Assembly: GCA_038087875.1 (NCBI GenBank)
Contig: CM075989.1
Span: 19,098,001-19,162,000 of the forward strand
Direction of reading: 5' to 3'
Length of the DNA stretch: 64,000 nucleotides
DNA from: Malacoraja senta
Taxonomy: Eukaryota
Position numbers and translations under genes: made by a program. Below the pieces are notes generated by a model, which saw nothing but the letters and a program-made list of their open reading frames with translations, was not told the origin of the DNA and ran no database searches. Below are positions 1 through 64,000 of this stretch, piece after piece; within the stretch, counting starts at the first letter, position 1, and each line of letters opens with the position of its first letter.

Positions 1-807
1 TTTGGCTCAGGAGCAAAATAAGTCATTTCTGAGAAACACAACAACAAATTGCAGGAAATGAACAGTGGGATCATCAAATTTTGATAAAGTAAAAATGTAC
101 TCAAATGTTTAAATATATGCCTCTGTATACCACGTGAATATTGAATTACACCATCACAATCTGGAATGTGACATAATCGACTAATTTAATTTCTAATCGT
201 TGAAGACCTACTTTCCTTTCTGAGGGGCCAATTATTCTTTGTATCTTCCCTTGAGTTATTAAGCTCAACAAAATGCAACAAGGATGCAGTCAGTTGCACT
301 ATCAATCTGCATTATTTGTCCATGGATTAAATATGTTACAAGCTGCATCTGAAAGAGTTTAGGTTAAAGCACAAAATAAAAAGACTAAGGTTCAAATGCT
401 GGAGGTGGAAAAGAAACTACAAAACTAATATTCAGTAAGTTCTGATGATAGGTCTTTACGTTGGTTCAACATCACGTTGCCTTTCTATTTTCCATTTAGT
501 GAATAATTACTGCTCTCTGTAAGTCTCTTTCTTTGTCTGAAGCAATCCCTTACGACCAGTGGAACAGCTGGTAGATCTGCTGCCTCAGACTGCTGGAGAC
601 CCAGGTTCCATCCTGTCCTCGGGTGCTGACTGTAGCGTTTGCACATTCTTTCTGTGACCGCGTGGGTTTCCTCTGGGTGCTCCGGTTTCCTCAAAATAAT
701 TTTCAGAGACCAGAGCAAATCTTTGACCGTCGAGAATTAATTCTTTTTTTTCAAGCTTATCAATCAGTCCTGGTTTATATGTTGTTGTTGAACTAACTGC
801 ACACTAA

Positions 808-1030
808 CTGTATCTGTGCGGAGTTTTGTACATTCTCCTTGTGACTGTGTGGGTTTTCTCCAGGTGCTCCGGTTTCCTCCCACATTCCAAAGACGTGCAG
901 GTTTGTAGGGTCATTGATTTCTGTAAATTGCCCCTAGTGTGTAGGATAGAACTAGTGTATGGGTGATTGGTTAGCATGGACTCTGGGCCGGAGGACATGT
1001 TTCTACGCTGTATCTCTAAACTGAACTAAA
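808..1030 (+). mobile_element. HE1-like V-SINE, 5'-truncated
   Basis: V-domain plus tail ending tatctctaaactgaactaaa. A decayed head fragment also lies at about 566-692. Confidence 0.8.
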
Positions 1031-1457
1031 TGTAGTGCTCATTGTTTTAAAACAAGTCCTCTTCCAATTGTGTCACTAGATGGCATGTTTGCACATCAGA
1101 AAAATTAGAAGTTACAAAGAGTCCCATTATGGAAACGCAAGAAACTGCAGTTGCTGGAACCTTGAGCTGAACACAAAGTGCTGGAGAAACTCAGCGGGCC
1201 TGGCACCATCGGTGGAGGGAATGGACAGGCGACGTTTTAGGTTGGGACTCTTCTATAGACTTGAATGGGGAGGAAGTGCTCTAATTAATGTTGGCATCCT
1301 TCAATGGTGGGAAAGATGCGGCCTTTCATAATGTATCAGGTTTAACATTAGCTTTATCATTACATTTAATGACCACCGAGTTGTGCAACGTGAAGATCTT
1401 CAGTTGGCCACTTTCTATGCTGGTCCGACGGCAATCAGATCTCCAGGGGAACAGCAT

Positions 1458-2311
1458 TAGCGGCGGCGCGGATTACTGCAGCGGCCCCTACAGCCTGTCT
1501 GTCTTTTTTTTTTTTTTTGTCTAGTTAAATGTAGTTGTTTGTGTTTTTTTATACTGTTTTTAACTGTGTATATGTGGGGGGCGGGGGGGGGGAGGGGGAA
1601 ACTTAAAAAATCTCTTCCCTGCACGGGAGACCCGACCTTTTCCCTGTCGGGTCTCCGTTGTCGTTGGGGCCTAGCTCCGTGGAACGGCCTCCGACCGGGA
1701 CGACCTGGGGGCTCCAGTCGCGGAGCCTGCGGAGCTGCGGACTTACCATCGTGGGGCTGGCCGGCCTCGTAGCGTGAGGAGCGGTGGTGGCTCGCTGCTG
1801 CGGCCCGACTCCGGAGCTCCAGCTGCAGACCCGTGGACAGTGATATCGGGAGCTCGCGGGTCCGGGTGGGAGACCGCTTTCCGGAGCTCCCGCAACGCAA
1901 CTTCTCCAGCCCATGTCGCGGGGTTGGAACGACCCGGAGCGGGGACGTAAATCGCCCGGCGCGGCTTTAATGGCCGCAGGACATTCCAGCGCCCGTTGGG
2001 GGCTCCAACTTTGTGACTTTTGGGCCTGGAGCGAGGCCGTATACAGCCCGGCGCGGCCTCAACGGCCGTGGGACTTAACATTGCCCGCCTGGGGCTTCAA
2101 CATCAGGAGAAAAATGGTGCAGGGGAGAGAAAAGACTTTGCCTTCCATCACAGTGAGGAGGAGATTCACTGTGATGGATGTTTTTCTGTAAATTGAATTG
2201 TTTGTGTGTCGTGTAGGAATTGTTTTGTTTGTATGGCTGTGGAAATGGAGTTTCGTTTGAGCCTCTTTGAGGTTCAAATGACAAGAAATAAAATCTAATC
2301 TAATCTAATCT
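1458..2311 (+). mobile_element. About 850-bp GC-rich non-autonomous retroelement, related to 10512-11360
   Basis: Same architecture: short GC-rich leader, T-rich tract, G-run, CpG-rich body, ccatcacagtga hairpin, 3' stem-loop, AATAAA and (TCTAA)n tail. Confidence 0.7.
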
Positions 2312-2635
2312 AGCAGCTGATGACATTCTCTTAACGACCAGAGCCCTCCACGTTTGCTAGTCTTGAAGGCCAAAGACTTAGTATAGACTCCTCGAGTGCT
2401 CATTGATGTTTGTATTCATATAAGGACAGAGAATACTTTTTCAAGTCATTAATCGTAGTCCTTTGATGTTGCCAGAAGTCCTTTTGCCTATCAGTTTTGG
2501 TCTTTGGTCAAGTTTATGTTCCCCAAAGCACACCATCTTAACTCAAAGAACAAGTAAAATGATTCAGATTTTCCTGGAGCCAAACATCATCTGGTCACCT
2601 GCTTGAAGCACCCGTCATCTGAAATTCATAGAGTC

Positions 2636-2940
2636 TTAGACTTAAACAGAGATACAGCGGGGAAACAGGCCCTTCTGCCCACTGAGTCCGCGCGGACCAG
2701 CGATCCTTGTACACTAACATTGTCCCTACACACTGGGGACAATGTGATAATTTTACTGGAGCCAACTAACCTACAACCTACAAATCTGTACATCTTTGGT
2801 GTGTGGGAGGAGACCAGAACAACCGGAGGGAACCCACATGGTCACAGGAAGAACATACAAACTCCATACCCGTAGTCAGAATCGAACCCGGGTCTCTGGT
2901 GCTGTAAGGCAACGACTCTACCTTTGCGCCATTGTGCCGA
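2636..2940 (-). mobile_element. HE1-like V-SINE
   Basis: Reverse complement of the head, V-domain and tail. Confidence 0.85.
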
Positions 2941-2942
2941 AA

Positions 2943-3445
2943 AGTCATAGAGCTGTTTCGCATGGAAACAGGCCTTTCAGCCCACCTTGACCATACTGAT
3001 CATGTTGGCATATTGGGCTAGTCCCACTTGCCTACATTTGGCCTGTATCCCTTTAAACCCTCCCAATCCATGTATCTGCACAAATGTCTTTTAAAAGTCA
3101 TAATTGAATCCGCTTCTATAGTTTCCTCTGGCAGCTCATTGCAGATACAGACTGCTCTATGAATGAAAAAGCTGTCCCCCTTAAAAATCTCCCCTCTCAC
3201 TTTAAGCCTATGCTCTCTAGTTTTAGAACCCTCTACCTGGGAAAAGGACTGTGAGCGTTCACTTCATCCATGGCCCACATGATCTCAATCAGGTTGCCTC
3301 TCAGCCTCCTACACTCCAAAGAAAGAAGTCCCAGCCTATCCAACTCCTCCCTATACCTTGAGCCCACAAGCCCAGGTAACATCCTGATGAATCTCTTCTG
3401 TACCCTTTCCAACTTAATGACATCCTTCCTGTAGCCTGGCGATCA
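2943..3445 (-). mobile_element. CR1 (HER1-like) LINE 3' fragment
   Basis: FFIHRAVCICNELPEETIEADSIMTFKRHL matches the CR1 ORF2 end (FFxxRVVxxWNxLP), followed by the ggcctgtttccatg tail. Confidence 0.8.
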
Positions 3446-3464
3446 GAAAATTCCAGAATTTTTT

Positions 3465-3750
3465 AGTTTAGAGATACAGCGTGGAAACGAACCCTTCAGC
3501 CCGCACCTACCAGCGATCCCCGCACATTAAAACTACTCTACACACACTAGGGACAATTTACACATACACTAAGCCAAATAACCTACAAACCTGTACGTCT
3601 TCAGAGTGTGGGAGGAAACCGAAGATCTCGGAGAAAACTGACTCGGTCACGGGGAGAATGTACAAACTCCATACAGATAGCACTCGTAGTCAGGATCGAA
3701 CCCGGGTCTCTGGCGTTGCAAGCACTGTAAGGCAGCAACTCCACCGCGCT
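3465..3750 (-). mobile_element. HE1-like V-SINE
   Basis: Same family; B-box ggatcgaacc on the plus strand. Confidence 0.85.
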
Positions 3751-3769
3751 GGGGCAAGTTTTTTACAGA

Positions 3770-4640
3770 GAGAACAAAACATATAAGATTGTTAAGGGTT
3801 AGGACACGCTAGAGGCAGAAAACATGTTCCCGATGTTGGGGGAGTCCAGAACCAGGGGCCACAGTTTAAGAATAAGGAGTAAGCCATTTAGAACGTAGAC
3901 GAGGAAACACTTTTTCTCACAGAGAGTGGTGAGTCTGTGGAATTCTCTGCCTCAGAGGGTGGTGGAGGCAGGTTCTCTGGATGCTTTCAAGAGAGAGCTA
4001 GATAGGGCTCTTAAAAATAGTGGAGTCAGGGGATATGGGGAGAAGGCAGGAACGGGGTACTGATTGTGGATGATCAGCCATGATCACATTGAATGGCGGT
4101 GCTGGCTCGAAGAGCCGAATGGCCTACTCCTACACCTATTGTCTATTATTGAGAGTGGTGAGTGCCTGGAACATGCTGCCGGGGGTGGTGGTTGAGGCAG
4201 TTATGCTAGTGGCATTTTAAAGGCTTTTGGATTGGCATTTGGATATGCAGGTAATGAAGGGATATGGATCATGTGCAGGTAGATAAGCAACATGTGCGAC
4301 AGACATTTTGGGCCAAAATGCCTGTTCATGTGTTGTACTGTTCCTATCTTCTATGTTAACTAGAGTGCTTAAGTTTAAGGTGAAAGGAGAAAGATTTGAT
4401 AGGAACCTGAGGATCAACCTTTTCGCCCAGAGGGTGGTGGATTTATGGAAGGAGCTGCCAGAGGAGATAGTTGAGTCAGGTACGATAACAACATTTAAAA
4501 GACATTTGGACAGGTGCACAGATTGGAAAGGTTTAGACAGATATGGGCCAAATGCAGGCTACTGGGACTAGATGGGGCTTCTGGTTAACATGGACGAGCT
4601 GGGCCGAAGGGCCTGTTTCCATGTTGTATAACTCTCTGAC
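3770..4640 (+). mobile_element. Three tandem CR1 LINE 3' fragments
   Basis: RGHSLRI...FFSQRVVSLWNSLP-type frames with three successive tails. Confidence 0.8.
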
Positions 4641-6428
4641 AAGATCGGAGGTTGTTCAATTATTCAAAAAAAATTCCGGAAACTCCGTGAGACGTAAATA
4701 ATTTTAAGTGACATGCGAACAATAACACAAACAGCGCAGTGTAGCTTTAATATCTGCCTGGACTCCAGCGAATGATGATGACCCTAGCACGCTGAGGGCC
4801 AGTCTCCTTTCCCTTTCTGCATTACACAGTGCAGTTAGATTTGCTGCATTAACTGCGTTCAGCTTTATCCTCAACTGTGCCGCCCGCAACAGTTTGAATA
4901 AAGGGATTATTTAGTAATTAGAGGCTCAGAAGATGCAGTGAATAGTGCCTTTTGTGTAGTGTAGGGGCAGTGTAGACTTTCTGGGTTTATCTTTTAATGA
5001 ACGACCAAATAATTAATATTGTGTCCTAGATTTGCATATTATGCAAGCAAATTAACAAGTGGTTTAGCAGTCATTTGAACAAACTGCAAATTCTGGACAT
5101 TTTCCATTGCTGGAACTGACAGCTTTAGGCATTGTTTTAATGTTTATGCTGACTGCAAATGAATTAAACTAAGGTCAGTTAATGATTGGTGCTTTTGTTC
5201 AAAGGAAGATATCATTCCAACACAGTCTGCTGAGGGTGCAGAATTATAGATCTATTTTCTGCCGAACTTAGTCGTTATCATGTTGCATAATATCATATCT
5301 GGATTGCAGTGCGTACAACAACCTTGATGATTAAGACCCTAATAAACCATAATGAGGAAATCACACTGAAAATAACATTGCTTTATTCCTCATAAAACCG
5401 AATGGATGGGAATGTTGGTGTGCTTCCTGTCTCAAATGAGGATCGGCGCGTTTCAATGGCTAAAACTCAGTCCAGTTATGGGCTGGGTTGAGAGGAGTTC
5501 AGAAGGTTTCAACTACAATTCGTGAACACAAGCGGCCAATTCAAGCTGCTTTTTCACCTGGATTCCTCCCCTCCCACTTTTACAGGTCACAGTCACAGAC
5601 TCATACAGCGTGGAAACAGGCCCTTCGGCCTAACTTGCCCACGTCAACTAACATGTCCCATCAACACTAGTCCCACCTGCCTGCTTTTGGCCCATATCCC
5701 TCTAAACCTGTCCTATCCATATAACTGTCTGAATGTTTCTTAAACATTGTGATGACACCTGCCTTCACTACCTCCTCCAGAAACTTGTTCCATAAACCCA
5801 CCCCCTTTGTTATCCCTCAGATTCCTAGTAAATCTTTCCCCCCCCTCACCTTGAACCTATGCCCTCTGCTTACCGATCTCCCTACTCTGGGCAAAAGATT
5901 CCAGTCCTAGGTTAGGCAGCATCTGCGGTGTTAATATTTTAGGCCAACAAACTTTCAACAGTTCATAAACGATAAGTGCTGGAGGAACTCAGCAGGTCAG
6001 GCAGCATCCGTGGAGGGAATGGACAGACGACATTGCGGGTTGGGACCCTCCTTCACACTCATGGAGTAGGGAGGAGAAAGCTGGAGAGGAGAGGTAGGGG
6101 TTAGGGGTGATAGATGGACACAGGTGAGAGGAGGGGGAGGGTTAGCAGATGGGTGGAGTAAATGACATGATTTCTCAAGATTCCAGCATCTCCATTTCTT
6201 TGCATCTCCTCTATTATATTTCCCAAGGCTGAAGAACGGTCCCAACCCAAAACATCGTCTGTCCATTTCCCCCATTGATGCTGCCTGACCCGCTGAGTTT
6301 GCTATTTGCTCAAGATGCTATCATCTGCAGTTTATTGTGTCTGAACTTTCACCAGAACTGGGCAAAGATAAAATTCTTTGGTATTGGTTCATTACCGTCA
6401 CGTGTACCGAGATAACAGTGAAAAATGT

Positions 6429-6569
6429 GGGGTGGAAGATTGCGACCTTCACGTGGTCCGTCCGCCCTGTTTCGACTAATGCAATCAACTCGACGTGCAC
6501 AAATGGAAGATCAAATAGAACAAGTTGTCCTACAACTTTAGGCTGTGCATACCACACGCAAGAAGAAGA
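6429..6569 (+). mobile_element. 140-bp retroposed insert with a (GAA)n tail, nested in a Rex1-like LINE tail
   Basis: Duplication agtgaaaaa(t/c)gt at 6417-6428 and 6570-6581. Confidence 0.6.
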
Positions 6570-8231
6570 AGTGAAAAACGTTTGTGCACTATCTGGTCAA
6601 GTCAATTCATACTATACTTAAGTACAATGAAGACATACATAAGTTCAACAGGTTGTGCAAAGAGAGAAAAATACCAGAGTGCAGAATATAATGTTACTGC
6701 ATTGTGGTGTTATAGTTCCAGAGAAAAAGTCTAAGTTCCACAATGAGGGAGGTTGGAAGATCGGAACTACACACTAGCTAATGGAAGGATCGTTCAGTAG
6801 TCTGATAACAGCAGGGAAGAAGCTATTCCTGAGTCTGGTGGTGCGTGCATTCAAGGTTTTATATCTTTTGGGAGAGGGGAGAAGAGGGTGATAAAGGTCC
6901 CTGATTATGTTGACTGCTTTCCCAAGGCATCCATATTATATCCATAATTAGTGGGAGAGTCTAGGACCAGAGGCCATAGCCTCAGAATAAAAGGACGTAC
7001 TTTTAGAAAGGAGATGAGGAATTTCTTTAGGCAGTGGGTGGTGAACCTGTGGAATTCATTGCCACAGACAGCTGTGGAGGCCGTCAATGGATATTTTTAA
7101 GACGGAGATTGACAGATTATTGATCACTACGGGTGTCGGATGATGGGGAGATGGCAGGAGAATGGGGTTGAGAGGGAAAGATAGATTGGCCACGATCGAA
7201 TGGCGGAATGGACTTGATGGGCCGAATGGCCTATTTCTGCTCCTAGAACTTCTGAACATTATAAACTCATTCAATAATCTGCAGAGATACTACCTGACCT
7301 GCTGAGTAGTTCCTCTTTTAATTTCAGGTAAATTGCCCCTAGTGGATGAAATAGTGGGATAAGGTACTAGAACTAGTGTGAACAAACAGCTGCTCGATGG
7401 TCGATGTGGCGTCAGGCCCCGTTCCCATGCTGTGTCTTTCAATAAATCAATGAATTGATTTTGAGATCTGGTTCCATGCAGTATTAGCAGGTGGAAGTGG
7501 TTACATACCCAGATCTGGGTATGGGGAACGAAAGAGAGCGTGGGAGGAAACCGAAGATTTCGGAGAAAACCCACGGGGTCACGGGGAGAACTTACAAACT
7601 CTGTACAGTCAAGCACCTGTAGTCAGGATCGAACCTGGGTCCCTGGTGCTGTGAGGCCAGCAGGCAGCATATACATCTGCAGCCGGCGTTGAAAATGTTT
7701 CTCTTCACCAAGGCGGGTCTGTGGGTCTCTTGTCTCACCTGCCTTGCCTCTACCAGTGTTCGCCGTGGTCTCTCACAATAGCAGCCAGCAGACTCCCATC
7801 CTAACATCTCATCAGAGACACACCTGGCAAGCCGCAGTATAATCTGTCTGGGATAACCTGATATTATCTCCTTAGGTCGCCTTGTTTATGCAGAACCTCT
7901 GGGTAATTCTGTAACTGTGGGAGCAGCTGGAGGCATATTGTAGGTGTAGATGTGTGCTGTGGGGAGACTGCATGAGAACGTACTCTCAGACATAGTCTCA
8001 CACGAGACGAACAAAAGCTTAACAAATAAATATACTGAACTCTATAGAAGTAATAACAAAATAATCAACAGGTAGAAACAGAGAACTGGTTGCTGGTTTA
8101 TACCAAACATAGACAAAAAAGTGCTGGAATAAATCAGCAGGTCAGGAGGCATCTCTGGAGAAAATGGATAGGTGACATTTGACGTTTTTTTTTTCTCCAC
8201 AGATGCTGCCTGACCGACAAAGTGATCATGT

Positions 8232-9595
8232 CAGGTCGAGTTCATTGTCATATGCGTGGGTACAGTGAGGTACAGGTATAATGAAAACCTTGCTTGCAGC
8301 AGCATCACGGACACACATGCAAACACATACATTATACACAAGTTACACATGAATTCCACAAGGGAGTGAGAAGCGAAAGACTCTGCAAAACACAAGACCT
8401 TGATGCTAAACACAATTAGTAAACAAGTCCGAGGTAGACACAAAATGCTGGAGTAACTCAGCGGGTGAGGCAGCATCTCTGGAGAGAAGGAATGGACAAC
8501 GTCTCTGGAGAGAAGGAATGGGCGACGTTTCGGGTTGAGACCCGAAACGTCGCCCATTCCTTCTCTCCAGAGATGCTGCCTCATCTGCTGAGTTACTCCA
8601 CCATTTGTGTCTACCTTCGATTTAAACCAGCATCTGCAGTTCTTACACATAGCGAACGTCCATGTTAGTGCAAGAGTTGGTCCCAAATGTGTTCCATTTT
8701 CAAGGCAAGGTTAGGGTTTCAAGAACCTGATGGTTGCAGGAAAGTTCCTGAACTTGGTGGTGTGGAACTTCAGGCTGCCATACCAACTGTCTGATGGTAG
8801 CTGTGGGAAGCGGGCACGGCCCAACTGGTGGGTATCATTGATGATAGATACCATCTTCTTGAGGCAGCGCCTCATGCAGATGCTTTTGATGGTGGGGAGG
8901 GCTGTGCCGGTGATGGACCGGGCTGAGTCCACCACTCCCTGAAGCCTCTCGGGTTCCTGTGTGTATTGGAATTGCCGTACCAGGCCCTGGTGGTGCAACC
9001 AGTCAGGATACTTTGTACAGTGTATTTGTAGAGGTTTGTTATGAGAATTCTTAAATCTCTTTAAATGTTAAAGAAAGTAGAGGTGCTGGGACACCTTCTT
9101 CATGATTGCATGTTGAGCAAGGCCCAAGACAGGTCACCTGATACATTAACGCCCAGAAATTTGACGCTTCTAACCAAAGATCCTATAGATGGTCCACTCG
9201 ACGAAAAAGATGTAGTACGGTCATGGGCAGATTCATGGGTAATTTAAGGCCCCATTTCTGTAACCGGCTTCCGTCTCCGCACCAAAGATCCCATAGGATA
9301 ATAGTGCGGAGACGGAAGCCGGTTACGGAGACATCCTCGTAAAAATAAAAGTTATTTGGTAAAAATCTTCTCCTCATTTTCAGAATTTAAATTTATTAAC
9401 ACAAACTGTTCCCCCGCAACGTTGATTACACTGCGAGTCGGATCGGGTCGGGTCGGGTCCGGTTACAGAAATGGATGAAAAAAAGGCTTCCGTTCCGTTG
9501 CGTACTACACTCGTCAGCCCATTGCATTTAGCAGGAGTGGCCTATCTTGCTCCACTATAGGATCTTTGCTTCTAACTCTCTCAGTGAAATCAACA
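8232..9595 (-). mobile_element. Decayed Rex1/Babar-type LINE 3' part hosting a hAT MITE and a Penelope hairpin
   Basis: Translation ERLQGVVDSARSITGTALPTIKSI..RRCLKK..SII.D (8711-8998) and a catatgacaatgaa tail. Confidence 0.7.
9175..9568. mobile_element. hAT-superfamily MITE
   Basis: Perfect 14-bp TIRs caaagatcctatag / ctataggatctttg and a perfect 8-bp TSD cttctaac at 9167-9174 and 9569-9576. Confidence 0.9.
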
Positions 9596-9907
9596 AAACG
9601 TCTTCCAGGCAAAATGTGCAGGAAGGAACTGCAGATGCTGGCTTACACCGAAGATAGACACAAAATGTTGGAATAACTCAGCGGGTCGGGCAGCATCTCT
9701 GAAGAAGGGTCTCGGCCCAAAACATCACCCGTTCCTTCTCTCCAGAGATGCTGCCTGTCCCGCTGAGTTACTCCGGCATTCTGTGTCAAACATCTACAGG
9801 CAGTTCAGTACGATTAACATACGGATTCGAAATACCGGTTTCACAGAAAGGCTTGAAAGCACAAGCACTATCTCAGCATTAAAGCAGAGCCAGAAAGGTT
9901 TTCAGAA

Positions 9908-10107
9908 NNNNNNNNNNNNNNNNNNNNNNNNNNNNNNNNNNNNNNNNNNNNNNNNNNNNNNNNNNNNNNNNNNNNNNNNNNNNNNNNNNNNNNNNNNNNN
10001 NNNNNNNNNNNNNNNNNNNNNNNNNNNNNNNNNNNNNNNNNNNNNNNNNNNNNNNNNNNNNNNNNNNNNNNNNNNNNNNNNNNNNNNNNNNNNNNNNNNN
10101 NNNNNNN
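9908..10107. other. Assembly gap (200 N)
   Basis: Run of N. Confidence 0.99.
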
Positions 10108-10180
10108 AACACTAGCACTATCCTACACACTAGGGACAATTTACAATTTTATTGGAGCTAATTGACCTACAAACCTGTAA

Positions 10181-10381
10181 AGGGCCTGTCCCACTTGGGT
10201 GTCATTTGCGTGTCATGCAGATGGCACGCGAAGATTTTGTACATCCCCAAATCCTGGGGCGCCGCTCGCGACCGCGCGTCACTGCCTACGTCACCACGCA
10301 CCATGCGCACGTCGTGCGTCGTGACGCGTAAATTATGTCGCGTAAATGACGTGCAAATGACACCCATGTGGGACAGGCCCG
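10181..10381. mobile_element. PIF/Harbinger-type MITE
   Basis: About 36-bp TIRs (gggcctgtcccacttgggtgtcatttgc and gcaaatgacacccatgtgggacaggccc) with a 3-bp TAA duplication at 10178-10180 and 10382-10384. Confidence 0.85.
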
Positions 10382-10511
10382 TAAGTCTTTTGGAGTGTGG
10401 GAAGAAATCGGAGCACCCAGAGAAAACCCACGCAGTCACAGGGAGAACGTGCAAACTCCATACAGAAAGCACCCGTCATCAGGATCGAACTTGGGTCTCT
10501 GGCGTTGTAAG

Positions 10512-11360
10512 ATAGATAGATAGATAGATTCCTTTATTGTCATTCAGACCTTTCGGTCTGAACGAAACTTTGTTGCCTGCAGTCATACATATAATAAATA
10601 ACAAAACACACAATAACACAAATTAACATCCACCACAGTGAGTTGACCAGGCACCTCCTCACTGTGATGGAGGCAAAAGTCTTAAAGTCTCTGTCTCTTC
10701 CCTCTTTGTTCTCCCTCTGCGCTGAGGCGATCCAGGCTTCTGACGTTGTGACCCCCCGCCGGGTGATGGTAAGTCAGTCCCGCGGCTGAATCCGTGCTCC
10801 GTCCGCGGCGGGCCGGTTCAAACTCCGCGGCCGGGGTGGCCGAAGCTGCCGCCCTCCAGTCCAGCGGACGCAGCTGTAGTTGCGGGAGCCCCAGAAAATC
10901 AGGTCACCCACCTGTGACCTGCGAGCTCCCGACGATGTCGTCCACCGGGCCCGCGGCCGAGCCTCCGGACTCAGGTCGCCACCAGCGTCCTCGGTCGCCA
11001 CCGCCAGAACGCCACCGCAGCCCCGAAGCCGGCCAGCCCCGCGCTGGTAAGTCCTGGCTCTGCCTCCGGAGCCTCGAGGTCGGTCGGTCGCAGTTGGAGT
11101 TGGAGGCCGGCAGCTCCGCCATTTTGGCCTCAGCGCAGACGGAGGCAGAGAAGGGGGATACGACAAGAAAAAGTCGCATTCCCCTGAAGGAAGAGACAAA
11201 AGTCATGTTTCACCCCCCCCCCCCCACCCCACCCCACCCCCACCCCACACATACACAACCCAATAAACTAAAATTTGACTAAAACAGGACAAAAGAAAAG
11301 TAAAAACAGACGGACTGCAGGCGAGCCGCAGCTGTGCAACAGCACCTCCACTTCCGCCAC
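10512..11360 (-). mobile_element. About 850-bp GC-rich non-autonomous retroelement with a Rex1-like 3' end
   Basis: TSD tgtaag at 10506-10511 and 11361-11366. 3' stem-loop, AATAAA and (TATC)n tail. No recognisable protein. Confidence 0.7.
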
Positions 11361-11904
11361 TGTAAGGCAGTACCTCTACCGCTGCATCACCGTGCCACCC
11401 TGGGTGTGTAAGCCTGACTCATACTGGGCTGTTCGCAGTTGAACTTCAAGAGTGTCGTGTCAATGTGACGTTCCTCGCTGTGGTAAGTGTATTTTCAGTT
11501 CAGGACCTGTGCAATAAACTGCACCACGCTATTTATTTTATAGGCATCATATCCTTCGGTAACAGCCTTCGGCAAACAATGCTTGTTTTACAAACAGTTT
11601 CACTATTTCCAAGGATAACTAGGGAGGATCAATAAATCCGGGCTGGCCTTTGATGTCAGCATTCTCAGCATGAGTTTACATTAAGAATTAATATGAATAA
11701 TGATTTTTCTAATTTCTTTTTTTTTTGTTTTTTTTGTTTTTGTTTTTTTGTTTATTTTATTAGAAGTTAATACAATACAAAATAATACAGTGGCACCTAA
11801 TTTTAGGTGCCAACTATGTCATAACATAATGCATTCTATGTACAACCTCTAGTTTTATGTTTTTGAAAAGGAGGTAAAAAATAAAAAAAATAAAGATTTT
11901 TCTA

Positions 11905-12250
11905 ATTTCAAGTAACACTTGCATTTCCTCTCTCTCCACTCCCCTTCCCACCTGAGTCATCCTGCTAGTTTCACTGTTCGTATCCATTCGTCATCACCTC
12001 TTCCACAGCCAACAATGGACCATTGTGGACTCCACCTTTCCTTGGTCATCGGTGCCGGCTCCTATTTGTTCTGTACCTTTCTTTACCTCTAGTTTCCTTC
12101 CCCCCTGACTCTCAGTCTGAAAGAAGGGCCTCGACCCGAAACGTCACCCATTCCTTCTCTCCAGAGATGCTGCCTGTCCCGCTGAGTTACTCCAGCATTT
12201 TGTGTCTACCTTCGGTGTAAACCAGCGTCTGCAGTTCCTCCCTACACATG
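11905..12250 (+). mobile_element. Penelope-like 3' UTR / pseudo-LTR fragment
   Basis: Homologous to 30530-30855. Hammerhead-like core with one additional A at 12117-12145. Confidence 0.75.
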
Positions 12251-12987
12251 AGTTTGCAAGAGGCGTGGCTCGGGGTGGGGGTGTGAAACGGCGAGGCGAG
12301 AACCCTTCACACTTAGCTGCATGAGTGTTGCATGAGTCACAATGCGAGCTATAGAACACCGGCATCACAGCCATTGTGTTGCACCGATTGCATTAGTGTG
12401 ACACATTCCTCTCGGGACGCTTTTGTGATGTGGTATAGGTCTTCCATTACTTGTGGTTATAAATAAAGTCATCAAGCCTTCAACACATTGAAACGTTTGA
12501 CAAAACACGAGACATGATTCTGGGGCGGTGATGAAACCGTCTGCAACGAAGATTCAGATATAGACCCGGTTTATAATGTTCTATTCAACAAACACAGTGA
12601 CTGCAGCCCTTGTATTTGAACCATGTTGTCTTCAGTTGCTGAGTTATTAACCTAATGATCCCTCTGCATTAATTCAATTGGAAACTCCAACACACCTGCA
12701 AGTTAGCTGATGCTTTCAAAACATCAGAGGCTCAGGAGAAGATTTTGAAATATTTCCTTTTTTTAAATTGAAAGATACATCATGGAAACAGGCCCTTCAG
12801 CCCACACCGACCATCGATCACCTGTTGATACTAGCTCTATGTTACCCCACGTTTGCATCCACTCTACCATCATTACCAGGGAGGTTGAGCAGGCTAGGAT
12901 TTTATTCCTTGGAGCGCAGGAGGATGAGGGGATGATCTTATAGAGGTGTACAAAATCATGAGAGTAATAGATCGGGTAAACATACAG

Positions 12988-13280
12988 GTAGACAAAAATG
13001 CTGAAGAAACTCAGCGGGTGCAGCAGCATCTATGGAGCGAAGGAAATAGGCAACGTTTCGGGCCGAAACCCTTCTTCAGACTGATAGGGGGTGGGGAGAA
13101 GAAAGGAAAAAAGGAAAAAGACGGAGGAGGAGCCCGAGGGCTGGGGGAGGGGAGGAGACAACCAGAGGGCCGATGAAGGGGAGGGGACAGCAAGGGCTAG
13201 CAGAATTGGGAGAATTCAATGTTCAAGCCCCCAGGATGTAGACTGCCCAAGCGGAATATGAGGTGCATTTCCTCCAATCT
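12988..13280 (-). mobile_element. Penelope-like 3' fragment inserted into a CR1 LINE
   Basis: 14-bp TSD gggtaaacatacag at 12974-12987 and 13281-13294. GIY-YIG tail LEEMHLIFRLGSLHPGGLNIEF and a hammerhead core at 13052-13079. Confidence 0.85.
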
Positions 13281-13878
13281 GGGTAAACATACAGAGTCTA
13301 TTGCCCAGAGCAGGGGAATCGAGAACCAGATGGCTTAGGTTTCAGGTGAGGGGAGAAAGATTTAATAGAAGCCTGAGGGGTAAAGTTTTTACTCAAAGGT
13401 GGGTGGGTGTTTGGAACGAACGAGCTGCCGGAGGAGGTGGTTGAGGCAGGCACTATTGCAACTTTTAAGAAACATTTAGACAGAAACTTGGTTGGGGAAG
13501 TTTAGAGGGATATGGGCCAAAAGCAGGCAGTGGTCTCGACCCGAAACGTCACCCATTCCTTCTCTCCATAGATGCTGCCTCACCCGCTGAGTTACTCCAG
13601 CATTTTGTGTCCACCTTTGGGCTTATTTCCTGCGCTGTACTGTTCTATGGTCAAGGGCTAGATGTAATTTTGGGGTACACAGTATTTGCCCCTCTTCTGT
13701 GAATGAGTCAAATCCAGTGCATCAAAGGGGCGGGGGAATGGTGGGGTGAAGAACATGTCCCTTGCACGTGATAAGCCATAGCTTCTTCTCCTCTGTATCA
13801 GGCTTATCGGGTTATCAGGCAAGACAAAAAGCTTTTCACTGCAACCAGGTCCATGTGACACTAAACTAAACTAAACTC

Positions 13879-14550
13879 GTCAAGTCAAGTTTATTCGTCA
13901 CATACACATACGAGACGTGCAGTGAAATGAAAAGTGGCGATGCTCGCGAATTGTGCAAAAAAAACTACAAGACAGAATGGAACAGAATCACATATTCACA
14001 TATTACATATTTGTGGGAGGGAAAAAAAGAAAAAACAGCAATTTTAAAAAGACACCACACAGTAGATTGGTACAGTAACGTTAGTCCCTGGTGAGATAGA
14101 GTTTAATGGCCTGTGGGAAGAAACTCCTTCTCATCCTCTCCGTTTTCACACCATGGCAACGGAGGCGTTTGCCTGACCGTAGCAGCTGGAACAGTCTGTT
14201 ACTGGGGTGGAAGGGGTCTCCCCATGATATTGTTGGCCCTGTTACTGGGGTGGAAGGGGTCTCCCCATGATATTGTTGGCCCTGTTACTGGGGTGGAAGG
14301 GGTCCCCCATGATATTGTTGGCCCTGTTACTGGGGTGGAAGGGGTCCCCCATGATATTGTTCGCCCTGTTACTGGGGTGGAAGGGGTCCCCCATGATATT
14401 GTTCGCCCTGTTACTGGGGTGGAAGGGGTCCCCCATGATATTGTTAGCCCTGGAGCTGCACCTTCTGATGTATAGTTCCTGCAGGGGGGCAAGTGTAGTT
14501 CCCATAGTGCGTTCGGTCGAACGCACTAATCTCTGCAGAGCCTTCTTGGG
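13879..14550 (-). mobile_element. Rex1/Babar-type LINE 3' fragment with an internal tandem amplification
   Basis: KKALQRLVRSTERTMGTTLAPLQELYIRRC..RANNIMGDPFHPSN, with an aataaa(cttga)n tail. Confidence 0.75.
14196..14449. repeat. Six-copy 42-43-bp minisatellite
   Basis: Units start at 14196, 14239, 14282, 14324, 14366 and 14408, with no spacers between them. Confidence 0.95.
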
Positions 14551-15744
14551 GCTCATGTTGTCGACCTCCCCGTGGGTGAGCCCTGTCAACTGACCTCAGT
14601 CAGGCGAACGACAACAACCAGAGACAGCAGCAGCGTCGCAGCTTGGCGCCAACCCGGAGCATGCGCCCGTTTTAGGGCCGGCACCTACGGATGTCGACCC
14701 GGATGGCATCACTCTGCTGCGGACTTCTGCTGCCTCAAACGCAAGAAGAACAACTAAATAAACATTTTTTTTGCATAAGCTAGGATACTGTTCGATTCAC
14801 CTCTGCCCCATGCTGCCTGGCGAAGCAGCTGACAAAATCAAAGACTTGTCCTACCTCAGTCATCCATTCTTCTCCCTGCTCCTGTCTGGCAGAAGATACA
14901 TAAGCTCAAAAGCGTGCACCACCAGACTCAGGAACAGCTTCTTCCGCTCCATTATCAGGCTTCTCTGAATAGTCCTTCCCCCAGCTGCTTCATGGTACTG
15001 TCTGCTTCACCCTCTACCCCCATTAGGGACATTGTCCTTTGTCTCTGGATCTGATGCGCTACAATGCTGAGAACTATATTCTGCACTCTGTATATAATCC
15101 TTATTCTCTATCTCGTAGAATCATAGTCACACAGCGTGCAAACAGGCCCTTGGGCTCAACTTGGCCACACCGACCAACATGTCCCATCCACACTAGTCCC
15201 ACCTGCCGACATTTGGTCCATATCCGTATTAGCCTGTCTTATCCTTGCACTTGTCTAAATGTTTCTTAAACGTTGCGATCGGACCTGCACGTTGTGCTAG
15301 CACCTGCTATTTTACTTGTTTGAATTGATTGTATCTATGTATGGCATATCTGATCTACTTGGATAGCATGTAAAACAAAGTCCTCCCGGTACAATTGACA
15401 ATAATAAACCTGAACCTGCAGAGTTAGGACACTCAGTGTGAACGTTGGAACACAGAGACCTCCATACACAGTACCATGCATGTCAGCAACTCTGGCAAAT
15501 GAACACCAGTCAATTTGCATGTCATCTGCTCCAGTCTCACATGATCGAGCTACAAATGACATGACTCAGTAAGGGTAGGAAAATTCTGCTGCGACGCGGT
15601 GACATAATGGGCCAAAGGGGACCAGTGACGTTATCTCCACCACAGATCAGGAGGTCAAAGGGCACGAGGGGCTTGTTGGAACCGATATCTTCCCAGCTCT
15701 TTGAGAAGGGGAAGGAGTATTGTTCGTACTGAACTGGCTTTGCC

Positions 15745-15965
15745 GAGCGCTGCTGCAAGGTCATCAACTCGGTGAAAGACGATCTTTGGTCAGCCCGAAC
15801 CTTGTTGACCTCCCAGCGGAGTGAGATGTCCGTTGGGGAAAGTTGCCGACTGGCCCGCTCCAGACTGCAGGAGTACGTGCTGAGGGGCGCACTGAAGCTT
15901 GGTGGAGCCAACGCCAAGGCTCTGTGGGGGAGGACCACAGGCTGGGGTCCTTCCTCTGCTGGACA
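15745..15965 (+). mobile_element. Tx1/L1-type LINE ORF2 extreme C-terminal fragment
   Basis: CCKVINSVKDDLWSARTLL..QRSEMSVGE.CRLARSRLQEYVLR.ALKLG.ANAKALWGRTT resembles fish and shark Tx1 ORF2 ends as recalled. Confidence 0.55.
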
Positions 15966-17299
15966 TGGGGGGGGGGGGGGGGGGGGTTGTTGGGCAACCC
16001 ATTTGGCCCATATCCCTCTAAACCATTTCTATCCATATCTCTGTCCAAATATCTTTTAATGTCATAATTGTATCCACTTAGATGACTTCCTCTGCCAGCT
16101 CATTCTAGATATGAACTACCCTCCGAGTGAAAAAGTTGCCCCTGAGGTCCCTCTTAAATCTCTCCCATCTCACCTTAAGTCTATGCCCTCTAGTTTTAGA
16201 ATCAATGACCTTAGGGAAGAAGACTGTGAACAGTCACTTCATCCATGCCCCTCATGATGTTGTACTTGTCAGTAAGGTCACCCCTCAGCCTCCAAGGGAA
16301 AAATTCCCAGCCAAGGGTGGCACTGTGGCACAGTGGTAGAGTTGCTGCCTTACAGTGCCAGAGACCGGTCCGATCCTGACTACGGGTGCTATCTGTACGC
16401 CGTTCGTATGTTCTCTCCATGGCCAGCGTAGGTTTTCTCCGAAATCCTTGGTTTTATCCCACAAGCCAAAGACATACAATAGACAAAAGACAATAGGTGC
16501 AGGAGTAGGCCATTTGGCCCTTCGAGCCAGCACCGCCATTCAATGTGATCATGGCTGATCATCCCCAATCAGTACCCCGTTCCTGCCTTCTCCCCATATC
16601 CCCTGACTCCGCTATTTTTAAGAGCCCTATCTAGCTCTCTCTTGAAAGCATCCAGGTCTGTGGAATTCATGGCCACAGAAGGCTGTGAAGGCCAACTCAA
16701 TGGATAATTTGAAGGCAGAGATGGGTAGATTCTTGATTAGTACGTGTGTCAGTGTTCATGGGAAAAGGCAGGAGAATGGGGTTGAGAGGGAAAGATACAG
16801 TAGATCACCCATAATTGAATAGCAGAACAGACTTGAATGGCCTAATTCTGCTCCGATCATCTATGAACTTAGTGATGACTTTGGGAAAATTCTTCTCATT
16901 GTCGACACTGTCATTTACTGGTAGACATGCTCAGTGAGATGAACACTGACGAGGGATCTCACATGAGGTAAATTCTTCCCCTTTGATACCAGCACTATCA
17001 TTGCATGGTAACCACAAAGTAAGGAGATAGTTCCCTTTGAAGGAAAAGATATAATTTTATTTTAAAAAGGTAATAAAGTTATGGCCAGCAGTTGAAGATT
17101 AAACACATTTGGCAGTTCATCAATTTAACAATAAACTCTTTGAAGGTGAAAAAGACAGTTCATTCTTGCACTTGGAAAATGTCCAATTTAATCTATTTTT
17201 TTAATTTCCACTGTAATCGATCGCAATAGAAAGCCTTTCTAAATAGAAGGAAGGAAACCAATTCATTGCAAGGCAACGTTAATGCCCAGTAGTTCACTA

Positions 17300-17575
17300 T
17301 AGTTTAGTTTAGTTTAGAGATACAGTGCAGAAACAGGCCCTTCGGCCCACCGAGTCCGTGCCGACCAGTGATCCTACACACACTCGGGACAATTTATAAT
17401 TTTACCGAAGCCAATTCACCTACAAACCTGTACGTCTTTGGAGTGTGGTAGAACTCACGAGCCCTCGCAGGTCACGGGGAGAACGTACAAATTCCGTATG
17501 GACAGCAACCGTAGTCAGGATGGAACCCGGGTCTCTCGCGCTGTGAGGCAGCAACTCTACCGCGGCGCCACCGTG
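17300..17575 (-). mobile_element. HE1-like V-SINE
   Basis: (TTTAG)n tail, V-domain and tRNA-like head. Confidence 0.85.
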
Positions 17576-18115
17576 TTAGTTCTCTACCCCAGATGGGATG
17601 GAAGGCCAAATTAGATGGTTTAGGTTCAGGTTTAGGTTTATTATTGTCACAGAGACTGTTCCCAGAGGATTTGATAAATGGAACATGGTTGAAATCATGA
17701 ACAAAACACCAAGTGCTGAAGCAAAGTAAGAATTTCATTGTCCTATCAGGGACACATGACAATAAACTCACTTGAACTTGAAGTGTTGGAAGAACTCAAT
17801 GGGTCAGGCAGCATCTCCAGAGGGGTTATATTGATAATGATATGGATCGGAATGCTCTTCAGACTGATTGGAGAGAACTGGGAATCGCAGAGGGAGAGCA
17901 GTGAGAGATGGTCTCACAGAATTCTCGTTGTGGAGAGGAGGAGAAGTTCTTCAAAGTGGTGATACATTGAGGGAATTTTGCAGTGGAGCAGTAAAATGGA
18001 GACACAATAGACCGCAGATGCTGGAATCTTGAGAGAAACACAAAATACTGGAGGGACTCAACGGGTCAGGCAACATCTGTGGAGGGAATGGACAGACACC
18101 ATTTCTTCGGACTTG

Positions 18116-18325
18116 CGTAGGAAGGAACTGCAGGTGCTGGTTTAAACCGAAGATAGACACAAAAAGCTGGAGTTACTCAGCGGGACAGGCAGCATCTCCG
18201 GAGAGAAAGAATAGGTGACGTGTCGGGTCTGAAGAAGGGTCTCGACCCGAAACATCACCCATTCCTTCTCTCCAGAGATGCTGCCTGTCCCGCTGAGTTA
18301 CTCCAGCTTTTTTGTGTATTTCTTC
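18116..18325. mobile_element. Fold-back Penelope-derived element with a hammerhead-like core (18225-18260)
   Basis: Inverted arms flank gggt-CTGAAGAAGGGTCTCGACCCGAAACATC-accc, where gggt/accc can form stem I. Confidence 0.75.
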
Positions 18326-18754
18326 ACTTATTTTTTTCGCTCAGACTTGGATAGCTTTGTCTGGAACACCGACGTTCAGGGGAGATGATATATGTGTAAT
18401 TATGAGAGGCGTAGACAGACAGAACATATTTTTCAGGTTGGAAATATCAAGTACGAGGGCACAGCTTTAAGGTGAGAAGGACAAAGTTTAAAGGAGATGT
18501 GCAGGGCATGTTTTTTTACACAGAGTGTGGTGGGTGCCTGGAACGCGCTGCCTGAGGTGGTGGTGGAGGTCGTGATGATAGTGGCATTTAATAGACCTTT
18601 GGATAGGCATATTCTGCATGGGATGGAGAGATGGATTATGTGCAGCAGATGAGAGTTGATCTTGGCATCCATCATGTTTGCCACAGTCATTGTGGGCCGA
18701 AGGATCGGTTAACTGTGCCACAGTAAGTCCTATCCTTTATTCCAGCTTCTGCAG

Positions 18755-19092
18755 TTTACAGATACAGCATGGAAGCAGGCCCTTCGGCCCACTAAGTCCA
18801 CGCCGACGTGTGATAGCCTGTACGCTAGTTCTCTCTGACACACTGGGGGCAATTTACAGAAGCCATTTAACCTACAAACCTGCAAGTCTTTGGAATGTGA
18901 GTGGAATAATTATATCCACTTATATGACTTCCTCTGCCAGCTCATTCGAGATATGAACTGAGCACCCGGAGAAAACCCACGCAGTCACGGGGAGAACGTA
19001 CAAACTCTGTACAGACAGCGCCCGAGGTCAGGGTCAGGCCCTGGTTTCTGGCGCGGTGAGGCAGCAACTCTACTGCTGCACCACCGTGCCGT
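18755..19092 (-). mobile_element. HE1-like V-SINE with a 54-bp foreign patch
   Basis: Family consensus is interrupted at 18906-18959. Confidence 0.8.
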
Positions 19093-19814
19093 CCGCCTCC
19101 TGGTGCCTCCACCGTTTACAGCCTGCTTGATGCCAGTTTACGGAGACACAGCGTTGGAAATGTAACTTTCACAACATTCAGGTTTTATGGAAAGTGTGGT
19201 GATACTGGAGGTCGTTCTGAAACTGAGAAGAGACAGGGACAAGAGCCGAGGCCCAGTAACGCTCATTGTTGGCAAGGACCTGCACGGTGACACAATGAAG
19301 CTTAAACAGATTAGCAAAGCAGCTGGGTGACTGGATCAGCAGAAATCCTCAACAATAGACATGGAACAGCAAAATAGATATTTAAACTTTCACATTATAT
19401 TATCTATTCAACACAGTAGGCCTGGAAATACACCGATAACTGTGACACAGGCGTGTTTGTTCTTGTTGTCTTCAAAGGCACCTTTGAATGTGTTATTATT
19501 TCTTGTACTGTGGTATGCAAAGATTTGTGGCTTAGTTACAAATGCGTGATATTCATGACTCCCATTATTTAGTTTAGCTCCGTTTAGTCCTTTGTCCTTT
19601 GTCCTTCTGTGATACAGCGTGGAAAACGGCTCTGTGCCCCACCGAGTCCAGGCCGACCATCGATCACCCGCACACTAGTTCTATGTTATCCCAATTCCGC
19701 ATCCTACACACTAGGGGTAATTTACAGACCAACGGTCATAAATCATATATCAATATGGACTAGATTTGAAGCTCTCTCAGAAATAGGAGTTTAAATCATT
19801 TTCTTATTAGATTA

Positions 19815-20200
19815 AACATAGAACATAGAAGAGTTCAGCACAGGGACAGGCCCTTTGCCCCACAATGTCTGTGCTGAACACGATGCCAAGCTAAACTAAT
19901 CTCATCAGCCTGCACATGATCCATATCCCTCCATTCCCTGCATATCCATGTGCCTATCTAAAAGCCTATTAAACGCCACTAGCGTTTCTGCCTCCAAACC
20001 TACCCCAGCAGCGCGTTCCAGGCACCCAACACCACTCTCTGTGTAGAAAAGGCTGCTCTGTCCATCTCCTTTCAACTTTGCCCCTCTCACCTTAAAGTAA
20101 TGCTCTCCCATCTTTGACATTTCCACCCTGGGGAAAAAGGTTCTGCCTGTCTATCCTAACTATGCCTCTCATAATTTTATAAACTTCTAACTGGCCTTCC
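19815..20200 (-). mobile_element. CR1 LINE 3' fragment
   Basis: CR1 ORF2 end and a (TTCTATG)-type tail. Confidence 0.75.
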
Positions 20201-20624
20201 CTCATCTCCCCACTACCTTCAGGTAGAAGGTACAGGAGCCTGAAGACTGCAACAACCAGGTTCAGTAATAGCTACTTCCCCACAGCCATCAGGCCATTAA
20301 ACTTGGCTCGGACAAAAGGCTGAACATTAATAGCCCATTATCTGATATTTGCACTTTATCAGTTTATTTATTCATGTGTGTATATATTTATATGATGATA
20401 TATGGACACATTGATCTGTTCTGTACTCAATGCCTACTATGTTCTGTTGTGCTGAAGCAAAGCAAGAATTTCATTGTCCTATCAGGGACACATGACAATA
20501 AACTCTCTTGAATCTTGAATCTCAGCATCCAACACAATAGAGAAAACAATCAAAGTTTGACCTCCTTGTAGCTAGTACCCTCTAATTCAGACAGTATCCT
20601 GGTAAATCTCTTTCGTTTAGCTAA

Positions 20625-20937
20625 GATTTAGTTTCGTTTCGATACACAGCGCGGGAACAGGCCCTTCGGCCCACCGAGTCCGCTTCCAACCAGCGATCCC
20701 CGCACACTGACACTTTCCCACACACACACGCGGGACAATTTACATTTATACCAAGGCAAATAAATAACCTGCAGATCCATACGTCTTTGGAGTGTGGGAG
20801 GAAACCGAAGATCACTGAGAAAACCCACGCAGGTCACGGGAGGAAAGTACAAACTCCGTACAGACAGCACCCATGGTCAGGATGGAACCTGGGTCTCTGG
20901 TGCTGTGAGGCAGCAACTCTACCGCTGCGCCACCGTC
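20625..20937 (-). mobile_element. HE1-like V-SINE, near full length
   Basis: Head, V-domain and tail are all present. Confidence 0.88.
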
Positions 20938-22171
20938 CCTCTCTTTTGCATCCCTTATGCCAACTCAGTCGAGGCATAATTTCCGGATCACTGAAGGCGT
21001 GAAGCATGTTGGTGTCCGATGCAAATATTTTTAATCAAAGGAACAGCCTGAGGTATTTTTTCTGTAATTAATGATCCAATGAGGGTGGTGTGGGAACATG
21101 CAGCACTGACACAGAGTTTCACAAGGAGCTATCAATTTACACTGTGATACTCTCCCACATTCTCTTCACAAGAGCCTGGAATTCTAGCCACTGAGTTTTA
21201 TTTTCCAGTCACAGTGGTGGGTGGTTTTGGTGTCATGTTGCCACGACTATATTTATCTCTTGGAAATTAAACTTGTGGAGACAGTGATACTGTTGTAGGC
21301 GCAATTAAAACTACTGCTAGAGTGTTAGATCTAAAGCAGGCCCAACCGGGAGGCTGCAGAGCCCAGGGTAATGAACAAAACCCGGAGCAGGGTAAGGACG
21401 TGGAGGAATGGGAGCAATGGTAGGGTTCATAATCTGAAGAAGGATTTCGACCAGAAACGTCACCCATTCCTTCGATCCAGAGACGCTGCCTGACCCCAGC
21501 ATCTTGTGTCTATGTTTGGTGTAAACCAGCATCTTCCTTCCTACACATGTGACTATCATGTTGATTTACTAGGAACAGAATTAGGCCATTCGGCCCATCA
21601 AGTCTACTCTGCCATTCAATCATGGCTGATCTATCTTTCGCTCTCAACCCCATTCTCCTGCCTTCTTCCCAGAATCCCTGACACCCGTTGTAATCAAGAA
21701 CCTTAAAAATATCCATTGACTTGGTCTCCACAGCTTTCTGTGGCAATGAATTCCACAGACTCACCACCCTCTGACTAAAGAAATTCCTCCTCATCTCCTT
21801 TCTAAAAATACTGTACATCCTTTTATTCTGAGGCTCTGGTCCTACTCTCCCAGTTCAGATGTATAAAATCACATTGGGGACATCGTCTGTTTAATGCTCA
21901 GAAATGATATGGAAAGTCATTGCAAGTTGGTTATGGTAGCAGAATATACTAAGCTGTGTGGAATTAACTCTCACAGACTCCAACAACTCTTATCAACTTC
22001 TGAAGATGCACTGTGTTGAATGGATAATGTACATCACAGCTTGGTTTGGGAACAGTTCATCATCCCTGTTCCTAATCCCTGACACCCTTACTAACCAGTA
22101 AAGATCCGCACAATGTTTTTTATCTCTCTACACATTGTCTACATCTCTCGTTTCCCTTATCCCTAACAAGT

Positions 22172-22199
22172 CTGAAGAAGGGTCTCGACCCGAAACGTC
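22172..22199 (+). ncRNA. Minimal type I hammerhead ribozyme core in a Penelope-like pseudo-LTR (about 22120-22303)
   Basis: CTGAAGA-A-GGGT(CTCG)ACCC-GAAA-CGTC: conserved CUGANGA and GAAA boxes, a stem II tetraloop, a palindromic ACGU stem III and a GUC cleavage triplet. Confidence 0.7.
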
Positions 22200-22559
22200 A
22201 CCCATTCCTTCTCTCCAGAGTTGCTGCCTGTCCCGCTGAGTTACTCCAGCTTTTTGTGTCTATCTTCGGTTTAAACCAGCATCTGCAGTTCCTTCCTGCA
22301 CATTCTTACTGCTGGAACCTGACATATATTGGTTGCCAGCCAAGCTCTGATGATCAGCAAAAAGTTGCGATGCCAAATAAACAATAGAATGAGCTATCAT
22401 TGTCCTATCGGTTACCTACTCAGGTGAGCACACCTTGAATACCGCATGACGTGATGGGCCCTGAAGCAAGTTGTGTGGCAAGGTTGTAAAGGATCTCACG
22501 CTAGGATCAGAGGACTGCTGTCAAAATAGAAAACGGGAAAACTCAGATTCATTTTCCTT

Positions 22560-23190
22560 GAAAGGGCAGGTGGTTAATCTGTGGAATTCATTGCCACAGA
22601 CGGCTGAGGAGGCCAAGTCATTGGGTATTTTTAAAGTGGAGTTTGACAGGTTCTTAATTAGTAAAAAAATAGTCGTTTCAAACTTATTGATTCACGGCAA
22701 CGTTTGTGCTGGCTGATAATTAGTGCTGCACGGTATGGAAAGAGGCCCTTCAGCCCACTTTGTCCATGCCAACCATTTGCCTGCATTTGGCCCATAGCCC
22801 CCTTATCCATGCTGTCCAAATGTCGTTTAAAATTGTATCTGCTTCTATAGCTTCCACTGGCAGCTCATTCCAGATACGGACTACTCCTGCACCTATTGTC
22901 TATCCTCTGAGTGAAAAAGTTGCCACTGAGGTCCCTCGTAAATCTCTTCCCCTCACCTCAAGTCTACGCCCCGTGGTTTTAGAATCCCCTGCCCAGGGAA
23001 AAAGACTGTGAGCTTTCACTGTATCCATGCCCATCATTGTCTTGTACACCTCAATAAGGTCACCTCTCTAACACCAACACGCCAAAGGAAAATGTCCCAG
23101 CCTAACCAACCTCTCCCGAAAACTCAAACCCGCAAGCCCAGGTAACACCCCAATGACTCTCTTCTGCACCCTTCCTAACCTTATGATAGT
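22560..23190. mobile_element. Two convergent CR1 fragments
   Basis: VVNLWNSLP on the plus strand at 22560-22665, and a minus-strand copy at 22730-23190. Confidence 0.7.
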
Positions 23191-23339
23191 CTTGATCTTG
23201 CGGAATGTCAGGTTTTTATTCTTCATCAGATGTGTATTGGTTGCAAGCTGTTTTCTCTGGTGTTTATGGATTCCAACAATGCATTTTTAAGTGTTGAAGT
23301 CCATACAAATCGTAGTCTCATAACACGCATATGATTAAG

Positions 23340-23640
23340 GGCGCAGCGGATAGAGCTACTGCCTGACAGCGCCAGTGACCCGGGTTCGATCCTGACTACG
23401 GGTGCTGTCTGCACGGAGTTTGCATGTTCTCCCCGTGACCTGCGTGGGTTTTCTCCGGGTGCTCCGGTTTCCTCCCACACTCCAAAGACGTACAGGTTTG
23501 TAGGTTAATTGGCTCGGTGTAAATGTAAATTGTCGCTAGTGTGTGCAGGATAGTGTTAGTGTGTGGGTATCGCTGGTCGGTGCCGACTTTGGTTCAGACC
23601 GAAGGGCCTGTCTCTACGCTCTGTCTCTAAACTAAATAAA
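23340..23640 (+). mobile_element. HE1-like V-SINE, near full length
   Basis: gcgcagcggatagag (A box), ggttcgatcc (B box), V-domain and tail. Confidence 0.88.
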
Positions 23641-24988
23641 CAACAATATAAATACAATGAGTTAAGGCTGAGAAACAAGATTGTGATGAACCAGGTTTAA
23701 TCATTGCAGTGTTGCAGGTATAACAAAAGTGTTTGTTCATTTTGTACTGCAATTTTAGAGTTAATAATAATGGGTTCTGAGCTATTGTGAGCCTGTATGT
23801 TTGATAACATTTCCACAACTGCACACAATGGGGTCTCTGTGCTTTGCTGACCAAACTCCATTTACCTTGTCTGAATCTGACATCAGAACTGCTTTGATTC
23901 AGTGAAACAAGAACACAAAGAAATATTATTCATGTTCCAAAGAGAAACCTTGATAAATTGTTGTTTCATCAGACTTCGGACCATGTTTGTGAAGTACGGG
24001 AGAGGTGAGCTTTTCATTTTAGAGAGAAGGCCATTGTGGATGACATAGGTGCGGGTTCTTTGAAGTCCAGTCAGCTGTTTTCAATAACATTGTGTTTGTT
24101 GAAAACGGAAAGATGCTATCTGGAAAAAAATACACTGGAAAGAACGAGTTCCTTAATTTTCAAACTAAGAGTGTATAGAGTCATACAGTGTGGAAACAGG
24201 CCATTGCCCCTGCTGACCACCTATACGAGTCTCACCTGTCTGTGTTTGGCCCATATCGCACTAAACCTATCCCTGTCTGGCAACTTATTCCATATAACTA
24301 CCACCCTTTGTGTAAAAAAAATGCCCCTCAGAACCCGATTAAATAATTCCCTCCTTATATGGCAACCAGAGACCTAAATCTTCTGGTTCTTGATTCCCTA
24401 TTCTGGGTAAAAGACTGTGCATTTACCTGAGTGAATTTCTTGATTAGTACAGGCGTCAGAAGTTATGGGGAGGAGGTAGGAGAATGGGGTTCGAAGGGAG
24501 AGATAGATCAGCCATGATTGAATGGCGGGGTAGACTAGATGGGCCGAATGGTCTAAATCTACTCCTCTCACTTATGAACATATGACCCTATATGAAAAAC
24601 TTAAATAAAGATCTTTATCATATCCTGTTGGTTAATTTTTTTTGATGGGGAACAAGTGTAAAAACAGTGTCTTAATGATTGGATTTTACAGTAATTTTAA
24701 TCAGCTGTGATTCACCTTGGCAAAACATTATAAACACATGTTAGAATGCTTTGAAGTTCTAATGGGAGCTAGTGCTGATACGTAAGATTGCCCAATTGAT
24801 TTTTGACCCTGAAATTCTTTTAAAAATCGCAGTAAATCATCCTTTGCTGTGAAGGTAATAATCATTGTGCAGAGAATGAAGCTTTGTTATTCCAGGAATC
24901 TAACTTCCCTGATCACTGGTGGGTGTTAGAGCTTGCACGTGCTATATTCAAACAACCTGGTACTGTGTTGAAGATTGGAGATGTGCAG

Positions 24989-27900
24989 CAGAGCTGCCAA
25001 CTCTCACGCATTGAGCGTGAGACTCACGCATTTCGCCCAATTCTCACGCTCTCACAGAATTTCTCACGCTCTGTCGTGAGAAATTCTGTGATCAACGGGA
25101 ATTTCAAAACTAATATCAACTGCATGGGTCGTGGGTGTTGGAGAGCTGGGCGGAGGGAGGGATGGAAGCAGAAGCAGCGGCGGGGACAGATGCGGACAGG
25201 GAGCCGGGGCTGGCGAGTGTTTTCTGGGCTGACGAGTGTTTTCCGGGCTGGCGTGTGTTTGCCGGGGCTGGCAAGTCGCAGATCCGGCCATGGAACAGCC
25301 TCAGTCAAAGAGTCCCGGGCCGTCAGAGGCGTCGGAAGTGTTGCGCCGTTGCCGTGAGAGTCTATGTGCCAAATTCGCCCTGGTAAACAGCATGGACCAG
25401 GCTGCGGCTCGGTGCATCCTGGAGGACAACCAGTGGCTGCTGGAAGTAGGTACCAAGCACTGGGTAGAAACGGTGGAAGATAGTGGCCCTTCAAATGGGG
25501 GTGGTTGGAGAAAGCATCCTGCTTGCCTGCTAGATTTTCACTTACTGTAACTGCAGGAAAAATGTGCCCGATGTTGGGGGAGTTCAGAACCAGGGTTCAC
25601 ACAGTTTAAGAATAAGGGCCAGGCCATTTAGGACGGAGATGAGGAAAAACTTTCTTCACCCAGAGTGTTGTGAATCTGTGGAATTCTCTGCCACAGAAGA
25701 CAGTGGAGGCCAATTCACTGGATGTTTTCAAGAGAGTTACATTTAGCTCTTGGGGCATGCGAAATCAAGGGATATGGGGAAAAAATAGGAAAGAGGTACT
25801 GATTTTAGATGAACAGCCATGATCATATTGAATGGCAGTGGTGGCTCGAAGGGCCGAATGGCCTATTCCTGCACCTATTTTCTATGTTTCTATGCTTGAG
25901 TATATGGCAATAAAACTCGACCACTTGATTTTGAAGCATTCATGCATGGTGGAGGTAGAATGTAGTCATAGAGTGATACAGTGTGAAAACAGGCCCTTCG
26001 GCGCAACTTGTCCACATCCGCCAACATGTCACAGCTACACTACCTGCTTTTGGTCCATATCCCTCCAAACCTGTCCTATCCATGTATCAGTCTAACTGTT
26101 TCTTAAATGTTGGGACAGTCCCTGCCTCAACTACCTCTTCTGGCAGCTTGTTCCATACACCTTTGTGTGTAAAAAGTTACCCCTTAAAAAATTACCTCTT
26201 AAAAATACTTAAAACAAAAAACATTGAAATCATAGTTCTACAATGCACTAAAACATAATTTAATACATCAAACTTCAATAAGTCCCTACCGTGGGAGGGG
26301 GGAGCACCCTTCTCCCACACCCTCCTCCCACTTGGTTGCTCCACTTCCTCGCCGGGTTCCCCCAAGGCCAGTGATCAGTGATCGCTCAGCCCCCCCCCAC
26401 TTTCAAAAACGCTCGGCGGCCCCTGGTTCAGACGGAGAGCACAGCCAGATGTGAGCGGGAACTGAGGCCAGTTGTCCGTGATGTCTGGATCCCAAAGCTC
26501 AGCGCTTCGTGTTTTGGAGTTGGCTAATGTTATTGATTTGTAATTAGCCTGATTTGTAATTAGTTGGCAAAACCTTAATTTATTAATCCGGAATATCCAG
26601 GGGGATGGGATAAGTGTAATATTAAAATGACATGCAAGGTGTCAGGCTGTCTGTCACAACATACAGCCCCGATAGCCCATTATTTCCTTCAGTTAAATAT
26701 TGGGAAGGTAGCACTATTGTCATTTGCCACTCAACTATTATGTTTGTTTACCTCACTGACTATTTCTAAACCCCCTCCCCAAATTCCCTTGACAGGTTGA
26801 ATAGAAATGTCCCCAATCTCGTTGTTTTATTAATTGAACATGTAGATGAACATCCTCAAGGAGTGTAATCAGATGGAAACTGATTCAGATGCGATGTTTA
26901 AGAGCTTGTTCAAAGAAGGGGTATATTTTTAAAAGGTGACAGAGATACTTGCAGGTGAATGTGTGAGGAGGTTTATTTTTCGCCTTTAGTTTTAGCTTGA
27001 AACAGGACAACTGAAGATTCAAAGTTTAATATAGTAATTGTGCTGATACTAACTCCAACCAACCACGTAATGAATATCATCCATTCCGGAGGTTTTCTTT
27101 TTCTGATGCCATTTAAACTTCACTTGGATTTCAATCACTTCAATGTAAAAGTAATTGGGAATGGGGAGCATTGGAACAAAAATTTGCCCTCGGTACATAT
27201 TAACTGTAATATAATAATGTCTGCATGTTGGTAGGTGCAATCAAAACAAAGATCTTTTTTTTTAATCATTGTTGTGTTATGAATACCACAGAAAATATTA
27301 TGTACTCTCAAGATCACATTAAGTAGAATATTATTGCTTAAATATATAGTTATTGGACTTTGCATTTCAGAAAAGTCCCAGCTGAGAGGAAGACAACAAA
27401 ATACTGAAAATATTGGGGGTGAAAATGACTTCAGGACAGTTTGTTGGGAAAATGAAAGAAATGGTAACAGAATACTTATACAGCTGAGTGAGTATAATTT
27501 TATGGATGAGAAATTGTGTTCAACCAATTGATGACTTCTTTGACAAAGTAACTAGCTTGTTAGATAACAAGGATGTAGCAAATTTTGTTATACAAAATGC
27601 CCCATAAAAGATTACTGCATTAGATAAGCACCTATGGACTTGAACATAATAGGTTAAGTCCAGGGGGTCAGATATGGGGCTTTATGTGTGGGCCAGATAT
27701 ATTGTCAGTGCAGAGCGGCTAGGAGCAAGGCCACGTGTGCATCCAGAGCCAAGGCCTGGAATAGTACCAGGTATGCAGTCAAAGCTGGGACAATGGGAGT
27801 GTTCAGCACTGGGATCCTAAGCAGGTAAGCAGCTATGATCAGGGTAGAATAGGGGGCCAGGTGTAAGGCTGGACTCAGGGTCAGAAATGAGAGAAGGTAT

Positions 27901-28318
27901 GCAATTGGAGTCAGGGTTAGTAGTACCAGGTGTGCAGAGACCCAGGTTGGTCAACATGGGCCAAGTGCTTGATTATAATCGGATTTCCATACATGAATAC
28001 ACTAAGATCATTCATGTGCTGCACCTGTTGATCAGAGCCTGGCTCTACTGTGGAATGTAATCAGGAATGTAATTTAACCTAACCTTATTCATAGCTAATC
28101 CAATTTAAAGCATAAATATTGCATTCAAGTGTAAGTTAAAAGACTCGCTACAGTATGCACCAGATTTCAAGCTGAAAAATGCAAAAGCTCCGTACCAATG
28201 AGATAGGGGACACCCCCCACCCACAACCTTCCCTCCCCCCTCTCGGTCGCTACGCTCCCTTGGGCTTGGTCTCTCGCAATTTCTCACTCCCAACTCTCAC
28301 CCAATGTTGGCAGCCCTG
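24989..28318. mobile_element. Possible large hAT-like non-autonomous element inflated by later insertions
   Basis: Ends cagagctgccaac and gttggcagccctg are 12/13 complementary. Flanks tgtgcag and tgtgtag are similar, and ctcac subterminal motifs occur at both ends. Confidence 0.45.
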
Positions 28319-29512
28319 TGTGTAGAGATCCATAAATTCTTGGAGTCATACAGCATGTAAACAGACCCTTGGACCCAACTTGCCCACATGCCCCATCTAC
28401 ACTAATCGCACCTGCTCGCATTTGGTCCAGATCCCTCTAAACCTGTCCTATCCATGTACCTGCCCAAATGTCTCTTAATCAGTGTAGTAGTACATCTACT
28501 GGCAGCTTGTTCCACATACCTACCATCCTTTGCGTAAAAACGTTACCCCTCAGGCTCCTATTAAATCTTTCCCCCCTCACCTTAAGTCTTGTTTTCGTTC
28601 CCCCACTCTGGGTTAAAGACTTTATGCATTTACCCGATCTATTCCTCTCCTGGTTTTGTGCACCTCTATAAGATCACCCATCACCCTCCTGCGCTCCAAG
28701 GAATAAAGTCCTAGCCTGCTCATTGAATTGACTACAAAGAGAATTTGGACAATTAGTCTATATATTGCCAGTACTTAATTAGCTTACTGAACTACAGAAT
28801 TATCAACGGACCTTGGAAAAATACCAAGATACCAATTTAATACTATCCATGACTGGAGTGATCTCATCAAAAATGTATTGGAAGGTTCAGAGATTCTTTA
28901 GGGCCTCAAGCTAGATGATCCTCTGATCTGTCTGATAACTACCAATTTATTGAAACACCTGGGATGTATTCTCATGATTAAAAAGGTGTGTGTTTATGTT
29001 CTGCTTAAGGAAGCTGACCTAGTAAAAGCTTGGGGGCATTAAAGGAGAGGGTTTGTTTTCATCCTTGTTTTAAAACAGATATTTTCAGTCATTTGCAAGG
29101 AGGTTAATTCACACGGGGTCTGCCATTAAATTTTATTTTGATCTGTTTTCATCAAAATAACCGGTGCTTTTTCTCGAGAACAATAAGATTACGCACATCG
29201 ATTAAAAATCAAGCTACATTTATCAACTATCTTTTCCATCAATATCCTCCCATCTTCTGTTTTGGTTTTGTGACCAGTCGACATGATTTAATAAACCAAT
29301 AACTAAAAAAGTATAAAATCACACATTAAACATTTGTCATATTATTAAAATAATGTACAATTTAACAAACATGTGTCATGTTGCCGGAAAACAAAATAAT
29401 TGTTAATATTCGCAGCCTTTGATACGTTCATGTGACATTCTTGCTGCTTAACGTCAAATAAATACATCCCAGTTACTGCTATGTCCACCTATAAGCTGCT
29501 TAAGCTGTTTCA

Positions 29513-30855
29513 GATGAAATGTGTAGGAGGGAACTGCAGATGCTGGTTTACACTGAAGACAGACACAAAGCGCAGACTGGACGATTGTTTCGCTGAACAC
29601 TTTTGCTCAGTCCGCCTGGAGCTGATGCGGAAAGGGTCAACAGCGTGAAGTTCCTAGGACTCCACCTGTCAGATGACCTGACGTCCACGACCAACACCAC
29701 AGCACTGGTCAAGAGAGCCCAGCAGCGACTACACCCTCTCCGAAGACTACGTAAAGCAGGTCTCCCCACTACACACCTACGAACTTTTTATAGGGGGACA
29801 ATCGAGAGCACATTAACCTACGGCATCACTTCCTGGTTCGGGAGCTGCAAGGCGTACGAACGGCACCAACTAGACAGGATTGTGAAGACCGCCAGCAGGA
29901 TTATTGGTGCTCCACTCCCTTTCCTGCTGGACATATACAGGAAGAGATGTATCAGCAGAGCCATCTCCATCATCAAAGACCCCTACCACCCATCGCATCA
30001 CATATTCTCCATCCTGCCATCTGGGAAGAGGTACAGGAGCATTAGGTGCAAAACCGGCAGGATGCTCCTCAGCTTCTTCCCGCAGGTTATAAGACTGATA
30101 AACGGACTTTGTCCCCTGCCAAAGTATCGTGCACCAACCACCAACCTGGACACACTGCAGCAGAGCCACTGTCGTGCCGCTGCCGATCGGAACGCCTGTT
30201 GATGTTTAGTAGAGTGTTCATTTGTTCATGATATATGTATTTTTACTTCTATTTATTTTTTACTGCACACTGAAATGGACACTGGTTGAGGAACGTTTTT
30301 TTGTTTCCTCTGGGTATGCGAATACTCAGGAAATGACAATAAAGATATACAATACAATATACAATACCTACTTGATCTCCCGGTTGCCAAGCACTTTAAC
30401 TCGCCCTCCCATTCCCACACTGACCTTTCTGTCCTGGGCCTCCTCCACTGTCAGAGTGAGGCCCAGCGCAAATTGGTGGTACAGCACCTCAGCTTACACC
30501 CCAGCGGTATGAATATCAGTTTCTCTGACTACAAGTAACCCTTGCTTTCCCTCCCTCAATCCCTCCCCCACCCCAGTTCTCTGACTAGTTTCACTGTCCT
30601 CCTGATAAATTCTACTGTTGTGTGACTAGTTTTTCCCCTCAGCCAACAATGAACCATTATACATTTTCTTGACCATCGTGTGCTTTGATCTGTCCTTTTC
30701 ACACCTTACATGCTCTTTGTACCCTTCCATATCTTCAGTTTCCCTCTCCCCTGACCCTCAGTCTGGAGAAGGGTCTCGACCCGAAACGTTACCCATCCCT
30801 TCTCTCCAGAGATACTGCCTGTCCCGCTGAGTTACTCCAGCATTTTGTGTCTATG
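29513..30855 (+). mobile_element. Penelope-like element with inverted 5' segment, split by a nested LINE
   Basis: 12-bp TSD taagctgtttca at 29501-29512 and 30856-30867. The GIY-YIG frame TKRRLDDCFAEHFCSVR (about 29565-29616) resumes as LDLPVAKHFNS (about 30371). A mutated hammerhead core lies at about 30763-30790. Confidence 0.8.
29617..30367 (+). mobile_element. Rex1/Babar-type LINE, 5'-truncated, open ORF2 C-terminus
   Basis: ERVNSVKFLGLHLSDDL...KRAQQRLHPLRRLRK...FYRGTIESTLTYGITSWFG is a DUF1891-like post-RT region. It ends in aatgacaataaa followed by a (TACAA)n tail. Confidence 0.85.
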
Positions 30856-31092
30856 TAAGCTGTTTCAAACCTGACCACCTCATTTAATTAATTTATTTTA
30901 TTTTTTAAACCAGCAATAGCCAAAATCAAATTGCAATAGTTAAGTTTAAGGTGGTCCTTACAACATGACACTTTCACCAAGTTTTGGGCACCAGTCGTAT
31001 GACTTTTCATGTGTCTGAGTCAAATGTTGTTTTGTGACATCATTTGACATAAAGGTCAAATTGCACAAGATGATTGAGAATTTTTAGGCAGA

Positions 31093-31380
31093 GCCACTGC
31101 CTTACTGCGCCAGAGACCCGGGTTCGATCCCGACTACGGGTGCTTGTCCGTATGGAGTCTGTACGTTCTCCCCGTGACCTGCGTGGGTTTTCACCGAGAT
31201 CTTTGATTTCCACCCACACTCCAAAGACATACAGGTTTGTAAGTAAATTGGCTTGGTAAATGTAAAAATTGTCCCTGGTGTGTGTAAGGTAGTGTAAATG
31301 TGCGGGGATCGCTGGCCGGCGCAGACCCAGTGGGCCGAAGTGCCTGTTTCCACGCTGTATCTCTAAATTAAACAAAACTA
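31093..31380 (+). mobile_element. HE1-like V-SINE
   Basis: Same family; lies inverted relative to the copy at 31708-32012. Confidence 0.85.
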
Positions 31381-31707
31381 AGGGTCTCCACCCGAAACGT
31401 CACCTATTCCTTTTCTCCAGAGGTGCAGCCTGACCCACTGAGTTACTCCAGCTTTTTGTGTTATATTTCCCCTGATATCTCTTTGTGGGACTTTCAATGG
31501 TTCAATAGTTCTTTTACTGTCACGTGTACCGAGGTACAGTAAAATATATTTTTGCATATCAGTGAGATATTGCCATACACACAGACAATCCCCGATTAAG
31601 TACCTCATGCACGGAAACACCTATCTAAGTCCATATGAAATGGTCGCCAGATTTTGGCACCATTTTTCACTGATCAAGCTGCAGCTGGCCTTTAAGGCTC
31701 ATTCTAA

Positions 31708-32012
31708 AGTTTAGTTTAGAGATACAGTGCAGAAACAAGTCCTTCGGCCCATTGAGTCCGCACCGACCAGCGATCCCCGCACACTAACACTATCCTACAC
31801 ACATGAGGGACAATTTACATTTATAGGAACTCAATTAACCTACAAACCTGTTTGTCTTTGGAGTGTGGGAGGAAACCGAAGATCTCGGAGAAAACCCACG
31901 CGGTCACGGGGAGAACATACAAACTCCGAGCAGACAGCACCCATAATCGGGATGGAACCCGGGTCTCTGGTGCTGCAAGGCAGCAACTCTACCGCTACGC
32001 CACCAAGCCGCC
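31708..32012 (-). mobile_element. HE1-like V-SINE, full length
   Basis: Same family motifs. Confidence 0.88.
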
Positions 32013-32477
32013 CAGAAACAAAAACCTTTCTAAAGTTGTTCATAATAAACTGATCTAATGGCAGGGGGAAGGGAGTGCCTGAGTAAAACCCACCTTGAGA
32101 TTTTCTTATTATCATTACAATTCTTGTGATCCCCGCCCCTCACACCATGTTAACTCCTGTAATTATACAAATCGCTGTTATTAATCAGAAATGCTGAATT
32201 TCAAAGTAACATTATTGTGTGGCTGAATTTCCAAAGTGCCTGGGGGACTTACACCTGAGTGCTTGGAGTTCTGTTGTTTCTAGTTTAGAATGGGATAAAA
32301 CTAAGGGGTTTGCATGGTCATGTTTTAAGATGTAAACAGATAAAAGTGCTTTCATCTCTTCCTTGCCTGTTGTCTATTAGCACAACCAGTTTAAAAAAAG
32401 GTCTTAATGCCTTCAATACAGCACTCCCATCAAGTACATGATAACAGGTTTGTTTCACCCATCAACATTCTGTTTGA

Positions 32478-32667
32478 AGGTACACAAAAATGCTGGAGAA
32501 ACTCAGCGGGTGCAGCAGCATCTATGGAGCGAAGGAAAGGGTCTGAAGAAGGGTTTCGGCCCGAAACGTTGCCTATTTCCTTCGCTCCATAGATGCTGCT
32601 GCACCCGCTGAGTTTCTCCAGCATTTTTGTGCACCTTCGATTTTCCAGCATCTGCAGTTCCTTCTTT
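32478..32667 (+). mobile_element. Fold-back Penelope-derived mini-element with a hammerhead core in the loop
   Basis: 14-bp TSD aacattctgtttga at 32464-32477 and 32668-32681. About 60-bp inverted arms, with the core at 32543-32570. Confidence 0.85.
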
Positions 32668-32879
32668 AACATTCTGTTTGATCCCAGCTGCGTTGTTGCA
32701 TCAATTAAAAAGACATTTAAAATGGCCTCAATTACTTTAATTATTCGGAAAACTAAAATTCAGGATATTTCTAATATCCAAAAAACAAATCAGTAAAAAA
32801 CATATCTCAACTCATCATAATTAAAATGGTAGACATTCTGGCCATTAGGACCCACTAGGCCCAAAGAAACAGATTTACA

Positions 32880-33000
32880 GTCTGAAGAAGGGTCTCGACC
32901 CGAAACGTCACCTGTTCCTTCTCTCCAGAGAAGCTGCCTGTCCCCTTCTCTCCAGAGAAGCTGCCTGCCTGAGTTACTCCAGCATTTTGTGTCTATCTCC
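32880..33000 (+). mobile_element. Penelope-derived mini-element beginning at the hammerhead core
   Basis: 14-bp TSD gaaacagatttaca at 32866-32879 and 33001-33014. Intact core at 32882-32909. Confidence 0.85.
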
Positions 33001-34553
33001 GAAACAGATTTACATACTGGATGGAAACTATTAACATCTTTATCTAGTAAAGTTTGTACCTGAGATAGGTTTACACTGATCTCTTTGGATTGTTTTCTCT
33101 GGAACGCCAGAGTTTGAGGGGAGACCTGATAGAGATAGATCAAATTATGACAGGCATAGATAGGAAGACAAGCAGAATTTTTTTCCCCGGTATGGAAATA
33201 TCAAAGCCTGAAGGACATAGCTTTAAAGTGGGGGGGTAAACTTTGAAGGAGATGTGCGGGTCAAGATTCAATATAGTTTATTGTCATGTGTCCCAGATAG
33301 GACAATGACCTTCTTACTTTGCTTCAGCACAGAATATAGTTGGCATGAATACAGAACAGATCAGTGTGTCCATGCTGCTGGACATTGGGGGGTAGGGTAT
33401 GGTGGAGACGTCCCTCAAAATAAGGGAAGGGATTTCACGCCAGTGGGCCACATGAGTGGCAAGGGTGGGAGGTAAAATTGTGATTTGGGTAAACAGTATT
33501 GAATGTATGTATAACCTCCGAGAATGTTGGATGAATTTTTTGCACGGTTCCTGTATTGTATGTATTTATTTACTTGAATAAAGTCTATTTGAAATTTATA
33601 AAAAGGATTGGTGGTAGAGGCAGATACGAAAAGTGGCATTTAAAAGGAGTTTTTGATAGGCACATGGATATGCAGGGACTAGAGGGATATAGATCACATG
33701 CAGGCAGGAGTTTAATTTATTCTGGCATCGTGTTCGGCATGGACGTTGTGGGCTGAAGGGCCTGTTCCTGTGCTGTACTGTTCTAAGTTCTAAACGTTAC
33801 AGAGTTGTGATCAGGTCTGGCAGGGTAGACGTGGGATTGATGTGTTTCCTGGGTACAGTGTCTGGAACTGGGAGTGACAGAGTCAACGTAACAGATTAGT
33901 CATTCAGAGATGAGGGGATATGGAGTTGGTGCAGGGATGATGCTGAAGATGGTGATGAAGAACATCCTTCATCTTCATGAATGGCAGAGCAAGCAGACAG
34001 GGCCCAATGTCCTATTCATACTCAACAGAGAAGAGAATTTCATTGTCGTATGTCAAGAGTCAAGAGAGTTTATTGTCATATTTCCCTGACAGGACAATGA
34101 AATTCTTGCTTTGCTTCAGCACAACAGAACATAGTAGGCATTGACTACAAAACAGATCAGTGTGTCCATATACCATTACAATGTCAATAGATAAATGAAT
34201 ATATGCTGAACTTTTTATATATATATACACACATATACAGTATATATATATATGTGTGCGTGTGTATGTGTACATATATACATCTATATATATATGTATA
34301 TTAATAAACAAACAATAATAGTGCAAAGACACAAAATAATGCCCCCGTCTATGTAGTTTGGAGCTTATTTGGAGGTTGCAATGTTTAATAGCTTTTGTTT
34401 GTAGGGAAGAAGCTGCTCCTGAACCTGGACGTTAGTTTCCCGATGCTAGGGCTTGGTGATGGGGCCCGTCAACTCAAGAAGCTGCAGGAGAAGCCCAAGG
34501 GACAAGGATGGATGCCAGGCCGGGCAGTGAAAACCCTGCCTTGTCCCCGCATC

Positions 34554-34608
34554 TGTGTGTGTGTGTCTGTGTGTGTGTCTGCGTCTGTGTGTGTGTGTGT
34601 GTGTGTGA

Positions 34609-34647
<39 letters not shown>

Positions 34648-34930
34648 TGTGTGTGTGTGTGTGAGTGTCTGTGTGTGTGAGTGTCTGTGTGTGTGTGTGT
34701 CTGTGTGTGTGTGTGTGTCTGTGTGTGTGTGTGTCTGTGTGTGTGTGTCTGTGTGTGTGTGTCTGTGTGTGTGTGTGTGTGTCTGTGTGTGTGTCTGTGT
34801 GTGTGTGTGTGTGTGTCTGTGTGTGTCTGTGTCTGTGTGTGCGTGTGTGTGTGTGTGTGTCTGTGTGTGTCTGTGTGTGTGTGAGTGTGTGTCTGTGTGT
34901 GTGTGTGTGTCTGTGTGTGTGTGTGTGTGT

Positions 34931-34962
<32 letters not shown>

Positions 34963-34982
34963 CTGTGTGTGTGTGTGTGTGT

Positions 34983-35014
<32 letters not shown>

Positions 35015-35240
35015 CTGTGTGTGTGTCTGTGTGTGTGTGTGTGTCTGTGTGCGTGTGTGTGTGTGCGTGTGTGTATGTGTGCGTGTGTGTGTGTGTGTGA
35101 GTGTGTGTGTATGTGTGTGTGCGTGTGTGTATGTGTGCGTGTGTGCGCGTGTGTGTGTATGTGTGCGTGAGTGTGTGTGTGTGAGTGTGTGTGTGTGTGT
35201 GTGTATGTGTGCGTGTGTGTGTGGGTGTTTGTGTGTGTGT

Positions 35241-35271
<31 letters not shown>

Positions 35272-35367
35272 CGTGCGTGTGTGTGTGTGTGTGTATGTGT
35301 GTCTGTGTCTGTGTGTGTGTGTGTGTCTGTGTGTGTGTGTGTCTGTGTGTGTGTGTGTGTGTGTGTG

Positions 35368-35406
<39 letters not shown>

Positions 35407-35539
35407 TGTGTGTGTGTCTGTGTGTGTCTGTGTGTGTGTGTGTCTGTGTGTGTGTGTGTCTGTGTGTCTGTGTGTGTGTGTCTGTGTTGTGTCTGTGTGT
35501 GTTGTGTGTGTGTGTCTGTGTGTGTGTCTGTGTGTGTGT

Positions 35540-35578
<39 letters not shown>

Positions 35579-35589
35579 TGTGTGTGTGT

Positions 35590-35648
<59 letters not shown>

Positions 35649-35777
35649 TGTGTGTGTGTGTCTGTGTGTGTGTGTGTGTGTGTCTGTGTGTGTGTCTGTG
35701 TCTGTGTGTGTGTGTCTGTGTGTGTGTGTGTTGTGTGTGTGTGTCTGTGTCTGTGTGTGTGTGCTGTGTCTGTGTGT

Positions 35778-35811
<34 letters not shown>

Positions 35812-35830
35812 CTGGTCTGTGTGTGTGTGT

Positions 35831-35871
<41 letters not shown>

Positions 35872-35909
35872 TGTGTGTGTCTGTCTGTGTGTGTGTGTGT
35901 GTGTCTGTG

Positions 35910-35946
<37 letters not shown>

Positions 35947-35947
35947 T

Positions 35948-35981
<34 letters not shown>

Positions 35982-36024
35982 CTGTGTGTGTCTGTGTGTG
36001 TGTCTGTGTGTGTGTGTGTGGTGT

Positions 36025-36061
<37 letters not shown>

Positions 36062-36181
36062 TGTGTGTGTGTCTGTGTGTGTGTTGTGTGTGTGTGTGTG
36101 TGTGTCTGTGTGTGTGTGTGTGTGTCTGTCTGTGTGTGTGTGTGTCTGTGTGTGTGTGTGTCTGTCTGTGTGTGTGTGTGT
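34554..36181. repeat. About 1.6-kb imperfect (TG)n microsatellite with TCTG interruptions, running into an assembly gap
   Basis: Direct reading of the sequence. It explains the CVCV and THTH pseudo-ORFs. Confidence 0.98.
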
Positions 36182-36381
36182 NNNNNNNNNNNNNNNNNNN
36201 NNNNNNNNNNNNNNNNNNNNNNNNNNNNNNNNNNNNNNNNNNNNNNNNNNNNNNNNNNNNNNNNNNNNNNNNNNNNNNNNNNNNNNNNNNNNNNNNNNNN
36301 NNNNNNNNNNNNNNNNNNNNNNNNNNNNNNNNNNNNNNNNNNNNNNNNNNNNNNNNNNNNNNNNNNNNNNNNNNNNNNNNN
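36182..36381. other. Assembly gap (200 N)
   Basis: Run of N. Confidence 0.99.
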
Positions 36382-38229
36382 GTCAACCCATTCCCTCTCC
36401 AGATGCTGCCTAACCCACTGAGTTCCTCCAGCACTGTGTTTTGCTCAGGATTCCAGCATCAGCAGTTTCTTGTGTCTCCATTCAACAGTTTGGTTCATTA
36501 TCTGCTCAGGAGATACACGTAATAACTCTCTGGAACGATATCAATCAGCGCACTGTTCCTGTTAGCACACAGTTAGATATAATAATAATAATAATAATAG
36601 ATTTTATTTTAAGGGCGCCTAATACCGAGGTCTCTAGGACACCTTACAATTTAAGATATAGCCCTTAGGGCTAATGGAATCAAGGGATAGGGGGGAAAAA
36701 GCAGGAACAAGGTACTGATTCTGGAAGATCAGCCATGATCATATTGAATGGCGGGGTGCTGGCTCGAAGGGCCGAGTGTCCTACTCTCTATGTTTCTACT
36801 TCAGATCAATGTATTAGATTGTGGATCTCATTATGATGGGGCAGAATGGGTGGAAGGAATGACCTTCAATAGTTGGATCCATAGCCAACCTAAAAAGGAA
36901 GCCAATTGTGGTCACCGGCCAACCACTGCTGCCACAGGACATCACCGTGACGCCAGCAACTTCAATAGCCTTGGCTTTTATCGCCAGATCAGGAAAGACA
37001 AGCCCAACACCATGACCGTAGCCAATAGTGAGACCCCCAAATGTTCCCTACACCACACCAGGGTGTTGAAGGTGGTGAAGGGGAGTGGGGAGAGAGCTGG
37101 CAATAGGTATGGTCATTGAATGTCACAGGGAGAGAATGGCTGTTACTCATCACAACACACCTTGCCCGAGTCAAGAGAGGTTTAATTCTGTTATAGGAGC
37201 AGAATTAGGCCATTCGGACCAACAAGTCTACTCTGCCATTCAAGCAGGGCTGATCTATCTTTCCCTCTCAACCCCATTCTCCTGCCTTCTCCCCATAACC
37301 CCTGACACCCATACCAATCAAGAATCTACCAATCTCTGCCTTAAAAATATCAATTGACTTGGCCTCCACAACTGTCAGTGGCAATGAATTACACAGATTC
37401 ACCACCCTTAATTGTCATATGTACTGGCAATGGGACTTCATTAAGTTCTTACTTCTTCAGTTTTACAGGCCCATGTTTCTTGGGGAACACAAATATATTT
37501 GAAGATTTAGCATTTAAGCATAGATCCTTCATTGACTTGTGCCAACCAAAGGTTTAGAGTCAATCTGAGAGATATGGCCTTGAAACGGGTGCTTCAAGCA
37601 CTCATTGACACTGATCCTACCATTACTGGGACCAGTGTAAATGATATTCTTTCCACATTGAGACAGAGTTTATGGGATGGCTTCATTTTTCCAATTGTCA
37701 TCTCCATGTTTTGTTGTGAAGACTCGTCTTTGTTTTGTTGCAGCTCTGCGGGTTAGAGCAGTGTGTCCAAACAAAATTCTCATCAATTCAATGGAGAAAC
37801 ACAGACCTGGATTCCTTCAAGTTGAGACAAGAGATGCTGGAGTCTTCAGCAAAACACAAAGTGCTGGAGAAACTCAGCAGTTTCGGCAGCATCTGGGGAG
37901 GTTAAAGACGGGCAACGTTTTGGTCGTGACACTTCTTCAGACTTGCGTTGGTTGATTCCTTCAAGTTGGTTTCGATATGGACTTCAATGACTGAGGGGGT
38001 TAAATGAGTTATAGGGCAAAGAACCCACACTATCGTTTTATGTTTTGCAAATTCCCCCTGCCTACGGATTACTCACAACAGGTTGGGTTTTGAGAGGGTG
38101 GGGAAAGTCGACATTTAAAAAAGCAAAAAGATTGCAAACCTCAGTTGTCAGAGATTATTTTCTTTAAAGAAAACATCCATAACTTGGGGCAAACAGCAAT
38201 TTCTCCTTGCCAGAATCATATGGTATAGT

Positions 38230-39170
38230 TGCCTTCAACACATCAGAGTATTGAGTACAAGAGTCAGGCAGACATGATGCTGCTTGATAGGATTTTGCTT
38301 AGGCTGCATTTGGAGTATCGGGGGCAGTTCTGTTCATCTCATTACAGGAGGAATGTGGAGTGGGTGCAGAAGGGATTTAGCAGAATGCTGTTTGGATTAA
38401 GTCTCAGTCTGAAGGGTCTCAACCCAAAAAGTCAGCTATTTCCTTGTCTCCAGAAATGCTGCATGACCTGCCGATTTATTCCAGCATTTCATGTTTATCT
38501 TCGGTGCAAACCAGCATCTGCAGTTCCTTCCTACACATGCTGTTTGGATTAGAGACCATTAGCTATTAGAAGAGGTTGGACAAACTTGGATTGCTTTCTC
38601 TGGAGATTCAGAACCTGATATGTGTATACAATTATGAGATGTATAGATGCCGTAGATCATCAGGACTTTATCACAGGGTGGAAATGTCAAAGGCTAGAGC
38701 TTTACGGTGAGAGGCAAAATGTTTAAGGGACAAAAATATATATATTTTTATGTATATGTAAAATATATATATAAAACATACAGAGAGTGGTGGGTGCCTG
38801 CAACACACTGCCAGGGGTGGTGGTGGAGGAAGCAAATACAATAGTGACATTTAAGAGGATTTCAGATAAGCAAATCTTCTTATCGAGTCCTCACACAAGA
38901 TTAGAAGTTGTTCAACCAGAGCTGAACACACTTCTCTGCATCTGCATACAATGGTGTCTGTCTTGTCGCTTCTTGTGCGTGGTGGTGGAAAGATTGGTGG
39001 AAACAGGGCCGCGGCGTGAACGCTCTTTCCTTGACCCCAGATAAGCAAATAAGCAAATGCAGGGAATGGAGGTACATAGTTCATGTTGAGGCAAAGGAGA
39101 TTAGTTTAACTTGGCATCATATTTGGCATGGGCACTGTGGGGACATTCTTGTCCCATCATGTTCTATGCT
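38230..39170 (+). mobile_element. Decayed CR1 LINE 3' part with nested inserts
   Basis: IEYKS....L...L.RLHLEY..QF.S.HYR..VE.VQK.F.RM motif. Confidence 0.75.
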
Positions 39171-39774
39171 CCAGGTAGCTACAAGCCTTCTCCTTTGTGT
39201 TCTAATCAGTCTGGTGGTTTGAATTTGGTTGAGGCCTGGAATGCAATTAAGCCAAGATTCTGAACTGATTTAATCAAATATGCCAAACAATGCATGTCAC
39301 ACAATGCAGTAATGGGTGGATCTGCTTTTTGTTCTTACATTGTCAAAATAGATCCAAGTAACAGCTGTAATAATTGTATCAATTGCAAAGACTGTGCCCA
39401 GTGGAATTGTATGGGCAGTGTTTTCTTTGATCACTATCAATAGAATCCCTGGCCAGCCCACCTGAAGCATTTAGGAATGGTCAAAGGATAATCCAATTTC
39501 CGCGCTGTATCTCTAAAGTCTAAAGTCAATCAACAGAATCTGCTCAAGCTTAGTAGTTTCAAAGGTAATAGATTGATAGCCAATCATTTCTGCAATCTTG
39601 CCAAACTAACTATTCTTTGTGCAGGTTGTAGATTGTAAACCCCACAAGGCTGAAGTTACACAATGCCACATGCAAGTAACAAAAGTGGTTGTTTTTTAAA
39701 ATGCGTCATTGCTGACCAATAGGCAAGATAGCACATGGGTTGTAAGAGAAAGGTTACCGGGTTGTTGAAGAGTT

Positions 39775-40105
39775 TAAGTTGTATTTAGCGAAACTGCATG
39801 GAAACAGGCCCTCAGCCCACGCCGCCCAGCGACCACCCACTCACACTAGTTCTATGTTATCCCACTTTCTCATTCACTCCCTACAAACTTGGAGACATGT
39901 TTACAGCGACCAATTAACCTACAAACCCACGTGTCTTTGGGGTGTTGGGAGGAAAACCGGAGAACCCAGAAAAAAAACCCTGTGGTTGCAGGGAAAACGT
40001 GCAAACTCTACACAGACAGCACCCAAGGTCAGGATTGAACTTGGTGTCTCTGGTGCTGTGAGGCAGCAGCTCTACCAGCTGTGTGACCGTGCTACCACTG
40101 TGTTG
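39775..40105 (-). mobile_element. HE1-like V-SINE (older copy)
   Basis: Degenerate family motifs. Confidence 0.75.
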
Positions 40106-40929
40106 AAGTGGGATTGTAAGGAACACGTGGCAATTTTGGGCAAGACTCTGACCAGCAAAAATTCTTCCAGCACAGTGTGCCAGGTCTGATGGGGCAATGT
40201 TTGTGCATCTTGGTTCTGTCAGCTGCACCGCTGTGCCACCCAGATGCAGGGTGTTGTGTCTACAAACAAACCAAGAGAGTTCTCACATTTCACATGGTGA
40301 ATGGAAGGCCTCATTGTTTAGCAAACATTAAACTAAAATCATAAAGGGGCGAGTATTTTGCTTCAGTGCAAAGCAAATCAAGTGCTTGAAAGCATTCCAT
40401 AATATGTACAGGCTAATTGATGGTCCTATCACCTGTACATACAAGTCAAAATGAAAGAGAATTCAGATGTTGTGAATAATTGGTCCAAATCATTCCCCAC
40501 TCCACACCATACTCAATGGCCTATTTTCTGGAACTAAGCACAAAGAGCTTAGAGATACAGCTTGGAAACAGGCCCTTCGGCCCACTGAGTCCACGTCGAT
40601 CATTGATCAGCCGTACACTAGTTCTATGCTATCCCATCGTACACACTAGGGGCAATGTACAGAAACCAATTATTTATAAACCTGTGGTAACTCAACGAGT
40701 CAGGCAGCATTTTTGGGGAAAAGGAAACGTTTTGAATCGAGGCCCTTCTTTTTGTGTGTCTTAAACCAGCATCTGCAGCTCCTTCCTACAAACCTATACG
40801 TCTTTGGAATATTGGAGGAAACTGGAGCACCCAGAGGAAACCCAAGTTGTCACAGGAGAACATGCAAAACATTTTACATCGATGGAAAAGATTAAGAGGG
40901 ATCTGAGGTAAACGGGACTAGATATCTCT

Positions 40930-41520
40930 ACTTCCTTCCATGAAGCCAATTCTCTATCCAGTCGGCTAGTTCTCCCTGGATCCCATACGATCTAATCTTC
41001 CAGAGCAGCCTACCATGTGGTACCTTATCAAATGTCTTCCTGAAGTCCATGTAGACAATGTCTACAGCTTTGCACTCAACGTTTTTGGCTACGTCTTCAA
41101 AAAACTCAGATTCGTAAGACATGATCTCCTGCATACAAAACTGCCCCTAATCTCCCAGTCTATTCAAATGCTTATATATCCCATCCCTCAAAATCCTCTC
41201 CAGTAATTTGCCAACCACAGATGTTAGGCTCACTGGCCCACAGTGTTCCCTGTCATCCGGCACCCGACTTGTATCAAATGATACACACAAAATGCTGGAG
41301 TAACTCAGCGGGACAGGCAGCATCTCTGGATCTCGACCCGAAACTTTACCCATTCCTTCGATCCAGAGATGCTGCCTGTCCCGCTGAGTTACTCCAGCAT
41401 CTTTGGTGTAAACCAGCATCTGCAGTTCCTTCTTGCACACCGTGTCAAAAGATGATTTTTTTAATCTCTTAGCCAGGGTGCCTGCAATTTCTTCTCAAGC
41501 TTCCCACAATGTCTGAAATA
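40930..41520 (-). mobile_element. CR1 LINE internal RT fragment with a nested Penelope hairpin (41243-41440)
   Basis: PVSLTSVVGKLLERILRD and VDIVYMDFRKTFDKVPHGRLL RT motifs. Confidence 0.85.
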
Positions 41521-42221
41521 GGACCAGGAGTTTTACTTACCTAATCTTGATTACATTTCTAATTTAAAAACTGCCATTACTCAAGGATGCAGGGTCATTT
41601 GCAGAAGCAAATGGCAGTTGCGGTGTAATTAGGAATCTTTCATGATTCTCTACTCACATTTCTCTGGACTTTTATCTCCACTCCCCAGCTCCCCCATATC
41701 TGAATGTTTCCAAACTCCATTTATACCAGGAGAAATTTTGCAAAAAGACCCTTCAAACAGCACAAGATAATTGCCACGGCAATTTTTAATGCTGTCAGTG
41801 GATGTTTAAAAAAACTCAAACTCCAGATAAATCTCCCCAGGCATTTTTTTGGAAGTTCCATGGGATTTTTATGTCTATCCATGGAGGTCAAAGAGCCTCT
41901 TGGTAAACATTCAGGTTTAACTCCTGTATGGTAAAAAAAAAAGCAGCTTCTGAAAAAGAAACGTGGTGAGATTCACAATTAGAGCTCACCTCCCTCTTGC
42001 AGCTTTCAAAATTACTTGCATGTTAGACTGGTTTTACTGCATTGGTGCACATTATAAATTACAAGTTTTTAAACGCAAGAAAGTAAAATGGACTAATTGT
42101 GCAGCACAGCATGAATGCCATGGCTGCATTGTTGAGCAAAGACATGTAGAGAAGTTTGTCACCACTTAGGCATTGATAAAAGAAAGTGCATTTCGATAGC
42201 TGAGACACATTTTGTTTGGAT

Positions 42222-42512
42222 TTTAGTCTTTGGAGATACAGCCAAGGAAACAGGTCCTTCAACCCACCGAGTCCGCGCCGACCAGCGATCACCCCTTACA
42301 CTAGCACCATCCTACACACTGGGGACAATTAACAGAAGCGAATTAACCTACAAACCTGTATGAATTTGAGTGTGGGAGAAAACCGGAACACCTGGAAAAA
42401 CCCCCACGCTGTCACAGAGGGAACGTACAAACTCTGTACAGACAGCACCCGTAGTCAGGATCTAACCCGTGTCTCTGGCGCTGTAAGGCAGCAACTCTAA
42501 CTATGCCACTAT
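42222..42512 (-). mobile_element. HE1-like V-SINE
   Basis: Family motifs. Confidence 0.82.
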
Positions 42513-43089
42513 GCATAAACTGGACATGAATGACAATAAGCGGTATGGATTTCTACAGTTTAAAATAAGTTCATTTTGCAAGGCTGATTGAGATGAAAAA
42601 AATCCTTTTTTATATGCGAAATTTAAAAATACTCAGTTCAGACTTCCTGCCAGTTTGAACAGGTGAACTTCATGACTCGAGGCAAAATAATTCCATGCAT
42701 GAGATGGGTAGTGAGATTCTAAGAAACTGGCTGCATTCAAGCATTTTATTATCCATGCAGACCTACATTTGCTCCTTTGTTATTTGTGCAAATTAAGAGA
42801 AGCAGCCATATACGCTTGAACAGTTAGAGTATTCTCGTGTGTAGCAAGGAACTGCAGGTGCTGGTTTAAATCGATAGACACAAAATGCTGGAGTAATTCA
42901 GCGGGACAAGCAGCAACTCTGGAGAGAAGCGTCTCAACCCGAAATGTCACACATTCCTTCTCTCCAGAGATGCTGCAATTCCCGCTGAGTCACTTTGGCA
43001 TGTTGTGTCTATCTGCAGAATACTCTCTACAGGTGTACGGTAGAGAGCCTGGTTCAGCAACTTGAACGCCCAGGAGGATTACAAAAAGT

Positions 43090-43515
43090 GATGGATCAAG
43101 GGGACTGACCTCCCCACCATCGAAGGGATCTATAGGAGGCGCTGCCTCAAAAAGGCACCCAGCAACATCAAGGACCAATACCACCCTGGCCACACTCTTA
43201 TTTCACTCTTGCCATTGGGAAGATATAAGCCTATGAAAACCATGACTTCCAGGTTTAGTTCCAGCTTCTTCCCAGTAACTATCATGCTATTGAACACTAC
43301 AAAAACACCTACTAGACCACAAACCGTCTTGGTTGCAACCAGGAACTTTAGGTGCTGTTTTGTACACTAATATTGGGGTTTTCTTTCTTTATTGATTTTT
43401 TTGTTTGTTTTTATTATGTTATCTACTGAGTATTGTGTATGCAGACCTGTTATGCTGCTGCAAGTAAGAATTGCATTGTTCCGTTTCAGTACATACAACA
43501 ATTAAACCCTCTTGA
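43090..43515 (+). mobile_element. Rex1/Babar-type LINE 3' fragment
   Basis: LPTIEGIYRRRCLKKA..IKD.YHPGH.L.SLLP.GR motif and a degenerate acaattaaa tail. Confidence 0.7.
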
Positions 43516-44509
43516 CAGCTGGAATCCAACCAAACTTCTAGTACACACTAGAACTGTAAACAGAGCAAGCAGCAAGTTCTAACACATCATCAATTCGACA
43601 GCTGCTACAGAAAAGACCACTTTGGATGGATGACCAATGGATAGATTTAAAAAGTATGTTTCAAGGAACAGGATAGAAATGGGGGTGTGGAGGAAATAAA
43701 CCGTTGATTTTGGGTGAAGGGAAAGACAAGGCAAGTAGGAATGAAGTTAAGCAAGGGATCATAAGGGAGAGAAGGTGCCATGAAATGCGTCAGATTAAAG
43801 AGAATCCCAAGAACTTTCATACATAAATTAAAAAACCAAGAGGATATACTAGTCATGAGAAAGAAATAAGAGGAAGCAAGCGCCCATTACAAACCATAAA
43901 CACAATATGACAATCATTAGCAAGGAAAAGCAACTCATAATTTATTTAATGAAACTGTTATTTATCCTCTCCAGTAGAATGTCATCTTGGGGAGAACTTC
44001 TGAGCATTGATGCTGAGGGTCACCAACAACAGAATAAAATATATAAAGACTTTATCACACCAACATCAGAATGTTAGTGACCAACTGAAGTCATTTTTAT
44101 TTAAAAGATGGCAGTCCTGCTTTGGGTCCACTTATATATTATGTACTTTAAGGCTTTCATTCCATAGTCACACAAATGATAGCTTTAACTTGGAATGCTT
44201 TCCAATTGGAATGTAATGGTTTTGCAGAAGAGCTCAGCTAATTGCTTGAACAATATAACAACTGTAGTGCTGCTAATCCATATTTTGGTCCTTATACCCA
44301 ATTGACATTCTGGCTCAACACAAACAGCAATTCCATCTGGAGCTTCGACCACAGTACAGAATCACTTGCGTTGATGGTAAAATGCTAGTTGAAAACAAAG
44401 GATGATTTCAGCCTTCAAAAAAAAGTCTCATTTATTTACTTACAATGCACACCACTCTCACCTGACGCAGGCTGAGAAGTTATTCTATTAAAACAACTGG
44501 TCCAAAAAT

Positions 44510-44985
44510 TACAGGAAGGATGCGGAGGCTTTGGAGAGAGTGCAGAAGAGGTTTACCAGAATGCTGCTTGCTGGGGTATTAGCTGCAAGGAGAGGTTGGA
44601 CAAACTTAAGATTGTTTTCTCTGGAACGTTGGACCCTGAATGGATGCCCGACAGACGTATATAGAATTACGAGAGACATAGACAGTCAAAACCGTTTTCC
44701 AAGGTTGGAAATGTCAAAGAGGTCATAGCTTTAAGATGAGAGGGACGTTTAAAAGAGATGCACAGGGCAAGTTTTTCTTAACTTGGTGGCGGATGCCTGG
44801 TATGTGGTGGAGGAGGCAGATTAGATAGTGGCATTTAAGAAAGCTTTTAGATTGGCACATGGACATTCAGGGAATAGAGGAATATGAATCACAAGCAGGC
44901 AAATGGGACTAGCTTAGATGGGGCATCTTGGTCAGCATTGATGAGACTGCATTGAAGGGCCAGCTTCCATGCTTGTGTGACTATG
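44510..44985 (+). mobile_element. CR1 LINE 3' fragment
   Basis: LERVQKRFTRML...LFSLER motif plus tail. Confidence 0.8.
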
Positions 44986-45544
44986 GTCAATATTTCTCTG
45001 ACTATGATAAATGAAACAGAACTGTATGTCAATTGCAACTGCACAAATTCACTCCTATAACTGTACAACAATGTGATCACATTTGTTTTAACCTGATTTC
45101 AATCTTTGAAAAAGACATTCTTCCTAAGTAATTTCTTCCCAAATGAAGCAATAAAACGTGACACTGCTTTGAAACCTAAATGACTCTCTCCAACTAGATA
45201 TACTTTGCACATTTGTCCAACTGAGGGAATAGCTGCAAACCCAACCAGCATGTCAACCAGTGGAATTTTCATTGTGTATTTACATCTGTGATACACAACC
45301 TGCCGGCCACATTGACCAATCTAGGTTCCCTAAAAACTGCCCTTCCAAATTGACACTGGCTTTACCTTGCACTAAACGTTATTCCCTTATCATGTATCTG
45401 TACACTGTGACGGCTCGATTGTAATCATTGTCTTTCCACTGACTGGTCTTTCCACTGACTGGTTAGCACGAAACAAGCTTTTCACTATACTTTGGTACAC
45501 GTGACAATAAACTAAACTAACAAACAGTACTTGTTGTGTAATAG

Positions 45545-46760
45545 TTCAAATTTGTATGGTGTTCTTCACAGACATCTCCAGGAAATATGGCCCAAGGTCT
45601 CGTTGGCCATTCAGCATAACCTATTCATTCTGGCTATGGATAGGGCAGGGTTTCCCTTTACATCTTAAAAATAATACGTCAATAATGTTAAGTTTTCTCA
45701 AGGGAATTACAACCCCTTATGCATATCATTTCAACCAAAAGTTTTTTTAAATACCCAATTCCAAAGCTCTCCTGCCCAAATATCAAATCCTCCACAAACA
45801 AACCATTAAGCATCTTGCATGAACCATCATCAAGTGAAATTAATCTCCAAATTCTTATCGCTCGCCATAGAAGATTGTAGATCCTCATATCCGAACTAAA
45901 AGTTGACCTGGCCATCATTTGCTGGTAAAAATCCTTATTTTCTACTTCAACTTGGACATACCAAATCCCTTGGCAGATGCTTTCATGTTTAGAATTGATA
46001 AAACCAAATCTGCAATACAAGATAGTACTCTGCAATACAAGAAATGATTTAAAAAAACCCACCTTCAGCTGACATCCCAGCCCAGAGAACAATTCATGGA
46101 CCTGATCCCAAAAATAACATCTCACAAGTCGCCCAAGCAACCAAAGGATCTGATCAGCATTGTTAATTTCCAATTCTTGGTATCAAAGTCTTATATTTCT
46201 TCGACATAATAAAAAAGCCATTTTCCTGACAATTCTCCTCCAGTTTTAAAAAGAAAATCTCTTAATATTGTCACACCCATGTAGAACAATTCAAGGGCCA
46301 CATCAGCCATTGCTAAGGCAGTACAACTTTAGTTTATTGTCATGCGAACCGAGGTAGTGAGAACACTCTTGTTGCATTCTAACCAGTCAACTTGCACCGT
46401 ATGTAGATAAACTATTAAAAGGGAAATCAGATTGACCCACTCCACACTGTATCTTCCCCTGCCTCCTTCATCACCAGTAGGAATGGGCTCAATTTTCACG
46501 TTGTTGCGTTCAATTCTCATGGCCAAGTTTGAACATGTCCATGAAGAAATTGATAAAATCCATACCAAACTCATTCAACCCAAAACTCATTATTAGCGTG
46601 CATACCTCAGTCAGAATATTTGACAAGGTCACCAAACAACTACTGGATTTTTGTGATTCTTCATGGCTAACTTTTATAGCTGGGAGGTGGGGCAAGAAGA
46701 ATTTCAAAAATCTCATGTATTGATTACCACCTGCGGTCGTTGCAGGAAGTTATTTTGACA
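45545..46760 (-). mobile_element. Very old, frameshifted L1/Tx1-like LINE relic
   Basis: Collinear degenerate motifs on the minus strand: EFGMDFINF, KIQCGVGQ (like RGVRQG), YFWD...AEGG, and CPI...ETLGHISWRC (zf-RVT-like). Confidence 0.45.
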
Positions 46761-47182
46761 TTCAGGGTCACAGCCTCCATTAATCTCTTGGATAAAATCT
46801 TTGAAATAGAGTTAGCAAGTGCTCTTGTGTCAATGCATTGTAATTTGACCTGTTATATTATTTAGTACTTTGCCACAGTTAATGCAAAAAAAAAATTAAA
46901 AAAGATTGTGCTCTCTATATTCTTAACCATGTTTGAACTCGAGTCATCCAGATAGCTGTGTCCTTATAAATTCCTCTTATCTTGCCAATTTTCCAGAGTA
47001 ATACATGGCTATGAACCTTTCAGGCAGATAGTTTTAGATCTCTGGTACATTCTGTGCTACCAATAAGTTCTTGTTAATCACTCTTATCTAGTCCTCGGTG
47101 TTACATACCTTCACTAAATTTCTTCAGCCTTCCCAATCTTCTTTCATATCTAACCTTTTCTAGTCATCATCGTATTCTTCCT

Positions 47183-47620
47183 AGGTAGACAAAAATGCTG
47201 GAGAAACTCAGCGGGTGAGGCAGCATCTATGGAGCGAAGGAAATAGGCGATGTTTCGGGTCGAGACCCTTCTTCAGACTGGTAAGGGTGGGGCGGGAAGA
47301 AGAAAGGAAGAGGCGGAGACAGAGGGCTAGGGAGAGCTGGGAAGGGTAGGAGAAAGCAGGGACAACCTGAAATTGGAGAAGTCAATGTTCATACCGCTGG
47401 GGTGTAAACTGTCCAAGCAAAATATGAGGTGCTGTTCCTCCAATTTACAGTGGGCCTCACTCTGGCCATGGAGGAGGCCCAGGACAGAAAGGTCGGATTC
47501 GGAATGGGAGGGGGAGTTGAAGTCCTGAGCCACCGGGAGATCAGGTTGGTTATTGTGAACTGAGCGGAGGTATTGGGCGAAGCGATCGCCAAGCCTACGC
47601 TTGGTCTCACCAATGTAGAG
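47183..47620 (-). mobile_element. Penelope-like element 3' fragment: GIY-YIG endonuclease C-terminus plus pseudo-LTR with hammerhead core
   Basis: Translation YIGETKRRLGDRFAQYLRSV...LPVAQDFNSPSHS...LEEQHLIFCLDSLHPSGMN matches the PLE GIY-YIG domain. It is followed by CTGAAGAAGGGTCTCGACCCGAAACATC at 47249-47276. Confidence 0.88.
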
Positions 47621-48110
47621 CATCTGTGTTGTGGTGAGAACTATAGGCAGCACTCATATTGGGATAGTAGTTATTACAGGTGAGGCAAGGCCTCCCTGCT
47701 CTTAGCTAATGTACATAATCACTGGATTCCAAGGTTTCACAAGACTTCCTTGCTGCAAACTTAGGAAAGCAGATTAAAGTTCAAAAGAACAAGACTGACA
47801 AAAATGTTGTTTTACACTGTCTGGCTGGTTTCTATCAGACAAGAGTGACTCACTGTAAATAGTCATAGGATCTCATAACCATCTTAAAACCCAAGCAAGA
47901 TTGTTAATTTCTCATAGAAATACTGATCACGTCAATGAAGTGGGAAAGCACCCAAGGAAAACATGCAAACTCCACACAGTTAACTCCAGAGATTTGGACC
48001 GACTCTGGAGTTGCCAGTGGTGTAAGAACAGCAGTTTTGTTGGCCTTATCTCTGCTGAGAATTTTTACTGTTTTTTTACTGTGAAATGTACACTCAAGCA
48101 GCAGAAATTA

Positions 48111-48735
48111 TCCATATAACTAAAAGTCTCATCTTGACCACTTCCTGTCTGCGCTGTATATTGATTTTAGAAAAAAACGTTACCGTATATTACAGATTTT
48201 TGGCCATCTTACACAGTCCTCCTCCGCTGAGGCAGCCCCGAGGATTTTTCCGATCGATGAAAAATAAAAGTTACGAGTGTTTAAAAAATCTTGAGATCAG
48301 CTGATTGGTCCTCTCGCCTGTCAATCGCCATTATGATGCCTGGACTCGAGTCAGTCGCTCTAGAAGATCATGAGGGAGAGGCTTGTGAATCAACTGAACT
48401 GTGAGTCTGCAATGTACTTGCAATAAATGATTTGTTTGCCCTTAATGAAAATGCAATGAGTTGTTTGGCCTGCCCTGTGCTTGAAACTGCAATGGAAATG
48501 GAAATGAAATGAAAATGCAATGAGCTGTTTGGCCTGGCCTGTGCTTGAAACTGCAATGGAAATGAAATGAAAATGCAATGAGCTGTTTGGCCTACCCTGC
48601 CGCTTGAAACTACAATGGAAATGAAATGAAAATGCAATGAGCTGTTTGGCCTGCCCTGTGCTTGAAACTGCAATGGAAATGAAATGAGTTGTTTGGCCTG
48701 CCCTGTGCTTGAAACTGCAATGGAAATGGAAACTA
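48111..48735 (+). mobile_element. Putative non-autonomous Helitron-like element (5' part) with internal tandem repeats
   Basis: Begins A|TCcatataactaaaag, resembling Helitron 5' ends, and contains five tandem units. No 3' hairpin or CTAG end was found. Confidence 0.35.
48444..48733. repeat. About five-copy 58-64-bp tandem repeat with variable (GAAAT)n spacing
   Basis: atgcaatgag recurs at 48451, 48515, 48573 and 48632, plus a shortened fifth unit. Confidence 0.92.
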
Positions 48736-51329
48736 AAGTTTGCCTGACCATTTTTTCTGTGAAGTTCTGCCAGTTTCAAGATGTCTCAAAAGTGGTCCTT
48801 TTAACTGTGGAATACCATGAAAAAAAATTGATATAAAGTTAGGCCTTGTAGAGACATGACAATGCTTTGGAAAGTACAACTTTGCTTGATCATCTTGGTA
48901 TACCAGTATACCATGCATAATTGCACACCGATCAACTATCTGTGGAATTAAGACCAAATTAAGACTTTGATTTAGCAATTAACCTTTTGAAGATATGTAT
49001 GCTAATTTGTTAATGTAATGTGCGAAGATTACTTGTACATTCCAGGAAATAGAAAAGTCTTTGAAGATACAAATTTGACCATTTTAACTACACTGAAAGT
49101 TTCCCATTAACATGGGAAAATATTGATTAATTGATTATTCTAAACTCAATAGTTACATTTGAACCCGTAATGCTGAACTTTTAAATATTCTGCCGGATAC
49201 GGCACCATTCTTCACATTATCCCGAAAACCAGTTTGTTAATGGAAATAGAAATAGGAATGGCTTTTATGAATAACATGGCATTAATGGTGGTATTCTCTG
49301 CAGAATTTTTAAAAAAGTCCAATGTTACAGGCTCAAGGGAGCCAAAATGTAAATAGTATAAAATTATCAATTCCTCAATATACACCATGCAGCAACTGTT
49401 TAATCATAGAATCATAATGTTTTCTGGAAGCGCTAATGAAAAATTCATTCAAATTAAATGAACAAGGAGAAAATATAACAGCTAATTTGAACACAAGGTA
49501 CCATTATGGCAAAGAACAGAGTGTAGATTAGTTATGTTGACGTAGAAAAATTATTCAGTAGGACATCCTGGAGAGCACCTTCCTGAATATTTTATGTCAA
49601 AAGGACAACATTGGCACCAAAAACAACACAACATTTCCTAAATGTAACATTAGGAAATTCGAGATAGTACTTCATTATTTTTTTTCCAGAAGGGTTACAA
49701 CAATAACTGCAGGAAAGCAAGCCAGCTGGGGGTGCCAAATGTTTTCCAAAAGCAGATTAACATTCAAGAACAAGGCAACAGCATGCACTGACATCTATAA
49801 TCCAGTGGGCAATCACCGAGGAAAGAAGTTCCAAATATAATCAAGACTGTCGCAAACAAGAGCAACCTTGTTACGATTATTTGTTAGCCTCAAGAATTTT
49901 ATGCTTTAAATCTTTTCTCTTCTTCCCCAATCTCTTCTATTCCCTAATTTCAGTTCTGAAGAAAGCGAGCCAACATTTTAAATCTTCAGATAAATGCAAG
50001 AGATTGCAGATGCTGGAATTGGGATGGAAAGAAGTGGTCAACATTTCAAGTCGAGAGCCTGCACAGATTGAAGGGTGCAATGCGATCATTCCTTCCCATC
50101 CAGAGTTGCTACTCAACCTGCTGAGTTCCTCTAGCAGATTGGTTCATAAGTGATAGCAGCAGAATTAGACCATTCGACCCATCAAGTTTACTCCACAATT
50201 CAATCATGGCTGATCTATCTTTCCCTCTTAACCCCATTCTCCTGCTTCTCCCCATAACCCGTGACACCCATACTAATCAAGAATCTATATCTGCCTTAAA
50301 AATATCCATTGACGGGCTCCACAGCCGTCTGTGGCAAAGAATTCTACAGATTCACCACCCTCTGACTAAAGAAATTCCTCCTCATCTCCTTCCTAAAGGA
50401 ACTTCTTTTTATTCTGAGGCTATGATCTCTAGTCTTATATTCTTCCACTCTCCACATCCACTCTTATCCAGTCCCTTCACTATTCGGTAATTTTCAATGA
50501 GGCCCCCCTCATCTTTCTAAACTCCAGTGCCGTCAAACGGTTGTTGCTGTAATTCCCTAAACTCCTCAACCACCGAAGGTAATGGGAACTCCACTACTGA
50601 TCAATCTCCCCACTTGGCTCTCTCCTTTGTACAAAGGAGAGATAGCAGGTACTGGTTCCCAGTACCTTTTCCAGTTGAGTTTTAAGTGAAATTAAGTGCA
50701 CCCCGTGAAATCTCCTCAAAGCAAAAGCAAGCCACAACAAACATTTTAAAATAAATTAGTCACAACTGTAGATTTACTGACTACAATTCATAACTAAGGT
50801 TGACATTAGACATAATAAAACAAGTAGAAAAATACAAAGTATTAAAGATTAAAGTAAAACAGTCGTACTATAATACACAGGAAACTGCTGATCTTGGGCA
50901 TCTTCAATTAATCGTACAGAAATAATTGTTGATCCTTTCAACATCCCATTTCAAAGAATTGAAAATAACATGCTTCACCCATTTAAATAGCAAGAGCATA
51001 GAGTATATATTATGATTTATGTACTACAAGGGTAAACAGTAACGGCTGCCAAAAGTTAAACAGACTGCAAAATGCCCATTTTAAATCATGGCTTGTTTCT
51101 AAATGCTTATTGTTATATTTATAATGTGACATTAATACAAATTGTACAAAAACTAACATGTCATTCAATCGCCTTTTCTTGCTTTAGTTTAAATAATGAA
51201 CGAGCAATGCCAATAACTGACTTGGTACATGTGGGAGCCTTCTCTGCCACATTTGTATACGAGGCACCTTCATAGCTTGAAATCTACAGTAGAACGTTTA
51301 ATATTTATGTTGGTTGGAAACATAAATGC

Positions 51330-52105
51330 AGATGGGTCGGTTAACAAGTTTCCAGACGACACCAAGATTGCTGGAGCTGCAGACAGTGAAGGAGGCTGTC
51401 AAAGTATACAATGGGGTATAGATCAGCTAGAGAAATGGCAGATGGAGTTTAATTTGAACAAGTCTGAGGTTGAGAGATTGAATGTATGGGGAAATATACT
51501 GTTAATGGCCAGATTCTTATCATCATTGATGTCTATAGCTCCCTGAAAGTAGCAAAAAAAAAGAGGCATGGTATCCTTGCTTTTATCAGGGCATTGAATC
51601 CAAGAATCAGCAGAGCACAATGCAGCTTTACACGACTTTGGTTGTACCGCATTTGGAGAATTGTGTGCAGTTCTGGTTGCTCCTTCAGGAAGGATGTGGA
51701 GGCTTTGGAGAGGGCGCACAGGTGGTTTACGAGAATGCTGCCTGGATAGAATGCACCAGCTACAATAAGAGGTTGGACATATCCAGACTGTTTTCTCTGG
51801 AACACCAGAGGTTGAGGGGGAGGCCTGTTAGAAGTATCTGGAATTATGAGAGACAAAGACAGGGAAGACAGTCAGAGCCTCTCTTCCCCCCCCCCCCCCC
51901 CCCCCAACTCAAGATAGGAGTCTAAGTCTAGAGGCGATAGCTTTAAGGCGAGTGGGGCAAAGTTCTGGAGGTGTCTGGAAGGTGCTGCCAGACATGATGC
52001 TGGAGGCAGGTGTGATAGAGGCATTTAAATAGGCACATGGATATGCAGAGAATGTTCCCGTTCGGCACACACATCTTGGGCTAATGGACCCGTCCCTGTG
52101 CTTTA
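51330..52105 (+). mobile_element. Decayed CR1 LINE 3' fragment downstream of, and antisense to, BCL2L10
   Basis: KFPDDTKI (FADD-like), WQMEFN, LYTTLVVPHLENCVQFW and LERAHRWFTRMLPG. Confidence 0.85.
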
Positions 52106-52893
52106 CTTTTATATGTGTTTGCACTCTGATGCAACATTTTCTTCTTTTGATACAAGTTTGCAGGATGGGTGCACCATTTTCCATCACTAGTTTGAAAACG
52201 GTACACGTGGAAATATCAGGTATGAGACGATTTACAGTTCACACCAAATGACCAGTGCCATTACAATGGCGTTTCATTATCAAATCCAATGGAAAGTGAG
52301 CCTTTCTGGTAAAGCTGTTTCTTTTAAGTCTGAAAAACACCGATAACACTCATTGCCATAAATGGACAAACTGTGGATTGTTAAGTTTAATTTCGACCAG
52401 GGCACAAAAGCTGGTTTCTGACTATAACACAGACACATACACACTGCCATAAACAAAAGCATCCAAATAGATTTGGTTATGCAATACTTTAGCCAATTTA
52501 CTCCAACGATTAGTGCAATTCTTTTGTGATACTCAGTGGGACTAGAAGAAAGGATTCATAATTCTGCAGATACTTCCCCTCATTTTCCACCATCCCACAA
52601 TAAATCAGACCTCCAATTATTCAAGCTCAATGCCTTCTGAAAACATTAAAGGATACTTCATTGTACTGTAGACCGTATACCTTTTAAAAAGTTTGTGTAC
52701 ATTAAACAAACTTAACACTAGCAAACTGCAGACAAAAGTTTGAGAATCTCCATACTGTTTTGCTGCTCTGTTCCATATGATGGCAACATCCAGATATATT
52801 ATAAAAATGGAGATATAAAATTGGAAAACATTGTGCGTGAGAAATTTATATCTTCTAGGATGTTAGCAGCTGTTCCAATGAGTTTCTTGCAGT

Positions 52894-53016
52894 CTATCGG
52901 ACGGCAAGAAGGCACGCTAATCCAGCTATACCAAAGCCAGCAACCGTTATCAGCATGTTTCGTACTGTTGACTCTTGCCAATGGTCATCGCTTCCAAAGA
53001 ATCGGAGAAATCCTTC
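52894..53016 (-). CDS. BCL2L10: BCL2L10 coding exon 2 (end of BH2 and C-terminal transmembrane anchor)
   Basis: Pyrimidine-rich acceptor tttctctattgccttgatAG, phase 0, joining GGW to EGFLRFFGSDDHWQESTVRNMLITVAGFGIAGLACLLAVR-stop (TAG at 52894-52896). The GGW/EGF..FF junction and the AGFGIAGLAxLLxVR tail are Nr-13-type. The intron is 53017-55872. This exon is not in the ORF track. Confidence 0.93.
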   Translation of the reverse strand, partial: EGFLRFFGSDDHWQESTVRNMLITVAGFGIAGLACLLAVR

Positions 53017-53334
53017 CTATCAAGGCAATAGAGAAATGGTTCAAGAAATCATTCATTTTTCAAAAGGCTAAATTAATGTTCAGGGGCAACTGCAAAGGAT
53101 TCAAAAGATAGGTTTGCTGATGCATAAAATGGTAATTCCCTTGTGTAGATGCCCCAAGACAGGATGCTGTCCTTCCAATGAAAAATAATAAAGTCCAATT
53201 ATAAATATTAATCCTAGTACATCCTGACCTAGCTTTTATAATTAAACCCCTAGGCGCAGGATCGATTGCAATCAATAAAGATACTTCAAATTTTAGCATC
53301 AGTTAAATCAATTCCAAACCTGTCTCAATCATAA

Positions 53335-53442
53335 GTAGGAAGGAACTGCAGATGCTGGTTTATACTGAAGATAGACACAAAACGCTGGAGTAACTCAGCG
53401 GCTCAGGAAGCATGTCTGGAGAAAAGGAATCGGTGTCTATCT
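53335..53442 (-). mobile_element. Penelope-derived mini-element in the BCL2L10 intron
   Basis: 10-bp TSD tcaatcataa at 53325-53334 and 53443-53452. Confidence 0.8.
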
Positions 53443-55486
53443 TCAATCATAAAAAATATGATTTGAATGTGAATACATATCCGTGGCAGATTGCAGAACT
53501 ACAGGGTCCATTCACAGCAGAAAGAATTCTTTCACTGAATATTTCAACCACATTTAGTTAAAAAAATATTGCTCAACTCTATTTTCAATTCCTGATCTTA
53601 AAAAAGTGGGAACAAAAACTCAGTACAATGCTGTAGCCGGATCATTTGCATGCTCGGAGATCAGTTTCAAAGCTTATGCATATCACTGCTCAATGCAGAA
53701 ATCAACTTCATTCAAAAAAAAGGGGAAAGGCTGAGCAGCTGTGTTTGCTTCAAGAACCACTCAATATCATGCATTGTGTATGAATAAGCCCACCTGGTGC
53801 ATTGATGCATCATCTGCCAGATGCCTATGTAAATTTGCCCAGCCCTTATTTCTTCAGGCACTTTATTCATTAATACTTCCAATCTACTTACTAGCACCAT
53901 GGTAAAAAAAAATCTTGCTATATCTATTTAAATATGTTACTCAGATTCAGGTCCTTCAAAGGTGATCATTTAAATACTCACATTAACAATGAATTTTGAT
54001 CAATATTACGTTAAAATTTTCCATTCTTTGTACTGAACAAGGTTTATAGTTACACCAATTGTTTTTTAGTCCCAAAATCCCGATTAAATTTGTATCTAGT
54101 CCACACTTTGGCAATGCGCTTTACCACATTTTCCACACTACCCTTATGACCCCGACTGGAGAAAAATGCAAAACATTTCCTGGCGGTATTTTACCGATGC
54201 CAAATTAACATTCTTCTTACACAGAACTTTTTATTCATGCCTAAACTCATAATAGCATTACAAAATAGGAGAAATGCAGCATGAATTTGTCAGTGTTTAT
54301 ACCTCCACCTACATTACAAGCAGGTTAAATAAAGCCTACATTCATAAAGGGCAAGGCTATAAATATCAGGTAACAGGAGGCAAACATTCAAAATAATTGC
54401 CTCAGCCTGGTTATTAATGCCTTAGTTATGACAGACTAGTGTCATAGTCATGCTTAATAGCCAGCAGGGACTTGAATGTTGAAATGCTGAGAGGGTGATG
54501 TGGCATTTCTGTACAAAGATCAGCGACAAGCAATGAGAACATGCTTTTATCTCGCCTTTTGGTGCATTTGTATTGACAAAGCTTCACTTACAAAGGGCCA
54601 GACTGCAGCCACTGAAGGCTCTGTGAGGGAGGACAACAGTACAGGGTCCTTCTGCTGTTGGGGGGGAATGGGGGGAGAAAGAAGAGGGAGGACTGAGACC
54701 AGTGGAGACACCCATCAAGCAAGGGAAGGGGACATCACCCCAGGGGGCCACACAAGTAGCAATGATGGGGACGTGCTAACACTAGTGTGGATAACACTGA
54801 CAAGATAGAATATAGACACATACGAAGAAAGTATTAATGTTTTTTGTACAGTAGTTTTACATTAAAGATAGGTTTGATATTAACTTAGGGGTAGCAGCAA
54901 CACACATCCCATACTCAGAACAACCCATGTGGAGAAGTAACATGGCATTTTCTCTTCACATCCCAGTTGAGAAAGTGGATGGGGGTGCATTAACAGTGTG
55001 ATTGGAAAGGATGGAGGGGGTAAGAGACAGCCATGGTAGAAGGGGGTACGGTGTAAGGATGGGGAGAGACAGAGTGGAGGGGGGGAAACAGCTAGGGTAG
55101 GGGGGAGGGGAGGAGAAAGGAATGGAAAGAGACAACTGGGATGTGGAAGGAAAGGGGGACTGATGGGGTGAAAGAGGTGTTGGAGACAGCTGGGGTGTGG
55201 CAGGGAAGGAGAAGAGACAGCTGAGGAGGAAGGGGGAGAGGGCTGATGGGGAGGAAAAAAGGAGAAAGAAAGGATGTGGAAGGACACAGCTAAGTGTGGA
55301 AGGTGGGGGGGGGGGGAGACAGCTGGGGTGGGACGAGAGGCAACGGGGGGGGGGGGGGGGACGGGAGAAGGAGAAAGGAAGAAGAAATGAAGGTGGGAAG
55401 GCAGCTGGGGCGTGTAAAGGAAAGGGGAGACAGCTGGGGTGGAAGGGGAGCAGCTGAGGGGGAAGAGGAAAGAGGGGGAGGAGGCA

Positions 55487-55720
55487 AAGTGTTTAAGAAG
55501 GAACTGCAGATGCTGGAAAATCGAAGGTAGACAAAAGTGCTGGAGAAACTCAGCGGGTGCAGCAGCATCTATGGAGCGAAGGAAATAGGCAACGTTTCGG
55601 GTGCAGCAGCATCTATGGAGCGAAGGAAATAGGCAACGTTTCGGCCCGAAACGTTGCCTATTTCCTTCGCTCCATAGATGCTGCTGCACCCGCTGTGTTT
55701 CTCCAGCACTTTTGTCTACC
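55487..55720 (-). mobile_element. Fold-back Penelope-derived mini-element in the BCL2L10 intron
   Basis: 14-bp TSD agggggaggaggca at 55473-55486 and 55721-55734. Inverted arms plus an internal tandem duplication. Confidence 0.85.
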
Positions 55721-55872
55721 AGGGGGAGGAGGCAGCCTGGTTAGAAGGGGGTTGAGAAACATGGAACTGCTGAGGCTGGTTAACAAAGGAAGACACAAAG
55801 CGCTGGAGTCACTCAGCGGGTCAGGCAGCATCTCTGCAGAGGGGGGGCCCCAGCTCCCTCTATCTCTCTCAC

Positions 55873-56308
55873 CCAGCCTCCGTTCTGCTCCATCCAGTCG
55901 CGCCGCTCCTTGCCCAGGTAGTTGGCCACACTCTCGGCCAGCATGTCCAGCGGGCCGGGCCCGGCCTCGGGCCACATGGCGACGCCCGAGTCGCGGAGAT
56001 GGCGGCCCAGCACGCCGGCGAAGGCGAAGATGCTCACCACCCGGCCCCAGTTCATCTTCTCGTCGGCCGACATCTCCTCCACCACCCGCCGCAGGAAGTC
56101 CGCCGCCGCCTGGGCCTGGGCCTCTGCCGCCTCCTGCTTGTCAGGCCCGGCTCCAGCTCCGGCTCCAGCTCCGGGCCCGCTCCTCGGCCTGGCGTAGACC
56201 TGCAGGCCGTTGTCCAGCCGGCTCTTCATGCTGCTGAAGGCGGCCTGGTGCTGCTCCACCATCTGGTCGGCCACCTTGCGCAGGGTGCAGGCCGTCTTGT
56301 CGGGCGGC

Positions 56309-56347
<39 letters not shown>

Positions 56348-56451
56348 CCCGACGAGCCCGAGCCCGAGCCTGCTGGGCCCGGGCCCAGGCAATGCTGCAG
56401 GTAGTCCTGGGCCAGTGCCAGCGCCTGTTCCCTCAGCGTGGCCTCCGGCAT
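55873..56451 (-). CDS. BCL2L10: BCL2L10/Nr-13-like anti-apoptotic Bcl-2 family protein, coding exon 1 (193 codons; BH4, BH3, BH1 and most of BH2)
   Basis: ATG at 56451 in GCGGCAATGC context. Translation MPEATLREQALALAQDYLQHCLG (BH4-like), LRKVADQM (BH3), KMNWGRVVSIFAFAG (BH1; NWGR at 56041-56052), YLGKERRDWMEQNGGW (BH2). This is followed directly by a GTGAGA donor at 55872, the conserved Bcl-2-family intron position after GGW. The motifs resemble chicken Nr-13 and zebrafish Nrz as recalled. Confidence 0.93.
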
Positions 56452-56835
56452 TGCCGCCTGTCCGTCCGCCCGCCCCGGCGACGGCCGCACGATGACCCCG
56501 AGCCCGGCCGCGGTTGCCTCGGCGACGGCCGCTCGTTGCCCCTGCGATCGCTCGCGCTCCGCTCCCTCCCCCCCCCCCTGCTTGCTCTTGCTCTGCGCTC
56601 GCGCCCTGTGCCCGTTCTCGCGCCGCGGCAGTTGCCCAGCGACGCCTCCCTTTCCCTCCGCCCGCAAACTGCCCGTCGCTCGCTGCGCCGTCCCTTTAAC
56701 CCGCGTGGCGCCGCCCCCTTTGTGACGCCACCCGCGTCACCGTATTTTAAAGGGCCGGCCGCTGGCCGCTGACCACCCAGTCCCACGGCGGCGGCGCCGT
56801 GGGCAGCAGCGGGGCGGAGCCCTGTGTGAGTCAGT
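55880..56835. promoter_or_regulatory. CpG island covering the BCL2L10 promoter, 5' UTR and exon 1
   Basis: Very GC-rich with dense CpG against a CpG-poor background. GC boxes at 56711-56716 and 56811-56820, inverted TGACG half-sites at 56722-56740, AP-1 heptamer TGAGTCA at 56827-56833, and an AT-rich TTTAAAATA (minus) at 56743-56751. Confidence 0.75.
56311..56343 (-). repeat. Coding (CAG)11 trinucleotide repeat (polyQ) in BCL2L10
   Basis: Eleven uninterrupted ctg triplets on the plus strand, in frame as Q11. Confidence 0.95.
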
Positions 56836-56868
56836 TCGTCTGACACCACCCTTACACTCATTATCCCG

Positions 56869-57200
56869 TCCATCTGAACCACCTCACACCCCGTCATCTC
56901 CTCCATTTGAACCACCTCAGACCCCGTCATCTCCTCCATTTGAACCACCTCACACCCCGTCATCTCCTCCATCTGAACCACCTCACACCCCGTCATCTCC
57001 TCCATTTGAACCACCTCACACCCCGTTATCCTCTCCATCTTAACCACCCAGATTCCATCTCCCATCTTTTTGAACCACACCAGACCCCATCCTCTGAACC
57101 ACCCAGATCCCACCATCCCCTCCATTAGACACCAAGACCCCACCATCCCCTCCATTAGACACCAAGACCCCTCCATCCCCTCCATTAGACACCGACCCCA
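56869..57200. repeat. Compound minisatellite: about five 33-bp units, then about three 30-bp units
   Basis: tccat recurs at 56869, 56902, 56935, 56968, 57001 and 57034 (period 33). tccattagac recurs at 57121, 57151 and 57181 (period 30). Degenerate copies continue to about 57690. Confidence 0.9.
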
Positions 57201-57282
57201 TCATCCCCTCCATCGTAACCCACCCAGACACCATCATCCCGTCCACCTGCACCTCCTCAGACCCCATCTCTATCAGACACCA

Positions 57283-57414
57283 TCACCATCATCATCGGCG
57301 GTCACTCTTTTGGGAGGACGCCTGTGCGTGACTTTGTTTAACGTGGGGAGACTGGTGTGCACAGATAGCCACCACACGGTTCTTGACAGATCTGGGTCAG
57401 GATCCAGTGGTATG
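57283..57414 (-). mobile_element. Short RTE-like LINE 3' tail inserted in the minisatellite
   Basis: (CAT)n on the plus strand is an (ATG)n tail on the minus strand. Flanking duplication gacacca at 57276-57282 and 57415-57421. Confidence 0.55.
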
Positions 57415-59093
57415 GACACCAAGACCCCATCATCCCCGCTGTCTGAACCACCCAGATCTCATCTCCCCCTCCATCTGAACCTCCTCAGCCCCTATCAGTC
57501 ACTGAACCACTCATCATCCCAGTCCCCCCATCTCAACCGAATCACCCTGCCCTCAGCCCAGACTGAGAGCCCAGACAATGTGTGCCCCTGCCAACCAATT
57601 CTCAGCACCCACCTCAGTAATCATCCCCGCATCTGAACCACTCCAGCCCCCACCCCGCTCCATCTGAACCATTCCAGCCCCCACCCCTGCTAAGTACCCA
57701 GATAGTGTGTGCTCTCCCACTCACCAATTTCTACAATCCCTTCCAAAGAATCCACACAATGCCACACTTCTCCTTCACTGCCCAATTCTCACCAACACAA
57801 AGGTCCATACAGTGCCATGCACAACCTTCACTACCCCAGTCCTCATCACCAAACAACCTGCATACTGCCGTGCATTCACACCTCCACGAGCTAATCGCCC
57901 GACCCCTGCCCCTCCCAGACCCACTCCAATGCCACCCATCCTGCCCCAATCCAGAGACGAGAGTGTTTAATTATCATAAGTAATGACAATGGAACAATAA
58001 CATTCTTACTAGCTGCAGGTTAACACGCCCATAATTGCAATATGTAACGTCCGATTCACTTCTACCACATTGCAGACATTGGACTCTGTCTCTCAAACTG
58101 ACACGTTACAATGCTGAGAACTAACTTCTGCATCCTGTATCTTCCCCTTTGCTCTACCTATTGTACTTGAATTTGACTTATTTCTATTTATGTATAGGAA
58201 GGAACTCGTTTATACCGAAGATATACACAAAATGCTGGAGTAACTCAGCATGTCATGCAGCATCTCTGGAGAAAAGGAATAGGTGACATTTTGGGTCGGA
58301 GCCCTTCTTCAGACTTTATAGTATTATTTGATCTTGGAGGGCAGCAAGCTAAACAAAGCTTTTCACTGTGCCTTGGTACATGCAACCTAAACCATAATAA
58401 CCTAAACGTAATGAGGAGGAATTTCTTTAGTCAGAGGGGGGTGAATCCGTGGAATTCATTGCCACACACGGCTGTGGAGGACGTCAATGATATTTTTATG
58501 GTGGAGAGTGACACATTCTTGATTAGTATGGTGTCAGGGGTTATGGGGAGAAGGCAGGAGAATGGGTTGAGAGGGAAAGATAGATCAGCCATGATTGCAT
58601 GGTGGAGTAGAATTGATGGGCCGAATGGCTTAATTCTGCTACTAGAACTTATTGTTTTGTTGATTAGTTCATAAGTTAACAACAGTAGTACTCGGTAACC
58701 ATAATAGTGTGAAAACCAAAGACTGTAGTGCAACTGGGGACACATTCCGTGGTAGGTCATAGTTGCTGACATTAATGTTGTGTAGATTTCCACAGACTTA
58801 TGGTTGCTCCCCATTCCTGCAAATGTCTGCACTGTACTTTGTACAAGAGTCAAGAGTGTTGTCATATGCACCAATAAAGGAACAATTAAATTCTTGCAGC
58901 AATGTAACAGTCTGTAAATGCAATAAGCATAGGTAATATATACTAAACAAAAATTCAATAAATTAGTAATCTAGCCCCTAGTTACTAGTGCAAAAAACCC
59001 CCAAAAACCCAAAGGCCTTAATGGAAACCAAGGACAGTACATAGAACTTTATAGTTCAGGTTAGTGTTGCATAGTGTCCATAAGCCAGCATTG

Positions 59094-59962
59094 GGCGGCA
59101 GTGGTAGAGTTGCAGCGCCAGAGACCTGGGTTCGATCCTGACCATGGGTGCTGTCTGTATGGAGTTTGTACATTCTCCCTGTGACCCCGTGGGTTTTCTC
59201 CAGGTGCTCCAGTTTCCTCCCACACAACAGAGACATGCAGGTTTGTAGGTTAATTGTCTTCTGTAAATTTGTTCCTAGGGTGTACGATATTGCTAGTGTA
59301 CAGGATGGTCAGCGCGGACTCTTTACAGATTACTGCAACTCCCTTTACACTGGCATCAGCCAATCTTCCCTGTCCCACCTGCAACTGGTCCAAAACGCCG
59401 CAGCGAGACTCCTGACGGGCACCCGAAAAAGGGACCACATCACCCCGATCCTGGCCTCTCTCCACTGGCTCCCTGTGCGGTTCCGTATAAACTTCAAGAT
59501 CCTCCTCCATGTCTACAAAGCCCTCAATGGGCTTGCCCCCACCTACATAAAAAGTCTTCTCACCCACCACTCCACCTCCAGGCCCCTCAGATCGGCCGAC
59601 TTGGGGTTGCTGAATATCCCACGGTCTAGGCATAAGCTCAGGGGCGACCGCGCCTTTGCGGTTGCAGCCCCTAGACTGTGGAACAGCATCCCCTTTCCCA
59701 TCAGAACTGCCCCCTCCATCGACTCTTTTAAGTCAAGACTAAAGACTTATCTATACTCCCAAGCCTTTCCTGACGTCCTGTGAGAGGGCTACATGTATAT
59801 ATGTATGTAGTTTGTTTTGTTGTGCTATTCTTATAACAAATGTAAAGCACTTTGGCCAACGAGAGTTGTTTTTTAAATGTGCTATATAAATAAATGTGCC
59901 TTGACTTGACTTGACTCTGGTCTGAAGGGTCTGTTTCCATGCTGTATCTCTAAAGTCTAAAG
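59094..59962 (+). mobile_element. HE1-like tRNA-derived V-SINE interrupted by L2
   Basis: A-box/B-box head (ggttcgatcc), V-domain (gtttgtacattctccc...tttcctcccaca) and CR1-like tail (ctgtttccatgctgtatctctaaa). Confidence 0.85.
59323..59912 (+). mobile_element. L2-clade LINE 3' end nested in a SINE
   Basis: DYCNSL...LQLVQNAAARLLT...HITPILASLHWLPVRFRINFKIL...GDRAFAVAAPRLWN is the L2 ORF2 C-terminus. (TTGAC)n tail, with gactct duplicated at 59317-59322 and 59913-59918. Confidence 0.9.
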
Positions 59963-60434
59963 CCTGATAGTTGTCGTGAAATCTGTACTTGAATCTGGTG
60001 GTTGGTCAGTATTATGACTCCTGTACCTTCTTCCCTATGGTAGGCTAGATGAGAGCATATCCAGAGTAGCGTGTGCCATGATGATATTGGCTGCCGTTTG
60101 GAGGCAGTGCCTCCTGTAGATTTTCACCTTGTCTCAAACCTATCAACATACATATCTACCTAATGTCAAGCAAAGTCCTACACCAATTCTCACTGCTCTA
60201 AAGGTCCACTTGGCCATGCACATCCAACGTATTACCAAACCTTAAACTTCACCAATCCCACCTGCACCCCATACCCCTCCTTTATTCCTCATCTCCCCAC
60301 CCAGTCTCATTCCTTGGCCCCATCCACCCACACCACCTTAGTTACAAAAGTGACTGCACATTAATGAACAAAAGGCTTCACCGGCTGGTTGGGACAATTT
60401 GGGCCTTGAACAGTGCCATATAAATGCATCTTAA

Positions 60435-61140
60435 GAGTCATGGTGTCAAGAGAGCTGTACAACACTGAAACAGGCCCTTCAACCCACCTTGTCCATGGCA
60501 AACAAGTGGGCATATTGGGCTAGTCACATTTTCCTGCATCTGCCTTATAGCCTTAAACCTCCCCTATCCATATATCTACCAAATGTCTTTTCAAAATTTG
60601 TTTCCACCTCTGTAGCTTCCTCGAGCAGCTCATTCCAGAATCAGATCACCCTCTGGGTTGCCACTGAAGTCCAGCTCAAATCTCTCCCCTCTTACCTTAA
60701 CCTTCTGCCTTCTAATTTTAGAATCATTTACCCTGGGAGAAAAGATTGTGGGTGTTACTTTATATGAATGGGATGAATTCATAGAGAGACAGCACTTTAT
60801 TTCAATGAGACATGATCATGAGTGCACACAATTATGAAAGGAATAGATCGGGCAAATGCAGAGTCTTTTGCAAAGAGTAGTGGAATCGAGAAACAGAGGA
60901 CAAGGGCTTAAGGTGAGGAGGGAATTTTTTAATAGGAATCATTGGGGTAACCCTATTTACACAAAGGGTGGTGGGTGTGTGGAATGAGCTGCCGGAGGAG
61001 GTGCAGGTAGTTGAGGCAGGCAGATCACAGATTGGACAGGAACATGGATCGGATAGGTTTAGAGGGTTATGGACCAAGCACAGGCAGGTGGGACTAGTGT
61101 AGATGGGGCATGTTGGTCGGCGTGGGGAAGTTGGGCCAAA
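60435..61140. mobile_element. Two CR1 3' fragments in opposite orientations
   Basis: Minus copy at 60435-60765 and plus copy at 60825-61140. Confidence 0.7.
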
Positions 61141-62272
61141 GGAATATTCTATGTATCAAACACCGTCCTGGTGAATCTTAGGCGTATAATAAGAGCTGGT
61201 GTTAAACACTAAATGCTCGAGTTATTCAGCGGGTCAGGCAGCATCTCTGTGGTAGATGATCCGAAACATCACCTATTCCTTTTCTCCAGAGATGCTGCCT
61301 GACCCCTTGAGTTACTACAGCATTTTGTGCCTATCTTTGGTGTAAACCAACATCTGCAGTTCCTTCTTACGGGCAGGGCTTTCAAATTAAATGCTTAACC
61401 AGGGCCACAGCTGCTGCTTCAAGGATTTTAAAAGATGCCACGCATCCTCACGATGTTGCAGATAATCGAGCAGATCAGCAGGAATTGTCACAAAGCATTG
61501 CATTTTGCCAGATGCTTGGTCCATCCACAAGATACATAATCAGCAACTTCCGAGGCCAAGAAGACTTGCAATCTTTTGCTTCTCTTTCCCTTCCTTTAAA
61601 AGTAGCATTTTGCTTAGTCATGGTGCGGATGAAGCGGATTTAGTTACAGAATTGCAAGTAAAAATCAATACAATCGAATATCCGGCCACAACATAAGCAT
61701 CAGATCAGATTATTGAAAATGATTTCAAATTGTTAAAAAACAACATATGACAGTTTGAAGGCACAAGAAAATGCAGATGCTGGAGTCTTGAGCCAAAACC
61801 AAAAGGCTAGAGAATTCAGCGGGTCAGGCAGCATCTATTTAGATAATGGGCAGATGATGTTTCGGGTCAGGTTCCTTCTTCAGACCAGAGATAGCCAACC
61901 TGTCCAAGTTCTTCTGCAGCCTCAACACTATCTTCCCCTCCACCCATCTTCGTATTGTCTGCAAACTTGGCCACAAAGCCACCAATTACCTCATCCAGAT
62001 CGTTAACATGTAATGTGAAAAGTAGCAGACCTTACACTCCTGACTCCTGCGAAACACCACTGGGCATCGGCAGCAAGCCAGAAAAAGCTCCCTTTATTCC
62101 AACTCTTTACCTCTCGCCTTAAAGCTATGTCCTCTAGCCTTTGACATTTTCAGCCTGGGAAAAAGGTTCTGACTGTTTGCCCCATCTATGCCTCTTCATA
62201 ATTTTATAAACTTCCATCAGGTCTCCACTCATACTCTGACATTCGAGGGAAACCATCCAGCCTGTTAAGTTA

Positions 62273-62443
62273 AAGGTAGACAAAAATGCTGGAGAAACTC
62301 AGCGGGTGAGGCAGCATCTATGGTGCGAAGGAATAGGTATTAATAGGAATACCTATTCCTTCGCTCCATAGATGCTGCCTCACCCGCTGAGTTTCTCCAG
62401 CATTTTTGTCCACCTTTGATTTTTCCAGTTTTTTCTTAAACAA
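62273..62443 (+). mobile_element. Fold-back Penelope-derived mini-element lacking the hammerhead core
   Basis: 15-bp TSD cagcctgttaagtta at 62258-62272 and 62444-62458. About 69-bp arms around a 6-nt loop. Confidence 0.85.
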
Positions 62444-62494
62444 CAGCCTGTTAAGTTAGACAAGTTTGTAAAATCCAAAAACATTTGCCATTAT

Positions 62495-63640
62495 TTAAAA
62501 TAGTATATGTGCCATTTATTATTTTTTGGTACATTTCAAAAGATTTACACAAGAACTGTTGAAGTAGTCACAAAACAGTTACAGAAAGAAAACCAAAAAT
62601 TGTACAATTGGTCCTACACGAAGTAAGTGCTTTAACAAGGGATCCTATAAGAATTCAAAAGGCTTTAACTCTTTGCCGATATCTCAGTAATGTTGTAATA
62701 GTCCACTTCTTACGAAATGAATTAAAATCTTGAAAAGATCACAGTGCATTTAAATCTACTGCATTGGATAACATCAAACAAACCACTTGAAACGACAACT
62801 TTGATTACTTTTTTTCCTGCTGCAATATGTGGAGTTTTCAAACAGTCAATGTCTACAGACCTAACCCAGACTTGTCATCTGCTACTGAACATTAATTTAC
62901 AATTCTGTGTATCAAAAACAAAAGAAAAATTCTGTCAAAATGAACATGCTGAACAAAAGAGAAATTTGCCACCTATTAATACTGCTACTATTCAGCGCAA
63001 TTCATATTGTATAATATACCCACATATATTCTGGAAAAGGTTTGTTTAAATAGATTCTCTACATTGTATTCCACTGTCTAATCTATTAATTAACCATAAG
63101 AGTATCACGTGTAGTTATTCTTAGCAATAAAACATAAGTAGTGCTTTGTGACAATATTTCGAAGTGCCTGACCTCAATACACTGCCACTTGGACTCAAGA
63201 AAGCATTACAATTATTTTGTTCCACAGCTTAACTTTACGCCTATTTTTTTGTTAGACAAAAGGGGACTCAAAGGCATGGGAAAATGGAAGCTTTAATAAA
63301 AATGTCTATTTAATAACATTTAAAAATGGTGAAATAATTACGAAGTTGGGGAAATACCTACTAACGCGCATTGTGGAAAAGGCAGAGACCACGACTAAAT
63401 ATTTTGTGCGGTGCAAGTGCAACTGAATTATGAGACCAATCCATGATTACATGAAACCCTGCCAGGTTTCTTAAATAATGATATAGTCACTACAGACTCG
63501 TTTAAATGTTACAGTCCCCAGTATTTTCACATTTCCTAAAGCAGACACAAAATCTAGAAGTCGCGCCATCATACTGCAAATGTCAAGAAATCCCCAAATG
63601 GAAACTTCACTCTGAATTGGAGGATCAACTCCAGGACGTT
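62495..63640 (-). other. GNB5: Putative GNB5 3' UTR with AATAAA signal at 62515-62520
   Basis: About 1.1 kb of AT-rich, repeat-free sequence after the TAA. Plus-strand tttatt at 62515-62520 reads AATAAA on the minus strand, and repeats resume just beyond it. Confidence 0.55.
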
Positions 63641-63652
63641 TTAAGCCCAGAT
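63641..63652 (-). CDS. GNB5: Probable terminal coding micro-exon of G protein beta-5 (I-W-A-stop)
   Basis: Minus strand reads gttaattgtaattttgttttgcAG|ATC TGG GCT TAA: branch-like sequence, T-rich tract, AG, then IWA-stop. Human GNB5 ends ...LRVWA and lies just upstream of BCL2L10 on the same strand. Only 12 nt are visible, so the call leans on synteny. Confidence 0.72.
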   Translation of the reverse strand: MWA

Positions 63653-64000
63653 CTGCAAAACAAAATTACAATTAACAATCTAAGTTTAACGAGCAGAGAC
63701 ACAAGAAACTGCAGATGCTGGAATCTTGAGCAAAAAAACAAGTGTCGGAGGAATTTGACAAATCAGGCAGCGTCTGCGGAGGGAATAGACAGACAACGCT
63801 TTGGGTCAAGACGCTTCGTCAGACCGATGGAATAGTGGGGAGAAAGCAGGTAAAGAGAGGTGAGGCTGGGAGCGTTTGACGGCACTGGGGCTGTACTCGC
63901 TGGAGTTTAGAAGGATGAGGGGGGACCTCTTTGAAACCTAACGAATAGTGAAAGGCCTAGATGGAGTGGCTGTGGAGAGGATGTTTCCACTACTGTGACA

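What the first reader, a model, noticed from the sequence alone, without database searches (positions are those of the whole stretch)
32478..33014. Short Penelope-derived elements carrying minimal hammerhead ribozymes
Seen in sequence: the motif CTGAAGA-A-GGGT-YTCG-RCCC-GAAA-CGTY is intact at 22172-22199, 32543-32570, 32882-32909 (+) and 13052-13079 (-). It is mutated at about 9699, 12117, 18229, 21434 and 30763 (+) and about 37913, 47249, 58285 and 61856 (-). Two subfamilies differ in ways that keep the pairing: stem II loop CUCG closed by U-A versus UUCG closed by U-G, and triplet GUC versus GUU with ACGU retained. Established knowledge: Penelope-like pseudo-LTRs carry minimal type I hammerheads whose palindromic stem III favours dimeric cleavage, and an extra A after A9 is tolerated in some natural hammerheads. 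Inference: copies of only 120-240 bp have their own 10-15-bp TSDs, so they inserted as short units. They may be a retrozyme-like non-autonomous family that is very dense in this genome (more than 12 cores in 64 kb).
Basis: partly seen in the sequence, partly recalled or inferred. Interest (0 to 1): 0.8.

Follow-up and report, generated by a model that had tools for sequence, protein, structure and literature searches.

The report
Penelope retrotransposon stubs with minimal hammerheads
These short repeats are broken-off end pieces of a known protein-coding jumping gene (a Penelope-like retrotransposon) in what is likely a skate genome, carrying an already described hammerhead-like motif; they are probably not a separate ribozyme parasite, though many start at one spot that likely marks where the element's RNA begins.

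Summary
The motif is real: 4 exact copies, none in 100 shuffles. A profile finds 50 arms, about 36 insertions. Both focal copies have exact 14-bp target-site duplications. The retrozyme reading fails. Four listed loci run on into the C-terminus of a Penelope-like GIY-YIG ORF, and the focal hairpin is 87/88 identical to one of them. No hammerhead arrays occur in the window, and 5' ends do not pile up at the cut site. The core, inverted arm, one-sided tail and TSD are all published PLE features. Stem II shows no compensatory change, and copies decay at CpG sites in the core. One feature is non-random: 8 of 19 arms reaching the core begin 1-4 nt before C3 (about 1 expected). I infer internally primed cDNA running off at the mRNA start. 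Cleavage is untested; relative's poly(A) reads show no end pile-up. The scan has found this before on other shark and skate DNA (8 notes). Verdict: new member of a known kind; interest 0.27.

The parts
32464..32477 (.). Left 14-bp target-site duplication of the hairpin insertion
   Evidence: exact match to 32668-32681
32478..32538 (-). Inverted arm, ending at the short 3' end (no tail)
32541..32667 (+). Sense arm of the hairpin: starts 2 nt before C3 and carries the ~35-nt tail (about 32637-32667)
32543..32570 (+). Minimal hammerhead core, UUCG loop, GUU triplet; predicted cut after 32570
   Evidence: layout per PMC4209133
32668..32681 (.). Right 14-bp target-site duplication; first 4 letters overlap the tail end
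32866..32879 (.). Left 14-bp target-site duplication of the second copy; last 2 letters overlap the element start
32880..33000 (+). Second, independent stub: starts 2 nt before C3, short 3' end, internal 27-bp duplication at 32923-32982
32882..32909 (+). Minimal hammerhead core, CUCG loop, GUC triplet
33001..33014 (.). Right 14-bp target-site duplication of the second copy
47183..47623 (-). Longest copy: 85 codons of the GIY-YIG endonuclease C-terminus (47369-47623), pyrimidine-rich spacer, core 47249-47276, short 3' end
12988..13280 (-). ORF-linked copy (last 27 codons) with exact 14-bp TSD; 87/88 identical to the focal hairpin arm
30365..30853 (+). ORF-linked subfamily-1 copy (GIY-YIG C-terminus to short 3' end)
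11682..12249 (+). ORF-linked subfamily-1 copy with tail and a 12-bp TSD (1 mismatch), split by a nested 193-bp insertion
22141..22302 (+). Intact-core copy with upstream pyrimidine tract and tail
55487..55720 (.). Hairpin insertion, 14-bp TSD, tail on the left arm only, junction in stem II
62273..62443 (.). Hairpin insertion, 15-bp TSD, both arms start at the predicted cut site (+28) with a 12-nt spacer
18113..18319 (.). Hairpin insertion, tail on the left arm only, sense arm starts 2 nt before C3
9615..9780 (.). Hairpin insertion, tail on the left arm only, sense arm starts 1 nt before C3

Best explanation
These are short, TSD-flanked end pieces of a protein-coding, endonuclease-positive Penelope-like retrotransposon (likely Neptune clade), and the hammerhead motif likely rides along as part of its pseudo-LTR rather than driving a family of its own. 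Shown: the same sequence follows the GIY-YIG ORF end in four copies; the copies have two 3' ends (about +90-95 and +131 from C3); about a third are head-to-head hairpins with the tail on one arm; 5' ends spike 1-4 nt before C3. Inferred: the element's own protein nicks the target about 14 bp apart and starts cDNA at one of two internal sites downstream of the core, as shown in vitro for an Anolis PLE. When it starts in the repeat copy at the 5' end of the mRNA, it runs out of template after 95-135 nt at the transcription start (an initiator-like TCAGTC, consensus recalled), giving stubs of fixed start. When both nicked strands prime, one at each site, the two cDNAs join head to head. The master ribozyme is probably functional only as a dimer or with protein help; inserted copies decay neutrally.
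For: ORF link: window 47369-47623(-) is 41% identical over 82 aa to the C-terminus of a 902-aa RT plus GIY-YIG protein and 77% to skate proteins; tblastn finds the same C-terminus at 30341-30532 and 13200-13280 and the last codons at 11690-11915. Same source: focal arm 87/88 to ORF-linked 13052 copy; 18229 and 22172 copies 84/87 to ORF-linked 12117 copy. 4 of about 36 insertions reach the ORF; RNA read depth is about 6,000 at the core against at most about 950 in the ORF. Two 3' ends: window alignment and read loose ends at 12201-12213 plus a lower-depth tail. Tail on exactly one arm in 11 of 12 hairpins, 1 unclear (hand count; P about 4e-4). 5' spike: 8 of 19 arms against 1.05 expected, P 4e-6; 5 of 16 without hairpins, P 1e-3; loose ends pile at 47278-47280 in RNA and DNA runs. 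Decay: CpG sites in the core are hit in 18 of 108 cells, flank CpG in 9 of 78. Literature: PMC4209133, PMC11167929, PMC8557442, PMC3846280.
Against: No full-length element is in the window and no genome was held, so the 5' repeat running into the ORF, which the run-off step needs, was not seen. The transcription start is inferred from a recalled motif only. The spike window was chosen after seeing the data, coincides with the edge of conserved sequence, and only 1 of the 8 arms (32880) is anchored directly by a TSD; 3 are hairpin junctions with microhomology. Read pile-ups at 47278-47280 are confounded by subfamily differences upstream. 0 of 4 informative copies show an extra cap-derived G. 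Non-CpG core positions vary less than flanks (9/235 against 133/1576, P 0.013); I read this as conservation among master copies, but it does not exclude selection on short templates. Arkhipova 2013 explains head-to-head repeats by self-priming on an antisense template instead.
Confidence: 0.72

Rival explanations
1. A separate non-autonomous, retrozyme-like family: short units are themselves transcribed, self-cleave as dimers, circularise and are re-inserted by the PLE protein.
For: Very high density; fixed 5' start; core conserved between subfamilies 1 and 2 (0 differences at 15 core and core-adjacent positions); head-to-tail joints exist: about 50 contigs in the four best such rows for run X1 and 3-8 contigs per row and run. 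Retrozymes derive from PLE pLTRs (bioRxiv 10.64898/2026.07.22.740005).
Against: Those joints are tens among 289,550 records laid (counts incomplete) and 1 RNA read; no array in the window; units start at -1 to -4, not at the cut site (+28), where 2-3 of about 30 is chance level (P 0.2-0.5); near-identity to ORF-linked copies; hairpin junctions differ per copy; non-hairpin copies are predicted to hold the hammerhead layout in under 0.2% of the ensemble.
Confidence: 0.1
2. Ordinary 5' truncation with a pause: cDNA starts at the 3' repeat of a full-length RNA and the enzyme falls off or switches template at the folded hammerhead or the pyrimidine tract just upstream. Same identity as the best explanation, different cause for the spike.
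For: 15 of 34 sense arms end inside +2 to +41 and junctions carry microhomology; the drop-off rate is high throughout the core; needs no promoter assumption.
Against: The spike is 4 nt wide, about 8 times the local rate, and lies upstream of stem II rather than at its 3' foot where a reverse transcriptase would first meet the helix (inference).
Confidence: 0.3
3. The pyrimidine tract plus AG just before the core is a splice acceptor, as for the Drosophila virilis Penelope intron that ends at helix I; splicing would supply a longer stem I and could set the 5' boundary.
For: 10 of 19 arms keep a 63-93% pyrimidine tract ending in AG or GG before the U preceding C3; genomic stem I is only 2 bp; precedent in PMC4209133.
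Against: No spliced joint into this site in the RNA run beyond 1 read and none listed; loose ends upstream have low agreement (0.31-0.45), not a common exon. A donor outside the laid stretches would be missed as a joint.
Confidence: 0.1

Closest known systems
Minimal type I hammerheads in metazoan PLE pseudo-LTRs (Cervera and De la Pena 2014, PMC4209133; parts 1-2 of 4 read, supplements not seen)
   Same: CUGANGA, extra nucleotide between 9 and 10.1, G10.1-C11.1, no stem III, palindromic 15.2-16.2; mostly single dispersed motifs attributed to truncated PLEs; thousands per vertebrate genome; inverted pairs nearby.
   Different: Stem II is 4 bp and stem I only 2 bp, shorter than the schistosome type (7-8 and 4-5 bp) and like D. 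virilis in stem I. Cartilaginous fishes are not named in the text I read.
Complex insertions of endonuclease-positive PLEs (Craig et al. 2021, PMC8557442; Arkhipova et al. 2013, PMC3846280; passages read)
   Same: Heavy 5' truncation, adjacent inverted copy, 30-40-bp tail at one end only, 8-10-bp TSDs, Inr-like site in the pLTR.
   Different: Here the hairpins lack any ORF between the arms, TSDs are mostly 14-15 bp, and 5' ends spike at one site.
PAc (Poseidon) of Anolis carolinensis (Frangieh et al. 2024, PMC11167929; parts 1-2 of 4 read)
   Same: Two adjacent internal reverse-transcription starts about 120 nt past the hammerhead define the tail; both strands are cut and extended; ribozyme needs protein and is dispensable for insertion in vitro.
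   Different: Different clade (homologues here carry a CxxC linker, 118 of 135 proteins); no biochemistry here; the paper does not describe run-off stubs in the parts read.
Animal non-LTR retrozymes (Cervera and De la Pena 2020, PMC7229834, passages; Li et al. 2026 bioRxiv 10.64898/2026.07.22.740005, parts 1-3 of 5, supplements closed)
   Same: Non-coding, short, type I hammerhead, related to PLE pLTRs; reported in one chondrichthyan.
   Different: Retrozymes are tandem repeats with a hammerhead in each unit and give circular RNA; these are dispersed single or head-to-head insertions with a minimal core.

Membership tests
PLE minimal hammerhead (min-HHR) | Catalytic boxes CUGANGA, GAAA, UH | tested here: met
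   6 of 18 full-core arms intact; 4 exact
PLE minimal hammerhead (min-HHR) | Extra nucleotide between 9 and 10.1; G10.1-C11.1; palindromic 15.2-16.2 | tested here: met
   Alignment A1; G-C in 12 of 15
PLE minimal hammerhead (min-HHR) | Helix I closing the motif | tested here: inconclusive
   Only 2 bp, 90% of cells paired, one-sided changes only, no covariation above shuffles
PLE minimal hammerhead (min-HHR) | Self-cleavage as dimer or with protein | not testable with these tools
   No assay; poly(A) reads of a relative show no begin/end pile-up (table 6), which such a library is unlikely to show
Endonuclease-positive PLE | C-terminal GIY-YIG domain upstream of the pLTR | tested here: met
   The window piece lacks the first motif half and gives no Pfam hit itself; homologue P0010 reaches the GIY-YIG cut-off
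Endonuclease-positive PLE | RT domain in the same ORF | tested here: inconclusive
   Absent from the window; present in homologous proteins
Endonuclease-positive PLE | Inverted 5'-truncated copy, one-sided 30-40-bp tail, TSD | tested here: met
   12 hairpins, 11 with one-sided tail; 8 of 30 exact TSDs
Neptune clade | Zn-finger-like linker between RT and endonuclease; RT phylogeny | tested here: inconclusive
   CxxC-type motif in 118 of 135 homologues (loose pattern); Nematis shares it; no tree built
Non-LTR retrozyme | Tandem units each with a hammerhead | tested here: not met
   None among 28 tandem-repeat rows; head-to-tail joints rare in contigs
Non-LTR retrozyme | Unit ends set by the cleavage site | tested here: not met
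   2-3 of about 30 arms start at +27 to +30, chance level
Non-LTR retrozyme | Canonical type I hammerhead with loop 1-loop 2 contacts | tested here: not met
   No Rfam hammerhead hit at E up to 10; 2-bp stem I
Non-LTR retrozyme | Unit-length linear and circular RNA | not testable with these tools
   Only a poly(A) library of a relative was available; 1 read on a goes-back joint

The most novel reading that the evidence does not exclude
The stubs are a genome-wide footprint of the PLE life cycle: internal priming in the 5' repeat runs off at the capped mRNA start, and two-site priming from both nicked strands builds the hairpins, so tens of thousands of junctions map the promoter and both reverse-transcription starts in vivo. 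As a by-product, inversions such as 32478-32667 give the core a 60-bp stem I, making pre-folded hammerheads inside host transcripts.
Probability: 0.45. Interest if true: 0.5.

Novelty: new member of a known kind. Interest (0 to 1): 0.27.

Why it matters
As a family it is ordinary: PLE end pieces with minimal hammerheads are described in many animals. What could matter is mechanism. The later steps of PLE insertion are unvalidated (PMC11167929), and a dense set of stubs with two fixed 3' ends, a fixed 5' start and one-tailed hairpins gives countable predictions for priming and template use. The hairpins also place long double-stranded stretches in host transcripts near a Bcl-2-family gene, but no function was tested.

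Tried and rejected
Rfam: no hammerhead family at E up to 1 in the window or E up to 10 at the locus; miRNA hits only reflect the hairpin. No whole genome was held, so no genome-wide census. Sequencing-run search: no RNA holder listed; one raw poly(A) run of a relative was laid instead, about 6% of it read. Cleavage-site ends: not enriched. Splice acceptor: no joint support. Compensatory covariation: none. Heterodimer of the two neighbouring cores in one transcript: costs about 58 kcal/mol because the hairpin must open; their 339-bp spacing is unremarkable at about one insertion per 1.8 kb, and each has its own TSD. Extra cap G: 0 of 4 informative copies. Relaxed TSD search on 17 units: only one clear extra case. 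An ATG frame at about +50 is open to the tail end in 2 of 2 subfamily-2 arms and 2 of 3 translated old arms but stops in 3 of 4 translated subfamily-1 arms, and gave no match to 135 homologues: not claimed as the ORF start. Lunse et al. 2017 (dimer cleavage) was not held; known only from a review passage (PMC6765202). Literature searches for a cartilaginous-fish description, for start-site stubs and for twin priming in PLEs listed nothing on point; subscription papers, Repbase and unseen supplements (PMC4209133 figures S2-S4, PMC11167929 figure S2, the bioRxiv tables) may hold it. Empty sites in relatives were not tested.

Full report
Observation. A fuzzy search recovers all nine decayed copies named and six more. 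A profile built from 14 window copies finds 50 arms, none in 5 shuffles or in the reversed window; they cover 7.4% of the sequence. By hand I group them into about 36 insertions, 12 of them head-to-head hairpins. Eighteen arms span the core; 6 keep every catalytic letter and ACGU, and 4 also keep all of stem II. Exact 10-15-bp TSDs flank 8 of 30 units tested, against 3 of 150 random pairs. The focal stretch is two independent insertions: a hairpin at 32478-32667 and a single stub at 32880-33000, each with an exact 14-bp TSD.

Source. The copy at 47183-47623(-) begins with 85 codons that are 77% identical to Leucoraja erinacea proteins and 41% identical to the C-terminal GIY-YIG region of a 902-aa RT-endonuclease protein. 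The same C-terminus precedes the cores at 30763 and 13052 and, past a nested insertion, at 12117. The focal hairpin arm matches the ORF-linked 13052 copy at 87 of 88 letters; the 18229 and 22172 copies match the ORF-linked 12117 copy at 84 of 87. Both young subfamilies therefore have coding members. The host is probably a skate (inference; no genome held). Neptune clade is likely from a CxxC linker in 118 of 135 homologues (loose pattern; no tree).

The ribozyme. The layout is the published PLE minimal hammerhead: extra nucleotide after A9, G10.1-C11.1, no stem III, palindromic 15.2-16.2 (PMC4209133, parts 1-2 read). Rfam has no matching model. Stem I is 2 bp. Majority letters of three subfamilies differ at 1 of 15 core and core-adjacent positions (G12, a CpG site in the oldest group) against 14 of 56 flank positions (P 0.11). 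Within subfamilies, non-CpG core cells vary less than flank cells (9/235 against 133/1576, P 0.013), but CpG core cells are hit at least as often as flank ones (18/108 against 9/78). I read this as a core kept in master elements and copies that decay afterwards. Folding predicts that non-hairpin copies hold the hammerhead layout in under 0.2% of the ensemble, whereas the focal hairpin holds it in 61% because the inverted arm supplies a long stem I. That fold is the monomer form, which cannot make stem III; pairing with the neighbouring core costs about 58 kcal/mol. No cleavage was tested. In the literature read, such motifs cleave weakly and only as dimers (PMC4209133) or with the element's protein (PMC11167929).

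Ends. There are two 3' ends, about +90-95 and +131 from C3 (loose ends at 12201-12213 and a lower-depth tail). This is the PLE tail, which in the Anolis element lies between two internal reverse-transcription starts 111-118 nt into an ORF that begins at stem II (PMC11167929). Eleven of 12 hairpins carry the tail on one arm only, one is unclear (P about 4e-4 if arms were independent); one-sided tails are already described (PMC8557442, PMC3846280; passages). The 5' ends are not uniform. Of 19 arms reaching C3, 10 keep the upstream pyrimidine tract, 1 starts at about -9 and 8 start at -1 to -4, against 1.05 expected from the drop-off rate over +41 to 0 (P 4e-6; 5 of 16 without hairpins, P 1e-3). 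The window was picked after the fact, only 32880 is TSD-anchored at that point, and the site is also the edge of conserved sequence. Reads agree with reservations: loose ends at 47278, 47279 and 47280 (681, 648 and 1,354 RNA reads; also in DNA contigs) have low agreement, but subfamily differences upstream contribute, and the reference has a private insertion that blurs the edge. Starts at the cut site are at chance level (2-3 of about 30). In the relative's poly(A) run both strands are equally represented at the core and no begin/end pile-up is listed, which fits passive host transcription.

Mechanism. Shown: sequence identity with a coding PLE, TSDs, two 3' ends, one-tailed hairpins, 5' spike. 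From literature: internal priming at two sites and cutting of both strands (PMC11167929); transcription starts in the pLTR at an initiator (PMC2377424 and PMC6765202, passages). Inferred: priming in the repeat at the mRNA 5' end runs off at the start site, whose TCAGTC resembles an initiator (consensus recalled), giving fixed-start stubs; priming from both strands, one at each site, gives the hairpins. I put the identity at about 0.9 and the run-off step at about 0.5. Rivals are a pause at the folded core (0.3), a splice acceptor (0.1) and a true retrozyme-like family (0.1). For the last, head-to-tail joints do exist, about 50 contigs in four rows among 289,550 records laid (counts incomplete), but no array is in the window and the defining features tested were not met.

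Novelty. Every structural feature is published for PLEs in other animals. My searches found no paper on this family in cartilaginous fishes or on start-site stubs, but the library is partial and supplements were not seen; Li et al. 2026 report tandem retrozymes in one chondrichthyan. I wrote down the start-site reading; the look-up then showed eight scan notes on other shark and skate DNA with the same reading. They are unchecked and are not support. One gave the twin-priming wording; another claims an extra G at the junction, which I did not see in 0 of 4 informative copies. Verdict: new member of a known kind, interest 0.27; 0.5 if the run-off and two-site priming model is confirmed.

Noticed in passing
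window 55816-56736 (-): GC-rich first exon of a Bcl-2-family gene, MCL1-like by my recall (Pfam Bcl-2 E 2e-20); family copies lie just downstream, apparently in its intron.
   Followed up: partly
window 62273-62443: Hairpin whose two arms both begin exactly at the predicted cut site, with a 12-nt spacer; the 53335-53442 hairpin starts at +28 to +30. Not above chance in total but would fit a rare cleaved template.
   Followed up: partly
window 11702-11909: A 193-bp element with a long T-rich end and a 15-bp TSD sits inside the ORF end of the 12117 copy.
   Followed up: no
window 29597-30202 (+) and 59142-59783 (+): Open remnants that look like LINE ORF C-termini (recalled resemblance); the first hits Pfam ALKBH8_N.
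   Followed up: no
window, e.g. 2648-2938, 17295-17578, 20626-20945, 23337-23641, 31708-32013: Other dispersed ~300-bp repeat families, up to 16 self-matches each.
   Followed up: no
window 38987-39049 (-): Weak CPEB3/HDV-like Rfam hit, 27.7 bits, below the 35-bit cut-off; predicted fold unconvincing.
   Followed up: partly
laid on window 12207 and 12248, run X1: Six contigs join the short 3' end to the tail end on the opposite strand, a tail-to-tail form.
   Followed up: no
window 5964-6345: Old complex insertion: inverted copy, a tail fragment and a second core copy, the classic PLE partial-tandem layout.
   Followed up: partly
laid on window 47330-47623, run X22: RNA reads over the ORF piece show about 2:1 strand bias while the core shows none; library strandedness unknown.
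   Followed up: no
window 34554-36181, 14196-14452, 48444-48746, 56869-57213: A 1.6-kb TG microsatellite beside a gap and several minisatellites.
   Followed up: no
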